Shown: piece by piece, positions 1 through 64,000 of the stretch
How positions within the stretch are numbered: position 1 is the first letter of the stretch
Layout: each line of letters starts with the position of its first letter
DNA from: an uncultured Pelagibacteraceae bacterium
GTDB taxonomy: Bacteria > Pseudomonadota > Alphaproteobacteria > Pelagibacterales > Pelagibacteraceae
DNA: 64,000 nt
Reading direction: 5' to 3'
Assembly (NCBI GenBank): GCA_902588255.1
Contig: CACIOK010000002.1
Span: 6,258 to 70,257 of the forward strand
Notes under the pieces: generated by a model
What the model saw: the letters and a program-made list of their open reading frames with translations, nothing else
Database searches by the model: none
Told to the model about the DNA's origin: nothing
Translations under genes and position numbers: made by a program

Positions 1-690
1 TTTTCCAAGAATTTTTTTACTTATAAAACCAAATTCATCAGCAGAATTTTTAACAACTGGCAGAATATTTTTCTTTATTTTAAAAATTTTTAAAATATCT
101 TGATCCCATTTATTTTTGTTTATATTAAAAAGCATTGTTCTAGAAGCATTTGTTGCATCTGTTGCATGTAGTTTTCCTCCTGTTAATTTCCAGATTAAAA
201 AACTGTCGATTGTACCAAATAGCAAAAGGTTTTTTTTTGAAAGTTTTTTTGCTTTTGCAATATTATCTAATACCCATTTAATTTTAGTTGCTGAAAAATA
301 AGGATCAATAAATAAGCCTGTCTTTTTTCTAATTAAATTTTCTCTATTTTTAATTTTTTTACAATAATTTTCAGTTCTTCTATCTTGCCACACAATTGCG
401 TTATAAACTGGTTTGCCATTTGTTTTATCCCATAAAACTGTTGTTTCACGTTGATTTGTAATTCCAATTGTAACGATTGTTATTTTATTTTTTTTACATT
501 TATTTCCTACATTTTTTATTACTTTTAAGGTTTTTAACCAAATTTCATTTGGATCGTGTTCAACCCATCCACTTTTAGGAAAATATTGTTTAAATTCTAG
601 TTGTGATGAAAATAATTTTTTACCATCTAATGAAAAGGCTATTGCCCTTGTTGATGTTGTGCCTTGATCTATAGCTAATATAGCCTTCAT
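1..690 (-). CDS. glpK: Glycerol kinase (5' part; runs off window start; absent from ORF track)
   Basis: Manual translation from ATG at 690 (minus): MKAILAIDQGTTSTRAIAF...GWVEHDP...IGITNQRETTVLWDK...NAIVWQDRRT...DPYFSATKIKW...FGTIDSFLIWKLTGG, the FGGY-kinase/GlpK signature. AGGAG Shine-Dalgarno just upstream (about 703-707). Confidence 0.92.
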   Translation of the reverse strand, partial: MKAILAIDQGTTSTRAIAFSLDGKKLFSSQLEFKQYFPKSGWVEHDPNEIWLKTLKVIKNVGNKCKKNKITIVTIGITNQRETTVLWDKTNGKPVYNAIVWQDRRTENYCKKIKNRENLIRKKTGLFIDPYFSATKIKWVLDNIAKAKKLSKKNLLLFGTIDSFLIWKLTGGKLHATDATNASRTMLFNINKNKWDQDILKIFKIKKNILPVVKNSADEFGFISKKILGK

Positions 691-818
691 TTTTTTAATA
701 CTCTCCTACATATAGAAAAGTGGGATAATAAGTTAATTTTCATAATAAAATATTATTTCAATTATTAGTATTTTGTTAGTAAAATACATTTATAAATTTA
801 TCTAATTGGAAAAATTTT

Positions 819-2159
819 ATGACAAAAGTAGCAATTATAGGTACAGGGCCATGTGGTTTGTCTATGTTGAGATCTTTTGAACAAGCAGAAAAAAAAGGTG
901 AAAAAATCCCACAAATAATATGCTTTGAGAAACAAGAAGATTGGGGAGGTCTGTGGAATTACAGTTGGAGAACTGGGTCTGATCAATATGGCGATCCAAT
1001 TCCTAATAGCATGTATAGATATCTTTGGTCAAATGGTCCTAAAGAATGTTTAGAGTTTGCCGACTATTCATTTGATGAACATTTTGGAAAACAAATTCCT
1101 TCATTCCCCCCGAGAGAAGTTTTGTATGATTACATAACTGGTAGAGTAAAAAAAGGTAATTCAAAAAATAAGGTAAGATTTAACACTAGTGTTTCTAGAG
1201 TTCTTTTTAATGGAAATAATTTTGAAATTACTTCTCACGATAAAAAAAATGATAAGTTTTCAAAAGATGTTTTTGATTATGTCGTTGTATCTACTGGACA
1301 TTTTTCTGTTCCTTTTATTCCAGAATACCCAGGAATGAAATCCTTTCCAGGTAGAATTATGCATTCTCATGATTTTAGAGATGCAGAAGAATTTAGAGGA
1401 AAAAATGTTATTGTTTTAGGAAGTAGTTATTCGGCTGAAGATGTTGCTCTTCAATGCCACAAGTATGGTGCCAAAAGTGTAACTATAGGCTACAGAAATA
1501 ATCCAATGGGATTTAAATGGCCTGAAGGAGTAAAAGAGGTGCATTATTTGGATAGACTGGAAGGAAATAAAGCAATCTTCAAAGATGGTCACAAACAAGA
1601 AGCCGATGCAATAATTTTATGTTCTGGTTATCTCCACCATTTCCCCTTTTTAACAGAAGACCTTAAACTAAAAACTAGAAACAGATTATATCCACCAAAA
1701 CTATATAAAGGGGTTGTATGGCAAGATAATCACAAATTACTTTATTTAGGTATGCAAGATCAATTTCATACTTTTAATATGTTCGACTGTCAGGCTTGGT
1801 TTGCAAGGGATGTGATAATGCAAAAAATTAAAATACCAAATAGTTCTGAAATAGAAAAAGATATAAATAAATGGGTTGCTTTGGAAGAAAAATTAGAAAA
1901 TCCAGATCAAATGATAGATTTCCAAACAGAATATACAAAAGAACTTCATAAATTATCAGATTATCCAAAAATTGACTTTGAGTTGATTAGGAAGCATTTT
2001 AAAGAATGGGAACATCACAAAGTGGAAGATATTATGACTTATAGAAATAAATCTTTTTCTTCACCTGTTACTGGCTCTATTGCACCAATTCACCATACAC
2101 CTTGGGCAACAGCCATGGATGACTCTTCAAAAGCTTTTTTAAAACAACAAAAAAAATAG
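819..2159 (+). CDS. tmm: Trimethylamine monooxygenase (bacterial flavin-containing monooxygenase)
   Basis: GxGxxG FAD motif, WGGLWNYSWRTG, SMYRYLWSNGPKECLEFADYSF, FMO fingerprint FPGRIMHSHDFR, NADPH motif GSSYSAED; adjacent to TMAO transport and demethylase genes. Confidence 0.92.
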   Translation: MTKVAIIGTGPCGLSMLRSFEQAEKKGEKIPQIICFEKQEDWGGLWNYSWRTGSDQYGDPIPNSMYRYLWSNGPKECLEFADYSFDEHFGKQIPSFPPREVLYDYITGRVKKGNSKNKVRFNTSVSRVLFNGNNFEITSHDKKNDKFSKDVFDYVVVSTGHFSVPFIPEYPGMKSFPGRIMHSHDFRDAEEFRGKNVIVLGSSYSAEDVALQCHKYGAKSVTIGYRNNPMGFKWPEGVKEVHYLDRLEGNKAIFKDGHKQEADAIILCSGYLHHFPFLTEDLKLKTRNRLYPPKLYKGVVWQDNHKLLYLGMQDQFHTFNMFDCQAWFARDVIMQKIKIPNSSEIEKDINKWVALEEKLENPDQMIDFQTEYTKELHKLSDYPKIDFELIRKHFKEWEHHKVEDIMTYRNKSFSSPVTGSIAPIHHTPWATAMDDSSKAFLKQQKK

Positions 2160-2160
2160 T

Positions 2161-2325
2161 TTAATTTTCTTTTTTTAGATAAGGTATTAAAAAAACTAAA
2201 CAGCCAAATAAAAAGAAAATACTTCCAAACATAGCCCAAAAATTTCCAAAGCTAGACATAATGAAGCCAATTGAAGAAATTAAAAATAAAATCCAGCCAA
2301 TAATATTTATAATTTTAATATTCAT
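2161..2325 (-). CDS. Small two-TM membrane protein, hypothetical
   Basis: Likely start MNIKIINIIGWILF at 2325, 2 nt after the permease stop; two hydrophobic helices. Confidence 0.6.
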   Translation of the reverse strand: MNIKIINIIGWILFLISSIGFIMSSFGNFWAMFGSIFFLFGCLVFLIPYLKKEN

Positions 2326-2327
2326 TT

Positions 2328-4481
2328 TTAATCTATTCCAAGATGTTTTTTTCTTTTTTCTACCCAAGTACGAATTAAATTGTCAAATATAAGACCTATG
2401 AAAGCAACACAAATACCAAGTACCAACCCTTTGCCCCCACCTGCCTTATCAGATAAAGCTTTTAAAATATATTGTCCTAAATCTTCTGTTCCTATAAATG
2501 CTCCTATAATTACCATAAACAAAGCAAATACGATTGTTTGATTTAAACCAAGCATCATATGGGGAAATGCTAAAGGAAATTCTATTTTGAATAATCTTTG
2601 TAATTTAGTTACACCCGACATTGTGGCTGCATCATGCAAAGCAGCTGGAACACTTTTTAATCCTTCAATGGTATATCTTGTTGCGGGTATAGTAGCATAA
2701 ACAATTACGGCAATTAGTACCGAAGTGTCCGTAACTCCAAACAACATCATTACTGGAATTAAGTATACAAAGGAAGGAAATGTTTGAAAAATATCACAAA
2801 CTCCTAACATAAAATTTGTAGTATATTTGTTTTGTTGACATAAAGTTCCAACAGTAAAACCAATTGTGCAAGATATGATGACACCAAAAGTTGCCATGTA
2901 TGTTGTGACTAATGCTCTATCCCACCATGGACTTAGAGCAATAAACAATGTTAATCCACCTACTGTAAAAGCTGAACGAATTCCACCAATTATGTAGCCC
3001 GCACCAACAACTAAAACTAAAGTCGCAACTGCTGGCATTCTTAGATAAAGTGCTCTCATTGGCTGAAGAACTTCAGTAATCAACCATGTATTAAATGCTT
3101 TTATGTACACAAAGAAAGTATCAAAAATCCAATCAACACCTTTGTTCCAGAAATCTGCAGTTGATATTCCTTTATTATGAGGAACCTCATATAAATAATT
3201 AAAGCCTTCTTTAAAGAAAAAAGATCCTGCAAGAGCAAGTATTGCCCCAATCACCACAGCTCCACCAAAAAATATTGTGTTTTTATAACGCTGAAAAAAT
3301 GTCAAATTACCAAAATAATCAGTTTGTTTATTGGCCCAAGCTAAAGACATTTTATCTAAAAGTATTGCAATCAAACTAATGCATAAGCCTGCTTCTAATG
3401 CTAATCCAATATTTAGTTGATTTAAAGCTAGTAATAAATTCCACCCTAGACCTTTGGCTCCTATAAAAGCTGAAATAACCGCCATAGAAAAACAAACCAT
3501 AATTACTTGGTTCACACCAATCAAAATATCTCTTCTTGCAGTTGGAATTAATACCTCAGTCAAAAGTTGCCAATTACTACATCCGCTCATTTTACCAGCT
3601 TCAATAACTTCTGGAGATACTCCTCTAAGGCCTAACAAAGTTAATAGGATCATAGGAGGAATAGCAACAACCATTGTTATTATAACTGCAGCATGATCAC
3701 CAATACCGAACAGAACCATAGCAGGGACGAGAACAGCATATTGAGGCATAGTCTGCATAACTAAAAGTATTGGATACAATGCTTTCTCAACACGTTTACT
3801 TTTATAAGCCATAACACCTAAGCTTAATCCAAAAATAAAAGAAAGTGGTGCTGCTACCAAGATAAAAGAAAGTGTTTGCATTGATGGTTTCCATTGACCA
3901 AACACTGAAATATAAATCATTACTAAGCCAGCAAATATTGCTAAGCCCTTGCCACTCAATTTGTAAGCCAAGATGGCTGCACCCGCAGCAACAATTGTCC
4001 AAGGTAAGCCTGGTAATTTTGCCCAGGGATATGCACTTACAAAATTCCAACTTGTAAATGCAACAATTGTTTCAACACCACCTAATAAAATTTCTCTTAT
4101 TAATTCAATAAGAAATGTCATGAACGCAGTTACATTTCTTGATATTTGCAATACTAAAGGTCGAGTTTTATATTCTTGTGTAGCTGAATCCCAAAATTCC
4201 ATTGGCATCCATTCATTCAATAGAAAAAATAGGCCATCATTTATCCAAATAGGTAGCCATCCAAGTAAAGGGGGCAATCTCCAGAAATTATCAAAGGCGT
4301 AATATCTTACTTCTTTACCAAAAAGTATATAAGTACTTTGGTTTGGATCTTTAATAAATTCAGCTTGACCTCTTATAAATTTATAGGTTTCAGGAACATC
4401 AATTGCAAAACACAAACCAAAAAATACAATTAACAAAAATAACCATTGAAATAATTTTGGATATTTTTTTAATAATTCCAT
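2328..4481 (-). CDS. tmoV: TMAO/glycine-betaine-family ABC permease with two fused TM modules
   Basis: Two ProW-like repeats (MQTMPQYAVLVP / FQTFPSFVYLIP) with two EAA-type loops (EAGKMSG, DAATMSG); same strand as tmoW and tmoX. Confidence 0.82.
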   Translation of the reverse strand: MELLKKYPKLFQWLFLLIVFFGLCFAIDVPETYKFIRGQAEFIKDPNQSTYILFGKEVRYYAFDNFWRLPPLLGWLPIWINDGLFFLLNEWMPMEFWDSATQEYKTRPLVLQISRNVTAFMTFLIELIREILLGGVETIVAFTSWNFVSAYPWAKLPGLPWTIVAAGAAILAYKLSGKGLAIFAGLVMIYISVFGQWKPSMQTLSFILVAAPLSFIFGLSLGVMAYKSKRVEKALYPILLVMQTMPQYAVLVPAMVLFGIGDHAAVIITMVVAIPPMILLTLLGLRGVSPEVIEAGKMSGCSNWQLLTEVLIPTARRDILIGVNQVIMVCFSMAVISAFIGAKGLGWNLLLALNQLNIGLALEAGLCISLIAILLDKMSLAWANKQTDYFGNLTFFQRYKNTIFFGGAVVIGAILALAGSFFFKEGFNYLYEVPHNKGISTADFWNKGVDWIFDTFFVYIKAFNTWLITEVLQPMRALYLRMPAVATLVLVVGAGYIIGGIRSAFTVGGLTLFIALSPWWDRALVTTYMATFGVIISCTIGFTVGTLCQQNKYTTNFMLGVCDIFQTFPSFVYLIPVMMLFGVTDTSVLIAVIVYATIPATRYTIEGLKSVPAALHDAATMSGVTKLQRLFKIEFPLAFPHMMLGLNQTIVFALFMVIIGAFIGTEDLGQYILKALSDKAGGGKGLVLGICVAFIGLIFDNLIRTWVEKRKKHLGID

Positions 4482-4484
4482 AAT

Positions 4485-5516
4485 TTAACTGTTTTCTTTT
4501 CTTCCTCCAAAAACAGTATGGATTATTTTTGAAGGATGAACAGTTCCAACAATTTTATTATTACTATCTATTACACCTACTGATTTTTCTTGAGATAAAA
4601 TTTTTTCAGCTACATTTTCTATTATCTCATCTTTTGAAACTTTTAGATCACTTAAATTATCTGATTTTGGTGCATCCATTACATCTTCTATTATTAAAAC
4701 TTTTTCCCTTGGCACTTCTTCAGTAAATTTTTTTACATACTCTGTGGCTGGACTTAGTACAATTTTCGCAGGTGTATCTAGCTGTTCGATTATTCCATCT
4801 TTCATGATTGCTATTCGATCAGCAAGTTTCAATGCTTCGTCAAAATCATGGGTAATAAACATAATTGTTTTTTTTAGCTTTTCTTGAAGTCTTAAAAATT
4901 CATCTTGCATTTCTTTTCTAATCAATGGATCTAATGCAGAAAAAGGTTCGTCTAAAAACCAAATATCAGGTTCAACAGCTAATGATCGAGCGATACCTAC
5001 TCTTTGTTGTTGTCCTCCTGAAAGTTCTCTTGGGAAATAATTTTCTCTTCCATCAAGACCAACAAGTTTGACCATGTCCATGGCTTTATTGATACTTTTC
5101 TCAGTCTCTATACCTTTGATTTGGAGTGGAAAAGCAATATTTTCCAAGACTGTTTTATGTGGAAGTAAAGCAAAACTTTGAAAAACCATTCCCATTTTAT
5201 TTCTTCTAAGTTCAATCAACTCTTTATCTTTTAATGAAAGTAAATCTTGGCCTTCTATAAAAATTTTTCCACCCGTCGCATCTGTTAATCTAGAGATACA
5301 TCTTAATAATGTAGATTTTCCGGAACCAGATAACCCCATTACGACCAACATTTCTCCTTTTAAAACTTCAAAAGAAGCATTGTTCACCCCTACAATGCAT
5401 CCGTTTTCCTGGAATGTTTTTGCATCTACGTTTCCATTTGCTTCTTCAAGCATTTTTTTGGCGTTTGCGCCAAATATTTTGTAAACAGATTCACATTTAA
5501 TTACAGCATCAGTCAT
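4485..5516 (-). CDS. tmoW: TMAO/glycine-betaine-family ABC ATPase (ProV-like)
   Basis: Walker A GLSGSGKS, signature LSGGQQQRV, DEPFSALDPLIR, H-loop ITHD; likely start MTDAVIKC at 5516. Confidence 0.85.
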   Translation of the reverse strand: MTDAVIKCESVYKIFGANAKKMLEEANGNVDAKTFQENGCIVGVNNASFEVLKGEMLVVMGLSGSGKSTLLRCISRLTDATGGKIFIEGQDLLSLKDKELIELRRNKMGMVFQSFALLPHKTVLENIAFPLQIKGIETEKSINKAMDMVKLVGLDGRENYFPRELSGGQQQRVGIARSLAVEPDIWFLDEPFSALDPLIRKEMQDEFLRLQEKLKKTIMFITHDFDEALKLADRIAIMKDGIIEQLDTPAKIVLSPATEYVKKFTEEVPREKVLIIEDVMDAPKSDNLSDLKVSKDEIIENVAEKILSQEKSVGVIDSNNKIVGTVHPSKIIHTVFGGRKENS

Positions 5517-5580
5517 TTCATTTAACAAGTTATACGATATTCAGTAAAAATAAAATCTATATAATTGTTGTTTTTCCTCC

Positions 5581-6135
5581 CTAAAAATTTTTAATAAAAT
5601 AAACTCTAGTATCAATACCTGTACTTAAAAAACTTAAAACTTCTCCTGAAACATTTACTGTCTCATTCACTCCAACATTGCTTCCACTTACAGTATAGCC
5701 AGCAAAACATTTATTTTTATTTTTATCCCATTTCACAAATGTATCATCAATTTTATTACCATTGATGGTATACAGCTCATAAGCTTTATAATTTAAAAAA
5801 TGGGCAGCCATAATAGCTCGCTGTGGAATAAGTTTAGTTATTTTACAAACTGCTTCGTATTGTTCTTTAGATAATTTATAATGATCAGTTCCATCATAGA
5901 ATACTACAATGCCAGATGGAAGACTTGATATAACTTCATTTAGTTTTTTTTCGTTTGCAATTCTTTCTTCTTCTAATTTCATTTTTCTAATTAACTCATC
6001 ACCTCCACCCCAATAAATATTTAAAATAGCAAAAGATAAGATTACAAAAATTGTTATTGACACTAGACCAGCAAATTGTCGTGCTGGTTCGGGTAACCCA
6101 ATTAATAACTTATTTAAATATTTATTTTTTAGCAT
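5581..6135 (-). CDS. Hypothetical membrane-anchored protein
   Basis: 184-aa ORF: one N-terminal TM helix, short coiled segment, soluble domain; family not recognised. Confidence 0.6.
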   Translation of the reverse strand: MLKNKYLNKLLIGLPEPARQFAGLVSITIFVILSFAILNIYWGGGDELIRKMKLEEERIANEKKLNEVISSLPSGIVVFYDGTDHYKLSKEQYEAVCKITKLIPQRAIMAAHFLNYKAYELYTINGNKIDDTFVKWDKNKNKCFAGYTVSGSNVGVNETVNVSGEVLSFLSTGIDTRVYFIKNF

Positions 6136-6143
6136 TATTTTAA

Positions 6144-6521
6144 TTACTCTTGCAATTTACCGTTTTTCCAAATCCCTTTTTTTTGTTTTCCATCCGACCA
6201 GGTAAATATTCCTTTTCCATTCATGAAACCATTAGCCCATTCTCCTTCATAAGTTGCGCCATTTGGAAAAGTTAAAGTGCCTTGTCCACTCCATTCGCTA
6301 TTTTTAAATTCACCTTTGTAAATATAGCCGTTAGGCCAAGTTTCTACTCCTTGACCATTTTTTTTTGTTCCAGTCCATTCTCCTTCATATGTAGTTCCAT
6401 CTGTTGAAACCCACAAACCAAAACCATTTTCGCAATTTCCCTCTTTACATCCTACTTTTCGAGCTGAAGCCGAAGATATAATTAAAAAACTTAAAATTAT
6501 AATAAAGACATATTTTTTCAT
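6144..6521 (-). CDS. Secreted MORN-repeat protein
   Basis: Signal peptide, CxxGNCxNGxG, then repeated YEGEW/YKGEF...GQG..T.PNG units typical of MORN repeats. Confidence 0.85.
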   Translation of the reverse strand: MKKYVFIIILSFLIISSASARKVGCKEGNCENGFGLWVSTDGTTYEGEWTGTKKNGQGVETWPNGYIYKGEFKNSEWSGQGTLTFPNGATYEGEWANGFMNGKGIFTWSDGKQKKGIWKNGKLQE

Positions 6522-6546
6522 TTTTACATTTTACACAAATTTTTAT

Positions 6547-6584
6547 AAAAAAAAATCCCCCCCAACAAAGTTGGGAGAGATTTT
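6547..6584 (-). terminator. Rho-independent terminator/attenuating hairpin after tmoX
   Basis: Minus strand AAAATCTCTCCCAAC-TTT-GTTGGGGGGGATTTT followed by a U-run (two G-U pairs), about 27 nt after the tmoX stop. Confidence 0.8.
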
Positions 6585-6611
6585 AAATTTATAAGCTTTT
6601 ATACTCTATAA

Positions 6612-7577
6612 TTAGTTCATCCAAGCTTTCCAAACTGACTCATTGTCAGCTAACCATTTTTTAGCTGCATCTTCGTGAGTCATTTTGTCAAGGTCAACTA
6701 AAGCTGCCATTGCACCAATTTGACCTGTAGAGAATGACATTTTTTTGAAAATGCCTGCTGCTCCTGGATGAGTTTTTGGAAAGTCTGCATTAACAGCCTT
6801 TTTCAAATAACCATCTGGAGATCCACATTTACCATCGCCGCCATCTTCTGGTCTACAACCAGCTGTGTATGGAGGAAATTTTATGAATGTGAAACCAGCA
6901 CCATCTGTAAAGTTTGGCGTCCAGTTAAAGATTATAGTTCCTCTATCTTCTTTTTTAGCTGCCGCTAATTCTGCCCAAAGTGCATCTGCGCTTCCAGCAA
7001 ATTTAACTACCCAAAGATCACCTAATCCCAAAGCGTCAATTCTTTGAGGGATTAAATCTCCGTGCCAAGTTTGAGGTCCTTCTAACATACGACCTTTTCC
7101 ACCTGAGTCAGGTGTTACAAAAGCTTTTGCACAGTCAGGATTTTTTAAAGCTGTCCAATCAGGTAAACCCGGACATTTAGCAGCAACCCAATCAGGATAT
7201 CCCATATCCTCAAGAGTTCTTGCTTCATGATCTCCCCAGTCAAGTATACCACCCTTATCAAGAGCAGTAGTGAATGATTTACCAAAAGCAGATTCCCAAA
7301 CTTCGTGTGATATTGTTACATCACCTATACGAATTGATTCATATACAGCTTGTGAGTCAGCAGGAACATATTTAACATTATTCCCGTTCGCTTCGAAAAT
7401 ACCTCCTATTACATAGGCCATTACAACTTGGCTTGACCAGTTGTGAGTTGGTATTACAATCGGCTCTGCGCTATCACCAGCTTTCTTTGCAGTTTTGTCT
7501 CCTTGCTGCATAAAGAAAATAACACCAATAATAACTACTACACCAATTAGTATTAGTGGTAAGTTTTTGTTTTTCAT
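6612..7577 (-). CDS. tmoX: TMAO ABC transporter substrate-binding protein
   Basis: PIVIPTHNWSSQ, HEVWESAFG, CPGLPDWTAL, FNWTPNFTD match the TmoX clade of OpuAC-like binding proteins. Start at 7577 with AAGGAAAGGGG RBS; divergent from tdm. Confidence 0.9.
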   Translation of the reverse strand: MKNKNLPLILIGVVVIIGVIFFMQQGDKTAKKAGDSAEPIVIPTHNWSSQVVMAYVIGGIFEANGNNVKYVPADSQAVYESIRIGDVTISHEVWESAFGKSFTTALDKGGILDWGDHEARTLEDMGYPDWVAAKCPGLPDWTALKNPDCAKAFVTPDSGGKGRMLEGPQTWHGDLIPQRIDALGLGDLWVVKFAGSADALWAELAAAKKEDRGTIIFNWTPNFTDGAGFTFIKFPPYTAGCRPEDGGDGKCGSPDGYLKKAVNADFPKTHPGAAGIFKKMSFSTGQIGAMAALVDLDKMTHEDAAKKWLADNESVWKAWMN

Positions 7578-7685
7578 TGTTACCCCTTTCCTTAATATTA
7601 AGATGAACAATTATGGGCTTAAGGAAATTTATAGTCAACAAGAACATATATATATATTATAGACATATAAAAAAGAGCGCTGTTT

Positions 7686-10013
7686 ATGTCGTTAACTAGT
7701 AATGCTATTAAAAACCCAGGTTTAAGAACTTTGCCACCTGGAGTTGAAAGATACCATATTCAAGGTGGTGGTATTAATATTCTAGAAATATTTCCAGAGG
7801 ATAAAATAGAAATAATTAATGATGAAGGAAAACAAATTTGCGAAATAATTGTATTTAATGCCAAAGGAAAAGGAGATTTATCAATCCTTAGTTTAAAAGA
7901 AAATTCAAATGGTGATTATTTAAAAAAAGCCATTAATCAAGATAGAAAAATTTTACAATTATTAAAAAAAAAGAATCTCGAATTAAATAAATCAAAATCA
8001 TCAATTGTATTTAGTGAAGACTGTCCAATGGGTGAAAAAATAAATCTAAAGTCAAAAGATGCATGTATCGTAATGTTGGCTTCACCGGGTATGGCAATGG
8101 ATGTTCATAATCAAAACCCACCCTCAAGTTTAACAATTTTTTTGCATAGAGCTAAATTTGAATTAAAAAAAGAACAGTATGTTTTGCCTGAACCACTTTA
8201 CGATCCAGTTTCTGAAAAATTTATTAAAAGAATGACTGCTGAAACTTATGATGTAAAAGAAGGAGATTACATTCAAATCATCGACACAAGTGGTAGACAA
8301 TGTTCAGATTTTTTAGCTTTCGATAAAAAAAAACTTGATAAAGGCATTGAAGATATAATTGACCCTACTGCAACTCGAACATTTATGGGCTCTGCTTATC
8401 CTATGCCAGGTTTATTTTCTAAATTTTTCGATGCTAACCACGATCCAGTAATTGAAGTTGTAAGAGATACAGTTGGAAGGCATGATACTTTTAATTACGC
8501 GTGTACAGCTAAATATTACGAGGATATGGGATATTTTGGACACATAAATTGTTCTACAAATTTTAACAATGTCCTAAAAAATTATGATGTAAAACCAAGA
8601 AAAGGTTGGATAGCAATTAATCTTTTTTTTAATACAGCAATTGACGCTAACAACGTTGCTTCTTTCGATGAGCCTTGGTCCAGACCAGGTGATTATGTGC
8701 TATTTAGAGCATTAAAAGATTTAACATGTGCATCTTCAGCATGTCCTTGTGATGTTGATCCAGCAAATGGATGGAATCCAACAGATATATTTGTTAGAAC
8801 TTACGCTAAAGATAAAAAAATTTCAAAAGGAGTTGCTTTTAGAGTGAATACAGATTCAGAACCAAAACTTACTCAAGAAACTGGCTTTCATGCCAAAACA
8901 TCTAAACTAACTAAAAATTTCATAAACTATAATGGTTATTGGTTAGCAAATAATTACACAAGACACGGCGCAGTCAAAGAATATACCTCATGTAGAGAAA
9001 GTGCGATTGTTACAGATTTATCTCCACTAAGAAAATTTGAAATTTTAGGACCTGATGCTGAAAACTTAATGCAATATACACTTACTCGTAATGTAAAAAA
9101 ACTTTCTGCGGGTCAAGTTGTTTATTCTGCAATGTGCTACGAAAATGGCTGCATGATAGACGATGGGACGTTAATGAAATTTGGACAAGATAATTTTAGA
9201 TGGATCGGTGGGCAAGAATATGGTGGTGAGTGGCTTAAAGAGCAAGCAAAAAAGAAAAATTTTAAAGTTTGGGTAAAATCATCAACTGATCAAATTCACA
9301 ATATTGCAGTTCAGGGTCCAAATAGTAGAAAAATTTTGGAAAAATTTGTATGGACACCTGACACTCAACCATCAATTAAAGATTTAGAATGGTTTAGATT
9401 GACTATTGGAAGAATTGACTCCGTAACCGGAACACCAATTATGGTATCAAGAACCGGTTATACAGGTGAATTAGGATTCGAAATCTGGTGCCACCCGAAA
9501 GATGCGGGTACAGTTTGGGACAAAGTTTTTGAGTCTGGTAAAGAATTTAAAATATCCCCTTTGGGATTAGAGGCTTTAGATATGGTTCGTATAGAAGCTG
9601 GACTAATATTTTATGGTTACGAGTTTGATGATAAAACAGATCCTTTTGAAGCAGGCATAGGGTTTACGGTACCACTTAAAACTAAAGAAGATGATTTCAT
9701 TGGCAAAGAAGAGTTAATAAAAAGAAAAAATAATCCACAAAAAAAACTTGTTGGTCTTGAATTGGTGGGCCATGAACCAGCTGTAACTGGTAATACAGTT
9801 CATATTGGAAGAGGCCAAGTAGGAGTAATTACTAGCGGTATGCTATCCAAGACTTTAAATAAAAATATTGCTCTTTGTAGAATAGATGTAAAACATGCAG
9901 AAATAGGAAACGAAGTTGAGGTAGGGAAAATGGATGGTCATCAAAAAAGAATTCCAGCAAAAATAGTTCCATTTCCTTTTTATGATCCACAAAAAACAAA
10001 AGTGAGAGCTTAA
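7686..10013 (+). CDS. tdm: TMAO demethylase (DUF1989 domain + GcvT-like THF-binding domain)
   Basis: GRQCSDF, HDTFNYACTAKYY..GYFGHINC, CPCDVDPANGWNPTD (DUF1989 metal-binding Cys set) fused to GcvT motifs DLSPLRKFE, SRTGYTGELGFE, RIEAG. Confidence 0.92.
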   Translation: MSLTSNAIKNPGLRTLPPGVERYHIQGGGINILEIFPEDKIEIINDEGKQICEIIVFNAKGKGDLSILSLKENSNGDYLKKAINQDRKILQLLKKKNLELNKSKSSIVFSEDCPMGEKINLKSKDACIVMLASPGMAMDVHNQNPPSSLTIFLHRAKFELKKEQYVLPEPLYDPVSEKFIKRMTAETYDVKEGDYIQIIDTSGRQCSDFLAFDKKKLDKGIEDIIDPTATRTFMGSAYPMPGLFSKFFDANHDPVIEVVRDTVGRHDTFNYACTAKYYEDMGYFGHINCSTNFNNVLKNYDVKPRKGWIAINLFFNTAIDANNVASFDEPWSRPGDYVLFRALKDLTCASSACPCDVDPANGWNPTDIFVRTYAKDKKISKGVAFRVNTDSEPKLTQETGFHAKTSKLTKNFINYNGYWLANNYTRHGAVKEYTSCRESAIVTDLSPLRKFEILGPDAENLMQYTLTRNVKKLSAGQVVYSAMCYENGCMIDDGTLMKFGQDNFRWIGGQEYGGEWLKEQAKKKNFKVWVKSSTDQIHNIAVQGPNSRKILEKFVWTPDTQPSIKDLEWFRLTIGRIDSVTGTPIMVSRTGYTGELGFEIWCHPKDAGTVWDKVFESGKEFKISPLGLEALDMVRIEAGLIFYGYEFDDKTDPFEAGIGFTVPLKTKEDDFIGKEELIKRKNNPQKKLVGLELVGHEPAVTGNTVHIGRGQVGVITSGMLSKTLNKNIALCRIDVKHAEIGNEVEVGKMDGHQKRIPAKIVPFPFYDPQKTKVRA

Positions 10014-10361
10014 ATGAAAAGTACAAAAGCTTTGCTAGAGTTTTGGGAAGAACAGATGAAGCAGTCTCACACTTCAAGTAATTTTTTTTTTAGAAAGTCA
10101 CCTTCTCACTACCATATGATGCTTATAATCATGGCATATTATAAACAAAATATGCCTATAACTGTAGAAGAGTTAAAAACAAAACTTTTCAAAACTTCGA
10201 GACCAAAATCTGCATTAATAATTAACGAAGCTTGTGAAAAAGGTTTTTTTTATTTACAAAAAACAGCAGAGGATCAAAGAAAAAAAAATATCAAGCCAAC
10301 TGAAAGTTTTGTAGAAGAATTCGAAAATTATCTTAAAAAGTTAAGAGAGATATCTCTTTAA
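10014..10361 (+). CDS. Small putative winged-helix (MarR-like) protein
   Basis: 115 aa abutting the tdm stop; ITVEELK..SRPKSALIINEACEKGF..EDQRKKNI resembles a MarR HTH plus DxR wing. Confidence 0.55.
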   Translation: MKSTKALLEFWEEQMKQSHTSSNFFFRKSPSHYHMMLIIMAYYKQNMPITVEELKTKLFKTSRPKSALIINEACEKGFFYLQKTAEDQRKKNIKPTESFVEEFENYLKKLREISL

Positions 10362-13048
10362 CCGGTATTCTTCATCGCCGCAGATATACCTGCTATCGAT
10401 GTCATCATTGCATCATTAAGATATTTCTTATCATTAGATTTGAATTTTTTCTTTAATAATTTATTCATAACTACGGCTTGCAATATATTTAAAACTTCGG
10501 AATAAATGTCTCTAACTAGGACTGTTGTTCTAAATTTTTTTCTTTGATTTATTATTTCCTGTGGAGTTATGTATCTATTTAATTTTTTAATCATGCTAAA
10601 CTCTGATCTAAGTTTCTCTCCTACTTCTATTAATTTTTTATCAGCAAGAGCGTTTTCATAAACTTCTGATATCTCTGGGTCAACTTTTGAAATAACCATA
10701 TCTAAAATATCCATTGTAGAATTGAAAAATGGCCAATTTTTTTCCATATCAGTGAGAGTAGTTTTATGTTTTTTTACTGAAGAATATTTTAAGGCATCGC
10801 CAGTTCCCAACCAAGCTGGTAACATTAATCTTATTTGCGTCCATGCAAATACCCAAGGTATTGCTCTTAAGCTTTGGATGTTATCTACATTTTTTCTTTT
10901 AGAGGGTCGTGATCCTATTGATAATTTTCCAAGAGCTAAGTGAGGTGTAACAGTTTTAAAATATCTTATAAAATCTGAGTTCTCGTTTATATTTTTTCTA
11001 TAAGCTAAAGTAGAAATTTTTGTCATTTTTTCTATTAATTTTCTCCAACTATCTTTAGGTTGTGGTGGTGGGTTTAGAGTAGCCTCCATTATAGATCCTA
11101 TGTAACTACATAAATTATATTTTGCTAGAGGTTCGTAACCATATTTTTGTTGTATCATTTCTCCCTGGTCAGTAATTCTAATACGACCATATACCGAATT
11201 TGGAGGTTGAGATCTCATCGTTGCTTGAATTGGTCCACCACCCCTTCCAGCTGAACCTCCTCTGCCATGAAAAAAAGTAAGATTAATTTTATATTTTTTT
11301 GCGATAGTTAAAACTTCTTCTTGAAGCTTATATTGATGCCAGCTAGCAGATAATTTTCCAGCATCTTTGCTAGAGTCTGAATAACCAATCATAATTTCTT
11401 GATTGTTTTTGATTAATTTTCTGTACCACTTTAATGAAAAAAGTTTTTCCATAATAGATTTTGCATTTTTTAAATCCTGCAAAGTTTCAAAAAGTGGAAC
11501 TACTCGTAATTTATTTTTAATATTTGCCTGCATTTGCATTAAATAAACTGCTAAGACATCTGAAGCTGCTGAAGTCATTGATATTACATAAGCACCCAAA
11601 CATTCTGATGGCTCATCAGCTAAAATCTTAAAAGTTGACCAAACTTCTTTATTTTCTTTATTTTTAAAATTAAAATTTTTGAAAATTTTTTTATTTTTCT
11701 TCATTTCATTTACTAAATATTTAATTTTTTTATTCTCATCCCAATTTAAATAATTAGATTTATTTTTTTTCTTTACATATTCTGCTAATAATTGTGAATG
11801 CCTTGATGACTCTTGTCTTATATCCAATTTTGCTAAATTTATACCAAAGCATTTAGCTCGTCTCATTAAATCGAGCAACTCACCGCTTGCAATATTTTCA
11901 CTTTGGTTTTTCTCTAATGACTCTCTTACAACTCTTAAAGGTTTTAAAATTTCCTCTTTAGAAGATAAAAGTTTTTTTTGATCTAGTGGTTTTTTTGCTA
12001 CTAAATGTCTTTCTATTAATCTATGCGTCTTTCTCATTTCATCTCTTAATGGTCTTAAATAAACTCTATAAGGTTCAAAAGTTTTTCCGGTAGTTTTAAG
12101 AATTTTTTTTGAACATTTTTCCATTGAAAGTCCTCTAATTAATTTTGTTAATTCTTTCTCGTAAAGTTTTGCTGCTTCCCACCTTGATAAAAGTATTACT
12201 TCTTTAGTAATGGCTGCTGTTACATTTGGGTTGCCGTCTCTATCTCCTCCCATCCAAGATCCAAATTCAATTGGATTAAAATTTTTAGGTAAACCTCTTC
12301 CCATATGTTTTACGAAAATAGCATTTAATCTCCTATAAACTTTTGGAATCGTTTCCCAAAGACTATCTTCAATTACTGCTAATCCCCATCTTGCTTCCTC
12401 AGCTGGAGTAGGTTTAAATCTTTTTAAATCGTCAGTATTCCAAATAATTGTAAACTCATCATAAAGTTTTTTATCCAAAATTTTTAAACGCGATTGTTTA
12501 TCCTTCAGAAGATCTCTTTGATCCATTATCTCAGTTATTTTATGGTATTTTTGTATTAAAGTTCTTCTTTTAACTTCAGTTGGATGAGCTGTAAGAACTA
12601 TCCCGATATGAAGATTTTTTGCAATATTATAAATTTTTTGAGGTTTAATTTTTTTGTTTTTAAAAAAATTTTCGAAAATTTCTTCAATGAAAATATTCTT
12701 ATGTTTGTCTTTCAGGCCAGAATTTTCAAATTCATCTAATTTTCTAGAGGCATCTATAGATTCACTAAGATTAATAAAATTCATAAAATGAGTAAATGCT
12801 CTTGCTAATTTAAATATTTTGATTGGTTTAAGTCTTTGAATTTCTGAAGTAATTTTATTAAATCTATTTTTATTATTTTTATTTTTAATGTTTGCTTTTG
12901 ATAGCAATCTTATTCTCTCTACTAAATTAAAAAAACTTTCTCCCTCCTGTTTTTTTATTACTCTACCTAAAATATTTCCCAAGTATCGAACGTCATCTCT
13001 CAAAGATTTTGTGGGTATTCTTTCGTAATAGAGGTCTCTTTTTAGCAT
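10358..13048 (-). CDS. ppc: Phosphoenolpyruvate carboxylase
   Basis: Catalytic motifs VLTAHPTE, GSWMGGDRDGNP, IMIGYSDSSKDAG, FHGRGGSAGRGG, LRAIPWVF and C-terminal MKNTG. Confidence 0.97.
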   Translation of the reverse strand: MLKRDLYYERIPTKSLRDDVRYLGNILGRVIKKQEGESFFNLVERIRLLSKANIKNKNNKNRFNKITSEIQRLKPIKIFKLARAFTHFMNFINLSESIDASRKLDEFENSGLKDKHKNIFIEEIFENFFKNKKIKPQKIYNIAKNLHIGIVLTAHPTEVKRRTLIQKYHKITEIMDQRDLLKDKQSRLKILDKKLYDEFTIIWNTDDLKRFKPTPAEEARWGLAVIEDSLWETIPKVYRRLNAIFVKHMGRGLPKNFNPIEFGSWMGGDRDGNPNVTAAITKEVILLSRWEAAKLYEKELTKLIRGLSMEKCSKKILKTTGKTFEPYRVYLRPLRDEMRKTHRLIERHLVAKKPLDQKKLLSSKEEILKPLRVVRESLEKNQSENIASGELLDLMRRAKCFGINLAKLDIRQESSRHSQLLAEYVKKKNKSNYLNWDENKKIKYLVNEMKKNKKIFKNFNFKNKENKEVWSTFKILADEPSECLGAYVISMTSAASDVLAVYLMQMQANIKNKLRVVPLFETLQDLKNAKSIMEKLFSLKWYRKLIKNNQEIMIGYSDSSKDAGKLSASWHQYKLQEEVLTIAKKYKINLTFFHGRGGSAGRGGGPIQATMRSQPPNSVYGRIRITDQGEMIQQKYGYEPLAKYNLCSYIGSIMEATLNPPPQPKDSWRKLIEKMTKISTLAYRKNINENSDFIRYFKTVTPHLALGKLSIGSRPSKRKNVDNIQSLRAIPWVFAWTQIRLMLPAWLGTGDALKYSSVKKHKTTLTDMEKNWPFFNSTMDILDMVISKVDPEISEVYENALADKKLIEVGEKLRSEFSMIKKLNRYITPQEIINQRKKFRTTVLVRDIYSEVLNILQAVVMNKLLKKKFKSNDKKYLNDAMMTSIAGISAAMKNTG

Positions 13049-13120
13049 TTGGTATAAACTATTAATCTAAGATAATTATACTATACAATAATCTTTATGG
13101 TTAACTATTTGCTTTATATT

Positions 13121-14011
13121 TTAATTTTTACTATTTAAAGCTGATTTTACAGTTTCTCCCATTACTGAAGGGTTTTGTGAAATAGTAACTCCACATTCTT
13201 TTAAGAGTTCAACTTTTTCTACTGCGCTTTCTCCGTAGGCTGACACGATCGCTCCAGCATGTCCCATTACTCTACCCTTTGGGGCTGTTAATCCCGCTAT
13301 ATAAGCTATAACTGGTTTTTTCATATTTTCTTTAGCAAACTTTCCTGCTGCTACTTCTTGTGGTCCACCTATTTCTCCGATCATTAAAACTGCTTCCGTT
13401 TCATTGTCTTCTTCAAATTTTTCTAAAATATCTTTAAAAGAACTTCCATTAATAGGATCTCCTCCTATTCCTACACTTGTAGAGACTCCAATGTTTAAGT
13501 TTTTTAATTGTTGAGCAGCTTCATAACCAAGCGTACCTGATCTACCTATAATTCCTACTTTGCCTTCTTTGTATATATGGCCTGGCATTATACCTAACAT
13601 TGCTTTTCCAGGACTAATTATTCCAGCACAATTTGGACCAACAAGAGTCATTTTTTCTGTTCTAGAATATCTCCTCATATAACGTTTAATTTTAATCATG
13701 TCGTGTGATGGGATTCCATCAACAATTGCTACACACGTCTTAATCCCGGCATCAGCTGCTTCCATTGCGGAGTCTGCTGCAAAAGCAGGTGGAACAAATA
13801 AAATTGAAGCTGTTGCACCCGTACTTTTTACTGCTTCTTTAACAGTATTAAACACTGGTAAGTTTAAATGTTTCAATCCACCTTTTCCAGGTGTAACTCC
13901 CCCTACTACATTCGATCCATATTTTATCATTTCTTCGGCATGAAAAGATCCCATTTTTCCAGTAAAACCTTGAATAATAATTTTTGTTTTTTTATCTATT
14001 AAGACTGACAT
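13121..14011 (-). CDS. mtkB: Malate--CoA ligase (malate thiokinase) alpha subunit, SucD-like
   Basis: SucD fold (phospho-His MGHAGA) with MtkB-type KRYMRRY...GPNCAGIISPGKAMLGIMPGHIY and SGTLGYEA; operon with mcl. Confidence 0.85.
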   Translation of the reverse strand: MSVLIDKKTKIIIQGFTGKMGSFHAEEMIKYGSNVVGGVTPGKGGLKHLNLPVFNTVKEAVKSTGATASILFVPPAFAADSAMEAADAGIKTCVAIVDGIPSHDMIKIKRYMRRYSRTEKMTLVGPNCAGIISPGKAMLGIMPGHIYKEGKVGIIGRSGTLGYEAAQQLKNLNIGVSTSVGIGGDPINGSSFKDILEKFEEDNETEAVLMIGEIGGPQEVAAGKFAKENMKKPVIAYIAGLTAPKGRVMGHAGAIVSAYGESAVEKVELLKECGVTISQNPSVMGETVKSALNSKN

Positions 14012-14013
14012 TT

Positions 14014-15177
14014 TTATTTTCCTAAAGCTTTAACTGCTTTGTTAGCAGCATCCTCTAAAGTGTTGGCTTCTATATAGTTAATTTTACTTTCTTTTAAAAT
14101 TTTATTTCCTTTATCAACGTTTGTTCCAGCTAATCTAATCACCAGAGGAACTTTGATGTCTATTTTTTGTAATGCTTGAACTATTCCCTCTGCAACCCAA
14201 TCACATCTATTAATTCCTGCAAAAATATTAACTAGTATAACCTTAACTTTTTTATCCATTGATATTAATTTAAATGCTTTGACTATTTTTTCGGGGGTTG
14301 CCCCACCACCTACGTCTAAAAAGTTAGCTGGTTCTCCTCCAGCCAATTTAATCATGTCCATAGATGCCATAGCTAAGCCTGCACCATTAATTATATTTCC
14401 AATATTTCCGTCTAAACTTACATAGTTAAGACCCCTGTCTGATGCATAAACTTCATTGCTATTTTCTTGTGTTTTATCTCTTAACTCTGAAACTTGATTT
14501 CTTCTAAATAAGGCATTGTTATCAAAGCTCATTTTACAATCTAATGCAAGTATTTGATCTTGATTTGAAATAACTAATGGATTTACTTCTACCATGGTAG
14601 CATCTAATTCGCTGAATGCTCTGTAACATCCAATAATTGTTTCTGCCGCTCTTGCTATTAGTTTTGGCTCAATTTTTAATCCAAAGGCGATTTCTCTTGC
14701 TTGAAATTTTTGCATTCCAACAGCAACTTCAATTTTTGATCTTATAATAGTCTCTGGTTTTTTCTTAGAAATTTCTTCAACGCTCATTCCTCCCTCTGTT
14801 GATGCAACTACCATTATACTTTCTGAACTTCGATCAAATACTAGTCCTAGATATAACTCTTTTTTAATTTCTGTTGCTTCTTCTATGTAAACTCTATTTG
14901 TAATTTTTCCTTCTGGACCTGTTTGATTTGTGACTAATTTTTTACCAAGAAGTTTATCTGCTGCTTGAGCTACTTCTAGAGCGCTATTACAAACAATTAT
15001 TCCACCTGCTTTTCCTCTGGCTCCAGAATGAATTTGTGCTTTAACAACCCATTTAGATCCACCAAGTTCTCTAGCTTTATTTTCTGCATTCTCTGGACTG
15101 TAGACAATTCCACCTCTTGGAATTGTAACTCCAAATCCTGAAAGTATTTTTTTTGCTTGATACTCGTGAATATCCAT
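14014..15177 (-). CDS. mtkA: Malate--CoA ligase (malate thiokinase) beta subunit, SucC-like
   Basis: MDIHEYQAK, KAQIHSGARGKAGG, NGAGLAM and VNIFAGINRCDW (MtkA type; SucC normally reads NIFGGIVRCD/IMRCD). Confidence 0.87.
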   Translation of the reverse strand: MDIHEYQAKKILSGFGVTIPRGGIVYSPENAENKARELGGSKWVVKAQIHSGARGKAGGIIVCNSALEVAQAADKLLGKKLVTNQTGPEGKITNRVYIEEATEIKKELYLGLVFDRSSESIMVVASTEGGMSVEEISKKKPETIIRSKIEVAVGMQKFQAREIAFGLKIEPKLIARAAETIIGCYRAFSELDATMVEVNPLVISNQDQILALDCKMSFDNNALFRRNQVSELRDKTQENSNEVYASDRGLNYVSLDGNIGNIINGAGLAMASMDMIKLAGGEPANFLDVGGGATPEKIVKAFKLISMDKKVKVILVNIFAGINRCDWVAEGIVQALQKIDIKVPLVIRLAGTNVDKGNKILKESKINYIEANTLEDAANKAVKALGK

Positions 15178-15178
15178 T

Positions 15179-16117
15179 TTATTTATTTTGAATAAGTTTA
15201 TCTATATTTACAATATTTTCTGCCATACGTGCAGATGCTGCATCAATCATCCTTCCATCTAGTTGTGCAGCTCCTTTTCCTTCTTTTGCAGCTTTATCTA
15301 GTTCTTCAAGAATTCTTTTAGCTTTATTTACTTCAGATTCTGGTGGAGAAAAAACTTTATTTGCTAAATCAATTTGAGATGGATGTATTGCCCATTTGCC
15401 TTCAATCCCAATTGCAGCTGCTCTTTTTGCTGATGCTATATATGCATTGCTATCATTAAAATCTCCAAATGGTCCGTCGATCGCTCTTAAGCCGTAAGCT
15501 CTACATGTCATAACCAGTTTAGACAAACCGTGGTGCCATTGATCGCCGGGATAATCAGGATTTAATCCTCCTATCACTACTGTTCTTGCTCTTAAACTTG
15601 CAGCATAGTCTGCCACGCCAAAATGCAGAGCTTCTAATCTACTACTAGATTTTGCAATATCTTTTATATTCGACATTCCTAAAGCTGTTTCAATTAAACA
15701 TTCAATTCCTATTTTATTTTTTATTTTTTTATTAGCTTCAATTTGTGTTAACAAACAATCAACCATGTAAACATCACTGGCTGTACCTGCTTTTGGTACC
15801 AATATTGTATCTACTTTGTCGCCTGCCTCCTCTACAATTTCTACCAAATCTCGATACATATAATGAGTATCCAAACTATTAATTCTTACAGAAATAGTTT
15901 TTCCTTTCTCTTTCCAATTAATTTCTTTGAGTGCCTTAATAACATTTTGACGTGCAGGAATTTTATCGTTTGGGGAAACAGCATCTTCAAGATCTAAAAA
16001 AATATAGTCAGAATTTGAATTTAATGCTTTTTCAAACATTTTAGGTGATGACCCTGGCACTGCTAATTCACTTCTCTGCAACCTAGACTTTGCTGGTTTA
16101 TAAAATTTATGGCTCAT
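15179..16117 (-). CDS. mcl: L-malyl-CoA/beta-methylmalyl-CoA lyase
   Basis: RLQRSELAVPGS, FLDLEDAV, DTHYMYRD, LHFGVADYAAS, DGPFGDF, EGKWAIHPSQI, LDGRMIDAAS: Mcl clade of the CitE superfamily. Confidence 0.9.
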   Translation of the reverse strand: MSHKFYKPAKSRLQRSELAVPGSSPKMFEKALNSNSDYIFLDLEDAVSPNDKIPARQNVIKALKEINWKEKGKTISVRINSLDTHYMYRDLVEIVEEAGDKVDTILVPKAGTASDVYMVDCLLTQIEANKKIKNKIGIECLIETALGMSNIKDIAKSSSRLEALHFGVADYAASLRARTVVIGGLNPDYPGDQWHHGLSKLVMTCRAYGLRAIDGPFGDFNDSNAYIASAKRAAAIGIEGKWAIHPSQIDLANKVFSPPESEVNKAKRILEELDKAAKEGKGAAQLDGRMIDAASARMAENIVNIDKLIQNK

Positions 16118-16129
16118 AAAATAAGTATA
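16118..16129 (-). promoter_or_regulatory. Putative -10 box for a leaderless mcl-mtkA-mtkB transcript
   Basis: Minus strand TATACT (16129-16124), 6 nt, then the ATG of mcl; no SD upstream. Confidence 0.45.
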
Positions 16130-16255
16130 AATTTTTATATTAAGCTAAAAATACAAAAATTAAGGTATGATTTTTATATATACTTTTTAGATATTTAAAA
16201 AGAACTTTAATAAGTTTTTTTCTTTTGTTAGTGATTCAGGTAACAAATAGAATTT

Positions 16256-17584
16256 ATGTCAAATTTGCCAACTAAAGCTAAAGTAGTTATTATTGGTGGT
16301 GGAATTCACGGTCTAAGCACAGCTTGGAAATTATCTGAAACATATAAAAATCCTGGTGAAATTGTAGTCTTAGAAAAAAAAGATACTGCTGCTGGAGCAA
16401 GTGGAATAGCTTGTGGAGTTGTAAGAAACAATTATTTTCAACCCGCAATGAGAGAATTAATGGCTCATTCAGTAAGTGTTTGGGAAAGTGATCCAAAAGC
16501 TTTTAAATATAATGCCGTAGGATATATGCAAATTTCACCTGAAGTTATGCATAAAGATGTAGCTAGTATTTATGAACAACAAAAAGCTATAGGTTATGAT
16601 TCAGTTTTTATTGAAGGTGAAAAAGACTGCTCAAAGTACATGAAAGGAATTTTTGATGATTGGCAAGCAAAAGGGATTACATCTGTACTTCATGAAAAAA
16701 AAGGTGGATACGCTTTTAATAAAGACTCAATTAAAGCTTTAGAAAGTAAAGCAAACTCAAACGGGGTAAATGTACACAAAGGTGTTAAGGTAACAGGTTT
16801 CAAAAGAGGAAGTAATAGTAATGCAGTTACTGGAGTGGTAACTGATAAAGGTACTATAGAATGTGACCAAGTTGTTGTCGGTGCAGGTCCGTGGGTTAGA
16901 GATTTTTGGAATATGTTAGAACTTCCAAAAACTGCAGAAATTAAAGGACAAGATGGAAAAACACATGAAGTTGATATGTGGAAATATTGGTTTTTACAAG
17001 AAGGCGTTTTGGGAGTAGAAGCTGACTACTTAAGAACTAATGATGGTAAGCAACCGCCAGTGATTCATGTAGATACTGATGCTCCTTTATATTCAGATAA
17101 AGATAAGAAATTAATTACTGATAAATTGTGGGGTATATACTACAAACCTGATATTGAGGGTTTGGGTGTACAAGGTGGTACCTCACCCTATATAGTTCAA
17201 AAACATTTTGATAAAGTAAATGTTGATCCTTACGGTTTAGAGTCGCCGGAGTATCAAACAACAAACGAGTTTGCTGACATGTGGTCATCTGCTTTAGCTC
17301 ATTGTCAAAAAAGATTTGAAGGTAAATCTAATTTATACAGAAAAGGTCCGTCGGGTGGACTTGGATGTTTAACGCCAGATTCATTTCCAATTTTTGATAG
17401 ATTTTTTGAAAATGTATACATGATAGCAGACGCAAATCATGGTTACAAAATGATTGGTGTTGGACACTTGGTTGCGCAAGAAATTTTAGGTCAAGAAAGT
17501 AACTTATTAAAACCGTTTAGATTCAATCGATACGCGAAAGGGGAACTTCACCCCACTTCGAACAGTCCATTTCCTTGGAGTTAG
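16256..17584 (+). CDS. FAD-dependent amine oxidoreductase (DAO / sarcosine-oxidase-beta / MgdA-like)
   Basis: VIIGGGIHG, GASGIACGVVRNNY, VVVGAGPW, TPDSFPI, HGYKMIG; first gene of the N-methylglutamate run. Confidence 0.8.
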   Translation: MSNLPTKAKVVIIGGGIHGLSTAWKLSETYKNPGEIVVLEKKDTAAGASGIACGVVRNNYFQPAMRELMAHSVSVWESDPKAFKYNAVGYMQISPEVMHKDVASIYEQQKAIGYDSVFIEGEKDCSKYMKGIFDDWQAKGITSVLHEKKGGYAFNKDSIKALESKANSNGVNVHKGVKVTGFKRGSNSNAVTGVVTDKGTIECDQVVVGAGPWVRDFWNMLELPKTAEIKGQDGKTHEVDMWKYWFLQEGVLGVEADYLRTNDGKQPPVIHVDTDAPLYSDKDKKLITDKLWGIYYKPDIEGLGVQGGTSPYIVQKHFDKVNVDPYGLESPEYQTTNEFADMWSSALAHCQKRFEGKSNLYRKGPSGGLGCLTPDSFPIFDRFFENVYMIADANHGYKMIGVGHLVAQEILGQESNLLKPFRFNRYAKGELHPTSNSPFPWS

Positions 17585-17652
17585 TTTATCTAAGTAGACA
17601 GAAGTTTTTTTTTCAGTTACCTTTTTGGTCTTAAAATAGTTAAGAGGGAAAA

Positions 17653-19122
17653 ATGACAGATCTAGAAAAACATGTAAACCAACCAGGAAGAGATAAGCTA
17701 GTAAAAAAAGTTAGAGAAAAAATTAACGAATTAGGAATTACATACATTTATTATCAATTTATATCTGTAACTGGACGTGTTGTTGGTAAAGGAATTCCCG
17801 CAGACCATTGGGAAAGAACGGCGGAAAAAGGTTTTCAATTAGTTTATGGATCTACAGCAAACTTATTTGTAGACAGACACAAAAATTATATTGGTTACGG
17901 TCCTGAAGCTATGGAACTTGTTGGTATACCTGACCCGGAAACTTTCTGTCAATTACCGTGGGACAAAAGAATTGGAAGAGTTTTTGTAACTTGTTTTAGA
18001 AATAGAGAAGAAAGACAAAATCCAGGTGGTCATTTAACTTCTGATTGCAGAGGTAATTTGAAAATTTTTATGGATGAATTCCAGAAGAAACATGGTTTAG
18101 AATTAAGAGTTGGAACGGAACCTGAAATGATGTGGTTGACAAAAAATGCTGATGGAACTCCTACTGGAGAAGGTTTTTCTAAACCATATTGTTATCACAT
18201 TGATCAATTTGAGTCATTGAGACCTGTGTTTATGAAGGTAATTGAATACGCTTCTGCGATGGGTTTAGATATGATCCAGGGTGACCATGAAGATGCTCCA
18301 GGACAATTAGAATTAAACTGGACTTACGATAACGTTTTAAGAAACGCTGATAGACTTTCTACTTACAGACAAATTTGTGCTCAAGTAGCAAGAGAACATA
18401 ATTTAATAGCATGCTTTATGACTAAACCGTTTATGGGTGTGTCTGCAAGTGGTTGTCACACAAATATGTCCTTATGGAAAGGTGGAAAAGTTGTAACAAA
18501 CAAATTAGGTAATAAAAAATTACCCGGAGTTGAGGAAGTTTTTGGTTATGTTCAGGGAGGTACAAATACTTTTATGCCTGATACTAAAGATATGCAAATG
18601 CCAGGTAAAGTTGGTTTGCAGTCCATTGCTGGAATAATGGAACACTTGCCTGCTTTAACAGCTTTAGGATCTTCAACTGTCAATTCTTACAGAAGACTTT
18701 GGGATCAGGGTTTTTGGGCTCCAGTTTATGCTGATTGGGGATATCAAAACAGAACTTGTGGTTTAAGAGTTTCTGCTCCAGGAAGATTTGAGTATAGATC
18801 TGTAGACTCTATGCACAACCCATATCTGTTGGGCGCAGCATTATTAAAAGCTTGTGACCACGGTATTTCAAAAAATCTAAAACCATCAAAACCTGAGTCT
18901 AGAAGTATGTATGAGGCTAAAAAGGCTGGTAAAGATGTTAAGAAACTTCCATTAAGTCTAGGTGAAGCTTTAGATAGATTAGCAGAGGATGAGGTTATTA
19001 AATCTGCAATGCCAGACGAAATGTATAAAGTTTTCCATTGGTACAAAAATGATGAATGGGAAAAATTCTTAGGTGCTACCACGCAATGGGATCTTGATAC
19101 ATATTTAGATTGTTTACCATAA
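17653..19122 (+). CDS. Glutamine-synthetase-like gamma-glutamyl:amine ligase (not the canonical GmaS)
   Basis: GTEPE, HEDAPGQLE, FMTKP, NSYRRL, QNRT, FEYRSVD, NPYL present; ammonium-site motifs altered (VYGST for FDGSS; GFWAP for GYEAP). GAGGG RBS. Confidence 0.8.
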   Translation: MTDLEKHVNQPGRDKLVKKVREKINELGITYIYYQFISVTGRVVGKGIPADHWERTAEKGFQLVYGSTANLFVDRHKNYIGYGPEAMELVGIPDPETFCQLPWDKRIGRVFVTCFRNREERQNPGGHLTSDCRGNLKIFMDEFQKKHGLELRVGTEPEMMWLTKNADGTPTGEGFSKPYCYHIDQFESLRPVFMKVIEYASAMGLDMIQGDHEDAPGQLELNWTYDNVLRNADRLSTYRQICAQVAREHNLIACFMTKPFMGVSASGCHTNMSLWKGGKVVTNKLGNKKLPGVEEVFGYVQGGTNTFMPDTKDMQMPGKVGLQSIAGIMEHLPALTALGSSTVNSYRRLWDQGFWAPVYADWGYQNRTCGLRVSAPGRFEYRSVDSMHNPYLLGAALLKACDHGISKNLKPSKPESRSMYEAKKAGKDVKKLPLSLGEALDRLAEDEVIKSAMPDEMYKVFHWYKNDEWEKFLGATTQWDLDTYLDCLP

Positions 19123-19139
19123 TAAAAAAAAGGAAATAT

Positions 19140-20081
19140 ATGTGTGGAATAGCAGGGTTAATTCATAGAGGAAAAACTTCAAACGTAGGCAAAGAACTAC
19201 AAGATATGCTTCAGGCTTTAAAACATAGAGGACCTGACTCTACAGGATATGCGCTTTACGCGAATAATGATGGCCAAAATTTTATAATGAGATTTAAAGT
19301 TGGTGAAAATGTTGGAGAAGGTAGCACTTCAGTAAATGAAGATGAAAGTGTTTACGATGAAAGAAAAAAGCTTGTAAATCAAAAACTTTCAGACTTAGGA
19401 GCATCAATTGTTAAAGAAGAAAAGTTAACCCCATATTCTTATAGATATGAAATTAAATTCGATAAAGATTTAATGGATTTTTCAAAAGCGATTGAAAGTA
19501 TTGAGAGTGTTGAAATACTTTCTATTGGAAAATCTCTTGAGCTTATAAAAGATCTTGGAGATGCTACAGCTGTTTCAGAAAGATACGGATTAAGTAAAGT
19601 ACAAGGTACGCACGGTATTGGACATGCAAGAATGGCAACTGAGTCCGGTGTAGACATTAAGTCTGCTCACCCCTTTTGGGGTTATCCTTTTGCCGACGTT
19701 TCAGTAGTTCATAATGGTCAATTAACAAATTATTGGAATAATAGAAGGGTGCTTGAAAATAAAGGTATGCGTTTTATGTCAGAGTGCGACTCTGAACTAA
19801 TTGCAGTGTTCCTTGCTGAAAAAATGAGAAATGGAGCAACATTAGAAGAAGGAATGAAACAGTCTCTTACAGGACTTGATGGTGTTTTTACTTATTTTGT
19901 AGCAACAAAAGACTCATTAGGAATGGCAAAAGATACAATGGCTGCAAAACCATTAGTACTATACGAGTCTGATGATTTGGTAGCAATGGGGTCTGAAGAA
20001 ATAGCAATTAGATCTATTCTTCCACAAGAAATTGATACTTATGATCCATTTGATGGGGAGGTTAAAGTATGGCAAATTTAA
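19140..20081 (+). CDS. mgsA: N-methylglutamate synthase subunit A (class II amidotransferase, GlxB)
   Basis: True start MCGIAG at 19140 (N-terminal Cys nucleophile), HRGPDSTG, GHARMATES, AHPF, VHNGQLTN, DSE. Confidence 0.85.
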   Translation: MCGIAGLIHRGKTSNVGKELQDMLQALKHRGPDSTGYALYANNDGQNFIMRFKVGENVGEGSTSVNEDESVYDERKKLVNQKLSDLGASIVKEEKLTPYSYRYEIKFDKDLMDFSKAIESIESVEILSIGKSLELIKDLGDATAVSERYGLSKVQGTHGIGHARMATESGVDIKSAHPFWGYPFADVSVVHNGQLTNYWNNRRVLENKGMRFMSECDSELIAVFLAEKMRNGATLEEGMKQSLTGLDGVFTYFVATKDSLGMAKDTMAAKPLVLYESDDLVAMGSEEIAIRSILPQEIDTYDPFDGEVKVWQI

Positions 20082-20923
20082 AACCTGATACAAAAAAAAC
20101 TAAAGCTCAGTCAATGGGTATGCACACTGAAGTGCTTACTGGAAAAACTCAGCAAAAATTTTTTAATCCTGACGAAGCAGAAAATTTCTTTTATTGGGGA
20201 ACTTATGATGTTGATTTTAATAAAAGAACTGAATTAGATGTTAAGGATATGGATTGTAAACTTGCAAATGAAAAAATAGATCGACTTATGAGTGAAGGTT
20301 ATGGAACAATTGTAATTAAAAACCCCCAAGGAAAACATAGTTTAGGTGTTGGAATACTAAATAAACTTAATTTAATTTTTGAAGGAAGCTTGGGATATTT
20401 TGGTGTTGGATCAATTGATGGACCGATAGTAACAGTTAAAGGACGTGTCGGCTGGTCTTGTGCTGAAAATATGATGGCTGGAAAAGTTGTTATAGAAAAA
20501 AATGCAGGATCATGTTTTGGTGCGGCTATTAGAGGAGGAGATTTAATTTGTAAAGGAAGTGTAGGAGCAAGAACTGGAATTGACCAAAAAGGTGGTTCTA
20601 TAATTGTTGGTGGAGATGCAGGTGCATTTACAGGTTTTATGATGCAAAGAGGTAGAATAGTTATTTTAGGGGATGTAGGAATTAACCTTGGAGACTCTAT
20701 GTATGATGGAACTATATATGTGGGAGGAAAAATTGGTTCATTCGGTAGTGATGCGGTAGAAGCCCCCATGACAAAAAATGATATAGAATGGTTAACTAGA
20801 AAACTTAAAGTAGCTGAAATTGGTAGTAATATTGACTTATCAAAAATGACTAAAATTGTTTCTGGTAAAAAACTTTGGAACTACGACGCTTTAGAACCAA
20901 CAGAGAAAAAAGGAGCTATATAA
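20069..20923 (+). CDS. mgsB: N-methylglutamate synthase subunit B (GXGXG beta-helix, GlxC)
   Basis: Repeated G-rich beta-helix motifs (AENMMAGKV, GARTGIDQKGG, GFMMQRG, LGDSMYDG) and C-terminal SGKKLWNY. Confidence 0.85.
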   Translation: MANLKPDTKKTKAQSMGMHTEVLTGKTQQKFFNPDEAENFFYWGTYDVDFNKRTELDVKDMDCKLANEKIDRLMSEGYGTIVIKNPQGKHSLGVGILNKLNLIFEGSLGYFGVGSIDGPIVTVKGRVGWSCAENMMAGKVVIEKNAGSCFGAAIRGGDLICKGSVGARTGIDQKGGSIIVGGDAGAFTGFMMQRGRIVILGDVGINLGDSMYDGTIYVGGKIGSFGSDAVEAPMTKNDIEWLTRKLKVAEIGSNIDLSKMTKIVSGKKLWNYDALEPTEKKGAI

Positions 20924-22311
20924 TGGCAAAGAAGAAAAATGGAAAAGCTAACGGTCACTCAAACGGTAAAAGTGATTTTGCAAAACGAAATAAAAGTTTA
21001 CTAGGTTATAATGCAATTTTTACTCCTGAGGTTATTGACGATATTCATATTAAAGCTCAGTTAGGAAGATACAGAATGCGTGGAATGGCATTGATGAAAA
21101 AAATTCCAACATTTGACGATTTGGTATTCTTGCCTGGAACTTTAACAAGATTTGTAATTGAAGGTTATAGAGAAAAGTGTGAAACAAAAACTGTAATAGG
21201 CCCAAGATGTGAAAATCCAATAGAATTAGATATTCCTGTTTATATAACTGGTATGAGTTTTGGAGCTCTTTCGTATGAAGCAAAAACTGCTCTAGCAAGA
21301 GGTGCTACAATGGCAGGATCGGCTACATGTTCAGGAGAAGGTGGTATGATACCTGATGAAAGAAGATATTCTGAAAAATGGTATTATCAATGTATTCAAT
21401 CAAGATATGGATTTAACCCTCACCACGCACAACTTGCAGATGGAATAGAAGTATTTATTGGACAAGGACAAAAAGTTGGTATGGGTGGTCACCTAATGGG
21501 TCAAAAAGTAACTGATCAAGTAGCAGAAATGAGATCATTACCAGCTGGTATCGATCAAAGATCACCTGCAAGACACCCTGACTGGTTAGGACCAGATGAT
21601 TTAGCATTAAAAGTTCAAGAGCTTAGAGAGCTAACTAAAAATAAAGTGCCAATTCAATTAAAACTTGGTGCAGCAAAAGTTTATGACGATGTTCGTATGG
21701 CTGCTAAGTGTGATCCAGACTCTATTTATTTAGATGGAATGGAAGGATCAACTGGTGCAGGACCACACATTGCAGCTGCTAATACAGGAATACCTGGAAT
21801 AGCTGCAATTAGAGAAGCAAGAAGAGCTATTGATGATGTAGGTAAAACTGGAAAAGTAACACTTATATATGCCGGAGGTGTAAGAGATGGTGCTGACATG
21901 GCAAAGGCTTTAGCTTTAGGTGCTGATGCAATAGCAATTGGAACTGGAGCTATGATAGCTCTTAACTGCAATAAAGAAATTCCAGAGTCAAATTTTGAAA
22001 AAGAAATGGGTGTTCCTGCTGGTCATTGTTATCACTGTCACACAGGTCGTTGTCCTGTTGGTGTTGCAACTCAAGATCCAAAACTTAGAAAAAGATTAAA
22101 TCCTGATGAAGCTGCTTTAAGAGTTTATAATTATTTACATACAATGACTTTGGAAGCTCAATTATTAGCAAGAGCATGTGGTAAAACAAATATTCATTCT
22201 TTAGAGCCAGAAGATATGGCTGCATTAACTATGGAAGCTTCTGCATTAGCAAAAGTTCCATTATCAGGCACAAATCATACAGTAGGAGTTGATGATTTCC
22301 ATAAAATTTAG
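20923..22311 (+). CDS. mgsC: N-methylglutamate synthase subunit C (FMN glutamate-synthase domain, GlxD)
   Basis: GMSFGALS, SGEGGM, GQGQKVGMGGHL, DQRSPARHPDWLGPDDL, Fe-S motif CYHCHTGRCPVGVATQDP. Start at 20923 via TAATG overlap. Confidence 0.88.
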   Translation: MAKKKNGKANGHSNGKSDFAKRNKSLLGYNAIFTPEVIDDIHIKAQLGRYRMRGMALMKKIPTFDDLVFLPGTLTRFVIEGYREKCETKTVIGPRCENPIELDIPVYITGMSFGALSYEAKTALARGATMAGSATCSGEGGMIPDERRYSEKWYYQCIQSRYGFNPHHAQLADGIEVFIGQGQKVGMGGHLMGQKVTDQVAEMRSLPAGIDQRSPARHPDWLGPDDLALKVQELRELTKNKVPIQLKLGAAKVYDDVRMAAKCDPDSIYLDGMEGSTGAGPHIAAANTGIPGIAAIREARRAIDDVGKTGKVTLIYAGGVRDGADMAKALALGADAIAIGTGAMIALNCNKEIPESNFEKEMGVPAGHCYHCHTGRCPVGVATQDPKLRKRLNPDEAALRVYNYLHTMTLEAQLLARACGKTNIHSLEPEDMAALTMEASALAKVPLSGTNHTVGVDDFHKI

Positions 22312-22319
22312 AGATACAT

Positions 22320-22724
22320 ATGGCAAAAAAAAAGAAAAATAAAAAGATCAAAGTAGCCAAAGGCCAACTAGGAAAAAAGAAAGAAACAGCAAGAGAAAAA
22401 ATGATTGGTCAAACTATCGGTTATAGATACGATGTAAACTTATTACCTGATTACAAAAAACTTACACCATTTTTAAAAAAATATATTGAGCATATGGGTT
22501 GGGATGATCTTAATTGGTTAGAAGATGTTCATATGGGATATGAAGAAGATAGACCAGCTGTTTTTGATAGAAATGCTAATGGTTGGGTAACAATTCCAAA
22601 AAAAATTAAATTACCTGATAATCAACAAGATAGGGATATGATCGCTCGAGAGCTACTGGTTAAGTTCCAAATGTCTCCAAACCATCCATTGGTTGATCTT
22701 AAAAAAGCTTATTTAAAATTCTAA
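22320..22724 (+). CDS. Hypothetical soluble protein co-transcribed with mgsABC
   Basis: 134 aa, 8 nt after the mgsC stop; Lys-rich N-terminus then a W/D/E-rich globular part. Confidence 0.7.
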   Translation: MAKKKKNKKIKVAKGQLGKKKETAREKMIGQTIGYRYDVNLLPDYKKLTPFLKKYIEHMGWDDLNWLEDVHMGYEEDRPAVFDRNANGWVTIPKKIKLPDNQQDRDMIARELLVKFQMSPNHPLVDLKKAYLKF

Positions 22725-22745
22725 ATATATAAAAATTTTATAAAA

Positions 22746-23510
22746 TTGAATATAATCACTTCATTTCCAAAATCCGGGAATACCTGGATGCGTTTTATAA
22801 TTTATGAACTACTTTATAATAACAAAAATGAAGAAAATAATAATTCCTTAAATATTAAAAATAAGGTTCCAGATTTACATCTATTACTAAAAATTAAAAA
22901 TAATCAATTTGTATTCGATACAGAAAAAATTGATGATTATGCTAATATTTATTTAAAAACACACTTTGGTTATAACCAAATAAAAAATTTTCCTTTAGAA
23001 AAAGTAATTATTATAATTAGAAATCCTTTAGATGTTTTTGTTTCTTTGATCAATTATTATGATATTAGCAAAGATAAGATCGATGATTTAGTTGATTTTT
23101 TTTGCGTAAACTATACTTTGCCTCGTTTTAAAAATTTTCCAAACTGGTATGAACATTTAGATGGTTGGGTAAATTCTAATTTGAAATTTGGTCTATTCAA
23201 ATATTCTGATCTTCTATATGATTTTGAAAATCAAATAATAAAATTAGGTAATTTTTTAAATATTAAAATTGATAATACAAAAATTCAAATAGTAAAAAAA
23301 AATACATCCTTTGAAAAATTAAAAAAAATTGAAATTTTTGAAAGAAACAAAAAATTAAATAGCTTCTTTAATAATGATGCTATGGGATTAGTAAAAAATT
23401 CTTTTATGAATGTTGGAAAAAATCATTATTATTCATCAGTATTAAATAAAGATCAGATTGATAAACTTGAAAAATCATTTGGTAAAGCAATTGAAAAATA
23501 TGGATTATAA
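22746..23510 (+). CDS. PAPS-dependent sulfotransferase domain protein
   Basis: 5'-PSB loop TSFPKSGNTW, LKTH, 3'-PB motif IIRNPLDVFVS, KYSDL, TSFEKLK; TTG start; very AT-rich. Confidence 0.8.
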   Translation: MNIITSFPKSGNTWMRFIIYELLYNNKNEENNNSLNIKNKVPDLHLLLKIKNNQFVFDTEKIDDYANIYLKTHFGYNQIKNFPLEKVIIIIRNPLDVFVSLINYYDISKDKIDDLVDFFCVNYTLPRFKNFPNWYEHLDGWVNSNLKFGLFKYSDLLYDFENQIIKLGNFLNIKIDNTKIQIVKKNTSFEKLKKIEIFERNKKLNSFFNNDAMGLVKNSFMNVGKNHYYSSVLNKDQIDKLEKSFGKAIEKYGL

Positions 23511-23664
23511 AATTGTAATTTTAAATTAATCTTTATACTAAACACAATCTTAAGTTGATATTTTTTTATTTTTTTGCGTCTATATTAGGTTTTTTCTAAC
23601 AGTTTAAATTGTCACAACCCATAAATTTTCATAAGGTTTGTCTAATTAATATGGGAGGAAGATT

Positions 23665-25065
23665 ATGACTGATCAATTAGGCGCTCTCACGACCATATTT
23701 ACAGAATTTTACTACTGGGTGACGGTAGTACTTATGTTTTTAATTCACGTAGGGTTCTGTATGTATGAAGTGGGCGCATCACGTTATAAACATCACCAAC
23801 ATACTTTAATGAAAAATACAATGTTAATACCTCTAGTAACGGTAACATGGTTTTTCTTTGGTTGGTGGATTTACTGGGCATTTCCAACAGGACCAGGACT
23901 AGCACCTTCAATAATGAATGAAAGTGCTGCACTAATAACAGATGAATCAACTTTTAGTGCCAAGTGGTATATGCCTAATAGCCAATTAATGGCTGTTAAT
24001 TTAGGAGATCACATCTCTGGAGTGTTCTGGGCCGCGTTCTTACTATTTTCATGGACAGCTGCATCAATCGTTTCTGGTGCTGTAATTGAAAGAATTACTA
24101 CTTTTGCTTTTGGAATTTTGGCAATAGCAATTGGTTCAGTGTTCTGGACAATCGACGCTGCTTGGGGATGGCACTTTGATGGTTGGATGTTAAAATTATT
24201 AGGATACCACGATGCTTATGCATCGGGAGTAATTCACGCAATTGCAGGAGGATTTGCTCTAGGTATCTTAGCAGTTTTAGGACCAAGAATCGGTAAATTT
24301 TCATCAAGTGGTGAACCAAGAAATATTGGACCAAGAAATCCTTGGCTTGTTACAGTTGGATTATTTTTAATTTATACTGGGTTCTGGGGATTTTATGCTG
24401 CATGTAATATACCAATATTTGATTTAGGGCCTGAATATGGTATGGAAGGCGTAACTTACTGGACTGCAACAAACATATATGTAACTCCTACTACACTTAG
24501 CGGTATTACTATGAACTTCTTGATGTCTTTATCGGGTGGTTTATTAGCAGGATATATCGTAGCTAAAGGTGATCCTTTCTGGACTTACTCAAGTGGTCTA
24601 GCAGGAATCATATGTGCATCTGCAGGAAATGACTTATATCATCCAATACAATCAATGATCATTGGTATGATCGGTGTTGTTATTGCATACAAACTTCATT
24701 ATTGGGTTGAACGTAAGTTCAAAATTGATGATGCTGTTGGAGCTGTAGCAGTACATGGTTATGCTGGATTTGTAGGTCTAGTAATCTGTGGATTTGTTCT
24801 AAATGGTTATCCATCATCTGGTTATAGTGTTGGAGCTATGTGGGATGGATCAAACTATGCAGCTATCAATCCTTTAGGAATGTTTATAGGTGCATTAATA
24901 ATGTTTGGACTACTTGGTTTCTTACCAGGTTGGATTATCGCTAAAATACTTCATGGAATGGGTAAACTTAGAATTCCAAGAGAAGTAGAGATAGCGGGTC
25001 TAGACTATAATATGTTGGAGGCTGCTAAAAGTGATGAAAAAGCAGTTTCCTCATCAACTAGGTAA
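23665..25065 (+). CDS. amt: Ammonium/methylamine transporter (Amt family, divergent)
   Basis: Many TM helices, SGAVIER, HDAYASGVIH, LGPRIGKF, IDDAVGAVAVHG (twin His), LRIPREVEIAGLD; GGGAGG RBS. Confidence 0.9.
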   Translation: MTDQLGALTTIFTEFYYWVTVVLMFLIHVGFCMYEVGASRYKHHQHTLMKNTMLIPLVTVTWFFFGWWIYWAFPTGPGLAPSIMNESAALITDESTFSAKWYMPNSQLMAVNLGDHISGVFWAAFLLFSWTAASIVSGAVIERITTFAFGILAIAIGSVFWTIDAAWGWHFDGWMLKLLGYHDAYASGVIHAIAGGFALGILAVLGPRIGKFSSSGEPRNIGPRNPWLVTVGLFLIYTGFWGFYAACNIPIFDLGPEYGMEGVTYWTATNIYVTPTTLSGITMNFLMSLSGGLLAGYIVAKGDPFWTYSSGLAGIICASAGNDLYHPIQSMIIGMIGVVIAYKLHYWVERKFKIDDAVGAVAVHGYAGFVGLVICGFVLNGYPSSGYSVGAMWDGSNYAAINPLGMFIGALIMFGLLGFLPGWIIAKILHGMGKLRIPREVEIAGLDYNMLEAAKSDEKAVSSSTR

Positions 25066-25076
25066 AGGAGATAAAT

Positions 25077-25298
25077 ATGGCTACAGTAACAAACTGGATA
25101 GATCATCTAAGTGCTAAAGAAGTTGCCGGAGCAGTTTATCCCGGCGTAGGCACAGAAACTGTACTAGTTATAGTTGGAATAGTTATTTGGATTGGCTGGC
25201 ATGTTTTAGCGAATATGCAGGAGTCTGAAGAACTAGAAAAATTAGCTAGAAAAAGACACAGTGCAAACGATCATAAAAGCAATATTACCGACTGGTAA
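25077..25298 (+). CDS. Small single-TM protein downstream of amt
   Basis: 73 aa, strong AAGGAG RBS, one TM helix (VLVIVGIVIWIGWHV), followed by a terminator. Confidence 0.75.
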   Translation: MATVTNWIDHLSAKEVAGAVYPGVGTETVLVIVGIVIWIGWHVLANMQESEELEKLARKRHSANDHKSNITDW

Positions 25299-25313
25299 TT
25301 AACGTTTAAATTT

Positions 25314-25338
25314 AAGGGCGCATTTTATATGCGCCCTT
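25314..25338 (+). terminator. Terminator hairpin ending the amt transcript
   Basis: Perfect 10-bp inverted repeat AAGGGCGCAT-TTTAT-ATGCGCCCTT, 15 nt after the stop; the U-tract does not directly follow the stem. Confidence 0.7.
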
Positions 25339-25399
25339 GAAAAAATTTTTATCTATAAAAGTTATTTAAAACAATACCAAACCCATCTATAATTTATAA

Positions 25400-26044
25400 A
25401 TGGAAAATAAAATTCAATACAGACTTATAAAAAAGTTTGGACCTTCGATATTTCATGTAAAAATTCCTGAAAATATAATTACAAAACTAAACAATTATGT
25501 GGAGGAAACAGTAAAAGATGAAAAAAAGAGTAAAGATTTAGATGTAGGGAAAAACCTTGTTGGAGATGTAACGCAGGAATTTGTACTTGAACATGATTTT
25601 ATAAAAAATTCAGGCTGGTATAATTTTTTAGCATTTTGCGTAAAACAGTGGATAAAATTAGAAACTAACAAAGAGGTTACAAAGTTTGAAGTAAAAAACT
25701 CATGGATTGTCAGACAATTTCAAAATGAATATAATCCTACTCACTGGCATGGGGGACATATTTCTGGTGCAGGCTTTTTAAAAGTTCCAACGAATATGGG
25801 TAAACACTCACAAAAAGGTAAAGAGCTTACTTATAGAGGTGGCAATTTACAGCTGATTCATGGTTCAAGAATGTTTTTGTGTCACTCTACATTAGATTTA
25901 ATTCCTTCTGTTGGTGACTTTTATTTTTTTCCAAACTATTTAATGCATACAGTCTTTCCTTTTAAAGACACAAACGAAGAAAGAAGATCTATTTCCTTTA
26001 ACGCAGTAATTGATGATGAAATATACAATGTCTATGGAAGATAA
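25400..26044 (+). CDS. Putative 2OG-Fe(II) oxygenase (TIGR02466-like)
   Basis: SWIV..NEYNPTHWH..ISGAGFLKVP..GDFYFFPNYLMHTVFPF..ERRSISFN; TATAAT-N6-ATG upstream. Confidence 0.75.
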   Translation: MENKIQYRLIKKFGPSIFHVKIPENIITKLNNYVEETVKDEKKSKDLDVGKNLVGDVTQEFVLEHDFIKNSGWYNFLAFCVKQWIKLETNKEVTKFEVKNSWIVRQFQNEYNPTHWHGGHISGAGFLKVPTNMGKHSQKGKELTYRGGNLQLIHGSRMFLCHSTLDLIPSVGDFYFFPNYLMHTVFPFKDTNEERRSISFNAVIDDEIYNVYGR

Positions 26045-26186
26045 AGAAAATATAAATAAAACTCCAAGTAAAATGGCTAGGATAGCTTGGCCTAAGGCTA
26101 AATACGGAGTAATTTTAGCTGTTATTATTATTATTACTGTTAATACAATATTTTATTGGGAAACAATTACTTCTTTTTTTAAATAA
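26028..26186 (+). CDS. Small single-TM protein below the ORF-track cutoff
   Basis: Manual translation MSMEDKENINKTPSKMARIAWPKAKYGVILAVIIIITVNTIFYWETITSFFK* (52 aa) fills the gap before gmaS. Confidence 0.55.
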   Translation: MSMEDKENINKTPSKMARIAWPKAKYGVILAVIIIITVNTIFYWETITSFFK

Positions 26187-26205
26187 AAATATGCTAGATT
26201 AATTT

Positions 26206-27531
26206 ATGCCAAAAAACTTATCATCAATAGCTAAATCCAAAAAAATTAAATACTTCTTAATTAGTTTTGTAGACTTATTTGGTGTTTTAAGATCCAAACT
26301 GGTACCTGCACAAGCAATAGGAGAAATGCAAAAAAATGGAGCTGGATTTGCTGGATTTGCAACATGGCTAGATATGACCCCGGCTGATACGGATATGTTT
26401 GCTATACCTGATCCCGATAGTTTAATTCAATTACCTTGGAATAAAGAAGTAGGTTGGTTAGCATCAGACTTGTGGATGGGCGGCAAACCGGTTAAGGCAT
26501 CGCCGAGAGTAATATTAAAAAACCAAATTGAAAAACTTTCAAAGAAAGATTTAACTATGAAGTCTGGAGTGGAATGTGAATATTTTTTAATCACACAAGA
26601 TGGTTCAAAAATAGCAGATGATAGAGATACTCAATCTAAGCCCTGTTATGATCAATCAGCATTAATGAGAAGATATGATTTAATAAAAGAGATATGTGAT
26701 TGTATGATTGAGCTTGGGTGGAATCCTTATCAAAATGATCATGAGGATGCTAATGGTCAATTTGAAATGAATTGGGATTATTCTGATAGTTTAACTACTG
26801 CGGACAGACACACTTTTTTTAAATTTATGGTTAAGACTATTGCGGAAAAACATGGCTTAAGAGCTACCTTCATGCCAAAACCTTTTGAAAATTTAACTGG
26901 AAATGGATGTCATGCCCATATTTCATTATGGAAGGACAAACAAAATAAATTTTTAGAAAATAGTGATAGACTAGGTTTAAGTAAAACTGCTTATAATTTT
27001 TTAGGTGGAATCATGAAATTAGCACAACCACTTGCAGCGTTTTTTAATCCAACAGTAAATAGCTACAGAAGAATAAACGCTCCTCCAACAAAATCAGGGG
27101 CATCCTGGTCTCCAAGTAGTATTTCTTATTCTGGAAATAATAGAACACACATGATTAGAATACCAGATCCAGGTAGATTTGAGTTACGATTGATGGATGG
27201 ATCTTCAAATCCCTATTTACTTCAAGCGGGTGTGATCGCTGCAGGCTTAGAAGGTCTTAATAATAGGACTGATCCTGGAGAACCACTCAATTGCAATATG
27301 TATACAGATTACAAAAACTATTCACATCTTAAAAAATTACCTGATGAGATTGAAGACTCAATTAAAGAGCTTGAAGATAGTAAAGAGCTAAAAGAAGCTT
27401 TTGGAGAAGATGTAATAAATAGTTACATTAAGCTAAAGAAAGAAGAAATAGATGAATTTAATAGGCAAGAATCATTTAATAAAAAAGACCCTATAACTGA
27501 TTGGGAAAGAAAAAATACCCTTGATTGTTAA
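26206..27531 (+). CDS. gmaS: Gamma-glutamylmethylamide synthetase (GlnT / type III GS)
   Basis: GmaS signatures RSKLVPA..GAGFAGFATWLDMTPA, KPCYDQSALMRRY, YQNDHEDANGQFEMNW, TGNGCHAH, SGASWSP, NNRTHMIR, RFELRLMDG. Confidence 0.9.
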   Translation: MPKNLSSIAKSKKIKYFLISFVDLFGVLRSKLVPAQAIGEMQKNGAGFAGFATWLDMTPADTDMFAIPDPDSLIQLPWNKEVGWLASDLWMGGKPVKASPRVILKNQIEKLSKKDLTMKSGVECEYFLITQDGSKIADDRDTQSKPCYDQSALMRRYDLIKEICDCMIELGWNPYQNDHEDANGQFEMNWDYSDSLTTADRHTFFKFMVKTIAEKHGLRATFMPKPFENLTGNGCHAHISLWKDKQNKFLENSDRLGLSKTAYNFLGGIMKLAQPLAAFFNPTVNSYRRINAPPTKSGASWSPSSISYSGNNRTHMIRIPDPGRFELRLMDGSSNPYLLQAGVIAAGLEGLNNRTDPGEPLNCNMYTDYKNYSHLKKLPDEIEDSIKELEDSKELKEAFGEDVINSYIKLKKEEIDEFNRQESFNKKDPITDWERKNTLDC

Positions 27532-27536
27532 AATAA

Positions 27537-28664
27537 ATGAAAACAATCAATTTAGATAGTATTTGGCAAATTTCTAAATTTTTAGAGAACAAAAAATATA
27601 ATTTCGATAAAGAGAATATTTTAAAAATCCTTAACAAAGAAGATATCGATGAGGCTTATAAAATAATTTCTAAATGGGATAATTATTCGCCTACTCCATT
27701 ATTAAACTTAAATAAACTTGCTGAAAAATTAAAGTTTAATAAAATATTTTATAAAGATGAGTCAAAAAGATTTAGTTTGAAATCGTTTAAAGCCTTAGGA
27801 GGAGCTTATGCTGTTGAAAAAATAACAAAAGGAAATAAAGAAATAGTTGTTTCTACTGCTACAGCAGGCAACCATGGAAGATCAGTTGCTTGGGGATCAA
27901 GCAAATTAGGACTAAAATGTAAAATTTTTATTAGTGAATATGTTAGTGAATTTAGAGCAGAAGCAATGAGAAGCTTTGGTGCAGATATCATAAGAGTGAA
28001 TGGAAACTACGATAACTCTTTAAAAGAATGTATTAAGCAATCAAAACAAAATAACTGGCAAATTGTTCAGGATGTTGCGTGGGAAGATTATAAACAAGTA
28101 CCAAAATTAACTATGGCTGGATACTCTGTAATGATGAAAGAAATTTCTCAACAGATAAAAAACGAAAAAATTTCTCACGTGATACTGCAGGCAGGAGTTG
28201 GTGGAATGGCGGCCGCTATGGTAGCTGGTATAGCTAGATACTTAAATGATATTCCTAAAATTATTGTTGTAGAACCAGAAAGTGCAGCATGCGTTTTAGA
28301 AAGTATTAAGGCTGGCAAATTAGAAAAAATTTCTATTAAAAAAGAAAGTTTAATGGGTGGAATGTCTTGTGACGAAGTATCTTTAGTTCCTTGGGAAATT
28401 CTTAAAAATTCTGTAAGCCATTGCGTAACTGTCTCTGATAATTGTATTTCTAAAACTGTAAAATCTTTAGCAAATTGTGAATTTAGTAATGAAAAAATTA
28501 TAGGTGGAGAATGTTCAACTCCTGGAATTATAAGCTTAATTGGTATGAATAATGACCCTGAAATTAAAAAAAAATTAAATCTTAATGAAAATTCAAATAT
28601 ATTATTATTTGGTTGTGAAGGTGATGCAGATGAAGAGCTATACCAAAAATTATTAAACGAATAA
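27537..28664 (+). CDS. dpaL: Diaminopropionate ammonia-lyase (PLP fold II)
   Basis: YSPTPL, KDESKRFSLKSFKALGG (PLP Lys), ATAGNHGRSVAW, VQDVAWEDY, LQAGVGGMA, CEGDAD. Confidence 0.78.
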   Translation: MKTINLDSIWQISKFLENKKYNFDKENILKILNKEDIDEAYKIISKWDNYSPTPLLNLNKLAEKLKFNKIFYKDESKRFSLKSFKALGGAYAVEKITKGNKEIVVSTATAGNHGRSVAWGSSKLGLKCKIFISEYVSEFRAEAMRSFGADIIRVNGNYDNSLKECIKQSKQNNWQIVQDVAWEDYKQVPKLTMAGYSVMMKEISQQIKNEKISHVILQAGVGGMAAAMVAGIARYLNDIPKIIVVEPESAACVLESIKAGKLEKISIKKESLMGGMSCDEVSLVPWEILKNSVSHCVTVSDNCISKTVKSLANCEFSNEKIIGGECSTPGIISLIGMNNDPEIKKKLNLNENSNILLFGCEGDADEELYQKLLNE

Positions 28665-28666
28665 TA

Positions 28667-29128
28667 ATGAAAAAAAAATATAAAAAAAATTCTGAAAATA
28701 TAGATTTTTATAAAATATTTAAACCTGAGCTTACACCTAAAAAAATGTTAGAATTAGGAGTTTTTGGTGGTTCTTACTTTGGTTCTAATACTAAAGAATA
28801 TCCAAAATCTTGGTTTAGTAATGCAAAAATAAGTAAAGAATTTGATGTAAAATTAAATAAATTTAAAGTCAAAGCAGGATTGTCTAGAAAAGAATGGCAG
28901 GACAAAGGCTGGATTTTTAAAGAAGATCCACTTGGTTGGTTTCAGTGGTACTGCAGATATTCAAACGGTAGACGAATAAAAAAAATTGATGAAATTCAAA
29001 TAAAGAGATGGAAAAATTTTACTAGACATGTAAAAGCAATTAAAAAAAATTGTGAAGAAGGTGATTTAAGCTGTAGAAAAAGACAACGTCAAGCTATACT
29101 TCAATGGGCTTATAATCCTTTTATTTAA
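28667..29128 (+). CDS. Conserved-looking hypothetical protein
   Basis: LTPKKMLELGVFGGSYF, DPLGWFQWYCRY..GRR..DE.QIKRW, RQAILQWAY: motif-rich, function unknown. Confidence 0.75.
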   Translation: MKKKYKKNSENIDFYKIFKPELTPKKMLELGVFGGSYFGSNTKEYPKSWFSNAKISKEFDVKLNKFKVKAGLSRKEWQDKGWIFKEDPLGWFQWYCRYSNGRRIKKIDEIQIKRWKNFTRHVKAIKKNCEEGDLSCRKRQRQAILQWAYNPFI

Positions 29129-29166
29129 TTGCTTCTTAAAAACAAAAATAATAAGTGACTATTCAT

Positions 29167-29595
29167 CTACTTCTTGATTTTAAAGTCAATCCCATAATCT
29201 GATCTAGGGCCTTTACGAAGGCCAAAAGGTCCTGAAAAAAACAAAGTTAAAGGTCTTGTTCCAGGTTCTAAATCAACTCTATGTAAATTGTTTGCTGATC
29301 TAAAACCTATATATCCTGGTGCTCTCCAATATTTTCCACTTTTTAAAGTTTCCCAATAACCTCCTCTTAAAATTATAGTCATATATGGAAAAGTATGATT
29401 ATGGACACCCTCTCCATGATCGTCCGAAAGCATTTCATGAATTAAAATATTAAAAGGGAACCACTTAGGCCTGTGTCGAAATAAAATATAATATCTATTC
29501 ATCCAAGGCTTTGCTTGGTGAAAATTAGGATGTGATGGGCCTCGATCTAAAACAATTTTTTTTCTACCTATTTTTTCCAAAAGCTTTAAAAACAT
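29167..29595 (-). CDS. Cupin-fold protein
   Basis: HNH-x-F/P...ILRGGYWE...LHRVDL...TLF: cupin metal-binding His/His/Glu/His pattern. Confidence 0.65.
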   Translation of the reverse strand: MFLKLLEKIGRKKIVLDRGPSHPNFHQAKPWMNRYYILFRHRPKWFPFNILIHEMLSDDHGEGVHNHTFPYMTIILRGGYWETLKSGKYWRAPGYIGFRSANNLHRVDLEPGTRPLTLFFSGPFGLRKGPRSDYGIDFKIKK

Positions 29596-30900
29596 TTAAT
29601 CAAGTTTTATAATAGAGTTTTTTTCAATTATAAATAAATTTTGATTTAACACAAATGGTCTTGATATTTTTTTATTATCGATTTTTAAAATAGAAATAGT
29701 TTTACCAGACAGAATATCAATTATTAGCAATCTACCATTACTAGTTGTTAAATAAATTTTGTCCAAACCAACTATAAATCCTATAGGTTTAATTATTTTT
29801 CTTTTTTTCTTAGAAAATTTTTTAAAAATATCTGTTGATCTAATTACGTTTCCATTTTTTTTATCAACAACAACCAAAAACCCTTCCAAAGATACTGTAA
29901 AAATTAAATCACCTATTAGGGTGGGTCTTAAATTAGAGTTAATTTTTTGTTTCCAATTTAAATTACCTTTGTTCATGTCTAATGAATAAAACTCATTTTT
30001 ATTATTAGAAAATAATATTAAACCATTTGAGGCAATTAGATCAGAAGTTTTAAGTGAAAATGTATCCTCATAAATAGAAGTAGATTGAGTTGGAGTTTGC
30101 CATAGCATTCCTCCATTTTTGATATCTACAGACGTGATGTCGCCCAAAGAATTATTAAAAATAACTTTTTCATTAACAATTAATAAAGATAGTTTTTTTT
30201 GCGATTTTATGAAAGATTTTTCGGTCTTAAATTGCCAGATTTCTTTACCATTTTTTAAAGAATAACATCTTAAAATATTGTCAAAGTCTACTGCAAAGAA
30301 CTTATCTTTGTAAATTTTGACTTGAGAATTAAATGGTGATGGATTTCTATGTTCCCATAATAATTCACCAGAGTTAATATCAATACTATAAAATTTTGCT
30401 AAATTATCAGTAACTATTAATACTTTTTCATTATTCGCAAATGACAGCAATGGTTTTAATTTTTTTTCATACTTTTTATAAAAATTTTTTTTCCAAATTA
30501 ACCTGGATGCATTGTCAAATTTTAGTATTGAACCTTTGTTGTCAAAAAAAATTAGATTGTCATTATCAAATATTATTTCTGGCTCGGTAAAGTCAAACTT
30601 ATCAATTTTTGTGAATTTGAATCTTGAACTCTTTTTTAAACTACCATTATAGTTTGTTCTACCATTATTGTTATCAAAATTATTAATAAAACTATTTTTA
30701 ATTGGTTTAGCTGAAAGTTTTATTTTAAGTTCAGGATTTAATTCTTTTTCAAATATTTTTTCTTTTTTAAATATCTCAGTAATTTTTGAGTCTTGATCTA
30801 CTTGTATTTTTTTTTCTTTTGTCCAAAACTTTGATTTACTATTAAATGAACAATTAGTTGTTAGTAAAAAAACAAATACAATTACAATTATTTTATTCAC
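29596..30900 (-). CDS. bamB: PQQ-like beta-propeller lipoprotein (BamB-like)
   Basis: Lipobox-like LTTNC, repeated GxxxW propeller motifs, directly after a YfgM-like gene. Confidence 0.65.
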   Translation of the reverse strand: MNKIIVIVFVFLLTTNCSFNSKSKFWTKEKKIQVDQDSKITEIFKKEKIFEKELNPELKIKLSAKPIKNSFINNFDNNNGRTNYNGSLKKSSRFKFTKIDKFDFTEPEIIFDNDNLIFFDNKGSILKFDNASRLIWKKNFYKKYEKKLKPLLSFANNEKVLIVTDNLAKFYSIDINSGELLWEHRNPSPFNSQVKIYKDKFFAVDFDNILRCYSLKNGKEIWQFKTEKSFIKSQKKLSLLIVNEKVIFNNSLGDITSVDIKNGGMLWQTPTQSTSIYEDTFSLKTSDLIASNGLILFSNNKNEFYSLDMNKGNLNWKQKINSNLRPTLIGDLIFTVSLEGFLVVVDKKNGNVIRSTDIFKKFSKKKRKIIKPIGFIVGLDKIYLTTSNGRLLIIDILSGKTISILKIDNKKISRPFVLNQNLFIIEKNSIIKLD

Positions 30901-31537
30901 TAAAATCTCTATTTAACCTTTTTTGTGCTTCTTCTTTAATAGATAAGTTGCTTTTTTCATGAATTAAAATTTTTTCAAAAAATTCTTTCGATTTTTGTTT
31001 TTCATTTTTATGGTAAAAATATTCACCCATCAGATATAATGCATGGGATTTCCATATACTTTCTGAGTTAATTATTGGATTTAAGATTTTAATAAGATTG
31101 TTTTCTGTTTCAAATTCTGAATTAAATAAACCTTTTTTATAAATTACTAGATTTTTTATTTCTTTTTCCAAATTTATTTCATTTATTACTAAATCAAAAA
31201 GCTCATTTATTTTGGTATTTTCAGTAATTATTTTATTTTCTAATAAAAAATATAAAGACAATGGTGAATAAGTTTTATCTTTTTTTTTTATTATCTGAAT
31301 TAATTTTTTTTTAATATTTTTTTCATCCCCTGAGTAATAGTCAACCGTTACTTTATTATACATATTGGCTATTTTAATTTTATTTTTTTTTTGGATATCT
31401 CCATAAATAAAATAACCAAAAACTATTAATATTGTAATACCAAAAAATGAAATTATGTGTTTTTTAAATTTAACTATAAAATCTCTAATTTTTTGACTTC
31501 TGTTACTTGTGTTAATTGCTGCTAAATCTTCATCCAT
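30893..31537 (-). CDS. YfgM-like membrane-anchored TPR protein
   Basis: N-terminal TM then a helical TPR region (WKSHALYLMGEYFY); yfgM-bamB synteny. Confidence 0.65.
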   Translation of the reverse strand: MDEDLAAINTSNRSQKIRDFIVKFKKHIISFFGITILIVFGYFIYGDIQKKNKIKIANMYNKVTVDYYSGDEKNIKKKLIQIIKKKDKTYSPLSLYFLLENKIITENTKINELFDLVINEINLEKEIKNLVIYKKGLFNSEFETENNLIKILNPIINSESIWKSHALYLMGEYFYHKNEKQKSKEFFEKILIHEKSNLSIKEEAQKRLNRDFSE

Positions 31538-31539
31538 AA

Positions 31540-34209
31540 TTAAATCATATTCCTTAAAACATATTGAAGTATTCCTCCATTTTTATAATACTCCAATTCA
31601 TTTTTTGTATCAATTCTGCATAATGTTTTAATTTTTTTAATATCTCCAGTATTATATTTTATTTGTAACTCAACTTTCTCGGATGGGTTAATCCCTTTTT
31701 CTAAATTTATAACACTTATTAATTCAGAACCTTTTAAACTTAAATTTTTTCTATTTATATTTTCAATAAATTGTAAAGGTAATATGCCCATTCCTATTAA
31801 GTTTGATCTATGTATTCTCTCAAAACTTTCCGCTATAACAGCTTTGACGCCTAATAACTTTGTACCTTTTGCTGCCCAATCTCTTGAAGAGCCTGTTCCA
31901 TATTCTTTACCGCCAATAACTACTAAATCTGTTCCTCTTTTTTTATATTCTACGACAGCATCGTAGATTGGCATAACTTTTCCTTCGGGGTATAATTTTG
32001 TAAACCCCCCTTCGGTTCCTGGTGCAATTTCATTTCTAATTCTAATATTTGCAAATGTTCCTCGCATCATAACTTCATGGTTACCTCTTCTTGATCCATA
32101 AGAATTATAATCTTTTGGTAAAATCTGATGTTCCATAAAATATTCACCTGTTGGGCTTTCTTTTTGAATTGAGCCAGCTGGCGATATGTGGTCTGTTGTG
32201 ACCATGTCTCCTAAGATTAATAATGGTCTTGCATCTTTTATTTTTTTAAACCCTTCTGGCTTATCTGGTAAATTTTCAAAAAAAGGTGGTTTTTTTACAT
32301 ATGTTGATCCTTGGTCCCAGTTGTAAATACTACTTTTTTCAGTTTTAATTTTTTGCCATTGAATTGGTCCTTCAGACACATTTGAATATCTTTTTACAAA
32401 CATTTCAGGATTTAATGCTTGCCTTAAAGTCTCTTCTATCTCTTTATTTGATGGCCATATATCTTTTAAATATACATCTTTTCCATTTTTATCTTTTCCT
32501 AGAGGATCTTTATATAAATCTAATTCCATATGACCAGCTAAGGCATAAGCAACAACAAGTGGTGGAGAAGCTAGATAGTTTGCTTTAATATTTGGAGATA
32601 TACGACCCTCAAAATTTCTATTTCCAGATAAAACTGAGACTGCATATATATTTTTTTTTTCTATTGCTTCAATAATATTTTCAGGTAATGGACCAGAATT
32701 TCCTATACAAGTTGTACATCCATATCCTACTAAATTAAAACCTAAATTATCCAAATATTTATTTAGTCCAGCTTTTTCTAAGTAATCAGTTACAACTTTT
32801 GATCCCGGAGCCAATGAAGTCTTTACCCAGGGTTTTGTTTTTAATCCTAATTCAACTGCTTTTTTTGCTAATAATCCTGCTCCAATTAAAACATTTGGGT
32901 TCGATGTATTTGTACAAGATGTTATAGCGGCAATTAATATAGAACCGTCTTTAATTTCAAAATCAGTACCACTAACCTTTGAAGTATATTTTTCTTTTCT
33001 TTCTGTATTGCTTTCAAATACTTTTTTAAATCCTGCGGATGCTTCGTTTAACAATACTTTGTCTTGAGGTCTTTTTGGTCCAGAAATAGTCGGAACAATA
33101 GAAGACATATCTAGTGAAACTGTATCTGTAAATTCAATTTGATCACTAGCCCAAAAACCTTGTTCTTTTGCATATTTTTCTACGGTAATAACGGTGTGTT
33201 CGTCTCTTCCTGAAAATCTTAAATATTTTAAAGTTTCATCATCTATTGGAAAAAAACCACACGTAGCACCATATTCAGGCGCCATATTGGCAATAGTCGC
33301 CCTATCAGCAAGTGTAAGATTTTTTAATCCATCTCCATAAAATTCGACGAATTTTCCAACAACACCTTTGTCTCTTAAAATTTTAACAACAGTTAAAACT
33401 AAATCTGTTGCAGTAGTTCCCTCGGGCATTTTGTTTTTTAACTCAAAACCTATCACCTCAGGGATCAGCATAGAGATTGGTTGTCCTAACATTCCTGCTT
33501 CTGCTTCTATCCCCCCAACTCCCCAGCCAAGAACTGATAATCCATTAACCATAGTCGTGTGACTATCGGTTCCAACTAAAGTATCTGGAAATAAATACTC
33601 ATCATCTTGATATTTTTCTGTCCATACTACTTTTGATAAATATTCCAAATTAACTTGATGACAAATACCGGTTCCTGGGGGAACAATTCGAAAATTATTA
33701 AAAGCTTGTTGGCCCCATTTTAAAAAAGAATATCTTTCACCATTTCTTTTAAATTCTATGTCTACATTTTTTTCAAATGAATCTGATTTTGCTGACTGAT
33801 CAACCTGAACGGAATGGTCTATAACTAAATCGACAGAAGATAAAGGGTTAATAGAATTTGGATCTTTATTTTTTTCTTTTACAGCTTCACGCATGGCTGC
33901 TAGATCTGCTACAGCAGGTATGCCAGTATAATCTTGTAATAAAACTCTTGCCGGTCTATATGCAATTTCTGTAGAAGATTTTTTTTCCTTGATCCAATTT
34001 TTAATTGCCTCTATTTGAGCTTTTGTTACTGATAAATCATCCTCATATCTAAGTAAATTTTCTAAAAGAACTTTTAAGGATTTTGGCAATTTTGAAATAT
34101 TTGGAAGTCCATTTTTTTCTGCTTCTACTAAAGAATAATACTTATAATCTTTTCCATTTATATTTATAGATTTTAATGATTTATAAGAATTTTTATTTCC
34201 AGGTTTCAT
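31540..34209 (-). CDS. acnA: Aconitate hydratase A
   Basis: RVLLQDYTG, GTDSHTTM, AAITSCTNTSNP, GYGCTTCIGNSG, TTDHISPAG, GSSRDWAAKG. Confidence 0.97.
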   Translation of the reverse strand: MKPGNKNSYKSLKSININGKDYKYYSLVEAEKNGLPNISKLPKSLKVLLENLLRYEDDLSVTKAQIEAIKNWIKEKKSSTEIAYRPARVLLQDYTGIPAVADLAAMREAVKEKNKDPNSINPLSSVDLVIDHSVQVDQSAKSDSFEKNVDIEFKRNGERYSFLKWGQQAFNNFRIVPPGTGICHQVNLEYLSKVVWTEKYQDDEYLFPDTLVGTDSHTTMVNGLSVLGWGVGGIEAEAGMLGQPISMLIPEVIGFELKNKMPEGTTATDLVLTVVKILRDKGVVGKFVEFYGDGLKNLTLADRATIANMAPEYGATCGFFPIDDETLKYLRFSGRDEHTVITVEKYAKEQGFWASDQIEFTDTVSLDMSSIVPTISGPKRPQDKVLLNEASAGFKKVFESNTERKEKYTSKVSGTDFEIKDGSILIAAITSCTNTSNPNVLIGAGLLAKKAVELGLKTKPWVKTSLAPGSKVVTDYLEKAGLNKYLDNLGFNLVGYGCTTCIGNSGPLPENIIEAIEKKNIYAVSVLSGNRNFEGRISPNIKANYLASPPLVVAYALAGHMELDLYKDPLGKDKNGKDVYLKDIWPSNKEIEETLRQALNPEMFVKRYSNVSEGPIQWQKIKTEKSSIYNWDQGSTYVKKPPFFENLPDKPEGFKKIKDARPLLILGDMVTTDHISPAGSIQKESPTGEYFMEHQILPKDYNSYGSRRGNHEVMMRGTFANIRIRNEIAPGTEGGFTKLYPEGKVMPIYDAVVEYKKRGTDLVVIGGKEYGTGSSRDWAAKGTKLLGVKAVIAESFERIHRSNLIGMGILPLQFIENINRKNLSLKGSELISVINLEKGINPSEKVELQIKYNTGDIKKIKTLCRIDTKNELEYYKNGGILQYVLRNMI

Positions 34210-34253
34210 AATTTTACATCTTATAGATTATTTCGTCTAAATTATGAATCAAA

Positions 34254-34844
34254 TTATAGATAAAATGTTGCAATACAAGACAATAAGAGACATGACATAA
34301 CATAATTAAATACCTTGATAAATTTCTCATTTGTCGCAAATCTTCTAAAAAATTTACCAACAAAAGTCCAAAAAGTGATACTTATTAAAGCACACAAAAA
34401 AGAAACAAGAATAACCCAAAATGAATAATTTATAAAATTACTTCCACTTTCCACATAAGTAGAAACAATAATAATTGCAACAATCACTCCTTTGGGATTT
34501 AGGAACTGAAAAAAAAATGTTTCTATAAATTTGACAGGATTTTCTTTTTTATTTTCTTTTATATTTTTTGAAAATGCTATTTTATAAGCTAAATAAACTA
34601 AAAAAATAGATCCTGAAATTTTTAATATTTCTTGAATTAATGGATAAAGTTTAAAAATATTAATTAATCCAAAATTTAATACACATACGACTGAAGTAAA
34701 TCCAAAAATCACCCCCATCATGTGAGGGAAAGTTTTTATTACTCCAAAATTAAAACCTGAATAAGATGCAACTATATTATTAGGACCTGGCGAACAGCTT
34801 GTGCCTAACATGAATAATGATAGTGACAAAAGCTCAGGGTGCAT
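34254..34844 (-). CDS. LysE-family translocator
   Basis: SPGPNNI, YLAYKIA, FQFLNPKG; hydrophobic helices throughout. Confidence 0.88.
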   Translation of the reverse strand: MHPELLSLSLFMLGTSCSPGPNNIVASYSGFNFGVIKTFPHMMGVIFGFTSVVCVLNFGLINIFKLYPLIQEILKISGSIFLVYLAYKIAFSKNIKENKKENPVKFIETFFFQFLNPKGVIVAIIIVSTYVESGSNFINYSFWVILVSFLCALISITFWTFVGKFFRRFATNEKFIKVFNYVMSCLLLSCIATFYL

Positions 34845-34848
34845 AGAA

Positions 34849-35190
34849 TTAAGCTATTGGCAAACCATTTTCAGCTTTTTGGGATGGATGAACAAGAGTT
34901 ACTCTGCCTTCATTATCTATAGATCCCAAAATTAAAACTTGTGACTTTACGCCAGCAATATTTTTTTCTGGAAAATTGCAAACACCAATCACTTGTTTTC
35001 CTAATAAGTTTTCTTCATTATAATAGTGCGTTATTTGTGCAGATGATTGCTTTATTCCAATTTCTTTTCCAAAGTCTACTTCAACTACTAATGAAGGTTT
35101 CCTTGCTTTTTCATTTTTTTTTACCGATTTTACTGTGCCGAGTCTTATATCGATTTTATCGAATACATCGTAGGTTATTTGTTCTTTCAT
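34849..35190 (-). CDS. csaA: CsaA / tRNA-binding OB-fold protein
   Basis: FDKIDIRLGTV, ARKPS, SSAQIT, NFPEKNIAGVKSQVLILG. Confidence 0.88.
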   Translation of the reverse strand: MKEQITYDVFDKIDIRLGTVKSVKKNEKARKPSLVVEVDFGKEIGIKQSSAQITHYYNEENLLGKQVIGVCNFPEKNIAGVKSQVLILGSIDNEGRVTLVHPSQKAENGLPIA

Positions 35191-35217
35191 AAATTTAATA
35201 TATAATTGATATTATAA

Positions 35218-36402
35218 ATGAGTACAGAAAATAATTTAAAGTCGTTGTATGAAAATTCAATTAAAATACTATCAGAATTAATAGCCTTTAAAACAATTTC
35301 TGGTGAGGACAATAGTTCGTTAATTGATTACTGCGATAAAATATTAAAAAATTTAGGAGCAACCTCTTTTAAAACATATGATCAAGAAAAAAAAAGAGTT
35401 AATTTATTTGCTACAATTAAAGCAAAAAAACCTAATGGTAAAAGTCCCATAATTCTTTCAGGTCATACTGATGTTGTGCCAGTTTCGAAAAGTTGGTCTA
35501 CAGATCCGTTTAAGGCAACTATTAAAGAAGATAAACTTTATGGAAGAGGCTCTTGTGATATGAAAGGTTTTATAGCTTGCACTCTTGCATATGCACCTAT
35601 TTATTCAAAATCTAATTTAAACAGAGATATACATTTTTCATTTACTTTTGACGAAGAAACTGCATGTCAAGGAGCTCCAATTTTAATAGAGGAGTTAAAA
35701 AAAAGAGGAATTAAAAATGGTATTTGCATTGTTGGTGAACCTACTAATATGAAAATAATTGATGGTCATAAAGGCTGTTATGAATACACAACTCACTTTG
35801 AGGGATTGGCAGGTCATGGCTCTGCGCCAGATAAAGGAGTAAATGCTGTTGAGTACGCTGCAAAGTTCATTAATAAATTATTAAAAATCAGAGAAATTTT
35901 AAAAGAAAAAACTCCAAAAAATTCTGTTTTTAACCCTCCGTATACAACACTACAAATTGGTGGAATTTCTGGAGGTATAGCTAGAAATGTAATTGCAGAT
36001 AAGTGTAAAGTTGATTGGGAACTTAGACCAGTTGTAAAAGAAGATGGGACCTTTGTAAATTCAGAAATAGATAAGTTTGTTAATGAAGAATTGCTTCCAG
36101 AGATGAAAAAAACTTATCCAAAATCTAATATTAGAAAAGAAATTATTGGAGAAATAATAGGTTTTGATAGAGAAGAAAAATCAGAAGCTTGTGAATTAAT
36201 TTCAAATATAACAGGTGATAATTCTCGTGAGGTTGTTTCATTCGGAACTGAGGCTGGTTTATTTCAAGAAATCGGCATAAGTACAGTTGTATGTGGTCCT
36301 GGATCAATTGAGCAGGCTCATAAAGTTGATGAGTTTATAAAACTCGATGAACTAAAAAAATGTTTAAATCTTCTTGATGGAATAAAAAGACAGTCTACTT
36401 AG
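35218..36402 (+). CDS. argE: Acetylornithine deacetylase (M20 family)
   Basis: LSGHTDVVP, GRGSCDMKGF, DEE, GEPT, FGTEAG, GPGSIEQAHKVDE. Confidence 0.88.
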   Translation: MSTENNLKSLYENSIKILSELIAFKTISGEDNSSLIDYCDKILKNLGATSFKTYDQEKKRVNLFATIKAKKPNGKSPIILSGHTDVVPVSKSWSTDPFKATIKEDKLYGRGSCDMKGFIACTLAYAPIYSKSNLNRDIHFSFTFDEETACQGAPILIEELKKRGIKNGICIVGEPTNMKIIDGHKGCYEYTTHFEGLAGHGSAPDKGVNAVEYAAKFINKLLKIREILKEKTPKNSVFNPPYTTLQIGGISGGIARNVIADKCKVDWELRPVVKEDGTFVNSEIDKFVNEELLPEMKKTYPKSNIRKEIIGEIIGFDREEKSEACELISNITGDNSREVVSFGTEAGLFQEIGISTVVCGPGSIEQAHKVDEFIKLDELKKCLNLLDGIKRQST

Positions 36403-36404
36403 TG

Positions 36405-37838
36405 TTAGTTCCAGCCACCAACAGTTTTTACTTCTAAAAATTCTATCAGGCCTTCAGTTCCAGCTTCTCGTCCGATGCCAGAGTGTTTGTATCCACCAAA
36501 AGGTGAAGCTACCGCTATACCAACTCCGTTAACATCTACCATGCCAGATCTTAGTTTTCTTGCAACTCTTTTTACTTTTTCTTTATCTTGAGTTTGAATA
36601 TAATTTGTTAAGCCATATGGTGTATCATTAGCTATTGAAATAGCTTCATCTTCATTTTCAAAAGGAATTATTGATAATACAGGACCAAAAATTTCAGTTC
36701 TTGCGATCTCCATTTGATTATTAACATCAGCAAAAACTGTCGGTTTTACATAGTATCCCTTTTCAAAACCTTTTGGCTTTCCAGTCCCCCCTGCAATTAA
36801 TTTTGCACCTTCATCAATCCCTTTTTGAATTAAAGTTTGAATTTTATTAAATTGAACTTCAGAAACTACTGGTCCAATATGATCACCATCTTTTTCTGGA
36901 GAATCTACTTTAGTATTATTTGCTAGTTCTTTTACTTTTTCAACAGTTTCACTATAAATTGATTTTTCAACAAGCATTCTTGTAGGGGCATTACATGACT
37001 GTCCTGAGTTTCTGAAACACCTTAAAACACCTCTTGCCACAGCTTCTGAGTCAGCATCTTTAAAGATTATATTTGCACCTTTTCCACCTAATTCTAAACT
37101 TATTCTTTTAAAGTCTTTGGCAGCATTTTGAGAAATTAAGACTCCAGCTCTTGTTGATCCTGTAAAAGAAATCATACTTATATCTGGATGACTCGTTAAA
37201 GCATCCCCAGTAACGGCACCGTCTCCATTCACTAAATTAAAAACTCCAGGAGGAAATTTAACTTCATCTATCATTTCTGCAAGTAACATTGATGATAAAG
37301 GTGCTACTTCAGATGGTTTTAATACCACTGTGCATGCGGACGCTAGTGCTGGAATTACTTTTAAATTAACTTGATTTATTGGCCAATTCCAAGGTGTGAT
37401 CAAGGCACATACCCCTTTTGGTTCATATAATAATTTTTGATTATTCTTTTCTTCACCTAAATCTTTTTCAAATTTAAAATCTTTCAAAATATTTTTAAAA
37501 GATTTAATATGACTTGCTCCTGTGGCAGCTTGCATTTCAGTAGAAAATTTCATAGGTGCTCCCATTTCAAGTGAAATAAGTTTTGCCATTTCGGCCCATC
37601 TTTTTTTATAAACTACATATAATTTTTCTAATAAATCTAATCTTTCTTCTTTTTTTGAAAAAGCCCAACTTTCAAAAGCTTTTTTAGCTGCTTTTACTGC
37701 GTTATCTATATCTTCTTTTCCTCCAATGGATATTTCTGCACAAGGGTTTTCATTTGAAGGATCAATAACTTTATGTATCTTTGTTTCGATTGGAGAAACC
37801 CATTTTCCATTAATATAAAAATTTTTTTTATCAAGCAT
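36405..37838 (-). CDS. NAD-dependent aldehyde dehydrogenase
   Basis: ITPWNWP, KPSE, FTGST, LELGGK, catalytic NSGQSCNA, EIFGPV, PFGGYKHSGIGRE. Confidence 0.92.
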   Translation of the reverse strand: MLDKKNFYINGKWVSPIETKIHKVIDPSNENPCAEISIGGKEDIDNAVKAAKKAFESWAFSKKEERLDLLEKLYVVYKKRWAEMAKLISLEMGAPMKFSTEMQAATGASHIKSFKNILKDFKFEKDLGEEKNNQKLLYEPKGVCALITPWNWPINQVNLKVIPALASACTVVLKPSEVAPLSSMLLAEMIDEVKFPPGVFNLVNGDGAVTGDALTSHPDISMISFTGSTRAGVLISQNAAKDFKRISLELGGKGANIIFKDADSEAVARGVLRCFRNSGQSCNAPTRMLVEKSIYSETVEKVKELANNTKVDSPEKDGDHIGPVVSEVQFNKIQTLIQKGIDEGAKLIAGGTGKPKGFEKGYYVKPTVFADVNNQMEIARTEIFGPVLSIIPFENEDEAISIANDTPYGLTNYIQTQDKEKVKRVARKLRSGMVDVNGVGIAVASPFGGYKHSGIGREAGTEGLIEFLEVKTVGGWN

Positions 37839-37852
37839 GTCAGGAACTTAAA

Positions 37853-38809
37853 CTATAGTTTTTTATTTGCAAATAAATTTGTTAATTCATAAATTATTGT
37901 AGCTGCTGCTAAAGAGGTAAGTTCTGCGTGATCATATGCTGGTGCAACTTCAACTACATCCGCAGAAATTAAATTCATTCCTGAAAGACCTCTTAATACA
38001 TTAACTATTTCTCTTGTGGTCATACCTGCAATTTCGGGAGTACCTGTTCCAGGGGCATGAGCAGGATCTAGAACATCAATATCTATTGATAAGTAAAGTG
38101 GATTATCGCCTACTCTTTTTCTAATTCTATCAACTATTTTATCAATTCCTTCAGTTTGAAATTCATCGCAGTGAATAATTTTAAAACCAAAACTTGCATC
38201 ATTTTTTAAATCATCTCTACTGTATAATGGTCCCCTTATACCAACATGCATTGAGGCATCATCTAAAAATAAATTTTCTTCTCTTGCTCTTCTAAAAGGC
38301 GTTCCATGTGTATAAGGCGCACCAAAATAAGTATCCCAAGTATCTAAATGAGCATCGAAATGAACTAGGGCTACGGGTCCTTTATTCATTTTATTTATTG
38401 ATCTAAGTAATGGAAAAGCAATAGTATGATCTCCACCCATACTAATTATACCTCCAACTTTTTCTAATAATTCTGTTGCACCTTTTTCAATTTGTTTAAT
38501 TGCTTCATCGATATTAAATGGGTTGCAAGCTATATCTCCGGCGTCAGCAACTTGTTGTGTTTTAAATGGTTCCGCATCATAGTTTGGGTGGTAATTTGTT
38601 CTTAAGTGTCGAGACGCTTGCCTTATACTCTGTGGTCCAAATCTAGCTCCAGGTCTATAACTTGTTCCAGCATCAAAAGGGATTCCCACTATAGCAACAT
38701 CACAACTTTCAACATCTCTCAACTCGGGTAATCTTGCAAATGTATTTGGTCCCGCATATCTTGGAACTTTTGTGCCCATAACAGGTTGGATTGGTTTTTT
38801 TTTTTTCAT
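37853..38809 (-). CDS. speB: Agmatinase / guanidinobutyrase (ureohydrolase)
   Basis: RPGARFGP, GGDHT, DAHLD, HGTPF, SIDIDVLDPAHAPGTGTPE Mn-binding motifs. Confidence 0.85.
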   Translation of the reverse strand: MKKKKPIQPVMGTKVPRYAGPNTFARLPELRDVESCDVAIVGIPFDAGTSYRPGARFGPQSIRQASRHLRTNYHPNYDAEPFKTQQVADAGDIACNPFNIDEAIKQIEKGATELLEKVGGIISMGGDHTIAFPLLRSINKMNKGPVALVHFDAHLDTWDTYFGAPYTHGTPFRRAREENLFLDDASMHVGIRGPLYSRDDLKNDASFGFKIIHCDEFQTEGIDKIVDRIRKRVGDNPLYLSIDIDVLDPAHAPGTGTPEIAGMTTREIVNVLRGLSGMNLISADVVEVAPAYDHAELTSLAAATIIYELTNLFANKKL

Positions 38810-39315
38810 TTATGAGCAATTACGTTTAAACTAATTGGGAAACCATATGGTTTATAATTACTAGTATCTTCAAATAATCCAAAAGAATTAACGCGCTCAA
38901 CTTTACTAAAATTAGAGCCCATTAAATAAGAATTTAAAAATTCAAAATTCCATCCAAAATAATGGAAATCATAATCGTCTATTTGTCCACCAAACATCAT
39001 TCTCATAGTATGAAACTTTACTTTTGCTTCTGCTTTTTCATCAATGAATATTTTACATAAAACATCCATATCAGGAACAGAAATATAAAATTTTCCACCT
39101 TTATTTAAAATTCTATTAACTCCTTTAAGTGTATCTAAAACTTTTTTTTGTCCAACGTGTTCTAGTACATGACTAGCATAGACTTCTTCAACAGAATTAT
39201 CTGAAAATTGACTTAAATCTGTAAGATCACCTACAAAATCAACACCATCTTTTTTTTGTATATTTAAAATTTTCCAGCCTTCTTTTGTGGTTTGACCACC
39301 TATATGAAGTTTCAT
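38806..39315 (-). CDS. Class I SAM-dependent methyltransferase-like protein
   Basis: KLHIGG, GWKILNI, YASHVLEH, RILNKGG..ISVPD. Confidence 0.75.
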   Translation of the reverse strand: MKLHIGGQTTKEGWKILNIQKKDGVDFVGDLTDLSQFSDNSVEEVYASHVLEHVGQKKVLDTLKGVNRILNKGGKFYISVPDMDVLCKIFIDEKAEAKVKFHTMRMMFGGQIDDYDFHYFGWNFEFLNSYLMGSNFSKVERVNSFGLFEDTSNYKPYGFPISLNVIAHK

Positions 39316-39350
39316 AAGTTAATATTAATATTCTTTTATAATTAATACAA

Positions 39351-40052
39351 TTAATTGTTTGTAAATTTTTTCCACTCAGAAAACGGGGGAGTGAGGTGCT
39401 CCAAATTTTTTGATTCTTTTGCTAATATAGAGACATCAGCAGAGATTGATATTCTTTCGTTATTATTTGTATTTTTTTGTGTTCCATGAAGAGTTTTGGA
39501 AGGGAAGATAATAATGTCATCTTCTTCTGGATCTATATTTATTCTTGCAATGTTGGAAGTAGTTCTTTTTTTAAAAATTTTATTTCTTTCTGCGGAAACT
39601 GAAGTAAATAGTTGTGGAATAAATTCATTATGTTTTAGTTTATCAATTAAAATAAATTCTGAATCACCTTTTTCCTTTTTTAGATAATAAGCAAATGACA
39701 AATTTGATTGGGAATGGTCATGTGGAGAAATATACTCTTTTGAGTTGGATAAAGTCGCCCATGATCTTTGAAAATAAAATTCTAGCTTACTAACGTCTAA
39801 TTCAAAATGATCCATATATTTTATAATATGCTTCTCTACTTCCTCATAAAATATTTTAAATTTTTCGTTTTTAAACAAATATTCATGTCCATGAGTATCT
39901 CCGGTCCAAGCATTTTGCGCGGGTTTTAATCCTTTATCAGAATCTTTTTTCATTTTAATAATTTCTTCGATCATTTCTTTTTTATTTTCTGGAGATAATA
40001 TGATTTTATCTCTGTAAATTGAGAGTGGAAAGAAGTTATATATTTGATTCAT
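39351..40052 (-). CDS. Putative 2OG-Fe(II) oxygenase (TIGR02466-like)
   Basis: FFP start, SW..EYISPHDH..LSFAYYL..IIIFPSKTLHGT..ERISISAD. Confidence 0.72.
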   Translation of the reverse strand: MNQIYNFFPLSIYRDKIILSPENKKEMIEEIIKMKKDSDKGLKPAQNAWTGDTHGHEYLFKNEKFKIFYEEVEKHIIKYMDHFELDVSKLEFYFQRSWATLSNSKEYISPHDHSQSNLSFAYYLKKEKGDSEFILIDKLKHNEFIPQLFTSVSAERNKIFKKRTTSNIARINIDPEEDDIIIFPSKTLHGTQKNTNNNERISISADVSILAKESKNLEHLTPPFSEWKKFTNN

Positions 40053-41156
40053 TTATAAAACATAAGGTTCTGGTCTTGCGTTTTTTTTCAATACTCTTTC
40101 TACACCAAAACAACTTATATCTATAGATTGATAGGATCCAGTAGTAATTAATTCTGTTAATGCTCTTCCAATTCCTGGGGCTTGCATTAAACCTCTGCCA
40201 GTAAAACCGGAGGCCATGTATACATTTTCGTATTTTGGATGTTTGCCAACTACTGCATTATTATCAAGTTTATTACAATCATAATATCCTGCCCAACCAC
40301 CAGTTAATTTTAATTCTTCAAATGCTGGAATTCTTTTGGCTAAAGCTGGCCAAACTAATTCTTCAAAATCATTCCAGGCAGGTTCTAAATCTTCAGCATC
40401 AAAAACTGAATTGGGAGATCCTGCTAAATATTCTTTTCCTTCTGGTCGCCAATAAACTCCCGTTGTTAAATCTCCAGTTAAAGGCATTTCAGGAATATGT
40501 GTTGGGCATTTTACTCTAAACACAGTATGTTTTTGAGGGACAACTGGTATGTCATTTAATAATTCTTTAGTCCAACACCCTGCTGCTGAGATAATAGTCT
40601 TTGCTTTTATTTCATTAATATTTTTTACATCACCTTTAATAAATTCTGCACCAAGTTCAGATGCTTTGCTTTTTAAGGCACTGTGAAATAAAAAAGGATC
40701 TATCCATCCTTCATTTTTGTCATCAGTATATGTTGCTGTTTCGATGCCTACACTATTAATATAAGGAAATATTTTTTTTAAATCACTGCCTTTAATATTT
40801 TTAGTTCCAGCATCACAAGCTTTATGATTTTCTAAAGCTCTGTATTGTTCTTCTGCATGCTCTGGGCCAAACATAAGAAGGTAACCATTAGGAACCATAC
40901 TGGCAGTAGGATTTGGATTTTTTTCTGTTTTTAATAAATCAGGTATTTGATAAATAAATTCCTTTGCAAATTTTCCTAGTAATATGTTTTCTTTTTGAAA
41001 AAACTGTCTCCTGAATCCACCTAAGGATAGAGGGAAAGAAGCATTTTTGTAAGTTGGATCTCTTTCAATAACTTTTACTTTTCTTCCTTCTTTTGCCAAA
41101 AAATATGCTGTTGCAGCTCCAATGATTCCACCGCCAATTATAACAACATCATCCAT
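40053..41156 (-). CDS. FAD-dependent oxidoreductase (DAO family, FOXRED1-like)
   Basis: Start MDDVVIIGGGIIG at 41156; IERDPTY, SLGGFRRQF, EGWIDP, WAGYYD, GFTGRGLMQAPG. Confidence 0.82.
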   Translation of the reverse strand: MDDVVIIGGGIIGAATAYFLAKEGRKVKVIERDPTYKNASFPLSLGGFRRQFFQKENILLGKFAKEFIYQIPDLLKTEKNPNPTASMVPNGYLLMFGPEHAEEQYRALENHKACDAGTKNIKGSDLKKIFPYINSVGIETATYTDDKNEGWIDPFLFHSALKSKASELGAEFIKGDVKNINEIKAKTIISAAGCWTKELLNDIPVVPQKHTVFRVKCPTHIPEMPLTGDLTTGVYWRPEGKEYLAGSPNSVFDAEDLEPAWNDFEELVWPALAKRIPAFEELKLTGGWAGYYDCNKLDNNAVVGKHPKYENVYMASGFTGRGLMQAPGIGRALTELITTGSYQSIDISCFGVERVLKKNARPEPYVL

Positions 41157-41158
41157 AA

Positions 41159-41623
41159 TTAATTTAATATTAGTAAAGTTAAATTTAGAATTAAGGCATA
41201 ACAACTCCAAAGTAAATATGGAATCATTAAATAAAAACTTAAATTGCTAATGTCTTTATATCTTGAGATTAAATAAATAATAAAAATAATAATAACAATT
41301 AAATTGATTAGTGCGACAGAAATACTATGGTAAACAAAAAATACTATACTCCAAGTTGTATTAAAAAATAAATGTATTAAGTAAATATAAATTAAACTTT
41401 TTTCTCTTTTATTTACCCAGGCATGCCAAGCAGCAATCGCCATTAAAAGATATAGTGTTGTCCATACGGGAGCAAATATCCAGTCTGGAGGTGTTAGAAA
41501 AGATTTATTAAGTGAGGAATACCATGGTTCTTTGGAAGATATAGTCGCAACACCACCAATAAATGATGCTAAATATGTTGCTGCTATAAAAAAGATAAAA
41601 GATACAAATTTATTTTTTACCAT
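41159..41623 (-). CDS. tspO: TspO/MBR tryptophan-rich sensory protein
   Basis: WYSSLNK..PPDWIFAPVWTTLY, NTTWSIVFF, PYLLW..YA..LN; start 41623 with TATAAT-N6-ATG. Confidence 0.9.
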   Translation of the reverse strand: MVKNKFVSFIFFIAATYLASFIGGVATISSKEPWYSSLNKSFLTPPDWIFAPVWTTLYLLMAIAAWHAWVNKREKSLIYIYLIHLFFNTTWSIVFFVYHSISVALINLIVIIIFIIYLISRYKDISNLSFYLMIPYLLWSCYALILNLTLLILN

Positions 41624-41647
41624 AAAAGTATTATACATCATCATAAC

Positions 41648-42406
41648 ATGAATAATAAAACTATTTGGATTACAGGTGCTAGTAGTGGAATTGGAAAGGC
41701 TCTAGCAATCAAATTTGCTCAAGAGGGATGGAAAGTTGCAATTTCCGCTAGAAGAGAAAATTTACTAAAAGAAATTTCAAAAAGTCAAAACAACATTGAT
41801 TATTTTCCACTCGATGTGACAGATATTGAAAAATGTAAAACAGTTTTTAATGATGTAAAAAAAAAATTAGGTAATGTGAATATTTCTGTATTTTGCACTG
41901 GTATCCATGACCCTAAGTCAGAAAAAAAATTAAATTTAGAAAAAGTTAGAAAAATTATGGAGGTTAATTTTTTTGGAACGGTTAATTCAATTAATGCTGT
42001 ATATAATTATTACAAAGATAAGAAATCTGGGCAAATTTCTATTGTTTCATCGGTAGCAGGTTATAGAGGTTTACCCGCTGCTGGTGCATATTGCGCTTCA
42101 AAATCAGCTCTAAGCAGTTTTGCAGAAAGCCTATACTTTGATTTTAAAAGAGACAATGTAAGAATTTCATTGGTAAGCCCAGGCTTTATTAAAACTCCAA
42201 TGACAGATCAAAATGACTTTCCTATGCCAATGATTAAATCACCTGAATTTGCTGCTGAGCAAATGTTTAAAGGGTTAACAAGAAGTAAGGGTTTTGAAAT
42301 TCACTTTCCTAAAACTTTTACATCTTTGATGAAAGTTTTAAAAGTAATACCAAATGGACTTTATTTTAAAATTGTCGAAAAAGGTATGAAAAAAATTGTT
42401 GATTAA
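41648..42406 (+). CDS. Short-chain dehydrogenase/reductase
   Basis: WITGASSGIG, SSVAGYRGLP, YCASK, PGFIKTPMT..NDFPMP. Confidence 0.9.
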   Translation: MNNKTIWITGASSGIGKALAIKFAQEGWKVAISARRENLLKEISKSQNNIDYFPLDVTDIEKCKTVFNDVKKKLGNVNISVFCTGIHDPKSEKKLNLEKVRKIMEVNFFGTVNSINAVYNYYKDKKSGQISIVSSVAGYRGLPAAGAYCASKSALSSFAESLYFDFKRDNVRISLVSPGFIKTPMTDQNDFPMPMIKSPEFAAEQMFKGLTRSKGFEIHFPKTFTSLMKVLKVIPNGLYFKIVEKGMKKIVD

Positions 42407-42930
42407 TTTTTAATAAACGAAACTGTAAGTTCTGCTACTTTAAAACCAAATTTAGTCATAATGGCTCTATTAATTGCTACCTTATCATCTTGCATAAAAA
42501 TCCAGTCGTCAAAAGTAATTTTAATTTCCTTTCCTTTGACTGGAATAAGTAAAACATATTCAAATTTAAATGCAGGACCATAAGAAAAACCTTTGGCAGT
42601 ACCTACTACATCTTCTGCAGTTCCTTCGTAATGATGTTCATCAATTTTAATTATTTGCCATTGTCGAGTTTGTACTTCTCCGTCATTCCAATTAAACTTT
42701 TCATCTAGGATTAGTTGTTTACCGTCCCATTTTCCGTTTAAATCAGCGGTAAATTGCCTAGTAACTTTACCAGATCTGTTTTGTAAAATTCCATAAGCTT
42801 TGACATTGCCTGATAAATATTCTTCTATGATAAGTCTAGGTTTTTGGTCTTTAAAATCTATAGGTTTCATATCGTTATTTGAACATCCAGCTAATAAAAA
42901 TAAAGTAATTATACTAATTATAAATTTCAT
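42403..42930 (-). CDS. DUF3833-family lipoprotein
   Basis: Lipobox LAGC; YLSG.VKAYG..Q.RSG.V.RQF, FDDWIF, KFGFKV. Confidence 0.82.
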   Translation of the reverse strand: MKFIISIITLFLLAGCSNNDMKPIDFKDQKPRLIIEEYLSGNVKAYGILQNRSGKVTRQFTADLNGKWDGKQLILDEKFNWNDGEVQTRQWQIIKIDEHHYEGTAEDVVGTAKGFSYGPAFKFEYVLLIPVKGKEIKITFDDWIFMQDDKVAINRAIMTKFGFKVAELTVSFIKN

Positions 42931-42936
42931 AAATGT

Positions 42937-44109
42937 CTATTTATTAGATAAAGAAAATTGAATCAAATCTATATTTTTTGATTTAAAGCCTGCTTCACAG
43001 TAAGAAAGATAAAAATTCCACATTCTTTTAAAATTTAAATCAAATCCTTGCTCTGAAATACTTTCCCATTTTTTAATAAATTCATCTCTCCAAATCATAA
43101 GAGTATTAGAATAATGAAACCCGTAAGAATTACATTTTTCAAATTCTAATCCTGTTTCTGATGAAAGTTTTATAATATTTTTTTTAGAGGGTAAAAAGCC
43201 TCCGGGGAAAATATATTTTTGAATAAAATCCTCTTTTTTTTTATATCTGTCATATAAATTATCATTAATTGTAATTGCTTGGATTGCGGCTTTACCGTTA
43301 TAAACTAAACCGTCTTTTATCTTTTGGAAATATTTTTTTAAATAATTTTGTCCAACTGCTTCTATCATTTCAATTGATGTTATTGAATTATATTTTTTTT
43401 TTATATCTCTATAATCTAACATTGCAATATTTACTTTTTCATTCAAACCATTTTTAAAAATTCTTTCTTTAGCATATTCAAATTGTTTTTTTGAAATCGT
43501 TATGCAATCCAACTTGACATCGTAATTCTTTCCAATAAATTCAGCATACCCTCCCCAGCCGCATCCTATCTCTAACATGGTATCACCCGTTTGAGGTTTA
43601 ACTAAACTGGATAATTTTTTATATTTATTTATTTGAGCTTCTTCTAAATCTTTTTTTTCGGTTTCAAAAATCGCACTTGAATAGGTGAGTGTTTTATCAA
43701 GCCACAATGAAAAAAATTCGTTACCTAAGTCGTAATGTTTTGAAATATTTTGCTTGCTTCTTTCTTTTGTATTTTTAAAAAAAATATTTTTGATATAATT
43801 TATTAAAGGCATATCTAATAATCCTGCAACTTTATGTACAGAGCTAATATTTCTTGCTGTAATTTCTATTAGACTGGTTAAGTTATCTGTTTCGAAATCA
43901 CCTCTCATATAAGCTTCTGCAAGGCCCACACTTCCTTTGTTAATTATATCTAAAGTAAATCCAGGTTTTTTTATTATTAATTTACTTTTTAGAGTTGAGT
44001 TTATTTCCCCCAAGATTACTTTTTTTCCGTTATAGTTTGTAATTTCTATACAACCGAATTTAATATTCTTTAGAGTTGTAAATATTATTTTATCAGAAAT
44101 AAAATTCAT
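42937..44109 (-). CDS. cfa: Cyclopropane-fatty-acyl-phospholipid synthase family methyltransferase (UfaM-like)
   Basis: NISKHYDLGNEFF, TYSSA, LEIGCGWG, SIEMIEAVG, FIQKYIFPGG, W.FYLSYCEAGF. Confidence 0.9.
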   Translation of the reverse strand: MNFISDKIIFTTLKNIKFGCIEITNYNGKKVILGEINSTLKSKLIIKKPGFTLDIINKGSVGLAEAYMRGDFETDNLTSLIEITARNISSVHKVAGLLDMPLINYIKNIFFKNTKERSKQNISKHYDLGNEFFSLWLDKTLTYSSAIFETEKKDLEEAQINKYKKLSSLVKPQTGDTMLEIGCGWGGYAEFIGKNYDVKLDCITISKKQFEYAKERIFKNGLNEKVNIAMLDYRDIKKKYNSITSIEMIEAVGQNYLKKYFQKIKDGLVYNGKAAIQAITINDNLYDRYKKKEDFIQKYIFPGGFLPSKKNIIKLSSETGLEFEKCNSYGFHYSNTLMIWRDEFIKKWESISEQGFDLNFKRMWNFYLSYCEAGFKSKNIDLIQFSLSNK

Positions 44110-44112
44110 TTT

Positions 44113-44880
44113 TTAATTTTCAACCGTAATATTATTTTTAATTTTGATCTTTTTCTTTACGGTTTTAATACCTTTTATCCATAATCTTAATGCCTCAAAA
44201 TGTATCGCAGAGATAATTTTAAATGTCATTAAAGGGTGCTTTAAATAAGAAAAAAGTAGGTTTCTAGCGGATAAATTAATTTTTTTGCCATCTTGAGAAG
44301 CAAATAACAATTTACCTAGATTATCTCTTTGATCTATTACAACCGATAATGTGTCTTCCGGATAAAAAATTTTAAAATAATAAGTTGAATTAAGGTCCAT
44401 AAATGGAGATACAAAAAATTTTTTTTGGCACTTATTTTCAATGAGTTTCATTCGATTTTCAGTTTTGAAAACATATGTATGTTGTTCACCAAAAGTATTT
44501 TTAACTTCATAAAGTATTGCGACCAAAGAAGAATTTTTATTATAAATAAAAAAGATGCTTAGAGGATTAAAAACGTAACCTAAAATTCTTGGGTAGCACA
44601 AAAGCTTAATCTTTATATTTTTTGTTTCTATATTATATTTCTTAATATTTTTGATAACCCAGTCCTTTAAGTTTGAACCGTCTCTATTTCCATGATCTTT
44701 ATCAAAAAAACTAATCAAATTAAATTTATTATAAGAAAAAAAAGAAATTTTTTTTGAAATTAAGCTTATCTCTGACAAATCTAATAAAAGTGAAAAAACT
44801 CTATATTTAAAAAAATGTTCTTTTGGCTTAAATCTTTTATGAATAACACTTCCAACATAAATACAAGATTGCTTAATCAT
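44113..44880 (-). CDS. DUF1365 protein (UfaO-like)
   Basis: H.RF.P..H.F.Y, PRILGYVFNPLS, YEVKNTFGEQHTY, K.FFVSPF, IHFEALRLW.KG. Confidence 0.87.
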   Translation of the reverse strand: MIKQSCIYVGSVIHKRFKPKEHFFKYRVFSLLLDLSEISLISKKISFFSYNKFNLISFFDKDHGNRDGSNLKDWVIKNIKKYNIETKNIKIKLLCYPRILGYVFNPLSIFFIYNKNSSLVAILYEVKNTFGEQHTYVFKTENRMKLIENKCQKKFFVSPFMDLNSTYYFKIFYPEDTLSVVIDQRDNLGKLLFASQDGKKINLSARNLLFSYLKHPLMTFKIISAIHFEALRLWIKGIKTVKKKIKIKNNITVEN

Positions 44881-46117
44881 TTAAAAATTTTATCATTTCT
44901 AAAGACGATTTTATTCCATCTTCGTGAAAACCATAACCAAAATAACTACCACAAAATAAAATGTTATCTTTATTTTGTATAGATTTAAGTTCATTTTGAC
45001 TTTTTAAAACTTCATCATCATAAAATGGATGAGTAAAAATTACTTTTTTATAAATTTTTTCTTTAGAAATTTCATAATAAGGATTTATTGTTAAAAAAAT
45101 ATTTTTATTTATTTTTAAATTTTGCAAAAGATTAAGCCAATAAGTAACTGAATTTTTTTGTAAATTATTTTTGTCTACCGTTGCATTCCATGAAGACCAA
45201 TTTTTTTTATTTTTTGGCATAACGCTTTCATCTGAATGAATGAAAGCAATATTCTTTTTATATTTAAAATTTTTTAAAATTTTTTTTTCTTTTTCTGTTG
45301 GATTTTGAATTAAGTTTAATGACTGATCTGCATGCGTGGCTAGTATTACTTTATCATAAGTAAAAAATTCACTTTTATCACCATAATAAACACTTATATT
45401 GTTTTTATTTCTTATAATTTTATTTATATTATAATTTTTAAAGTGCTTACCACTTAGTTTATTTAAAACTTCCAAAACATATTTTTTGCTTCTGTTAGCA
45501 ATTGTAAACCATTCTGGTCTATTTTTAATTTTAAACAAACCATGATTTTTAAAAAAAATAATAAAAAAACTAAAAGGCATTTTTCTAACTTCTTTTGGTG
45601 GCATCGACCAAATTGCTGATACCATTGGAATAATGTGATAATTTATAAAATAGGCTGATAGTTTTTCTTTATCTAAAAAATCACCAAGCGTTATTGTTTC
45701 ATAATCTTTTATATTTATTTTTTCACATTTGTTATAAAAATTGATTATTTCATAAAACATTTTTAAAAACTTTATATTTAATAAATTTTTTTTGTTTGAA
45801 AAAAAACCGTTTAATCCTTTTCCACAATATTCAATATTTGACTTGTTTACAGATACAGAAAAAGACATATTACTTTTTTCGTATTTCACATCTAGTTCTT
45901 GTAAAAAATTTATTAAATTTGGATAAGTTTTTTTATTAAAGACTATAAAACCAATATCTACATCTATTTTTTTTTTATCATCATATTGAATATTAAGTGT
46001 ATATGAGTGGCCCCCAAAACGATCATCCTTTTCATATAAATCTACACGATGTTTTTTTGATAAAAAATACGACGCACTTAAACCTGATATACCCGATCCA
46101 ATAACTGCAATTTTCAT
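44873..46117 (-). CDS. FAD-dependent oxidoreductase / fatty-acid desaturase (UfaD-like)
   Basis: IAVIGSGISGL, GGHS.T, VDIGFIVFN..TYPNL, FFKNHGL, ATHADQ, WSSWN, TYWLNLLQ, GSYFGYGFHEDG. Confidence 0.85.
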   Translation of the reverse strand: MKIAVIGSGISGLSASYFLSKKHRVDLYEKDDRFGGHSYTLNIQYDDKKKIDVDIGFIVFNKKTYPNLINFLQELDVKYEKSNMSFSVSVNKSNIEYCGKGLNGFFSNKKNLLNIKFLKMFYEIINFYNKCEKINIKDYETITLGDFLDKEKLSAYFINYHIIPMVSAIWSMPPKEVRKMPFSFFIIFFKNHGLFKIKNRPEWFTIANRSKKYVLEVLNKLSGKHFKNYNINKIIRNKNNISVYYGDKSEFFTYDKVILATHADQSLNLIQNPTEKEKKILKNFKYKKNIAFIHSDESVMPKNKKNWSSWNATVDKNNLQKNSVTYWLNLLQNLKINKNIFLTINPYYEISKEKIYKKVIFTHPFYDDEVLKSQNELKSIQNKDNILFCGSYFGYGFHEDGIKSSLEMIKFLND

Positions 46118-46977
46118 TTACTTAATTTGTATTGATGCAAAAATTGAAGCAATACTGCAATTATTACAATTGTCCCTCCTGTTATAACAATTGTCGGTGG
46201 TTGCTCATTTATGAACAGCCAAGCCCAAAGTGGGCCAAAGACAGCCTCGGTTAGCATTATAATACCTACCATAGCAGAAGGTGTTCGTTGAGCACCGATC
46301 GTTATAAAAATAAAACCAAAACCTAGTTGAAAAAAACCTGCAAGAAATCCTAAAAAAATATCATGATAAGATATATTAATTTTGCTCGACATTAAGTACC
46401 CAATTATTAAAGCAAAAATACCTGCTATAAATTGAGATGGAACCATATCAACATTAGGATATTTTCTGACTACCAGTATCAATACAGCAAAAGATATTGG
46501 CATAGAGAAAGCTGCTAAATTTCCAATTGTTTGACCTAAAGAAAGAGTATTTCCTACCATTATTATAATTCCTGATATGGCAAGAATAATTGAAATTAAT
46601 GTAGTTTTAGAAATTTTTTCTTTTAAAAAAAAATATCCAAAAATAGCTAGAAAAATTGTTTGAGTTTGAATTATAAAATTAGTATTTGCAACAGTTGTAT
46701 TATACATTGCAAATACATAGCCACAAAAACCAAAAGATAAAATTAGTCCGCCAAAAAAACCTGGTATACCTGAATCATAAAATGATTTAAAAAAATTTTT
46801 TTTATAGGTAATTACAAGATAAATAGAAATAATTAATAAAAAAAATACAGTTCTCCAAAATAAGATTTGCCATTGTGTTGCACCTTCAAACGATTTTATA
46901 ATTAAGCCACCAAAACTTAAACTAAAAGCACCAAAAAAAACTAATAATGGTCCAGGTAATTGTTTAATTAATTGCAT
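46114..46977 (-). CDS. DMT/EamA-family transporter
   Basis: About 10 TM helices in two EamA repeats; FFLKEKI, E.VFGPLWAWLF.NE.P. Confidence 0.85.
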   Translation of the reverse strand: MQLIKQLPGPLLVFFGAFSLSFGGLIIKSFEGATQWQILFWRTVFFLLIISIYLVITYKKNFFKSFYDSGIPGFFGGLILSFGFCGYVFAMYNTTVANTNFIIQTQTIFLAIFGYFFLKEKISKTTLISIILAISGIIIMVGNTLSLGQTIGNLAAFSMPISFAVLILVVRKYPNVDMVPSQFIAGIFALIIGYLMSSKINISYHDIFLGFLAGFFQLGFGFIFITIGAQRTPSAMVGIIMLTEAVFGPLWAWLFINEQPPTIVITGGTIVIIAVLLQFLHQYKLSK

Positions 46978-47917
46978 TTAAATATTTTCTTGTTTCAGAT
47001 AAATACTCCTTAAATAAATTTTCAGCTTCTTCAAGAGTTACTTCTTTAAATTTAATATTTGCTCCGGGAGGCAATTGTGTAACTCTATCTAAATCAGCTG
47101 AAATAACAACACCGATCTTAGGGTATCCTCCAATAGTTCCATGGTCATTTAATAAAATAATTGGATTACCGTCCGCAGGTACCTGAACAACTCCTTTTAT
47201 TAGACCTTCAGATTTAATATTAGTATTTTTTATGTTTTTTAAACTTGAACCTTTAAGTCTCATTCCCATCCTATCTGTGAGATTAGTTATTAAATATTCT
47301 TCCTTAAAAAACTTATTTTGCGAGTCCTCAGAAAAATAATTAAAATTACTTCCCTTTATTACTCTTATTAAATTATTTGTTGAGTCGCTAAAATTAATTT
47401 TTTTTTGTGGTATATGTTTGCTTTCATGATTTTTTATAAATATTTTTTCATTTATAGAAAATTTATTACCATTATTCGGACCTATATTTGCTTTTGAGTT
47501 AATTGAGTAACTGTTCCAAAATTTTTTATAATTAAGTCCATCTTTAATAGCTAAATAACCATAGACTGATTTTCTTGTAGATAAAATATCTAATTTTTCA
47601 CCATTTTCTAAAATATAACTTTGATAACATTTACCTTCCTCAACAATTGAATTGTTTCTTATAATATTAAAAGCAACATCTCCTGTAATTGCAAAAGTAA
47701 TTTTTCCATTTTTTAATTTTAAAAGTGGTCCTTGATATGCAAACTCAATTGATGCTTCATCTTTTTTATTCAAGACCAACGCATTTGCTAATTTATAATT
47801 TCTTAAATCCATTGCCCCGCTTACGGTAATCCCAATATGATATAAATGATTTCTACCAAAGTCCTGAACAGTGGTATTTATTCCGGGACGCAATATTTCA
47901 AAATAAACTTCAGTCAT
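46964..47917 (-). CDS. pxpC: 5-oxoprolinase subunit C
   Basis: TTVQDFGR, SGAMD, DRMGMRL, VQVPADGNPIILLNDHGTIGGYPKI. Confidence 0.88.
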   Translation of the reverse strand: MTEVYFEILRPGINTTVQDFGRNHLYHIGITVSGAMDLRNYKLANALVLNKKDEASIEFAYQGPLLKLKNGKITFAITGDVAFNIIRNNSIVEEGKCYQSYILENGEKLDILSTRKSVYGYLAIKDGLNYKKFWNSYSINSKANIGPNNGNKFSINEKIFIKNHESKHIPQKKINFSDSTNNLIRVIKGSNFNYFSEDSQNKFFKEEYLITNLTDRMGMRLKGSSLKNIKNTNIKSEGLIKGVVQVPADGNPIILLNDHGTIGGYPKIGVVISADLDRVTQLPPGANIKFKEVTLEEAENLFKEYLSETRKYLNAIN

Positions 47918-48596
47918 TCCAATTTAAGTATTCCTCGTTTGTAATTTGATAAAAAATTACTTTGTCTCCAGGCTTGATTAAAGCTGGATCATTAAAGTTG
48001 TTTTTATTAAATATTTTTTTTGGTGTATTTCCAATTATGTTCCATCCGCCCGGGCTTGCAAATGTGTAAATATTTGCGAATTGTTCTGTAATTCCTACTG
48101 AACCTTCTGGTACTTTAACCCTTGGAGTTTCAAGTCTATCACATCTTATTTTTTCGTTTAAATCACCCAAAAAAGGCATACCAGCAACGAAGCCGGTCAT
48201 ATAACAGAAATATTCTTTATTAAAATATGATTTAAGGATCTCTTCTTTTGTTAGTTTAAGTTTTTTTGCCAATCTATTAAAATCTAATCCATATTTTTCA
48301 TCACAACACACGGGTATTTTTACTATTTTTGATATTTCTTTTTCTACTTTTTTTATTTCTAGATTATTGATTTGATTTTTTACATTTGAAAAATTAGTGA
48401 CACTTAAGTCAAAACTAATTATTAATTTGTTATATGAAGGAGATAAATTGGTTATTCCCTGAATTTTGTTTTCTTTAACTACTTTAGATAAATAATTAAA
48501 ATACCTTATAACCTCGGAATTAATTTTTTCACTTACTTCAGAGCCAAAATCACAATAAACAGATGCGTCACCAAGATTAGATATATTTTTTATCAT
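47910..48596 (-). CDS. pxpB: 5-oxoprolinase subunit B
   Basis: LGD, PSY, IPVC, GFVAGMPFLG, PRVKVPEGSVGI, SPGGWNIIGNT. Confidence 0.88.
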   Translation of the reverse strand: MIKNISNLGDASVYCDFGSEVSEKINSEVIRYFNYLSKVVKENKIQGITNLSPSYNKLIISFDLSVTNFSNVKNQINNLEIKKVEKEISKIVKIPVCCDEKYGLDFNRLAKKLKLTKEEILKSYFNKEYFCYMTGFVAGMPFLGDLNEKIRCDRLETPRVKVPEGSVGITEQFANIYTFASPGGWNIIGNTPKKIFNKNNFNDPALIKPGDKVIFYQITNEEYLNWND

Positions 48597-48623
48597 GCCA
48601 TGTTATACTCTAGACTTTAGGGT

Positions 48624-49397
48624 ATGGAAATTAATATCAATTGTGATTTAGGTGAAAAATCAAAATTTCATTCTACAGAGAATGATCCAGCGTTACTAAA
48701 TATTGTTAATTCAGCGAATATTGCATGTGGTTACCATGCAGGTGATGAAGAAACGATGAATAATGTGATAGATATATCAAAAAAAAATGGTGTTAGCATA
48801 GGAGCTCATCCTTCATTTAATGATCCAGACAATTTTGGAAGAAAAAGAATGAAGTTAAATGATAATGAAATTAGAAAATTAATAATTGATCAATACGAAA
48901 TTTTACAAAGAATAGCGTATCAACACAATGAAAATGTTACTCATATAAAGCCTCATGGCGCTTTAAATAATATGGCTTGTGAAGATATTTATTTAGCAAC
49001 AACGATAGCAAAGACAATAAATGAAATTGATAAAGATTTGATTTATTTGATCCCAACAGGATCGAAAATGGAAATAGCAGCAAAAAAATTAAATATGAAA
49101 ATTGCATGTGAGATTTTTGCAGATAGAAATTATGAAGATGATGGAAATCTTGTATCAAGATCAAAACCTAACGCACTTATTACAGACCCAAAAGAAGCTA
49201 AAAATCATGTTTTGAAAATGGTAAAAAATCAGGCGTTAAATTGTCACTCAGGCAAACAGATACCTTGCGAAATAGACTCGGTTTGTATACATGGTGATAA
49301 TCTAAGTTCATTAGCTACAGCTAAATCAATTAAGGAAAATTTAATTGAAAATGATCTTATTTTAAAGCCATTAAATAAAATGAAAAAATTTATATAA
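48624..49397 (+). CDS. pxpA: 5-oxoprolinase subunit A (LamB/YcsF)
   Basis: INCDLGE, SANIACGYHAGD, GAHPS..D..NFGR, HIKPHGALNN, EIFADRNY, SVCIHGD. Confidence 0.92.
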   Translation: MEININCDLGEKSKFHSTENDPALLNIVNSANIACGYHAGDEETMNNVIDISKKNGVSIGAHPSFNDPDNFGRKRMKLNDNEIRKLIIDQYEILQRIAYQHNENVTHIKPHGALNNMACEDIYLATTIAKTINEIDKDLIYLIPTGSKMEIAAKKLNMKIACEIFADRNYEDDGNLVSRSKPNALITDPKEAKNHVLKMVKNQALNCHSGKQIPCEIDSVCIHGDNLSSLATAKSIKENLIENDLILKPLNKMKKFI

Positions 49398-49398
49398 T

Positions 49399-49887
49399 AT
49401 GAAAAAATTATTCCTGATTTTATTTTTAATTTTTTTTTCCTTTAATAAGACTGTTTATCCAGCTGCATCTTCTGGGGGTGATGCAAGCTCAAAATCTAAT
49501 TACGATAAAGCTGTAAATTTAATAAAATCTGCAAAAAATTACGAAAAAAAAAATAAAATTGAAAAAGCAAATAAAAGATATGAAAAAGCATTAAAATTAC
49601 TAATTAAGGAAAATAAAAAAAAACCCAATCAGCCAAATACACTTAATTATTTGGGATTTACCACACGAAAATTAGGTGATTATGAAAATGGAGAAAAATA
49701 TTATTTACAAGGTTTACAAATTGATCCAAATCATAAAGGAATAAATGAATATTTGGGTGAATTATATGTTGTTACAAATAGAATTGACCTTGCCAAAGAA
49801 AGATTAGATGTATTAAAAAATTGTAACTGTGAAGAGTATGCTGAGCTCAAAGAAATTATTGAAGGTAAAAAAAAATCTAAATATTAA
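49399..49887 (+). other. Secreted TPR protein
   Basis: Signal peptide; TPR NYLGFTTRKLGDYENGEKYY..L.IDPNH...EYLGELY; CNCEEY. Confidence 0.8.
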
Positions 49888-51194
49888 TTAATACTTTGAA
49901 CCATTTGCTGTGGTAACCATAAAGCAATTTCAGGAAATATAATAATTATTACTACAGCTAAAATCATCAATATGAAGAGTGGAAATGCACTTCTGGCTAT
50001 AAAACCCATATCTTTATTTGCCATTCCCTGTAAAACAAATAAATTAAATCCAACTGGTGGTGTTATTTGAGCCATCTCCACAACTACTACTAAGAATATT
50101 CCAAACCAAATCATGTCAAAACCAGCTTGTCTTATCATTGGTTCTATAATTGCCATTGTTAAAACAACTGCAGAAATTCCATCGAGGAACATTCCTAAAA
50201 TAATATAAAATATCATTAAAACAAAAATTAATATGTAAGGTGATAGATCCATACTTTGGATCCAAATTGCTAAGTTTCTTGGTAGCCCAGTAAATCCCAT
50301 TGCAAGTGACAAAAAAGATGAACCTGCAAGAATAAAGGCAATCATACATGAAGTTTTTGTTGCACCTAACAGAGACTCTTTAAAAGTTTTAAGATTTAAG
50401 CTTTTTTGAAAATATGACAGCACTAAAGCTCCAACTACACCAAGTGATGCAGCTTCTGTTGCAGTTGCGATACCTGTATAAATTGAACCTATAACAGCTA
50501 AAATTAGTATAATAACCGGTAGCAATTGTTTTGATTTTTTAATTTTTTGAAAAAAAGAGAAGTGTTCAAATGATTTTGGCATAACTTTTTTATTTAATAA
50601 AGACCAAAAAACCACGTATAGCATAAAAATTGCTGCTATCATTATTCCTGGTAAAATTCCTGCAATAAATAATTTTGCAATAGACTCTTGCACAGTTACT
50701 CCATATATAATTAAAATTATCGAAGGTGGGATCAACAAACCAAGAGTTCCTGAGCCTGCCAAACTCCCAAGTAAAATTTTTTCAGGATACTTTCTTTTTC
50801 TCAATTCTGGGATAGACATTTTTCCAACTGTAGCTACAGTAGCTGCAGAGGAACCAGATATTGCCGCAAATAAAGCACAGCCTACTACATTAACATGTAT
50901 TAATCCTCCAGGTAATCTTTGCATCCAAGGTGACAAGCCTTCAAAAAGATTTTTTGAAAGTTTAGTTCTAAACAAAATTTCTCCCATCCAAACAAACAAA
51001 GGTAGGGCTGTAAGTGTCCAGGATGAGGAAGTGCCCCAAATAATAGTTGCCATCGCATCCCCAACTGGTCTTGAGGTAAACAACATCATTCCAATTGCTG
51101 AAACACTTATCATGCTTATTGCAACCCAGACTCCAGTCCCTAAGAAAAATAATAAAATACTTATAAAAAAAATTGTTAGAAATAATTCAGGCAT
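49884..51194 (-). CDS. dctM: TRAP transporter large permease
   Basis: ALPLF, FAAISGSS.AT, GTLGLLIPPS, TATEAA, ITPPVGFNLFV. Confidence 0.93.
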   Translation of the reverse strand: MPELFLTIFFISILLFFLGTGVWVAISMISVSAIGMMLFTSRPVGDAMATIIWGTSSSWTLTALPLFVWMGEILFRTKLSKNLFEGLSPWMQRLPGGLIHVNVVGCALFAAISGSSAATVATVGKMSIPELRKRKYPEKILLGSLAGSGTLGLLIPPSIILIIYGVTVQESIAKLFIAGILPGIMIAAIFMLYVVFWSLLNKKVMPKSFEHFSFFQKIKKSKQLLPVIILILAVIGSIYTGIATATEAASLGVVGALVLSYFQKSLNLKTFKESLLGATKTSCMIAFILAGSSFLSLAMGFTGLPRNLAIWIQSMDLSPYILIFVLMIFYIILGMFLDGISAVVLTMAIIEPMIRQAGFDMIWFGIFLVVVVEMAQITPPVGFNLFVLQGMANKDMGFIARSAFPLFILMILAVVIIIIFPEIALWLPQQMVQSIN

Positions 51195-51678
51195 TTTTTT
51201 TATTAAATATTTTTAAAATTAATTGATGTAAAACACATACAAAAAAAATTATAGATCCTAAAGATACACTTACTTGAGGTATCCAAATCAAAATTTCGTC
51301 TGCTCCTTCGCTTCTTTCTTGAAATTTGTAAGATATAATTAACATTTTTAAAAAAAAGTAAGCTAAGTAACCAGAAAAAAAACTTGTTACACTTAAACAC
51401 CAAATTTCTAAATATTTTTTTTTTGTTCCTGAAATTTTTTCAAAAAAAAGTGTGATTCTAATATGCCCACCTTCAACAAAGGTATAAGATAAAGCAAAAA
51501 AGGATGCGGCAGCCATACAGTATCCAGAATATTCTGATAATCCTCTAATATAAAAATTAAATATTCTTGATGAAATTCCAATCAAAATAAATACAGCAAC
51601 AAGAATTAAAAATAATGCTGCTACGTATCCAGAAAATTTATAAATCTTATTTAAATTATTATTTAAAGATTTTAACAT
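51187..51678 (-). CDS. dctQ: TRAP transporter small permease
   Basis: Four TM helices, GGHIRIT motif, between dctP and dctM. Confidence 0.9.
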   Translation of the reverse strand: MLKSLNNNLNKIYKFSGYVAALFLILVAVFILIGISSRIFNFYIRGLSEYSGYCMAAASFFALSYTFVEGGHIRITLFFEKISGTKKKYLEIWCLSVTSFFSGYLAYFFLKMLIISYKFQERSEGADEILIWIPQVSVSLGSIIFFVCVLHQLILKIFNKKNA

Positions 51679-51684
51679 GATTCT

Positions 51685-51712
51685 AAAAGGCCACTATTTT
51701 AAGTGGCCTTTT
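51685..51712 (-). terminator. Hairpin between dctP and dctQ (terminator or mRNA stabiliser)
   Basis: Perfect 11-bp inverted repeat AAAAGGCCACT-ATTTTA-AGTGGCCTTTT. Confidence 0.75.
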
Positions 51713-51725
51713 GAAAACAACTATT

Positions 51726-52697
51726 TTATTTATATGCTGATAAAACTGCAGCTCCTCTTGAGCCTGCTTTTGCAGACCATTCCTTGGCCATAGTTGCACC
51801 AACACTCTCAAAATGTTTTTGTAAAACTGAATTTACTTTTCCAACTACCATCCCAGCATCTGCTAAAGCTTTTTTATCTGCAACATTTCCACGTTTAGAA
51901 AGTTGCCAACCTTTTCTTTCAGCTAGAGCAGCCTCTTTTCTAACTAAATCCTGAGTCGCTTTATCTAATTTATTCCAGGCATCTTTGTTTGCGATTATCA
52001 TATTTTTAGGAAACCAAGCAGCAATATCATAAAAATATTTTACACCGTTTTCCCAAATTTTTTTATTTTTTCCTGTTGTTGGAGACGTAATCATACTTTC
52101 AACGGCTCCAGTTGAAAAAGCTTGGCTTATTTCGGCGGCCTCAATTTTTGTTGGTGCCATACCAGTTAATTCAGCAATCCTAATTGTAGCTGAGTTATAT
52201 GCTCTAAATTTTAATCCCTTTAAATCATCGAGCGTATTGATTTCCTTTTTACTGTACAAACCTTGAGCGGGCCATGGAACAGCGTAAAGAAATACAAGTC
52301 CTTTAGCGTCTAAACTTTTGGCAATTTCATCCTTTGTTGCTTTGTATAATTTCATCGCGTCTGAATAAGATGTTGCTAAAAAAGGTTGAGAGTCTATTTC
52401 TAACAAAGGATCTTCTTTTCCTAATGCCGACATAAACCTTTCACCAATTGGTGCTTGACCGGTTCTTACTGCTCTAAAAATTTCTCCACCCTTGTAAAGT
52501 GAACCACCAGGGTGAGTTACAATTGTTAATTTTCCACCACTTTTTTCAGTTACATTTTTTGCAAACTCAGTTGCATTTGCAGAGTGGAAATTTCCAGCAC
52601 CATAAGCTAGCGCCATATCCCATTTTTCTGCTAACGAAACGTTAGAAAATAGAACTAAAGAAGCAAAAATAGTTAAAAAATATTTAATTAATTTCAT
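51726..52697 (-). CDS. dctP: TRAP substrate-binding protein (possibly pyroglutamate)
   Basis: Signal peptide; KWDMALAY..NFH, HPGGSL, PWPAQGLY, DLKGLKFRAYN; GGAGG RBS; next to pxpABC. Confidence 0.88.
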   Translation of the reverse strand: MKLIKYFLTIFASLVLFSNVSLAEKWDMALAYGAGNFHSANATEFAKNVTEKSGGKLTIVTHPGGSLYKGGEIFRAVRTGQAPIGERFMSALGKEDPLLEIDSQPFLATSYSDAMKLYKATKDEIAKSLDAKGLVFLYAVPWPAQGLYSKKEINTLDDLKGLKFRAYNSATIRIAELTGMAPTKIEAAEISQAFSTGAVESMITSPTTGKNKKIWENGVKYFYDIAAWFPKNMIIANKDAWNKLDKATQDLVRKEAALAERKGWQLSKRGNVADKKALADAGMVVGKVNSVLQKHFESVGATMAKEWSAKAGSRGAAVLSAYK

Positions 52698-52809
52698 TAA
52701 TCCTCCATTTATAATTTTTGTATTTCAATATGTATAAAAAATTAAATCAATAAAAATAAATACTACTTTTGATTGAATTTTTTAAAAATTTAATTATTAT
52801 CTGTTAATC

Positions 52810-53421
52810 TTGATAGAACAATTAGTAATTTTAGTTCAAATTATATTTATAGATATAATTTTAGCCGCAGATAACGCAATTATCATTGGCTTAATAGCTG
52901 CAAGTTTTGTCCCAAAAAATAGAAAAAAAATTATTTTATGGGGTGTTGCAGGGGCACTAGTTTTTAAAGTTATCTTTGCTATTTTTGCAACATATCTATT
53001 TAAATTCTACTGGATTAAAGTTCTCGGGGGTGTACTTTTAATTTGGATCGTTAATGATTTAAGAAAAGATTTATTTGAAATACAGAAAGTTAAATCTCCA
53101 ACAAAAAAATCCAAAGAACCTTCTTATATTCAAAGTGTTTATAAAGTTTTATTTGCAGATATTACAATAAGTTTCGATAATGTAATCGGCGTGGTGGGAG
53201 CTTCAAAAGGATATTTTGGATTCATGATTTTTGGCCTAGTTCTCTCTGTGGTGTTAACAGGAGCAGGAGCAACCTATTTAGCAAACTATATTCAAAAACA
53301 CCTTTGGATAGCTTATATTGGATTAGGATTTATTTTTCTAGTTGCTATACAATTAATTATTGGAGGCTTAGCTGATTTTGGAATGATTAATATAAATGAA
53401 AGTTTTCAAAAATATTTCTAA
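52810..53421 (+). CDS. TerC/YjbE-family membrane protein
   Basis: IDIILAADNAIII and ADITISFDNVIGV repeats; TTG start. Confidence 0.85.
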   Translation: MIEQLVILVQIIFIDIILAADNAIIIGLIAASFVPKNRKKIILWGVAGALVFKVIFAIFATYLFKFYWIKVLGGVLLIWIVNDLRKDLFEIQKVKSPTKKSKEPSYIQSVYKVLFADITISFDNVIGVVGASKGYFGFMIFGLVLSVVLTGAGATYLANYIQKHLWIAYIGLGFIFLVAIQLIIGGLADFGMININESFQKYF

Positions 53422-54194
53422 TAGGAAAATTTTTTAGAGGGATATTTTTTTGAGATAATTTCTTTTTTAAATCTTTTTAGACCTTGATTTATATTTTTTT
53501 TTAAATTAGCAAATTTTTTAACAAATCTTATATTAGTTTCATTTAAACCTAGTAAATCATCTGTAACTAATACCTGCCCATCACAGAAGACTGATGAACC
53601 AATTCCAATTGTAGGAATTTTGATAGATTTAGTAATTAATTTAGCTGTGGATGTTTCAACGCACTCTAGAACAATTGCAAATACACCAAGTTGCTCGAGT
53701 AGCTTTGAATCTTTTAATAATTGTTTTTTTTCAGTTTTAATTTTACCTTTAGATTTAAATTTACCTCTAACACTTTGAGGCAACAAACCTAAATGGCCCA
53801 TAACAGGTATTTTATTTTTAACAAGATGCTTAATTATATCTTTAATCTTATTTCCACCTTCTAGTTTTATTGCATCACATTTTGTTTCTTTAATAACTTT
53901 AATTGAATTTTTTAAAGCATCTTTTTTATTTTGGTAAGTTTTGTATGGCATGTCCACGACCATTAAACTTTTTTTTATACCCATTCGCACACTTTTTGAA
54001 TGTTCTATCATATTGTTTAAGGTAACTTTTCTAGTTGTTTCATAATTATAAAGAACAGATCCTAAAGAATCTCCTACTAATGTTATATCTGCGAATTTAT
54101 CTACTTCAGTTGCAAAATTTTTTGAATATGCTGTTAAGCAAATAATTTTAGTTTTGTTTTTTTTTGATAAAATTTTTTTGATCTTTTGTATCAT
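53418..54194 (-). CDS. panB: 3-methyl-2-oxobutanoate hydroxymethyltransferase
   Basis: LTAY, LVGDSLG, VVDMP, IKLEGG, VMGHLGLLPQ, IPTIGIG, DGQVLV. Confidence 0.95.
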   Translation of the reverse strand: MIQKIKKILSKKNKTKIICLTAYSKNFATEVDKFADITLVGDSLGSVLYNYETTRKVTLNNMIEHSKSVRMGIKKSLMVVDMPYKTYQNKKDALKNSIKVIKETKCDAIKLEGGNKIKDIIKHLVKNKIPVMGHLGLLPQSVRGKFKSKGKIKTEKKQLLKDSKLLEQLGVFAIVLECVETSTAKLITKSIKIPTIGIGSSVFCDGQVLVTDDLLGLNETNIRFVKKFANLKKNINQGLKRFKKEIISKKYPSKKFSY

Positions 54195-55759
54195 TACTCC
54201 AACTCAATTGTGCTTGGCGGCTTCGTAGTTATATCATATACCACTCTATTTATTCCTTTTATGTTATTTATAATTTTATTTGAAATTTTTTGCATAAAAT
54301 CCTTTTTAAAATTAAAGAAATCAGCTGTCATTCCATCCTCTGATGTAATAGCTCTTAAAAGGCATATGTATTCATATGTTCTATTGTCACCCATTACTCC
54401 AACTGTTTTTACTGGCAGTAGAGCAGCATATGCTTGCCAAATTTTATTATAGAGATTATTTTTTTTTAATTCATTAATAAAATAAGAGTCAGCTTCTTTT
54501 AGTATATTAATTTTCTGACTAGTAATTAATCCAGGCATTCTAATTGCTAAACCAGGCCCAGGAAACGGATGTCTATAAATGATATCTTTTGAAAGATTAA
54601 GACTTAGCCCTAGTTTTCTAACCTCATCTTTAAATAAAAATTTTAAAGGTTCTATCAATTTTAATTGCATTTTTTTGGGTAAACCTCCAACATTATGATG
54701 GGATTTTATTTTAGAAGTTTGACTGCCAGTAACTGATTTACTTTCAATTAAGTCTGGATAAAGAGTTCCTTGTGCTAAAAATTTAACATTTTTAATTTTA
54801 TTTGCATATCTTTCAAAGATTTTGATAAACAAATTTCCAATAATTTTTCTCTTTTTTTCTGGATCAGAAATATTTTTTAGCTTCTTTATAAATTCATTTT
54901 TAGCGTTAACATAAATTAAGTTAATTTTTAACTTTTTCTTAAATGTATTTAAGACCTGTTTCTCCTCATTTTTTCTTAACAAACCTGTATTAACAAAAAT
55001 ACATATAAGTTTTTTTCCTACTGCTTTGCTTAGCAATTGAGCAACAACGCTACTGTCTACTCCACCTGATAATGCACATATTACTTTTTCCTTACCCACT
55101 TCTTTTCTAATATCATTAATTAATTTAATTTTTTGATGTTTTGGTGACCAATTTTTCTTAGCTTTACATATTTTTAATACAAAGTTTTTTAATAAAATCT
55201 TTCCTTTATTTGTATGAGTTACTTCGGGGTGAAACTGGACTCCAAAAAGATTTTTCTTCTTATTTTCTATAATTGTGTACTTTGAATTATTTGTTGATGC
55301 TACAACTATAAAGCCTTTTGGCAACTTTGAAACTTGATCTGCATGGCTCATCCAAACATCACTAGTATTTTTACTGTTAAAAAAATTTTTAACCAAATTA
55401 CTATTATTTTTTTTTTTGGCTTTTGCGGAGCCAAATTCTCTGTATTTTGATTTTTTAACCTTTCCGCCAAGTACTTTAGAAATTATCTGATGTCCAAAAC
55501 ATATCCCAAGAATAGGTATTTTTAAATTTAATATCTTTTTATTAAATTTAAATTTATTTCCATCATAAACATTAAGTGGGCCACCTGATAAAATTATTCC
55601 TTTTATTTTATCGTTAAATAAATTTAAATCTTTTGCTTTTTTATGACTTATTATTTCAGAAAAAATACCAATCTCTCTAATTCTTCTAGCTATTAATTGA
55701 GTGAACTGGGAACCAAAATCAATAATTAAAATTTTATTTAAATTATTGCTAAGTATCAT
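54194..55759 (-). CDS. guaA: GMP synthase
   Basis: [60 protein letters not shown]; start 55759 or 55771. Confidence 0.97.
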
Positions 55760-56186
55760 TTTTTGGTTCAATATTTTTTAATGTGTTGTTTATTTCTTTT
55801 GTTTTTTCACAAAGCTCTATACATATAATAGCAAACTTTTTTTTTAAATCTTGAACTTTTGAGTAATTTGATTTTTTTAATTTTAATTTTATCAACATAT
55901 ACATAGCCTCTTCATTATCAGGATCCAAAAGCAAAGTTGTATCTAAATTTTTTTCTTCCTCTTTTTCATTTTCTTCTGAATTAAATATTTTTGCTAAGTA
56001 TAAATATGATTTTGCGTCCTTGGGATTAAAAACTATATTTTTTTGAAATAAAAATTTTGAAACTTCAATCTCTTTTTTATCAAATTTTTTTTTTGCTTCT
56101 TCAAAATAATTTTCATCAGCTAAAGAGAAACCAAAAAAAATAAAATATAAAATTAAAGTTGTTATAAATTTTTTATTAATAAACAT
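55749..56186 (-). CDS. Secreted TPR protein
   Basis: Signal peptide then TPR-like [25 protein letters not shown]. Confidence 0.7.
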
Positions 56187-57268
56187 TAAAATTCGCTTTC
56201 CTTTTTTACTTCATCAATATTATGCACCATGCTCTCATAAAAGCCAGCTTTAGTAATTTTTACAAAATTAGGTTTTTTTCTCAATTTAATTATTGTTTTT
56301 GCTCCCAGATATCCCATTGATGATTTTAAACCTCCAATAAGCTTGTAGATTACTTTTTCTACACTCCCTTTAAATTTAACCAGACCTTCTACTCCTTCCG
56401 GTACATATTTAGATTTATCTTTTTGTTTTTTTTGAAAATATCTATCCGCTGAACCTTTATTCATGGCACCAACAGATCCCATTCCTCTAAAGTTTTTATA
56501 TAATTTACCTTTTTTTCTTATTAATTTTCCAGGTGACTCGACTGTACCTGCAAATAATGAACCTATCATTACTGCATCTGCTCCAGCTGAAAGCGCCTTC
56601 GCTATATCTCCTGAAAATTTAATTCCTCCATCTGAAATAATCTTAACATTTTTATTTTTTACTCCACTTTTTACATTTATAATTGCGCTTAGCTGAGGAA
56701 CCCCAATTCCAGCTACTAATCTAGTGGTGCATATAGAGCCAGGCCCTATTCCTACTTTAATAATATCTACACCTTGTTTTAATAAAAATCTTGCTGCCTC
56801 TGGAGTTGCAATATTGCCAGCACAAATAGACGTTAACTTACCTTTTTTTCGTTTTATTTTTTTAATTATTTCAGCAACTTTTTTCGTGTGGCCGTGTGCT
56901 GTGTCTACAACAATTAAATCTACTCCTTCTTTCAAAATTGCTTCTGCTCTTACAATTTCATCAACACCAGCACCAACAGCTGCTCCTACTAATAAATTTT
57001 TTGATTTTACTTTTTTAATTTCCTGGATTTGTTTTTTTATATTTAAATTTCTGTGTATAACACCAATCCCTCCTGCTTTAGCGATTGATATAGCCATTTT
57101 TGACTCTGTAACTGTATCCATAGCCGAAGACAACAAGGGTATTTTTAAAGTTATATTTCTTGATAATTGTATTTTTGTATCAACTTCTGATGGAAGAATT
57201 TCAGAATAATTCGGAGTTAAGGTAACATCATCGAATGTAAGTGCTTCTTTTATAGGGCCCATAATCAT
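56186..57268 (-). CDS. guaB: IMP dehydrogenase lacking the CBS subdomain
   Basis: [44 protein letters not shown]; only 360 aa. Confidence 0.95.
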
Positions 57269-57301
57269 GTATATACGATTCTTCTAAAATTTAAAGTATA
57301 T

Positions 57302-57913
57302 CTACCTTAAAAAACTACAAATAATAAAAGTTTCTTTTGAATTTTTTCTGCTAGCTAGAGGCTTGAATACCCTCACATCTCTAAATTTTTTTTTAGCTTT
57401 ATAAACAATTTCATTAAAACTAGACCCCATAAAAATTTTTGATACAAACTTTCCATTTCCTTTAAGAACCTCTAAAGCAAAATCCATACCTTCAAGACAA
57501 AGTTCACCTGTGACAATAGAGTCAACATCTTTATTTCCTATTGTATTTACAGCCATATCTGAAATTATTAGATCAATTTTTTTACCGAAATATTTTTTTA
57601 TCTCAATTTTATGAGCTTCATCAGTAAAATCACCGATTATCTGATGGCTATTTTTTATTTTTTCAAACTTTAATAAGTCAATTGATAAAATTTTTTCACT
57701 CTTAATTTTTGTTGCCGCATATTGAGACCAGCTACCAGGTGCAGCTCCAAGATCTACTACAGAATTAATACCTTTAAATATTTTAAATTTTTCGTCAATT
57801 TCTTTTAATTTATAAACAGCTCTTGACTTAAAACCCTCGATTTTAGACTGACGTACATAAATATCTCTTTTTTGTCTATTAATCCAATTTTTAGAGATTT
57901 TATTTTTTTTCAA
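57302..57913 (-). CDS. rlmE: 23S rRNA Um2552 methyltransferase
   Basis: SRAVYKL, VDLGAAPGSWSQ, ISDMA, KPLASRKNSKE; TTG start. Confidence 0.93.
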   Translation of the reverse strand: MKKNKISKNWINRQKRDIYVRQSKIEGFKSRAVYKLKEIDEKFKIFKGINSVVDLGAAPGSWSQYAATKIKSEKILSIDLLKFEKIKNSHQIIGDFTDEAHKIEIKKYFGKKIDLIISDMAVNTIGNKDVDSIVTGELCLEGMDFALEVLKGNGKFVSKIFMGSSFNEIVYKAKKKFRDVRVFKPLASRKNSKETFIICSFLR

Positions 57914-58825
57914 TTATTGACCAAATCTTAAACTTTTGGTTACTGTTTCGTTTTCCAAAGTTTTAATATCTATTTTAATACTTTTATCTGTTCTCATGTC
58001 TTTACCATCTCTCCATATACCCGCAGCTAAATGCATAATGCCAATTTTATAATTTGGCAAATAAGGTTCGACAAAAGAATTACTTCTCTCATCAAATTTC
58101 GGTAATAAATTACTCGCAATCCAATTACAGTTTATAGGCAGAAATTCAGTTTCTGCATTATCTATATACACGCTCATATTTATTGCCAAGCCTTCAGATC
58201 CGAAAATTTTACCTGAACCTAAAGCTTTCTCTAAATTTTTCTGCCAAATTTCCCAGCAAGGTGAATTTTTTTCGAGTGAAAAAACTCCAATATTAATATG
58301 TGGTGCAAATGCTAACTTTCTTGCATTATCCAATCCTACTTTTGAACTTATTGCATGCTTGAAATTTTGAGATTTAATTATTGCTAACTTTCCAAAAATC
58401 CAATTTACTTTAGACATAACTTTATAACCAGGTCCCAAAGTTTGAGTTATTCCCAATTTTCCATTGTCACAAGCTTTAAAATACAATTCTATAGATTTCC
58501 AATCATTTACCCATGCATCACAGTCTATCCATAAGTATTTTTCATATTTAGGAAAATAGTTAGGTAAAAATGCTCTAGAAACTTGACTTTTAAGCCATTC
58601 CTTTCCTCTAACTTTTATAGCGGGAACTTTAATATCCCATTCAGCACTTTTTATTTCATCAACTTTAGGTAATAATATTTTTTTTTGATCTTCGCTAAGC
58701 CCTGCATCTAAAATGCATATCGCGGTAGATGAACTATTGCTGAATTGTTTAATAGAGTCGATTAATTCATTTAATAAATAAAAATAATTTGAGTCAGCCA
58801 AAGAAACAATTGTATTTTTTTTCAT
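57914..58825 (-). CDS. Putative GT-A fold glycosyltransferase (GT8-like)
   Basis: ADSNYF, RAFLP..FP.YEKYLWIDCDAWV (DxD), INIGVF, E.LAIN, IMHLA. Confidence 0.65.
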   Translation of the reverse strand: MKKNTIVSLADSNYFYLLNELIDSIKQFSNSSSTAICILDAGLSEDQKKILLPKVDEIKSAEWDIKVPAIKVRGKEWLKSQVSRAFLPNYFPKYEKYLWIDCDAWVNDWKSIELYFKACDNGKLGITQTLGPGYKVMSKVNWIFGKLAIIKSQNFKHAISSKVGLDNARKLAFAPHINIGVFSLEKNSPCWEIWQKNLEKALGSGKIFGSEGLAINMSVYIDNAETEFLPINCNWIASNLLPKFDERSNSFVEPYLPNYKIGIMHLAAGIWRDGKDMRTDKSIKIDIKTLENETVTKSLRFGQ

Positions 58826-59629
58826 TTATAAAACATCTTCGGGCTCTTGATCGTTCAGATTGCTTTCATTTTTAAGATCTTTTTTTAATTTTAAAAAGTG
58901 AATTCCACTCGCAGGGATCAGAAAAAGATAAAATACACAGCCAATAATAAGTGCTTTAAATGGAAAAATTAATAATAAACCAAACAAAAGAACGATACTG
59001 AAAAGTAAAAATATAGTTGTGCTTCTTGGTACAACAATCTTCTTAAACGAATACGTTGGCATCTTACTAATTAATAATATTGAAATAATTATAAATATAA
59101 TTGGAGTGATCAATTGATAATTTAAATTAAATACATCAAAACCACTTGATTCGTAAATCAACGGACTTAAAACTAAAATGCCCCCAGCTGGTGATGGAAC
59201 CCCTTCAAAAAAATTATCCTTCCAAGAAGACTCTCCACCAGTATTAATATTAAATCTAGCTAGTCTTAAAGCTACACAAACTACATAAATTAGTGATATT
59301 AACCACCCTACTTTTCCAAGAGAATTTAACTGCCAAAAATACATTATAAATGCTGGAGCAACACCAAAGCTAATTACATCCGTTAAAGAATCTAATTCTT
59401 TTCCAACTCTTGACGTACCTTTTATTAATCTAGCAATCCTTCCATCTAATCCATCAATTATTGCTGCTAGTAAAATTGCAATTATAGATAATTTGTAATT
59501 TCCATTTAATGCAAAATTAATTGAAGTTAAACCAATACAAACTCCAATAAGCGTTAATGTGTTAGGTAGTATAACTCTAGCCTTGGTTTCAGCTACTATC
59601 TTAAAATTCTTTTTTGGTTCATTCATCAT
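58826..59629 (-). CDS. pssA: CDP-diacylglycerol--serine O-phosphatidyltransferase
   Basis: LPNTLT, DGLDGRIAR..G.ELDSL.D..SFGVAPA, LRLARFN, FEGVPSP; directly after psd. Confidence 0.92.
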   Translation of the reverse strand: MMNEPKKNFKIVAETKARVILPNTLTLIGVCIGLTSINFALNGNYKLSIIAILLAAIIDGLDGRIARLIKGTSRVGKELDSLTDVISFGVAPAFIMYFWQLNSLGKVGWLISLIYVVCVALRLARFNINTGGESSWKDNFFEGVPSPAGGILVLSPLIYESSGFDVFNLNYQLITPIIFIIISILLISKMPTYSFKKIVVPRSTTIFLLFSIVLLFGLLLIFPFKALIIGCVFYLFLIPASGIHFLKLKKDLKNESNLNDQEPEDVL

Positions 59630-59630
59630 T

Positions 59631-60278
59631 TTATTTCTTTGCTAAAAGTGTTTCTCCTGCAATAGTTTTTTGGTTAACTTTAACAAGTGGATTGTAGTTC
59701 TCAAAATAAATATCCGCTCTACTTCCAAATCTAATCATCCCAATTCTATCACCTTGATTTAATTCATTGTTTTCATTTACTTCACAAACTATTCTTCTTG
59801 CTATAAGCCCTGCTATCTGGACAACAATTATATCTTCTCCACTAGAATTGGAAATTTTATAATAATTTCTTTCATTATCTTCACTGGCCTTATCTAAAGA
59901 TGCATTTAAAAATTTTCCTGATTTATATAAAATTTCAGTAACTTTTCCTGAACAAGGTGTCCTATTAACATGGCAATCAAAAACATTCATAAAAATACTT
60001 ACCTTTTTAAATTTCTTATTTTCAAGATTAAGTTCTTTTGGTCCATTTGTATCTTCCACTTGTAAAACAAGTCCATCAGCTGGACTGACAAGATAATTGT
60101 CATCATTAATTGAAACTCTATCTGGATCTCTAAAGAAATAGTAAACCCATATTGTCAGAACCAAACCTATTAAACCCAAAAAATCAGTTATAAAATACAA
60201 AACTACGGTTGCAAAACCGAATATAACTAAAAACTTATACCCTTCGGCATGGATCTTTGGAAAAACTTTATCTATCAT
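59631..60278 (-). CDS. psd: Phosphatidylserine decarboxylase proenzyme
   Basis: FFRDP, SPADG, IFM..FD.HVNR.P, QIAGLIARRI, cleavage site FGS. Confidence 0.95.
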   Translation of the reverse strand: MIDKVFPKIHAEGYKFLVIFGFATVVLYFITDFLGLIGLVLTIWVYYFFRDPDRVSINDDNYLVSPADGLVLQVEDTNGPKELNLENKKFKKVSIFMNVFDCHVNRTPCSGKVTEILYKSGKFLNASLDKASEDNERNYYKISNSSGEDIIVVQIAGLIARRIVCEVNENNELNQGDRIGMIRFGSRADIYFENYNPLVKVNQKTIAGETLLAKK

Positions 60279-60353
60279 AATCCTTAATTTGATAATTTTT
60301 GTTTAATATGTATATAAAATGCTTAAATTCAATTAGTAAGATAACAACTAAAT

Positions 60354-61568
60354 ATGAGCAAAATTAAGGTAAAAAATCCAATAGTTGAGCTAGATGGCGA
60401 TGAAATGACCAGAGTGATTTGGAATTTCATTAAAAATAAACTTATTCTTCCATATTTAGATTTAAAAATCGAGTATTATGATCTTGGCATTAAAAGTAGG
60501 GACAATACATCTGATCAAATAACAATTGAGTGTGCAAAAGCAATCAAAAATAATGGGGTTGGAATTAAGTGTGCAACAATTACTCCTGATGAAAAGAGAG
60601 TTAAAGAATTCAATTTAAAAAAAATGTGGAGATCGCCAAATGGGACTATAAGAAATATTATTGGAGGAACAGTTTTTAGAGAACCGATCATTTGTAAAAA
60701 TATTCCAAAACTAGTTCCTTCATGGACTGACCCTTTAATTATAGGACGACATGCATTTGGTGATCAATATAGAGCTACAGATTTTCAAGTCCCTGGAAAA
60801 GGTAAATTAGAAATAAAATGGACATCAGAAGATGGAAAAGATGAAAAAAAATATGAAGTGTTTAATTTTCCTGGACCAGGAATAGCTTTATCAATGTATA
60901 ATCTTGATAAATCTATAGAAGACTTTGCACGTTCTTGTTTTAATTATGGATTAATAAAAAATTGGCCTGTTTATTTATCAACAAAAAATACAATACTAAA
61001 AACTTATGATGGTAGATTTAAAGATATATTTCAGAATGTTTTTGAAAGTGAATTTAAATCAAAATTTATAGAAAAGAACATTACCTACGAACATAGATTA
61101 ATCGATGATATGGTAGCTTGTGCAATGAAGTGGAGTGGAAAATATATTTGGGCGTGCAAAAATTATGATGGCGATGTTCAATCTGATACTGTTGCACAAG
61201 GTTACGGCTCTTTAGGTTTAATGACTAGTGTATTACTTGCACCAGACGGAAAAACAATGGAGGCAGAAGCAGCTCATGGAACAGTTACAAGACATTTTAG
61301 AATGCATCAAGAAGGTAAAGAAACTTCTACAAATCCAATCGCATCTATTTTTGCTTGGACTAGAGGTTTAGCTCACAGAGGTGAATTAGATGGAAATAAT
61401 GAGTTAATTAAATTTTCTAGCACACTAGAAAAAATTTGTATTGATTGTGTTGAAAGTGGCTCAATGACAAAAGATTTAGCCATACTTATAGATTCATCAA
61501 CTAAATATTTAAATACAAATCAATTTCTAGACAAAATTGATGGCAGTCTAAAAAAGAAATTAAATTAA
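60354..61568 (+). CDS. icd: NADP-dependent isocitrate dehydrogenase
   Basis: [53 protein letters not shown]. Confidence 0.97.
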
Positions 61569-64000
61569 GGTTTTTAATTTAGTAAAAGCTTCCTCTATTT
61601 TGCTAGGATCAGATCCACCAGCTTGAGCAAAATCAGGTCTCCCTCCTCCTCCTTTGCCTCCTACAGTTTCCGATCCTATTTTTACAAATTTTACAGCATC
61701 ATATTTTTTAGTGAGTTTATCTGTAACTCCTACTGCAAGTCCAATTTTATCATCTTTAATCGCAAAAATAATTACTATTCCTTCTGTTATTTCTTTTTTT
61801 CCGTTATCTACTAATTTTCTTAAATCTTTAGAAGGAAGATCAGTTACTTTTTGTAATCTTACTTTAATACCATTTATCTCTTCATCTTTAATAATATTTT
61901 TTGACTTATCAGACAAAATATTTTTAATTGATAGTTGATCAAATTGTTTGTTTAAATCTTTGATTAAATCTTTCTGATTTTCATTTTCTAAATTTGGCTT
62001 TCCACCAAGTTTTATAATTTGTTCTGAAATATTTTTAATAATTTCTTCTTTTTTCTGTAAATATAGATCAGACAACTTTTCTTTTTTTGTTAAATATTCT
62101 TCTAATTGTTTATCTCTTAAAGCTTCTACTCTTCTAACTCCTGCGGCTATTGACGATTGACTTACAATCTTAAATTTTCCTATATCTCCAGTATTTCGAA
62201 CATGGGTTCCTCCGCATAGCTCTGTAGAAAAATATTTATTCTTTTCATCACCCATAGAAAGAACTCTTACTTCTTCACCATATTTTTCCCCAAATAGAGC
62301 TAAAGCACCATTATCAACTGCTTCTTTAGGTGTCATTAGTCTTGTTCTTACATCAGATTTAGTCTCAACCATTTTATTTACATAATTTTCGATTTTATTT
62401 ATCTCATCATTTGAAATTGGTTTCATATGGCTAAAATCAAACCTTAATCTATCTGGTGCAACTAAAGATCCTTTTTGAGTTACATGTGTTCCTAAAACTC
62501 TTCTAAGAGATTCATGTAGGAGATGTGTTGCTGAATGGTAGGCTCTAATATTTTCTCTCCTATTAATATCTATTTTCATTTCTATGTTATCATTTAAGTT
62601 TATAGAACCATTTTCAACTTTTCCATAATGAGCAAATAAATCTCCAAGTTTTTTCTTAACATCAGTTACTTTAAATTTAAATTCTCCAGAAATTATATGG
62701 CCAATATCACCAACCTGACCACCGGACTCGCCATAAAAAGGTGTTTGATTGACAATTATAATTGCTTCATCTCCATTGCTTAAACTTTTCACTTGTTTGT
62801 TATCTTTAATTAATGAAAGAATTACTCCTTCCGCTTGATCTGTTTCATAACCTAAAAATTCAGTTGGTTCTATTTTATCTTTTATTTCAAACCAAATTTC
62901 TTCAATCGAGCTATCACCTGAACCTTTCCAATTTTTTTTAGCAAGTTCCCTGCTCTCATTCATTAACTTTTTAAATTTTTTATGATCTACAGAAAGTGAT
63001 TTATTTTTTAAAATATCTTCAGTTAGATCCAAAGGAAAACCATAAGTGTCATAAAGTTTAAAAGCAACTTCTCCAGGTAAAACTTTATCAACCTTACTTA
63101 TTTCATCATTTAAAATTTTCATACCTCGTTCAAGTAGAACTAAAAACTTTTCCTCTTCTGTTTTTAATGTTTCTTTTACTAGTGACTCGGCTCTTTTAAG
63201 CTCTGGATAGTTAGCAGACATTTCATTCATTAAAGTTTTAAAAATATTAAAAAATATTGGTTGCTTTGAACCAAGCAAGTGAGAATGTCTCATGCCCCTT
63301 CGCATAATCCTTCTTAATACGTATCCACGTCCTTCATTGGATGGCAAAACACCTTCAGCAATTAGAAAAGAGCTTGCTCTTAAATGGTCTGCAATAACTC
63401 TAAAACTTGAGATATTTTTTTCATCTGGTTTTATTTTGACCGCATCTCCAATAGAATTTATTAATTTAATAAAATGATCTGTTTTATAATTATCATGAGT
63501 TCCCTGAAGTAAAGCTGTTATTCGTTCTAAGCCCATTCCTGTATCTACAGATGGTTTTGGTAAATTTATTCTTTTATCCTTTGAAACTTGTTCATATTGC
63601 ATAAATACTAAGTTCCAAATTTCTATATACCTATCTCCATCTTGATCTTTGCTTCCGGGCAATCCACCTTTCAAATGATCTCCATGATCAAAAAAAATTT
63701 CAGAACAAGGACCGCATGGACCAGTTTCTCCCATTGACCAAAAGTTATCTGATGTAGAAATTTTAATTATTCTATCTTCACCAAATCCTGTTACTTTTTT
63801 CCAAATATTAAAAGCTTCATCATCTTCGTTAAAAACTGTGAAATAAAGCCTGTTTTTATCTAAACCAAAATCTTTTGTTATTAAGTTCCATGCTAATTCA
63901 ATTGCTCTTTCTTTAAAGTAATCGCCAAAAGAAAAATTTCCAAGCATTTCAAAAAATGTATGGTGTCTAGGAGTGTAACCAACATTTTCTAGATCATTAT
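61560..64000 (-). CDS. alaS: Alanine--tRNA ligase (5' end outside window)
   Basis: Frame continues to the window edge ([27 protein letters not shown]); [45 protein letters not shown]. Confidence 0.97.

What the first reader, a model, noticed from the sequence alone, without database searches (positions are those of the whole stretch)
10358..16117. Serine-cycle module (mcl-mtkA-mtkB-ppc) inside a SAR11-type methylamine oxidation region
Seen: four intact co-oriented genes (gaps of 1, 2 and 72 nt) lie between tdm and the N-methylglutamate genes. The ligase subunits carry malate-thiokinase-type motifs (NIFAGINRCDW, KRYMRRY) rather than SucCD ones. Established: mtkA, mtkB, ppc and mcl are clustered serine-cycle genes in Methylorubrum and other methylotrophs. 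With malate dehydrogenase they convert PEP + HCO3- to OAA, malate, malyl-CoA and then glyoxylate + acetyl-CoA. SAR11 is described as oxidising methyl groups for energy without assimilating them and as needing glycine or a precursor. Inference: this strain may (a) assimilate TMAO/methylamine-derived methylene-THF through a serine cycle, or (b) make glyoxylate/glycine de novo while fixing CO2, relieving the glycine requirement. Either would alter the standard view of the clade. sga, hpr, gck and glyA are not in this window, so cycle closure is unproven.
Basis: partly seen in the sequence, partly recalled or inferred. Interest (0 to 1): 0.88.

Follow-up and report, generated by a model that had tools for sequence, protein, structure and literature searches.

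The report
Malate-to-glyoxylate gene cassette in SAR11
A SAR11-type marine bacterium carries intact genes for splitting malate into glyoxylate and acetyl-CoA beside its methylamine-oxidation genes, which could let it make its own glycine and perhaps build biomass from methyl groups, something this group is thought not to do.

Summary
Four intact minus-strand genes at 10358-16117 encode a malyl-CoA lyase (Mcl), both subunits of malate-CoA ligase (MtkA, MtkB) and PEP carboxylase (Ppc). They lie between tdm and the N-methylglutamate genes. MtkA passes the curated malate-CoA ligase cut-off and falls in the Mtk clade, apart from 29 SucC representatives (SH-aLRT 99).

This is not one odd strain. Of the best 80 genome loci, 67 are SAR11-like (MtkA at least 83% identical), and 61 of those keep mcl-mtkA-mtkB as a tight trio. 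The trio sits in at least three genomic contexts. Only 14 of 67 loci are in the methylamine island, and only 7 of 67 have ppc beside the trio. So the core is three genes, and ppc is a variable partner.

In other lineages a carboxylase also sits next to the trio: an unrelated Ppc, or pyruvate carboxylase. One Pelagibacter locus adds a glyoxylate-type aminotransferase. This favours the forward direction: C3 plus bicarbonate to oxaloacetate, malate, malyl-CoA, then glyoxylate plus acetyl-CoA.

The most likely role is internal glyoxylate and glycine supply. Net C1 assimilation is possible but unproven. My nine searches of the open-literature library for these genes in SAR11 found no paper describing them.

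The parts
15179..16117 (-). mcl: L-malyl-CoA/beta-methylmalyl-CoA lyase, 312 aa (P0003)
   Evidence: Pfam HpcH_HpaI 133 bits and a C-C_Bond_Lyase tail. Best solved-structure relatives are 5ugr 'Malyl-CoA lyase/beta-methylmalyl-CoA lyase' (375 bits) and 4l9y 'Malyl-CoA lyase' (281 bits). CitE-like chains score 110 bits or less. Below the cut-offs of RipC, CitE and haloarchaeal Mcl in NCBIfam.
14014..15177 (-). mtkA: malate--CoA ligase (malate thiokinase) beta subunit, 387 aa (P0001)
   Evidence: NF010647 633 bits against a cut-off of 604; SucC model 520.6. In the Mtk clade of the ML tree, SH-aLRT 99. M275, A320 and W327 separate 20 of 20 Mtk rows from 29 of 29 SucC rows.
13121..14011 (-). mtkB: malate--CoA ligase alpha subunit, 296 aa (P0002)
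   Evidence: CoA_binding and Ligase_CoA domains. SucD-type model 424.7 bits; no Mtk-alpha model matched in the NCBIfam scan. GHAGA loop present. KRYMRRY is found in 67 of 75 MtkB ORFs of the loci and window. Starts 2 nt after mtkA.
10358..13048 (-). ppc: phosphoenolpyruvate carboxylase, 896 aa (P0004); a variable partner of the trio
   Evidence: NF000584 939 bits against a cut-off of 815. Adjacent to mtkB in 7 of 67 SAR11-like loci. Only 27-28% identical to the Ppc in the gammaproteobacterial mcl-mtkAB clusters.
13049..13120 (-). 72-nt spacer between mtkB and ppc with a promoter-like hexamer pair (TTAACC-18-TATAAT at 13104-13075)
   Evidence: This is a consensus match only. The whole region had 16 such sites against 27.2 expected from shuffles, so the evidence is weak.
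16118..16255 (.). 138-nt AT-rich divergent intergenic region between mcl and the FAD oxidase gene; presumed promoter region of the cassette
   Evidence: Sequence read. No Rfam family at the gathering threshold, or at E<=5 within this region. The dao-mcl spacing is 131-145 nt in 6 of the 7 spacings printed for 10 loci with this junction.
7686..10013 (+). tdm (TMAO demethylase); flank, context only
   Evidence: NF053776 1143.9 bits against a cut-off of 1100.
10014..10361 (+). Conserved 115-aa ORF of no known family after tdm; its end overlaps the end of ppc by 4 nt (convergent)
   Evidence: No Pfam or NCBIfam hit. Homologues at 67-93% identity follow tdm in 11 loci.
16256..17584 (+). FAD-dependent oxidase (DAO family; sarcosine/glycine-oxidase-like), divergent from mcl; flank
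   Evidence: PF01266 117.8 bits. Weak soxB/ThiO-type NCBIfam hits, all below cut-off.

Best explanation
The cassette encodes the malate-splitting branch of the serine cycle. It most likely runs in the forward direction. Ppc carboxylates PEP to oxaloacetate. Malate dehydrogenase, encoded elsewhere, reduces it to malate. MtkAB activates malate to malyl-CoA using ATP. Mcl cleaves malyl-CoA to glyoxylate plus acetyl-CoA. In SAR11, which lacks the canonical routes to serine and glycine, the glyoxylate is most likely transaminated to glycine by the class-V aminotransferase common in Pelagibacter. Glycine is both a required amino acid and the acceptor for methylene-THF released by Tdm and the N-methylglutamate pathway. 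What is shown here: the gene identities, the operon-like packing, the wide distribution in Pelagibacterales, and the recurrent linkage to carboxylases. What is inferred: the direction of flux, the fate of the glyoxylate, and any relief of the glycine requirement.
For: Identity. MtkA passes the curated malate-CoA ligase cut-off. It sits in a 20-row Mtk clade split from 29 SucC-labelled representatives at SH-aLRT 99. Three columns fully discriminate the two groups, inside and near the NIFAGINRCDW motif. Mcl is closest to solved malyl-CoA lyases.

Operon. The mcl-mtkA and mtkA-mtkB gaps in the six commonest classes printed for each junction are -1 to 8 nt (61 of 67 and 58 of 73 junctions).

Direction. 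A carboxylase that makes oxaloacetate lies beside the trio in separate lineages, and the carboxylases are not orthologous. SAR11-type Ppc is adjacent in 7 of 67 SAR11-like loci. A 27-28%-identical Ppc is adjacent in gammaproteobacterial MAGs L063, L074, L075 and L080. Pyruvate carboxylase is adjacent in L060 (with a carbonic anhydrase) and in L068.

Fate of glyoxylate. Pelagibacter SAG locus L013 has a class-V aminotransferase divergent from mcl. It is 43-48% identical to the aminotransferases in the methylotroph-type clusters. The same protein family is abundant in Pelagibacter: the best 120 of 8000 hits are at least 94% identical, and JGI names them alanine-/serine-glyoxylate transaminase.

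Need. SAR11 lacks canonical serine and glycine synthesis (Becker 2019, PMC6775983, passages).

C1 context. The block lies in the tdm/mgs island in the window and in 14 of 67 loci. L062 has an NAD-formate dehydrogenase directly upstream of mcl.
Against: No enzyme activity or labelling data exist. In 46 of 67 SAR11-like loci the trio sits in housekeeping contexts with no C1 or glyoxylate gene nearby: 27 after hisBHAFE and 19 next to SRAP and histidine-phosphatase genes. ppc is absent at the visible mtkB junction in 6 methylamine-island loci. Marine SAR11 already has isocitrate lyase as a glyoxylate source (Eiler 2016 and Getz 2023 passages), yet cultured strains still need glycine. A second glyoxylate source is therefore not obviously sufficient. 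By my recall of standard free energies, malyl-CoA condensation is the favourable direction, so the reverse flow is thermodynamically easy. No glycine riboswitch or other Rfam element was found near the cassette. Four SAR11-like loci (L052, L055, L056, L065) have mtkAB without mcl in the up to 10 kb of flank held.
Confidence: 0.55

Rival explanations
1. Net C1 assimilation. The cassette closes a complete serine cycle, making these SAR11 true methylotrophs on TMAO and methylamines. The cycle could be the canonical one (GlyA, Sga, HprA, Gck, Eno, Ppc, Mdh, MtkAB, Mcl, with isocitrate lyase regenerating glyoxylate). Or it could be a hydroxypyruvate-free variant (GlyA, a serine deaminase, PpdK, Ppc, Mdh, MtkAB, Mcl, glyoxylate aminotransferase).
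For: The block sits between tdm and the N-methylglutamate genes in the window and in 14 of 67 loci. In the mtkA DNA tree the methylamine-island loci branch first within the main Pelagibacteraceae group, with supports of 94 and 91, neither starred. The earliest of these, L013, carries aminotransferase-mcl-mtkA-mtkB-ppc together. Gammaproteobacterial relatives carry mcl-mtkAB with a hydroxypyruvate/glyoxylate reductase, ppc and a class-V aminotransferase. ppdK and the glyoxylate shunt are described as typical of SAR11 (Getz 2023 passages). A PLP ammonia-lyase gene lies in the same island at 27537-28664.
Against: sga, hprA, gck, glyA, eno, mdh and aceA are not in the window, and the rest of the genome could not be searched. 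ghrA was found in only two LD12 genomes within SAR11 (Getz 2023 passages). Field and culture 14C data show little C1 assimilation (Sun 2011 passages). Most cassette copies (46 of 67) are not near C1 genes.
Confidence: 0.2
2. Reverse operation as an ATP-conserving malate synthase. Mcl condenses glyoxylate (from glycolate, glycine or isocitrate) with acetyl-CoA. MtkAB then runs backwards, giving malate plus ATP and saving the thioester energy that malate synthase wastes.
For: Both reactions are reversible, and the overall condensation is strongly exergonic (established biochemistry, recalled). An FAD oxidase of the sarcosine/glycine-oxidase family is divergently transcribed from mcl. An energy-saving route would suit an oligotroph (inference).
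Against: Repeated linkage to oxaloacetate-forming carboxylases (Ppc, Pyc with carbonic anhydrase) is the pattern expected for malate supply, not malate production. Malate synthase G is reported in the other SAR11 clades (Henson 2018 passages), so the function would be redundant. The oxidase-tdm adjacency predates the cassette, as seen in HTCC1062 (Sun 2011 passages).
Confidence: 0.15
3. The lyase acts on beta-methylmalyl-CoA or citramalyl-CoA, for example in propionyl-CoA/glyoxylate metabolism linked to DMSP or acrylate, and the ligase activates a different dicarboxylate.
For: The best structural relative is named as a bifunctional malyl-CoA/beta-methylmalyl-CoA lyase. Loci L052, L055 and L056 have mtkAB without mcl, next to TauD-like and DUF3604 genes.
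Against: No mesaconyl-CoA hydratase or transferase, or other 3-HP or ethylmalonyl-pathway gene, appeared among the annotated neighbours of the cassette. The ligase has the Mtk signature in 20 of 20 rows.
Confidence: 0.06
4. The ligase is just the cell's succinyl-CoA synthetase and the lyase is a CitE-like protein, so there is no special pathway.
For: MtkA and MtkB also score above the SucC and SucD model cut-offs. A separate sucCD could not be confirmed in this genome.
Against: MtkA scores higher on the Mtk model and passes its cut-off. None of 29 SucC-type representatives does so; they score 418-525 bits against a cut-off of 604. The tree splits the two groups at SH-aLRT 99. In the 50%-identity library the query has one relative at 520 bits, and the next best drops to 404 bits. 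Mcl scores 375 bits on a malyl-CoA lyase against 110 or less on CitE chains.
Confidence: 0.03

Closest known systems
Serine-cycle gene clusters of methylotrophs (mcl, mtkA, mtkB, ppc with sga and hpr). Seen here in gammaproteobacterial MAG loci L063, L074-L077, L080 and Methylococcaceae L079. The Methylorubrum extorquens cluster is recalled, not fetched.
   Same: The same three enzymes in the same order, mcl-mtkA-mtkB. MtkA is 60-66% and Mcl 61-72% identical. A PEP carboxylase is often adjacent.
   Different: In SAR11 the hydroxypyruvate reductase is missing from the cluster. The aminotransferase is adjacent in 1 of 67 SAR11-like loci (L013). The Ppc is a different lineage at 27-28% identity. 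The trio is usually embedded in unrelated operons.
Malyl-CoA lyase structures 5ugr and 4l9y (depositors' names; the organisms, Methylobacterium extorquens and Rhodobacter sphaeroides, are recalled)
   Same: Full-length alignment at 375 and 281 bits. Long conserved blocks run through the barrel and the C-terminal segment.
   Different: The SAR11 protein is shorter, 312 aa against 333 and 339. It lacks about 14 residues around its positions 186-193 relative to 5ugr (alignment).
Succinyl-CoA synthetase SucCD (for example E. coli 1jkj/2scu)
   Same: Same fold and domain order, about 45-50% identity. The alpha subunit has the GHAGA phosphohistidine loop; the loop's role is recalled.
   Different: The beta subunit reads AGIN..W where SucC reads GGI(V/M)..(V/L/I). 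It also has M275. It forms a separate clade. By recall, this loop lines the succinate site in solved SCS structures, so the change fits a hydroxylated substrate.
Engineered 'reverse glyoxylate shunt' and 'modified serine cycle' in E. coli (recalled literature, not read here)
   Same: They use Ppc, Mdh, Mtk and Mcl to turn C3 plus CO2 (or C4) into glyoxylate plus acetyl-CoA. The modified serine cycle avoids hydroxypyruvate by using serine deaminase.
   Different: Those are synthetic designs. Here the parts occur naturally in a streamlined oligotroph, and their joint operation is untested.
Mcl1 plus Mcl2 'apparent malate synthase' of Rhodobacter (recalled)
   Same: A malyl-CoA lyase working with a second enzyme that interconverts malyl-CoA and malate.
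   Different: The partner there is a thioesterase, which is irreversible and yields no ATP. Here it is an ATP-dependent ligase.

Membership tests
Malate--CoA ligase (malate thiokinase, MtkAB) | Beta subunit reaches the curated equivalog cut-off of NCBIfam NF010647 and scores above the SucC model | tested here: met
   633 bits against a cut-off of 604; SucC model 520.6. 29 of 29 SucC-type representatives score 418-525 bits, all below the cut-off.
Malate--CoA ligase (malate thiokinase, MtkAB) | Groups with Mtk rather than SucC in a phylogeny | tested here: met
   Quick IQ-TREE run with 49 rows. The rows were 19 of the 77 MtkA ORFs (chosen across contexts), P0125, and 29 SucC-labelled representatives. 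The split has SH-aLRT 99. Four ORFs shorter than 330 aa were left out.
Malate--CoA ligase (malate thiokinase, MtkAB) | Family-specific residues in the dicarboxylate loop | tested here: met
   NIFAGINRCDW in 20 of 20 Mtk rows. G in place of A320 in 29 of 29 SucC rows, and no W327 in any SucC row. The signature was derived here; it is not a curated definition.
Malate--CoA ligase (malate thiokinase, MtkAB) | Alpha subunit with CoA-binding domain and phosphohistidine loop, encoded directly downstream | tested here: met
   PF02629 and PF00549. GHAGA present. 2-nt gap. No Mtk-alpha-specific model matched in the NCBIfam scan.
Malate--CoA ligase (malate thiokinase, MtkAB) | A separate SucCD exists in the same genome | not testable with these tools
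   There is no sucCD in the 64-kb window.
Malate--CoA ligase (malate thiokinase, MtkAB) | ATP-dependent formation of malyl-CoA from L-malate | not testable with these tools
   Needs an enzyme assay.
L-malyl-CoA/beta-methylmalyl-CoA lyase (Mcl) | HpcH/HpaI (CitE-like) barrel with a C-terminal lid | tested here: met
   PF03328 133 bits; PF15617 46 bits.
L-malyl-CoA/beta-methylmalyl-CoA lyase (Mcl) | Closer to characterised malyl-CoA lyases than to CitE, RipC or other superfamily members | tested here: met
   5ugr 375 bits; 4l9y 281; 4l7z 170; CitE-like 110 or less. Below the cut-offs of RipC (182 against 375), CitE (175 against 443) and haloarchaeal Mcl (143 against 500). No bacterial Mcl model matched in the NCBIfam scan.
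L-malyl-CoA/beta-methylmalyl-CoA lyase (Mcl) | Cleaves L-malyl-CoA to glyoxylate plus acetyl-CoA | not testable with these tools
   Needs an enzyme assay.
Phosphoenolpyruvate carboxylase | Full-length match above the curated cut-off | tested here: met
   NF000584 939 bits against a cut-off of 815, residues 16-896.
Complete serine cycle | Serine-glyoxylate (or other glyoxylate) aminotransferase | tested here: inconclusive
   Not in the window (tblastn). A homologue lies beside mcl in L013 and is common in Pelagibacter. Its best NCBIfam hit is BhcA at 447 bits, below the cut-off of 650.
Complete serine cycle | Hydroxypyruvate reductase and glycerate kinase | tested here: not met
   No homologue of the cluster-type reductase is in the window, and neither gene is among the annotated window genes. 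Literature passages say ghrA is in only two LD12 genomes within SAR11. Some SAR11 islands do carry hydroxypyruvate-reducing enzymes. The rest of this genome was not searched.
Complete serine cycle | glyA, eno, mdh and a glyoxylate-regeneration route in the same genome | not testable with these tools
   Not in the window. The glyoxylate shunt is reported as typical of marine SAR11.

The most novel reading that the evidence does not exclude
A sizeable set of SAR11 lineages are not mere 'methylovores'. They run a natural, hydroxypyruvate-free serine cycle. Methylene-THF from TMAO or methylamine joins glycine to give serine. Serine goes to pyruvate, PEP, oxaloacetate (fixing bicarbonate) and malate. 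MtkAB and Mcl then regenerate the glycine precursor glyoxylate and release acetyl-CoA, which the glyoxylate shunt turns into biomass. That would make the ocean's most abundant heterotrophs partial C1 and CO2 assimilators and glycine prototrophs. It would also give a natural counterpart to the engineered modified serine cycle.
Probability: 0.17. Interest if true: 0.9.

Novelty: new member of a known kind. Interest (0 to 1): 0.72.

Why it matters
SAR11 is the textbook case of a streamlined heterotroph. It is described as oxidising methyl groups for energy only and as depending on outside glycine or its precursors (Sun 2011; Becker 2019). A 2026 preprint still contrasts it with 'true' methylotrophs (passages).

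A conserved, widely distributed malate-to-glyoxylate cassette gives a concrete genetic reason to expect that some lineages differ. It names the enzymes and labelling experiments that would settle the question. If glycine dependence or C1 assimilation varies with this cassette, models of SAR11 cross-feeding with phytoplankton would need a lineage-specific term. So would models of the fate of methylated amines and of anaplerotic CO2 fixation in the surface ocean.

There is also a practical point. mcl is used as a marker for the 3-hydroxypropionate bicycle in gene surveys (preprint passage). Abundant SAR11 mcl genes could confound such counts if mcl is used on its own.

Tried and rejected
Regulatory RNAs. 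Rfam over the whole window at gathering score found 0 matches. Permissive Rfam over 9900-17700 found only a sub-threshold xanthine-aptamer hit inside the oxidase gene. Rfam over seven loci found tRNAs only. So there is no glycine or other riboswitch to indicate regulation.

Promoters and terminators. The scan gave fewer promoter-like sites than shuffles (16 against 27.2) and no terminator between the four genes. It is uninformative apart from one hexamer pair before ppc.

Recent transfer from a high-GC methylotroph. Rejected: block GC is 0.29-0.36 against 0.30 for the window.

Supplements. The supplementary tables of two SAR11 comparative papers could list these KEGG orthologues. They were closed and were not seen.

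Tripp 2009 is not held. Its content is cited only through other papers.

Literature. Nine searches looked for these genes in SAR11, and one covered the glycine background. I read passages of the candidate hits. No paper describes mtk or mcl in SAR11. Subscription journals and supplements are outside this check.

No structure prediction or complex prediction was run. The families are well known and the open question is one of flux, not fold.

Full report
**1. What is in the window**

One search lists four ATG-initiated minus-strand ORFs:
- 15179-16117 (312 aa)
- 14014-15177 (387 aa)
- 13121-14011 (296 aa)
- 10358-13048 (896 aa)

NCBIfam and Pfam identify them as follows:
- The 387-aa protein is malate--CoA ligase subunit beta (NF010647, 633 bits, curated cut-off 604). 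The SucC model scores lower, at 520.6.
- The 296-aa protein is a SucD/MtkB-type alpha subunit with CoA-binding and CoA-ligase domains.
- The 312-aa protein is an HpcH/HpaI-fold lyase.
- The 896-aa protein is PEP carboxylase (939 bits, cut-off 815).

Upstream on the plus strand lie tmm, a betaine-type ABC transporter, tdm (1144 bits, cut-off 1100) and a conserved 115-aa ORF of no family. Downstream lie an FAD oxidase, a GS-like protein and mgsABC-like genes. The block has the same low GC as its surroundings.

**2. Is the ligase Mtk or SucCD?**

A search of the 50%-identity representative library found one relative at 520 bits (P0125, 61% identity). The next best drops to 404 bits.

I gave 30 of the 150 listed representatives to NCBIfam, choosing full-length ones from the top of the list. 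Only P0125 reaches the Mtk cut-off. The other 29 are SucC by best hit and score 418-525 bits on the Mtk model.

I then built a maximum-likelihood tree (quick IQ-TREE, LG+C20) with 49 rows:
- the window's MtkA plus 18 MtkA ORFs from the loci, together 19 of the 77 MtkA ORFs found, picked to cover all contexts
- P0125
- the 29 SucC-type representatives

Four ORFs shorter than 330 aa were dropped. The tree separates Mtk from SucC at SH-aLRT 99. It unites all Pelagibacterales rows with two other alphaproteobacterial MAGs (L060, L061) at 100.

Three alignment columns share no residue between the groups: M275, A320 and W327. All 29 SucC rows have G at position 320 and none has W327. KRYMRRY occurs in 67 of 75 MtkB ORFs, and the GHAGA loop in 72 of 75.

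By my recall of solved SCS structures, this Gly-Gly-Ile-Val loop contacts succinate. An Ala/Asn version would be a reasonable adaptation to malate. That point is recalled and inferred, not tested.

**3. Is the lyase Mcl?**

Against all PDB sequences, the best matches are chains deposited as follows:
- 'Malyl-CoA lyase/beta-methylmalyl-CoA lyase' (5ugr, 375 bits, aligned over residues 3-304)
- 'Malyl-CoA lyase' (4l9y, 281 bits)
- two 'HpcH/HpaI aldolase' chains (170 and 160 bits)
- CitE-like chains only at 110 bits or less

The protein is below the NCBIfam cut-offs for RipC, CitE and the haloarchaeal lyase. No bacterial Mcl model matched in that scan.

**4. How widespread is it, and in what setting?**

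It returned the best 80 loci.

Of these 80 loci:
- 67 have MtkA at least 83% identical to the window's.
- 9 have an intact, more distant MtkA.
- 4 high-GC loci gave no clean ORF in my ORF caller.

The 67 carry titles naming Pelagibacteraceae, Pelagibacter, Pelagibacterales or 'uncultured Alphaproteobacteria' single-cell or metagenome genomes. Two contigs are exceptions, binned as Dokdonia (L036) and Gammaproteobacteria (L052); these look mis-binned.

The best match is 95% at protein level and the best DNA match is 83%. So the window's genome is SAR11-type but is not itself one of the species representatives.

In the protein database, the best 120 of 8000 scored hits are all at least 94% identical. 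They come from Tara, JGI, ENA and NCBI. JGI names some 'malate-CoA ligase subunit beta', and NCBI names one 'MAG: malate--CoA ligase subunit beta [Candidatus Pelagibacter sp.]'. Pipelines have therefore already annotated the gene.

**5. The conserved unit is a trio**

I clustered 1524 ORFs from the loci and the window and ran tblastn with the window's proteins.
- mcl lies directly upstream of mtkA in 61 of the 67 SAR11-like loci.
- Two more (L070, L072) are cut by a contig end.
- Four (L052, L055, L056, L065) have mtkAB without mcl in the up to 10 kb of flank held.

The gaps in the six commonest classes printed for each junction are -1 to 8 nt: 61 of 67 mcl-mtkA junctions and 58 of 73 mtkA-mtkB junctions.

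The trio occupies different places.

| Context | Loci (of 67) | Notes |
|---|---|---|
| A: between tdm/115-aa ORF and the oxidase-GS-mgs genes, as in the window | 14 | Includes L072, which was assigned only through an oxidase homologue |
| B: immediately after hisBHAFE, followed by a HIT-family gene | 27 | mcl overlaps hisE by 4 nt in 12 of 24 junctions |
| C: between an SRAP peptidase gene and a histidine-phosphatase gene | 19 | |
| D: after TauD-like and DUF3604 genes, without mcl | 3 | |
| Other, or too short to classify | 4 | |

ppc is adjacent in 7 of the 67 loci: L003, L004, L013, L032, L070, L072, and L062 on the opposite strand. In six context-A loci, mtkB is followed directly by the 115-aa ORF with no ppc (L005, L006, L026, L036, L042, L048).

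According to passages of Sun et al. 2011, in strain HTCC1062 the gcvT-like gene SAR11_1303 is adjacent to the monomeric sarcosine oxidase SAR11_1304. SAR11_1303 lies next to the opuA-type transporter, and I take it to be tdm. So the whole block is absent from that site in the reference strain.

I also built a DNA tree of 64 mtkA genes. Left out were L039, L040, L070 and L072 (not listed) and L062 and L066 (too short). The results:
- Context C is one clade (99).
- Starred branches force at least two changes each for contexts A and B.
- The context-A loci L013, the window, L003/L004 and L005/L006 branch early, with supports of 94 and 91, neither starred.

This suggests, but does not show, that the methylamine island was the original home within Pelagibacteraceae.

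**6. Clues to direction and role**

(a) Carboxylase linkage recurs with non-orthologous enzymes:
- The SAR11 loci have a SAR11-type Ppc.
- Gammaproteobacterial MAGs L063, L074, L075 and L080 have a Ppc only 27-28% identical to it.
- Alphaproteobacterial MAGs L060 and L068 instead have pyruvate carboxylase directly after mtkB, followed in L060 by a carbonic anhydrase.

Independent recruitment of oxaloacetate-forming enzymes is what one expects if the trio consumes malate.

(b) Two Ppc alleles about 52% identical occupy the same site in genomes whose MtkA are 91-94% identical to the window's. In the divergent allele, the ORF overlaps mtkB by 17 nt.

(c) Pelagibacter SAG locus L013 carries a 392-aa class-V aminotransferase divergent from mcl.
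- It is 43-48% identical to the aminotransferases in the gammaproteobacterial and Methylococcaceae clusters.
- Its best NCBIfam hit is the glyoxylate aminotransferase BhcA, below cut-off, as for those cluster proteins.
- Near-identical proteins are abundant. They include one named for a Candidatus Pelagibacter isolate-size contig, and many named alanine-/serine-glyoxylate transaminase by JGI.

(d) L062 has an NAD-dependent formate dehydrogenase directly upstream of mcl.

(e) The gammaproteobacterial clusters add a hydroxypyruvate/glyoxylate reductase. No SAR11-like locus has one next to the trio.

(f) No riboswitch was found.

**7. Interpretation**

The literature passages I read say the following:
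- SAR11 lacks canonical serine and glycine synthesis and needs glycine or a precursor (Becker 2019).
- Marine SAR11 typically has ppc and the glyoxylate shunt (Eiler 2016; Henson 2018; Getz 2023).
- SAR11 Ia was predicted to oxidise but not assimilate C1 units (Sun 2011).

Given this, the best-supported reading is that the cassette runs forward. C3 plus bicarbonate gives oxaloacetate, then malate, malyl-CoA, and finally glyoxylate plus acetyl-CoA. The glyoxylate is transaminated to glycine. That supplies a required amino acid and the acceptor for methylene-THF. I put this at about 0.55.

Net C1 assimilation needs everything above plus a serine-to-PEP route. The canonical route is doubtful, because ghrA was reported in only two LD12 genomes within SAR11. 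One pangenome study does describe hydroxypyruvate-reducing enzymes in a flexible SAR11 island. A hydroxypyruvate-free variant through a serine deaminase and PpdK remains open. A PLP ammonia-lyase gene sits in the same island at 27537-28664. I put net assimilation at about 0.2.

The reverse, ATP-conserving malate-synthase reading is thermodynamically attractive, but it fits the carboxylase linkage poorly (about 0.15). A plain SucCD/CitE reading is essentially excluded.

**8. Novelty**

The enzymes and their clustering are textbook serine-cycle biology, and databases already name the genes. What appears new is their presence, conservation and mobility in Pelagibacterales.

Nine full-text searches paired SAR11 or Pelagibacter with malate thiokinase, mtkA, malyl-CoA, malyl-CoA lyase, malate-CoA ligase, serine cycle, PEP carboxylase plus glyoxylate plus glycine, and hydroxypyruvate. 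A tenth search covered the glycine-requirement background. None returned a paper that describes these genes in SAR11. In the hits I opened, I read only the passages around the terms.

A 2026 preprint still states that SAR11 oxidises C1 substrates primarily for energy, in contrast to a serine-cycle organism.

Subscription papers and all supplementary tables were not available (supplements closed). A KEGG presence/absence table there could already list these orthologues.

**9. What stays open**

- Whether this genome has a separate sucCD, glyA, the aminotransferase, a serine-to-PEP route, aceA and glcB.
- What fraction of SAR11 species carry the cassette.
- What mtkAB does in the four loci without mcl.
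- Any activity, expression or labelling evidence.

Noticed in passing
L003:2731-5448, L004:12043-14760, L013:8809-11514 versus window 10358-13048, L032, L070: Two Ppc alleles only about 51-52% identical occupy the same site after mtkB, in genomes whose MtkA are 91-94% identical to the window's. L062 has a third type at 66%. In the divergent allele the ORF overlaps mtkB by 17 nt. This suggests allele replacement by recombination.
   Followed up: partly
L060:12141-16333; L068:3465-6911: Two non-SAR11 alphaproteobacterial MAGs have pyruvate carboxylase directly after mcl-mtkA-mtkB where SAR11 has ppc. In L060 a carbonic anhydrase follows it.
   Followed up: partly
L052, L055, L056 (mtkA at about 10001) and L065: SAR11-like mtkAB (83-86% identical) has no mcl in the up to 10 kb of flank held. 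In three loci it is preceded by GST, DsbA-like, DUF3604 and TauD-family dioxygenase genes. These rows branch first among Pelagibacterales in the MtkA trees. The substrate or partner lyase is unexplained.
   Followed up: partly
L013:4429-5607 (minus strand): A class-V (alanine/serine-glyoxylate type) aminotransferase is inserted between the FAD oxidase gene and mcl in one Pelagibacter SAG. This gives an aminotransferase-mcl-mtkA-mtkB-ppc cluster inside the methylamine island.
   Followed up: yes
L062:7726-8925: An NAD-dependent formate dehydrogenase (NF005750, 658 bits against a cut-off of 329) lies directly upstream of mcl in a Pelagibacterales MAG. ppc is convergent downstream.
   Followed up: partly
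window 10014-10361 (+): A 115-aa ORF with no Pfam or NCBIfam family immediately follows tdm and overlaps the end of ppc by 4 nt. Homologues at 67-93% identity follow tdm in 11 loci.
   Followed up: partly
window 17653-19122 and 26206-27531: There are two glutamine-synthetase-like genes in the island. One is a 489-aa protein whose match to GS models is split into two stretches and stays below cut-off; it lies next to the mgsABC-like genes. The other is a 441-aa type III GS above cut-off (632 against 470). Which of them is the gamma-glutamylmethylamide synthetase is unclear.
   Followed up: no
window 27537-28664 (+): A PLP enzyme matching diaminopropionate ammonia-lyase (NF006058, 404 bits against a cut-off of 276) starts 5 nt after the type III GS gene. 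A serine- or DAP-deaminating enzyme in the C1 island could matter for a serine-to-pyruvate step.
   Followed up: no
L036 (titled Dokdonia MAG) and L052 (titled Gammaproteobacteria MAG): These contigs carry SAR11-type mtkA (90% and 86% identical), and L036 also carries the tdm island. They are probably mis-binned SAR11 contigs.
   Followed up: no
window 22746-23510; L001, L002, L064 at about 13273-14106: A sulfotransferase-domain gene lies inside the methylamine island of the window. A distant homologue (28-29% identical) lies a few genes downstream of the cassette in some his-operon-context loci.
   Followed up: no
L072:1685-4406: In the SAG titled 'Alpha proteobacterium SCGC AAA288-N07', ppc after mtkB is split into a 185-aa N-terminal ORF and a 688-aa ORF. 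This may be a frameshift or a single-cell assembly error. A TrpB-like PLP enzyme follows.
   Followed up: no

What the first reader, a model, noticed from the sequence alone, without database searches (positions are those of the whole stretch)
17653..19122. Second GS-like ligase with a remodelled amine site: candidate for the missing dimethylamine step
Seen: the region has two GS-family genes. 26206-27531 is canonical GmaS. This 489-aa paralog, which directly precedes mgsABC, is very different. It keeps metal, ATP and glutamate ligands but has VYGST where true GS has FDGSS (ammonium-binding Asp), GFWAP where GS has GYEAP (Glu flap) and SASGCHTN instead of NGSGMHxH. Established: loss of these two acidic residues marks gamma-glutamyl:organic-amine ligases (GmaS, PuuA, GlnA3/GlnA4). 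Tdm releases dimethylamine, and no dmmDABC is in this window (I recall it being reported absent from SAR11). Inference: the enzyme may glutamylate dimethylamine or another small amine, giving an oxygenase-free route into the N-methylglutamate pathway.
Basis: partly seen in the sequence, partly recalled or inferred. Interest (0 to 1): 0.75.

Follow-up and report, generated by a model that had tools for sequence, protein, structure and literature searches.

The report
Candidate missing dimethylamine pathway of SAR11
A second glutamine-synthetase-like enzyme in this SAR11 genome belongs to a small gene cassette that, across three bacterial orders, takes the place of dimethylamine monooxygenase, so it is a strong candidate for the long-sought dimethylamine step of marine methylamine breakdown.

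Summary
The 489-aa ORF (17653-19122) is real and is a glutamine-synthetase-fold ligase. It is neither GlnA nor canonical GmaS: it scores below all NCBIfam cut-offs, and its clade is sister to GmaS.

It keeps every Mg, ATP and glutamate ligand and all seven residues of the RhGmaS methylamine pocket. It adds Tyr65 at the likely Asp50' position and a roughly 30-residue insert.

The trio downstream of it is not the canonical mgsABC. It is an old paralogous set (30-53% identity).

DAO, GS489, MgsA'B'C' and orf134 form a cassette that is conserved in SAR11 and in two other alphaproteobacterial orders.

- **Swap in place:** in two congeneric genomes with otherwise syntenic tmm-tdm islands, GS489-trio'-orf134 occupies exactly the slot that dmmDABC occupies in the other.
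- **Complementary distribution:** in a third order, 40 genomes have Tdm. Of these, 16 have the cassette, 17 have DmmA, none has both, and 7 have neither.
- **SAR11 itself:** Dmm was found in 0 of 151 Pelagibacterales, yet HTCC1062 grows on TMAO as its sole nitrogen source.

The most likely reading is that GS489 glutamylates dimethylamine (confidence about 0.55). The substrate has not been shown biochemically.

The parts
17653..19122 (+). GS489: a GS-fold gamma-glutamyl:amine ligase and the candidate DMA-activating enzyme
   Evidence: Pfam and NCBIfam scores. Alignments. Tree. AF2 model with pLDDT 91.3 and fold hits to GS and GmaS.
16256..17584 (+). DAO: a 442-aa FAD oxidoreductase, SoxB-like in its N-terminal half. 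It is a candidate N-methyl- or N,N-dimethyl-glutamate oxidase and a frequent but dispensable cassette member.
   Evidence: Pfam DAO. The best solved relatives are sarcosine oxidase beta subunits. It is adjacent to GS489 in SAR11, G200, G012 and G663. In the G200 order it occurs in 13 of 151 genomes, all of them GS489-positive and adjacent.
19140..20081 (+). MgsA': a class II (Ntn) glutamine amidotransferase subunit. The true start is ATG 19140, giving MCGIAGL with Cys1.
   Evidence: It is 30-36% identical to canonical MgsA and 60-61% identical to cassette orthologues in other orders.
20069..20923 (+). MgsB': the GXGXG subunit
   Evidence: Pfam PF01493.
20875..22311 (+). MgsC': the FMN glutamate-synthase-domain subunit. 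Its start codon is uncertain.
   Evidence: Pfam PF01645 at 1.4e-89. It is 50-53% identical to canonical MgsC and 74-75% identical to cassette orthologues. It is the only such gene found in the own genome.
22320..22724 (+). orf134: a conserved small protein of no known family, always the last cassette gene
   Evidence: No Pfam match. Atlas returned only hypothetical clusters. Mean column identity is 82% in an alignment of 10 orthologues from three orders (65-88% to the window copy). The AF2 model is poor, with pLDDT 63.8.
23665..25065 (+). Amt-family transporter linked to the cassette in SAR11 and in G200, G680 and relatives
   Evidence: Pfam PF00909. It is 68% identical to the copy in G200 and in G680 loci.
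7686..10013 (+). Tdm (TMAO demethylase; DUF1989 + GcvT). It produces DMA and forms the upstream context.
   Evidence: Pfam. It lies upstream of GS489 in 63 of 65 SAR11 loci that have enough flank.
26206..27531 (+). Canonical GmaS. Here it lacks its own mgsABC trio.

Best explanation
GS489 is the ATP-dependent gamma-glutamyl:amine ligase of a conserved cassette. The cassette consists of GS489, a dedicated N-methylglutamate-synthase-like trio (MgsA'B'C') and orf134. It is usually preceded by a SoxB-like flavoprotein (DAO) and often followed by an Amt transporter.

Downstream of TMAO demethylase, the cassette does the job that dimethylamine monooxygenase DmmDABC does in other bacteria.

**Most likely mechanism**
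1. GS489 condenses dimethylamine with glutamate to give N5,N5-dimethylglutamine.
2. The Cys1 amidotransferase subunit MgsA' cleaves this amide and channels the amine to the FMN subunit MgsC', which forms N,N-dimethylglutamate.
3. DAO and/or the N-methylglutamate dehydrogenase remove the methyl groups, yielding glutamate and C1 units.

**Shown here:** the fold, the retained catalytic residues, the conservation of the cassette, and its positional and phyletic complementarity with Dmm.

**Inferred:** the substrate and every chemical step.
For: **1. In-place swap.** G012 and G585 belong to the same genus and share this gene order: PhoD, DAO, [X], amino-acid permease, Tmm, MCP, Tdm, DUF2817. The flanks are highly identical (DAO 94%, Tmm 91%, permease 82%, Tdm 81%). 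X is GS489-MgsA'B'C'-orf134 in G012. X is DmmD-DmmA-DmmB-DmmC (PF22290, PF22289, PF11927) in G585. G585 is 100% complete and has only the canonical mgs-gmaS set.

**2. Order of G200 (151 genomes).** GS489 is in 19, a DmmA orthologue is in 19, and none has both. Of the 40 Tdm-positive genomes, 16 have GS489, 17 have DmmA, 0 have both and 7 have neither. Six of those seven have only a 38-48% Tdm-like match. Among the 34 genomes whose Tdm is at least 48% identical, Fisher p is 1.5e-8 by genome and 3.4e-5 by genus. These tests are not corrected for kinship, and the 48% line was drawn after looking at the data.

**3. Order of G012 (83 genomes).** Tdm is in 72, GS489 in 66 (65 of them orthologues) and PF11927 in only 6. 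Thirteen genomes have Tdm but lack GS489. Three of these carry Dmm. The other ten are 60-91% complete.

**4. Pelagibacterales.** GS489 is in 101 of 151 genomes and PF11927 in 0 of 151. The same search rang in 51 of 151 and 6 of 83 genomes of the other two orders.

**5. Gene neighbourhood.** The cassette sits in tmm/tmoX/tdm islands in all three orders. At least 14 genomes of the G012 order have Tdm 5-10 kb from GS489.

**6. Physiology and expression in HTCC1062.**
- It grows on TMAO as sole nitrogen source without dmmDABC. The authors postulate an unidentified 'isoenzyme' (PMC8918994, passages read).
- SAR11_1305 and SAR11_1308 proteins are detected (PMC3870248).
- SAR11_1305 mRNA falls together with that of the TMAO-binding protein SAR11_1302 (PMC5069961).

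**7. Enzyme competence.**
- All six Mg ligands and the RhGmaS catalytic residues Arg312, Asp177 and Glu186 are conserved.
- MgsA' keeps Cys1.
- DAO's closest solved relatives are N-methyl-amino-acid oxidases.

**8. No redundancy with the canonical pathway.** The non-SAR11 carriers examined (G012, G200, G609, G625) also hold canonical mgsABC-gmaS. A second MMA pathway would therefore be redundant there.
Against: - **No biochemical data exist.**
- **The pocket does not point to DMA.** All seven RhGmaS MMA-pocket residues are identical in GS489. Nothing in the sequence demands a bulkier amine, and a plain MMA ligase would look the same.
- **The linked transporter argues for MMA or ammonium.** An Amt transporter is linked to the cassette in SAR11 and in G200. 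By my recall, Amt carries ammonium and methylammonium; DMA is not a known substrate.
- **Cassette without Tdm.** G200, G668 and G747 carry the cassette but no Tdm.
- **Cassette together with Dmm.** G609, G610 and G614 carry both GS489 and Dmm.
- **The trio must accept GMA.** Most SAR11 lack the second trio: 55 of 66 loci and 2 of 5 complete genomes. The cassette trio must therefore also accept GMA made by GmaS, which shows it handles the MMA-derived amide.
- **Regulation does not match.** In HTCC1062, SAR11_1305 and SAR11_1308 are not induced by nitrogen limitation, whereas DAO is.
- **Kinship.** Related genomes are not independent, so the statistics overstate the case.
- **A third of carriers have another possible demethylase.** 6 of 19 GS489-positive genomes of the G200 order lack DAO but hold a second-subfamily PF11927 protein, which could itself be a demethylase.
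Confidence: 0.55

Rival explanations
1. GS489 is a second gamma-glutamylmethylamide synthetase. The cassette is a self-contained alternative N-methylglutamate pathway for monomethylamine, for example a scavenging system with its own Amt importer. Its complementarity with Dmm would then reflect lineage or habitat rather than function, and carriers simply leave DMA unused (the published 'bottleneck').
For: - All seven RhGmaS MMA-pocket residues, the flap Trp and the Cys-His are identical.
- GS489's clade is sister to GmaS.
- Amt is linked to the cassette.
- In SAR11 lacking the second trio, the cassette trio must process GMA.
- G200, G668 and G747 have the cassette without Tdm.
- Lidbury et al. 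2017 argue that DMA accumulates because many marine bacteria lack Dmm.
Against: - It is redundant with canonical gmaS-mgsABC in G012, G200, G609 and G625, and with GmaS in streamlined SAR11.
- It does not explain the exact positional swap with dmmDABC.
- It does not explain why 33 of the 34 genomes with a close Tdm have exactly one of the two systems.
- It leaves HTCC1062 growth on TMAO as sole nitrogen source unexplained.
Confidence: 0.17
2. The cassette as a whole replaces Dmm, but the demethylating step is done by the flavoprotein DAO acting directly on DMA (DMA to MMA plus formaldehyde). Where DAO is missing, a PF11927 protein would do this. GS489 and the trio would then only capture the MMA that is released.
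For: - DAO is SoxB-like.
- DAO is the second most induced protein under nitrogen limitation in HTCC1062, where the authors discuss amine demethylase/deaminase functions for it and leave the DMA pathway open; Lidbury et al. 2017 raise its possible role in DMA oxidation.
- DAO occurs only in GS489-positive genomes of the G200 order (13 of 151, always adjacent).
- All 6 GS489-positive genomes without DAO hold a second-subfamily PF11927 match. One of these is a fragment with a stop.
Against: - G585 keeps a 94%-identical DAO beside dmmDABC. What Dmm displaced there is GS489-trio'-orf134, not DAO.
- The second ligase and trio would still be redundant with the canonical set.
- The PF11927 second subfamily occurs mostly in genomes without Tdm.
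Confidence: 0.1
3. GS489 ligates some other small organic amine that is unrelated to the methylamine series, such as ethylamine, ethanolamine or isopropylamine-like compounds. Its nearest non-orthologous relatives appear to do this.
For: The closest relatives outside the orthologue group (51-53% identity) lie on Paracoccus and Ruegeria plasmids. They sit beside a cytochrome P450 (Ruegeria locus), a second GS-like gene, type-1 amidotransferase/gamma-glutamyl hydrolases, a ferredoxin (Ruegeria) and aldehyde dehydrogenases (Paracoccus). By my recall this layout resembles the Ipu and Puu routes.
Against: - The orthologue group has its own invariant context (NMG-synthase-like trio, tmm/tdm islands) in three orders.
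- It is complementary to Dmm.
Confidence: 0.08

Closest known systems
Gamma-glutamylmethylamide synthetase GmaS (RhGmaS, PDB 7CQL; NCBIfam TIGR03105)
   Same: - GS fold, TM-score about 0.8.
- All Mg, ATP and glutamate ligands.
- Catalytic residues Asp177, Glu186 and Arg312.
- The seven MMA-pocket residues.
- Trp in place of the flap Glu, and Cys before the metal His.
- Works next to a GATase2/GXGXG/FMN trio.
   Different: - About 30% identity.
- 289.7 bits against a cut-off of 469.6.
- A separate clade, sister to GmaS.
- Tyr65 where GmaS has Ala48'.
- A longer Asp50'-type loop.
- A 25-30-residue structured insert after Trp275.
- No 5-residue flap insert.
- Leu219 for Phe and Asn271 for His.
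- The ligase gene comes first in its operon instead of last.
Dimethylamine monooxygenase DmmDABC (Lidbury et al. 2017)
   Same: - Occupies the same slot in tmm-tdm islands.
- Has a complementary phyletic distribution.
- The role it is inferred to share is removal of DMA made by Tdm.
   Different: No homology. Dmm is a haem/Fe-S/flavin oxygenase with a THF-binding subunit. The cassette is an ATP-dependent ligase plus an amidotransferase/FMN enzyme. Its proposed chemistry runs through glutamate conjugates and would not pass through free MMA (inferred).
N-methylglutamate pathway (gmaS, mgsABC, mgdABCD)
   Same: The same three enzyme types in the same logic: ligase, NMG-synthase-like trio, SoxB-like demethylating flavoprotein.
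   Different: Every component is a distant paralogue: MgsA' 30-36%, MgsB' 35-36% and MgsC' 50-53% identical to the canonical proteins. A single-subunit DAO stands in place of MgdABCD. There is an extra conserved orf134. The cassette coexists with the canonical set in the non-SAR11 carriers examined.
Gamma-glutamyl-amine ligases of the Puu and Ipu type (PuuA, NF045547; IpuC recalled from memory)
   Same: Loss of the flap Glu to Trp. An extended loop after the Asp50' position, as in PuuA-like sequences. The pairing of a GS-like ligase with a DAO-family oxidase recalls PuuA and PuuB (recalled).
   Different: 214 bits against a cut-off of 650 for PuuA. PuuA-like sequences branch outside the GSI+GmaS+GS489 group. 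No gamma-glutamyl hydrolase is present in the cassette.

Membership tests
Glutamine synthetase type I (GlnA, TIGR00653) | Score above the curated NCBIfam cut-off | tested here: not met
   227.3 bits against a cut-off of 429.15. The genome has a separate true GlnA on contig C12.
Glutamine synthetase type I (GlnA, TIGR00653) | Catalytic flap Glu (GYEAP) and the ammonium-binding Asp50' | tested here: not met
   The flap Glu is Trp355. The Asp50' position is most likely Tyr65. An alternative alignment to D74 exists, but D74 is Asn in one orthologue.
GS fold / Gln-synt_C superfamily (PF00120) | Pfam domain, bifunnel-site metal ligands and the GS fold | tested here: met
   PF00120 at E 5.5e-79. Invariant E156, E158, E213, E220, H269 and E380. 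AF2 model with pLDDT 91.3, with GS and GmaS chains as top fold hits at TM-score about 0.8.
GmaS (TIGR03105, gamma-glutamylmethylamide synthetase) | Score above the curated cut-off | tested here: not met
   289.7 bits against 469.6. The window's own GmaS scores 632.4.
GmaS (TIGR03105, gamma-glutamylmethylamide synthetase) | Placement inside the GmaS clade | tested here: not met
   The GmaS clade has support 100/99. GS489 lies in a separate 100/100 clade that is sister to it at 94/88 (36 rows, with P0133 dropped as frameshifted).
GmaS (TIGR03105, gamma-glutamylmethylamide synthetase) | Catalytic Asp177, Glu186 and Arg312, and the MMA-pocket residues of RhGmaS | tested here: met
   D211, E220, R367, Y181, Q209, E213, N222 and K46 are identical in the alignment.
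GmaS (TIGR03105, gamma-glutamylmethylamide synthetase) | Preference for monomethylamine as substrate | not testable with these tools
   Needs an enzyme assay.
Gamma-glutamylputrescine synthetase PuuA (NF045547) | Score above the curated cut-off | tested here: not met
   214.2 bits against 650.
Functional analogue of DMA monooxygenase (not a homologue) | Same genomic slot and complementary distribution among Tdm-positive genomes | tested here: met
   The swap between G012 and G585. Counts of 16, 17, 0 and 7 among 40 Tdm-positive genomes. Three genomes with both systems in another order.
Functional analogue of DMA monooxygenase (not a homologue) | Consumption of dimethylamine | not testable with these tools
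   Needs genetics or biochemistry.

The most novel reading that the evidence does not exclude
SAR11 and many other Dmm-less marine bacteria do catabolise dimethylamine. They use a previously unrecognised ATP-driven route that needs no oxygenase:
1. DMA is converted to N5,N5-dimethylglutamine by GS489.
2. This is converted to N,N-dimethylglutamate by MgsA'B'C', possibly with orf134.
3. This is demethylated to N-methylglutamate and then to glutamate.

If so, the proposed oceanic 'DMA bottleneck' is largely an annotation gap, and the cassette is the missing marker gene set.
Probability: 0.5. Interest if true: 0.9.

Novelty: new variant of a known kind. Interest (0 to 1): 0.85.

Why it matters
**The open question.** Methylated amines are a major pool of marine organic nitrogen and are precursors of aerosols. 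Since 2011-2017 the literature has noted that SAR11 has Tmm, Tdm and GmaS but no dimethylamine monooxygenase. This led to the idea of a metabolic bottleneck that lets DMA escape to the atmosphere. In 2022 HTCC1062 was shown to grow on TMAO as sole nitrogen source, which requires an unknown DMA-processing enzyme.

**What this finding adds.** The cassette is a specific and testable candidate. GS489's closest protein cluster alone holds 4125 member sequences. If it is confirmed:
- budgets of DMA turnover would change;
- a marker for metagenomes would become available;
- a new reaction, tertiary-amide formation by a GS-like ligase, would be added to the N-methylglutamate pathway family.

**Prior work.** I found no paper assigning this function. 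The searches were SAR11_1304/1305/1306/1308 (3 papers), dimethylglutamine/dimethylglutamate and related terms (20 papers, none on this topic), Pelagibacter + dimethylamine + methylglutamate (3 papers), and dimethylamine + dmmDABC + alternative (5 papers).

Tried and rejected
- **Rfam.** The scan of the whole window at gathering thresholds gave 0 matches. The scan of 22700-26300 at E up to 1 gave only a chance rivX hit. No known riboswitch explains the regulation of amt or gmaS.
- **orf134.** No Pfam family even at E 10. The ESM Atlas returned only 'hypothetical' clusters. The AF2 model has pLDDT 63.8, which is too poor for a fold search, so none was run.
- **Fold search of the GS489 model.** It confirms the GS fold but cannot separate GS from GmaS.
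- **PF09347 as a Tdm marker.** It over-counts because it also hits a roughly 290-aa protein. I switched to the full Tdm protein as query.
- **PF11927 as a Dmm marker.** It also hits a second subfamily that is not accompanied by DmmA. I switched to DmmA of G585 as query.
- **D74 as the Asp50' equivalent.** I considered this (8OOL alignment) and consider it less likely.
- **Metatranscriptome contigs.** They cover 28-30 of 30 bins of 16100-25200 in 4 runs. Contigs bridge the GS489/MgsA' junction (X1 record 2, X5 record 19). This is only a hint of expression: contigs in RNA libraries cannot prove transcription. The bins over the sulfotransferase gene had next to no cover, which says nothing.
- **Supplementary tables** of Lidbury 2017 and Smith 2013 were not opened.
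Full report
**What is there.** The window has about 31% GC and comes from a Pelagibacteraceae single-cell or metagenome genome. That genome is 0.9 Mb in 48 contigs and 73% complete. The 80 best related loci are all Pelagibacteraceae, Pelagibacter or SAR11-type records.

ORF 17653-19122 is open and encodes 489 aa. It carries the glutamine-synthetase catalytic domain (PF00120, E 5.5e-79, split in two stretches by an insert). It scores below every curated NCBIfam cut-off:
- GmaS-type TIGR03105: 289.7 against 469.6
- GlnA: 227.3 against 429.15
- PuuA: 214.2 against 650

The genome has three GS-family genes: a true GlnA, canonical GmaS at 26206-27531, and this one. GmaS scores 632.4 bits and matches RhGmaS 7CQL at E 2.7e-174.

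**The observation.** The metal, ATP and glutamate ligands are conserved across 34 GS-family sequences.

I read passages of the RhGmaS structure paper (PMC7948447) and mapped its residues through the window's own GmaS and two multi-family alignments. GS489 is identical at these positions:
- all six Mg ligands;
- the catalytic Arg312, Asp177 and Glu186;
- all seven residues said to form the methylamine pocket: Tyr147, Gln175, Asp177, Glu179, Glu186, Asn188 and Lys30'. These correspond to Y181, Q209, D211, E213, E220, N222 and K46.

The Trp that replaces the flap Glu, and the Cys before the metal His, are also GmaS features. The amine site is therefore GmaS-like rather than unique.

The real differences are:
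- Tyr65 at the probable Asp50'/Ala48' position;
- a longer loop at residues 70-87;
- a 25-30-residue insert after Trp275, which an AF2 model (pLDDT 91.3) predicts to be structured;
- no 5-residue flap insert;
- Leu219 for Phe and Asn271 for His.

The Asp50' assignment is not unique. One HMMER alignment, and the spacing to the PD motif, favour D74. However, D74 is Asn in one orthologue, and both the larger alignment and the model's strand-turn pattern favour Tyr65.

**Family placement.** I built a maximum-likelihood tree of 36 sequences. One frameshifted representative, P0133, was left out. The GS489 orthologues form a tight clade (99/97) inside a 100/100 clade of uncharacterised ligases. That clade is sister (94/88) to the GmaS clade (100/99). 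GSI and PuuA-like sequences lie outside.

The nearest non-orthologous relatives (51-53% identity) sit on Paracoccus and Ruegeria plasmids. Their neighbours are a cytochrome P450 and a ferredoxin (Ruegeria locus), a second GS-like gene, and type-1 amidotransferase/gamma-glutamyl hydrolases; that is, organic-amine glutamylation clusters.

The orthologue group itself is very conserved. It shows 72-79% identity between SAR11, two other alphaproteobacterial orders, and proteins whose sources name them Arenicellales and SAR324.

**The cassette.** The trio that follows GS489 consists of:
- MgsA', with true start ATG 19140 and N-terminal MCGIAGL, so the Ntn nucleophile Cys1 is kept;
- MgsB' (GXGXG);
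- MgsC' (FMN domain).

This is not the canonical mgsABC. Some SAR11 loci, and G200 and G012, contain both sets. There the canonical trio lies directly upstream of canonical gmaS and is only 30-36%, 35-36% and 50-53% identical to the cassette trio. The cassette trio is 58-66% (A', B') and 74-75% (C') identical between orders.

The published HTCC1062 tables list two such sets (PMC3870248 and PMC3160333, passages read):
- SAR11_1304 sox, 1305 glnT, 1308 gltB2, 1310 amt;
- SAR11_1313-1315 glxBCD, 1316 glnT.

I equate SAR11_1305 with GS489 by synteny only.

Across the 80 Pelagibacteraceae loci:
- 71 contain the full run DAO, GS489, MgsA'B'C', orf134, amt. The rest are cut by contig ends.
- 63 of the 65 with at least 6 kb upstream have tdm there.
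- Of the 66 in which both amt and gmaS are seen, only 11 have the second, canonical trio.

Two of five complete SAR11 genomes have the cassette trio as their only NMG-synthase-like enzyme. The same holds for the window's own incomplete genome.

orf134 has no known family but is very conserved, with 82% mean column identity over three orders (65-88% to the window copy).

**The key evidence: the cassette stands where Dmm stands.**

*Order of G012* (83 genomes, one family). GS489 occurs in 66 genomes (65 are orthologues; G554 has only a 53% paralogue). Tdm occurs in 72. The Dmm marker PF11927 occurs in 6. Counts from this order include the unpublished genome G617.

One complete genome of G012's own genus, G585, lacks GS489 but has PF11927 next to tdm. 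I fetched both loci. Both read PhoD, DAO, [X], amino-acid permease, Tmm, MCP, Tdm, DUF2817. Flank identities are DAO 94%, Tmm 91%, permease 82%, Tdm 81% and MCP 81%.
- In G012, X is GS489-MgsA'B'C'-orf134.
- In G585, X is DmmD (GcvT-like), DmmA (PF22290/PF22289), DmmB (PF22290 + Fer2) and DmmC (PF11927).

G585 otherwise has only the canonical mgs-gmaS.

Thirteen genomes of that order are Tdm-positive but GS489-negative. Three carry Dmm (G585, G611, G613). The other ten are 60-91% complete. Three genomes (G609, G610, G614) carry both systems.

*Order of G200* (151 genomes at least 85% complete, 96 genera).
- GS489 is in 19 genomes and a DmmA orthologue in 19, with no overlap.
- Tdm at E up to 1e-100 is in 40: 16 with GS489, 17 with DmmA, none with both and 7 with neither. 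Six of those seven have only 38-48%-identical Tdm-like matches.
- For the 34 genomes with a Tdm of at least 48% identity, Fisher's exact p is 1.5e-8 by genome and 3.4e-5 by genus (10, 11, 0 and 1 genera). This is not corrected for kinship, and I drew the 48% line after seeing the data.
- Over all 151 genomes the exclusion alone is not significant (p 0.13).

Sample loci show the same island logic:
- Tmm, Tdm and DmmDABC plus a transporter in four Dmm genomes;
- Tdm/TmoX/Tmm with GS489-trio'-orf134, with or without Amt and DAO, in two cassette genomes.

*Pelagibacterales.* GS489 is in 101 of 151 genomes and PF11927 in 0 of 151. These samples include the unpublished genome G476.

GS489 and the Tdm domain PF09347 are confined to the same three genera (g1, g217, g221) and were found in none of the other seven. 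Because they lie in one island, this is not independent evidence.

**DAO.** The flavoprotein upstream is SoxB-like in its N-terminal half. In the G200 order its orthologue occurs in 13 of 151 genomes. All 13 are GS489-positive, and in each it lies directly beside GS489. None of the 19 DmmA genomes has it, and 6 GS489 genomes lack it.

DAO is therefore a frequent but dispensable cassette member. The invariant core is GS489-MgsA'B'C'-orf134. Its retention beside dmmDABC in G585 looks like a remnant of a recent swap.

**Physiology and expression from the literature (passages read).**
- SAR11 lacks dmmDABC (PMC5520151).
- The DMA step is an acknowledged gap (PMC3870248).
- HTCC1062 nevertheless grows with TMAO as sole nitrogen source. 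The authors suggest an unidentified isoenzyme of DmmDABC (PMC8918994).
- SAR11_1305 and SAR11_1308 proteins are detected but not induced by nitrogen limitation, whereas DAO (SAR11_1304) is strongly induced.
- SAR11_1305 and the TMAO-binding protein SAR11_1302 are among only 15 genes that change at least fourfold in sulfur-limited stationary phase. Both fall about fivefold (PMC5069961).
- Marine metatranscriptome contigs from four runs cover the cassette. This is only a hint.

**Interpretation.** The positional swap, the one-or-the-other distribution among Tdm carriers in a third order, the absence of Dmm from SAR11, and growth of SAR11 on TMAO nitrogen together make the cassette the best candidate for the missing DMA step.

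A GS-like ligase followed by an intact Ntn amidotransferase and an FMN glutamate-synthase domain suggests this route: amine capture as a gamma-glutamyl amide, channelled transfer to the 2-position of glutamate, then oxidative demethylation. For DMA the intermediates would be N5,N5-dimethylglutamine and N,N-dimethylglutamate. All chemical steps are inferred.

The main weaknesses are these:
- GS489's pocket residues equal those of an MMA ligase.
- An Amt transporter is linked to the cassette.
- Some carriers lack Tdm, and a few have Dmm as well.
- In most SAR11 the cassette trio must also serve GmaS.
- The statistics are not corrected for kinship.

I put the DMA-ligase reading at about 0.55. The rivals are a second MMA pathway at about 0.17, DAO as the real DMA oxidase at about 0.10, and another amine at about 0.08.

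**Novelty.** The enzyme families are known. The cassette, its equivalence to Dmm and the proposed tertiary-amide chemistry are not in the papers I could search. Supplementary tables of the cited papers were not opened and could hold relevant gene lists.

Noticed in passing
window 10358-16117 (- strand): PEP carboxylase, malate--CoA ligase (mtkAB; NF010647 633 bits, above its cut-off) and a malyl-CoA-lyase-like HpcH gene are inserted between tdm/orf115 and DAO. These are serine-cycle-type genes inside the methylamine island. mtk or mcl matches appear in only 6 of the 80 Pelagibacteraceae loci (L006, L007, L064, L079, L081, L082). This may mean that some SAR11 strains assimilate C1 units rather than only oxidise them.
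   Followed up: partly
window 25065-26206, and loci L005-L084: The canonical mgsABC trio upstream of gmaS is missing in 55 of 66 SAR11 loci, where the amt-gmaS gap is about 470 bp. It is also missing genome-wide in 2 of 5 complete SAR11 genomes. In those genomes GmaS depends on the cassette trio or is an orphan.
   Followed up: yes
order of G200: G635, G661, G680, G682, G707, G745: All six GS489-positive genomes that lack the DAO orthologue have a PF11927 (haem oxidative N-demethylase alpha-like) match of a second subfamily, without DmmA. One of the six is a fragment with a stop. Only 1 of 13 DAO-positive genomes has such a match. It may be an alternative demethylase for the cassette product, or a lineage effect, since only three genera are involved.
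   Followed up: partly
window 10014-10361 (+): orf115 lies directly after tdm and is conserved at 67-96% identity in nearly all SAR11 loci. It has no Pfam family. Its sequence looks like a small winged-helix DNA-binding protein (my impression only), so it may be a regulator of the island.
   Followed up: no
window 22746-23510 and 25400-26044: A sulfotransferase gene and a 2OG-Fe(II) oxygenase gene interrupt the otherwise fixed order orf134-amt-gmaS. Among the 80 related loci they were matched only in L007. They look like strain-specific insertions.
   Followed up: partly
window 27537-28664 (+): A diaminopropionate ammonia-lyase-like PLP enzyme (ygeX; NF006058 404 bits) follows gmaS in most SAR11 loci that extend far enough. 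In HTCC1062 this is SAR11_1317. Its role beside GmaS is unexplained.
   Followed up: no
L085 (Paracoccus sp. TOH plasmid p2) and L086 (Ruegeria sp. SCSIO 43209 plasmid): The 51-53% relatives of GS489 are each preceded by a second, very divergent GS-like gene (branch length 2.8 in the tree). Both loci also carry hydrolase genes, and the Ruegeria locus a cytochrome P450. This is a two-ligase arrangement of unknown meaning.
   Followed up: no
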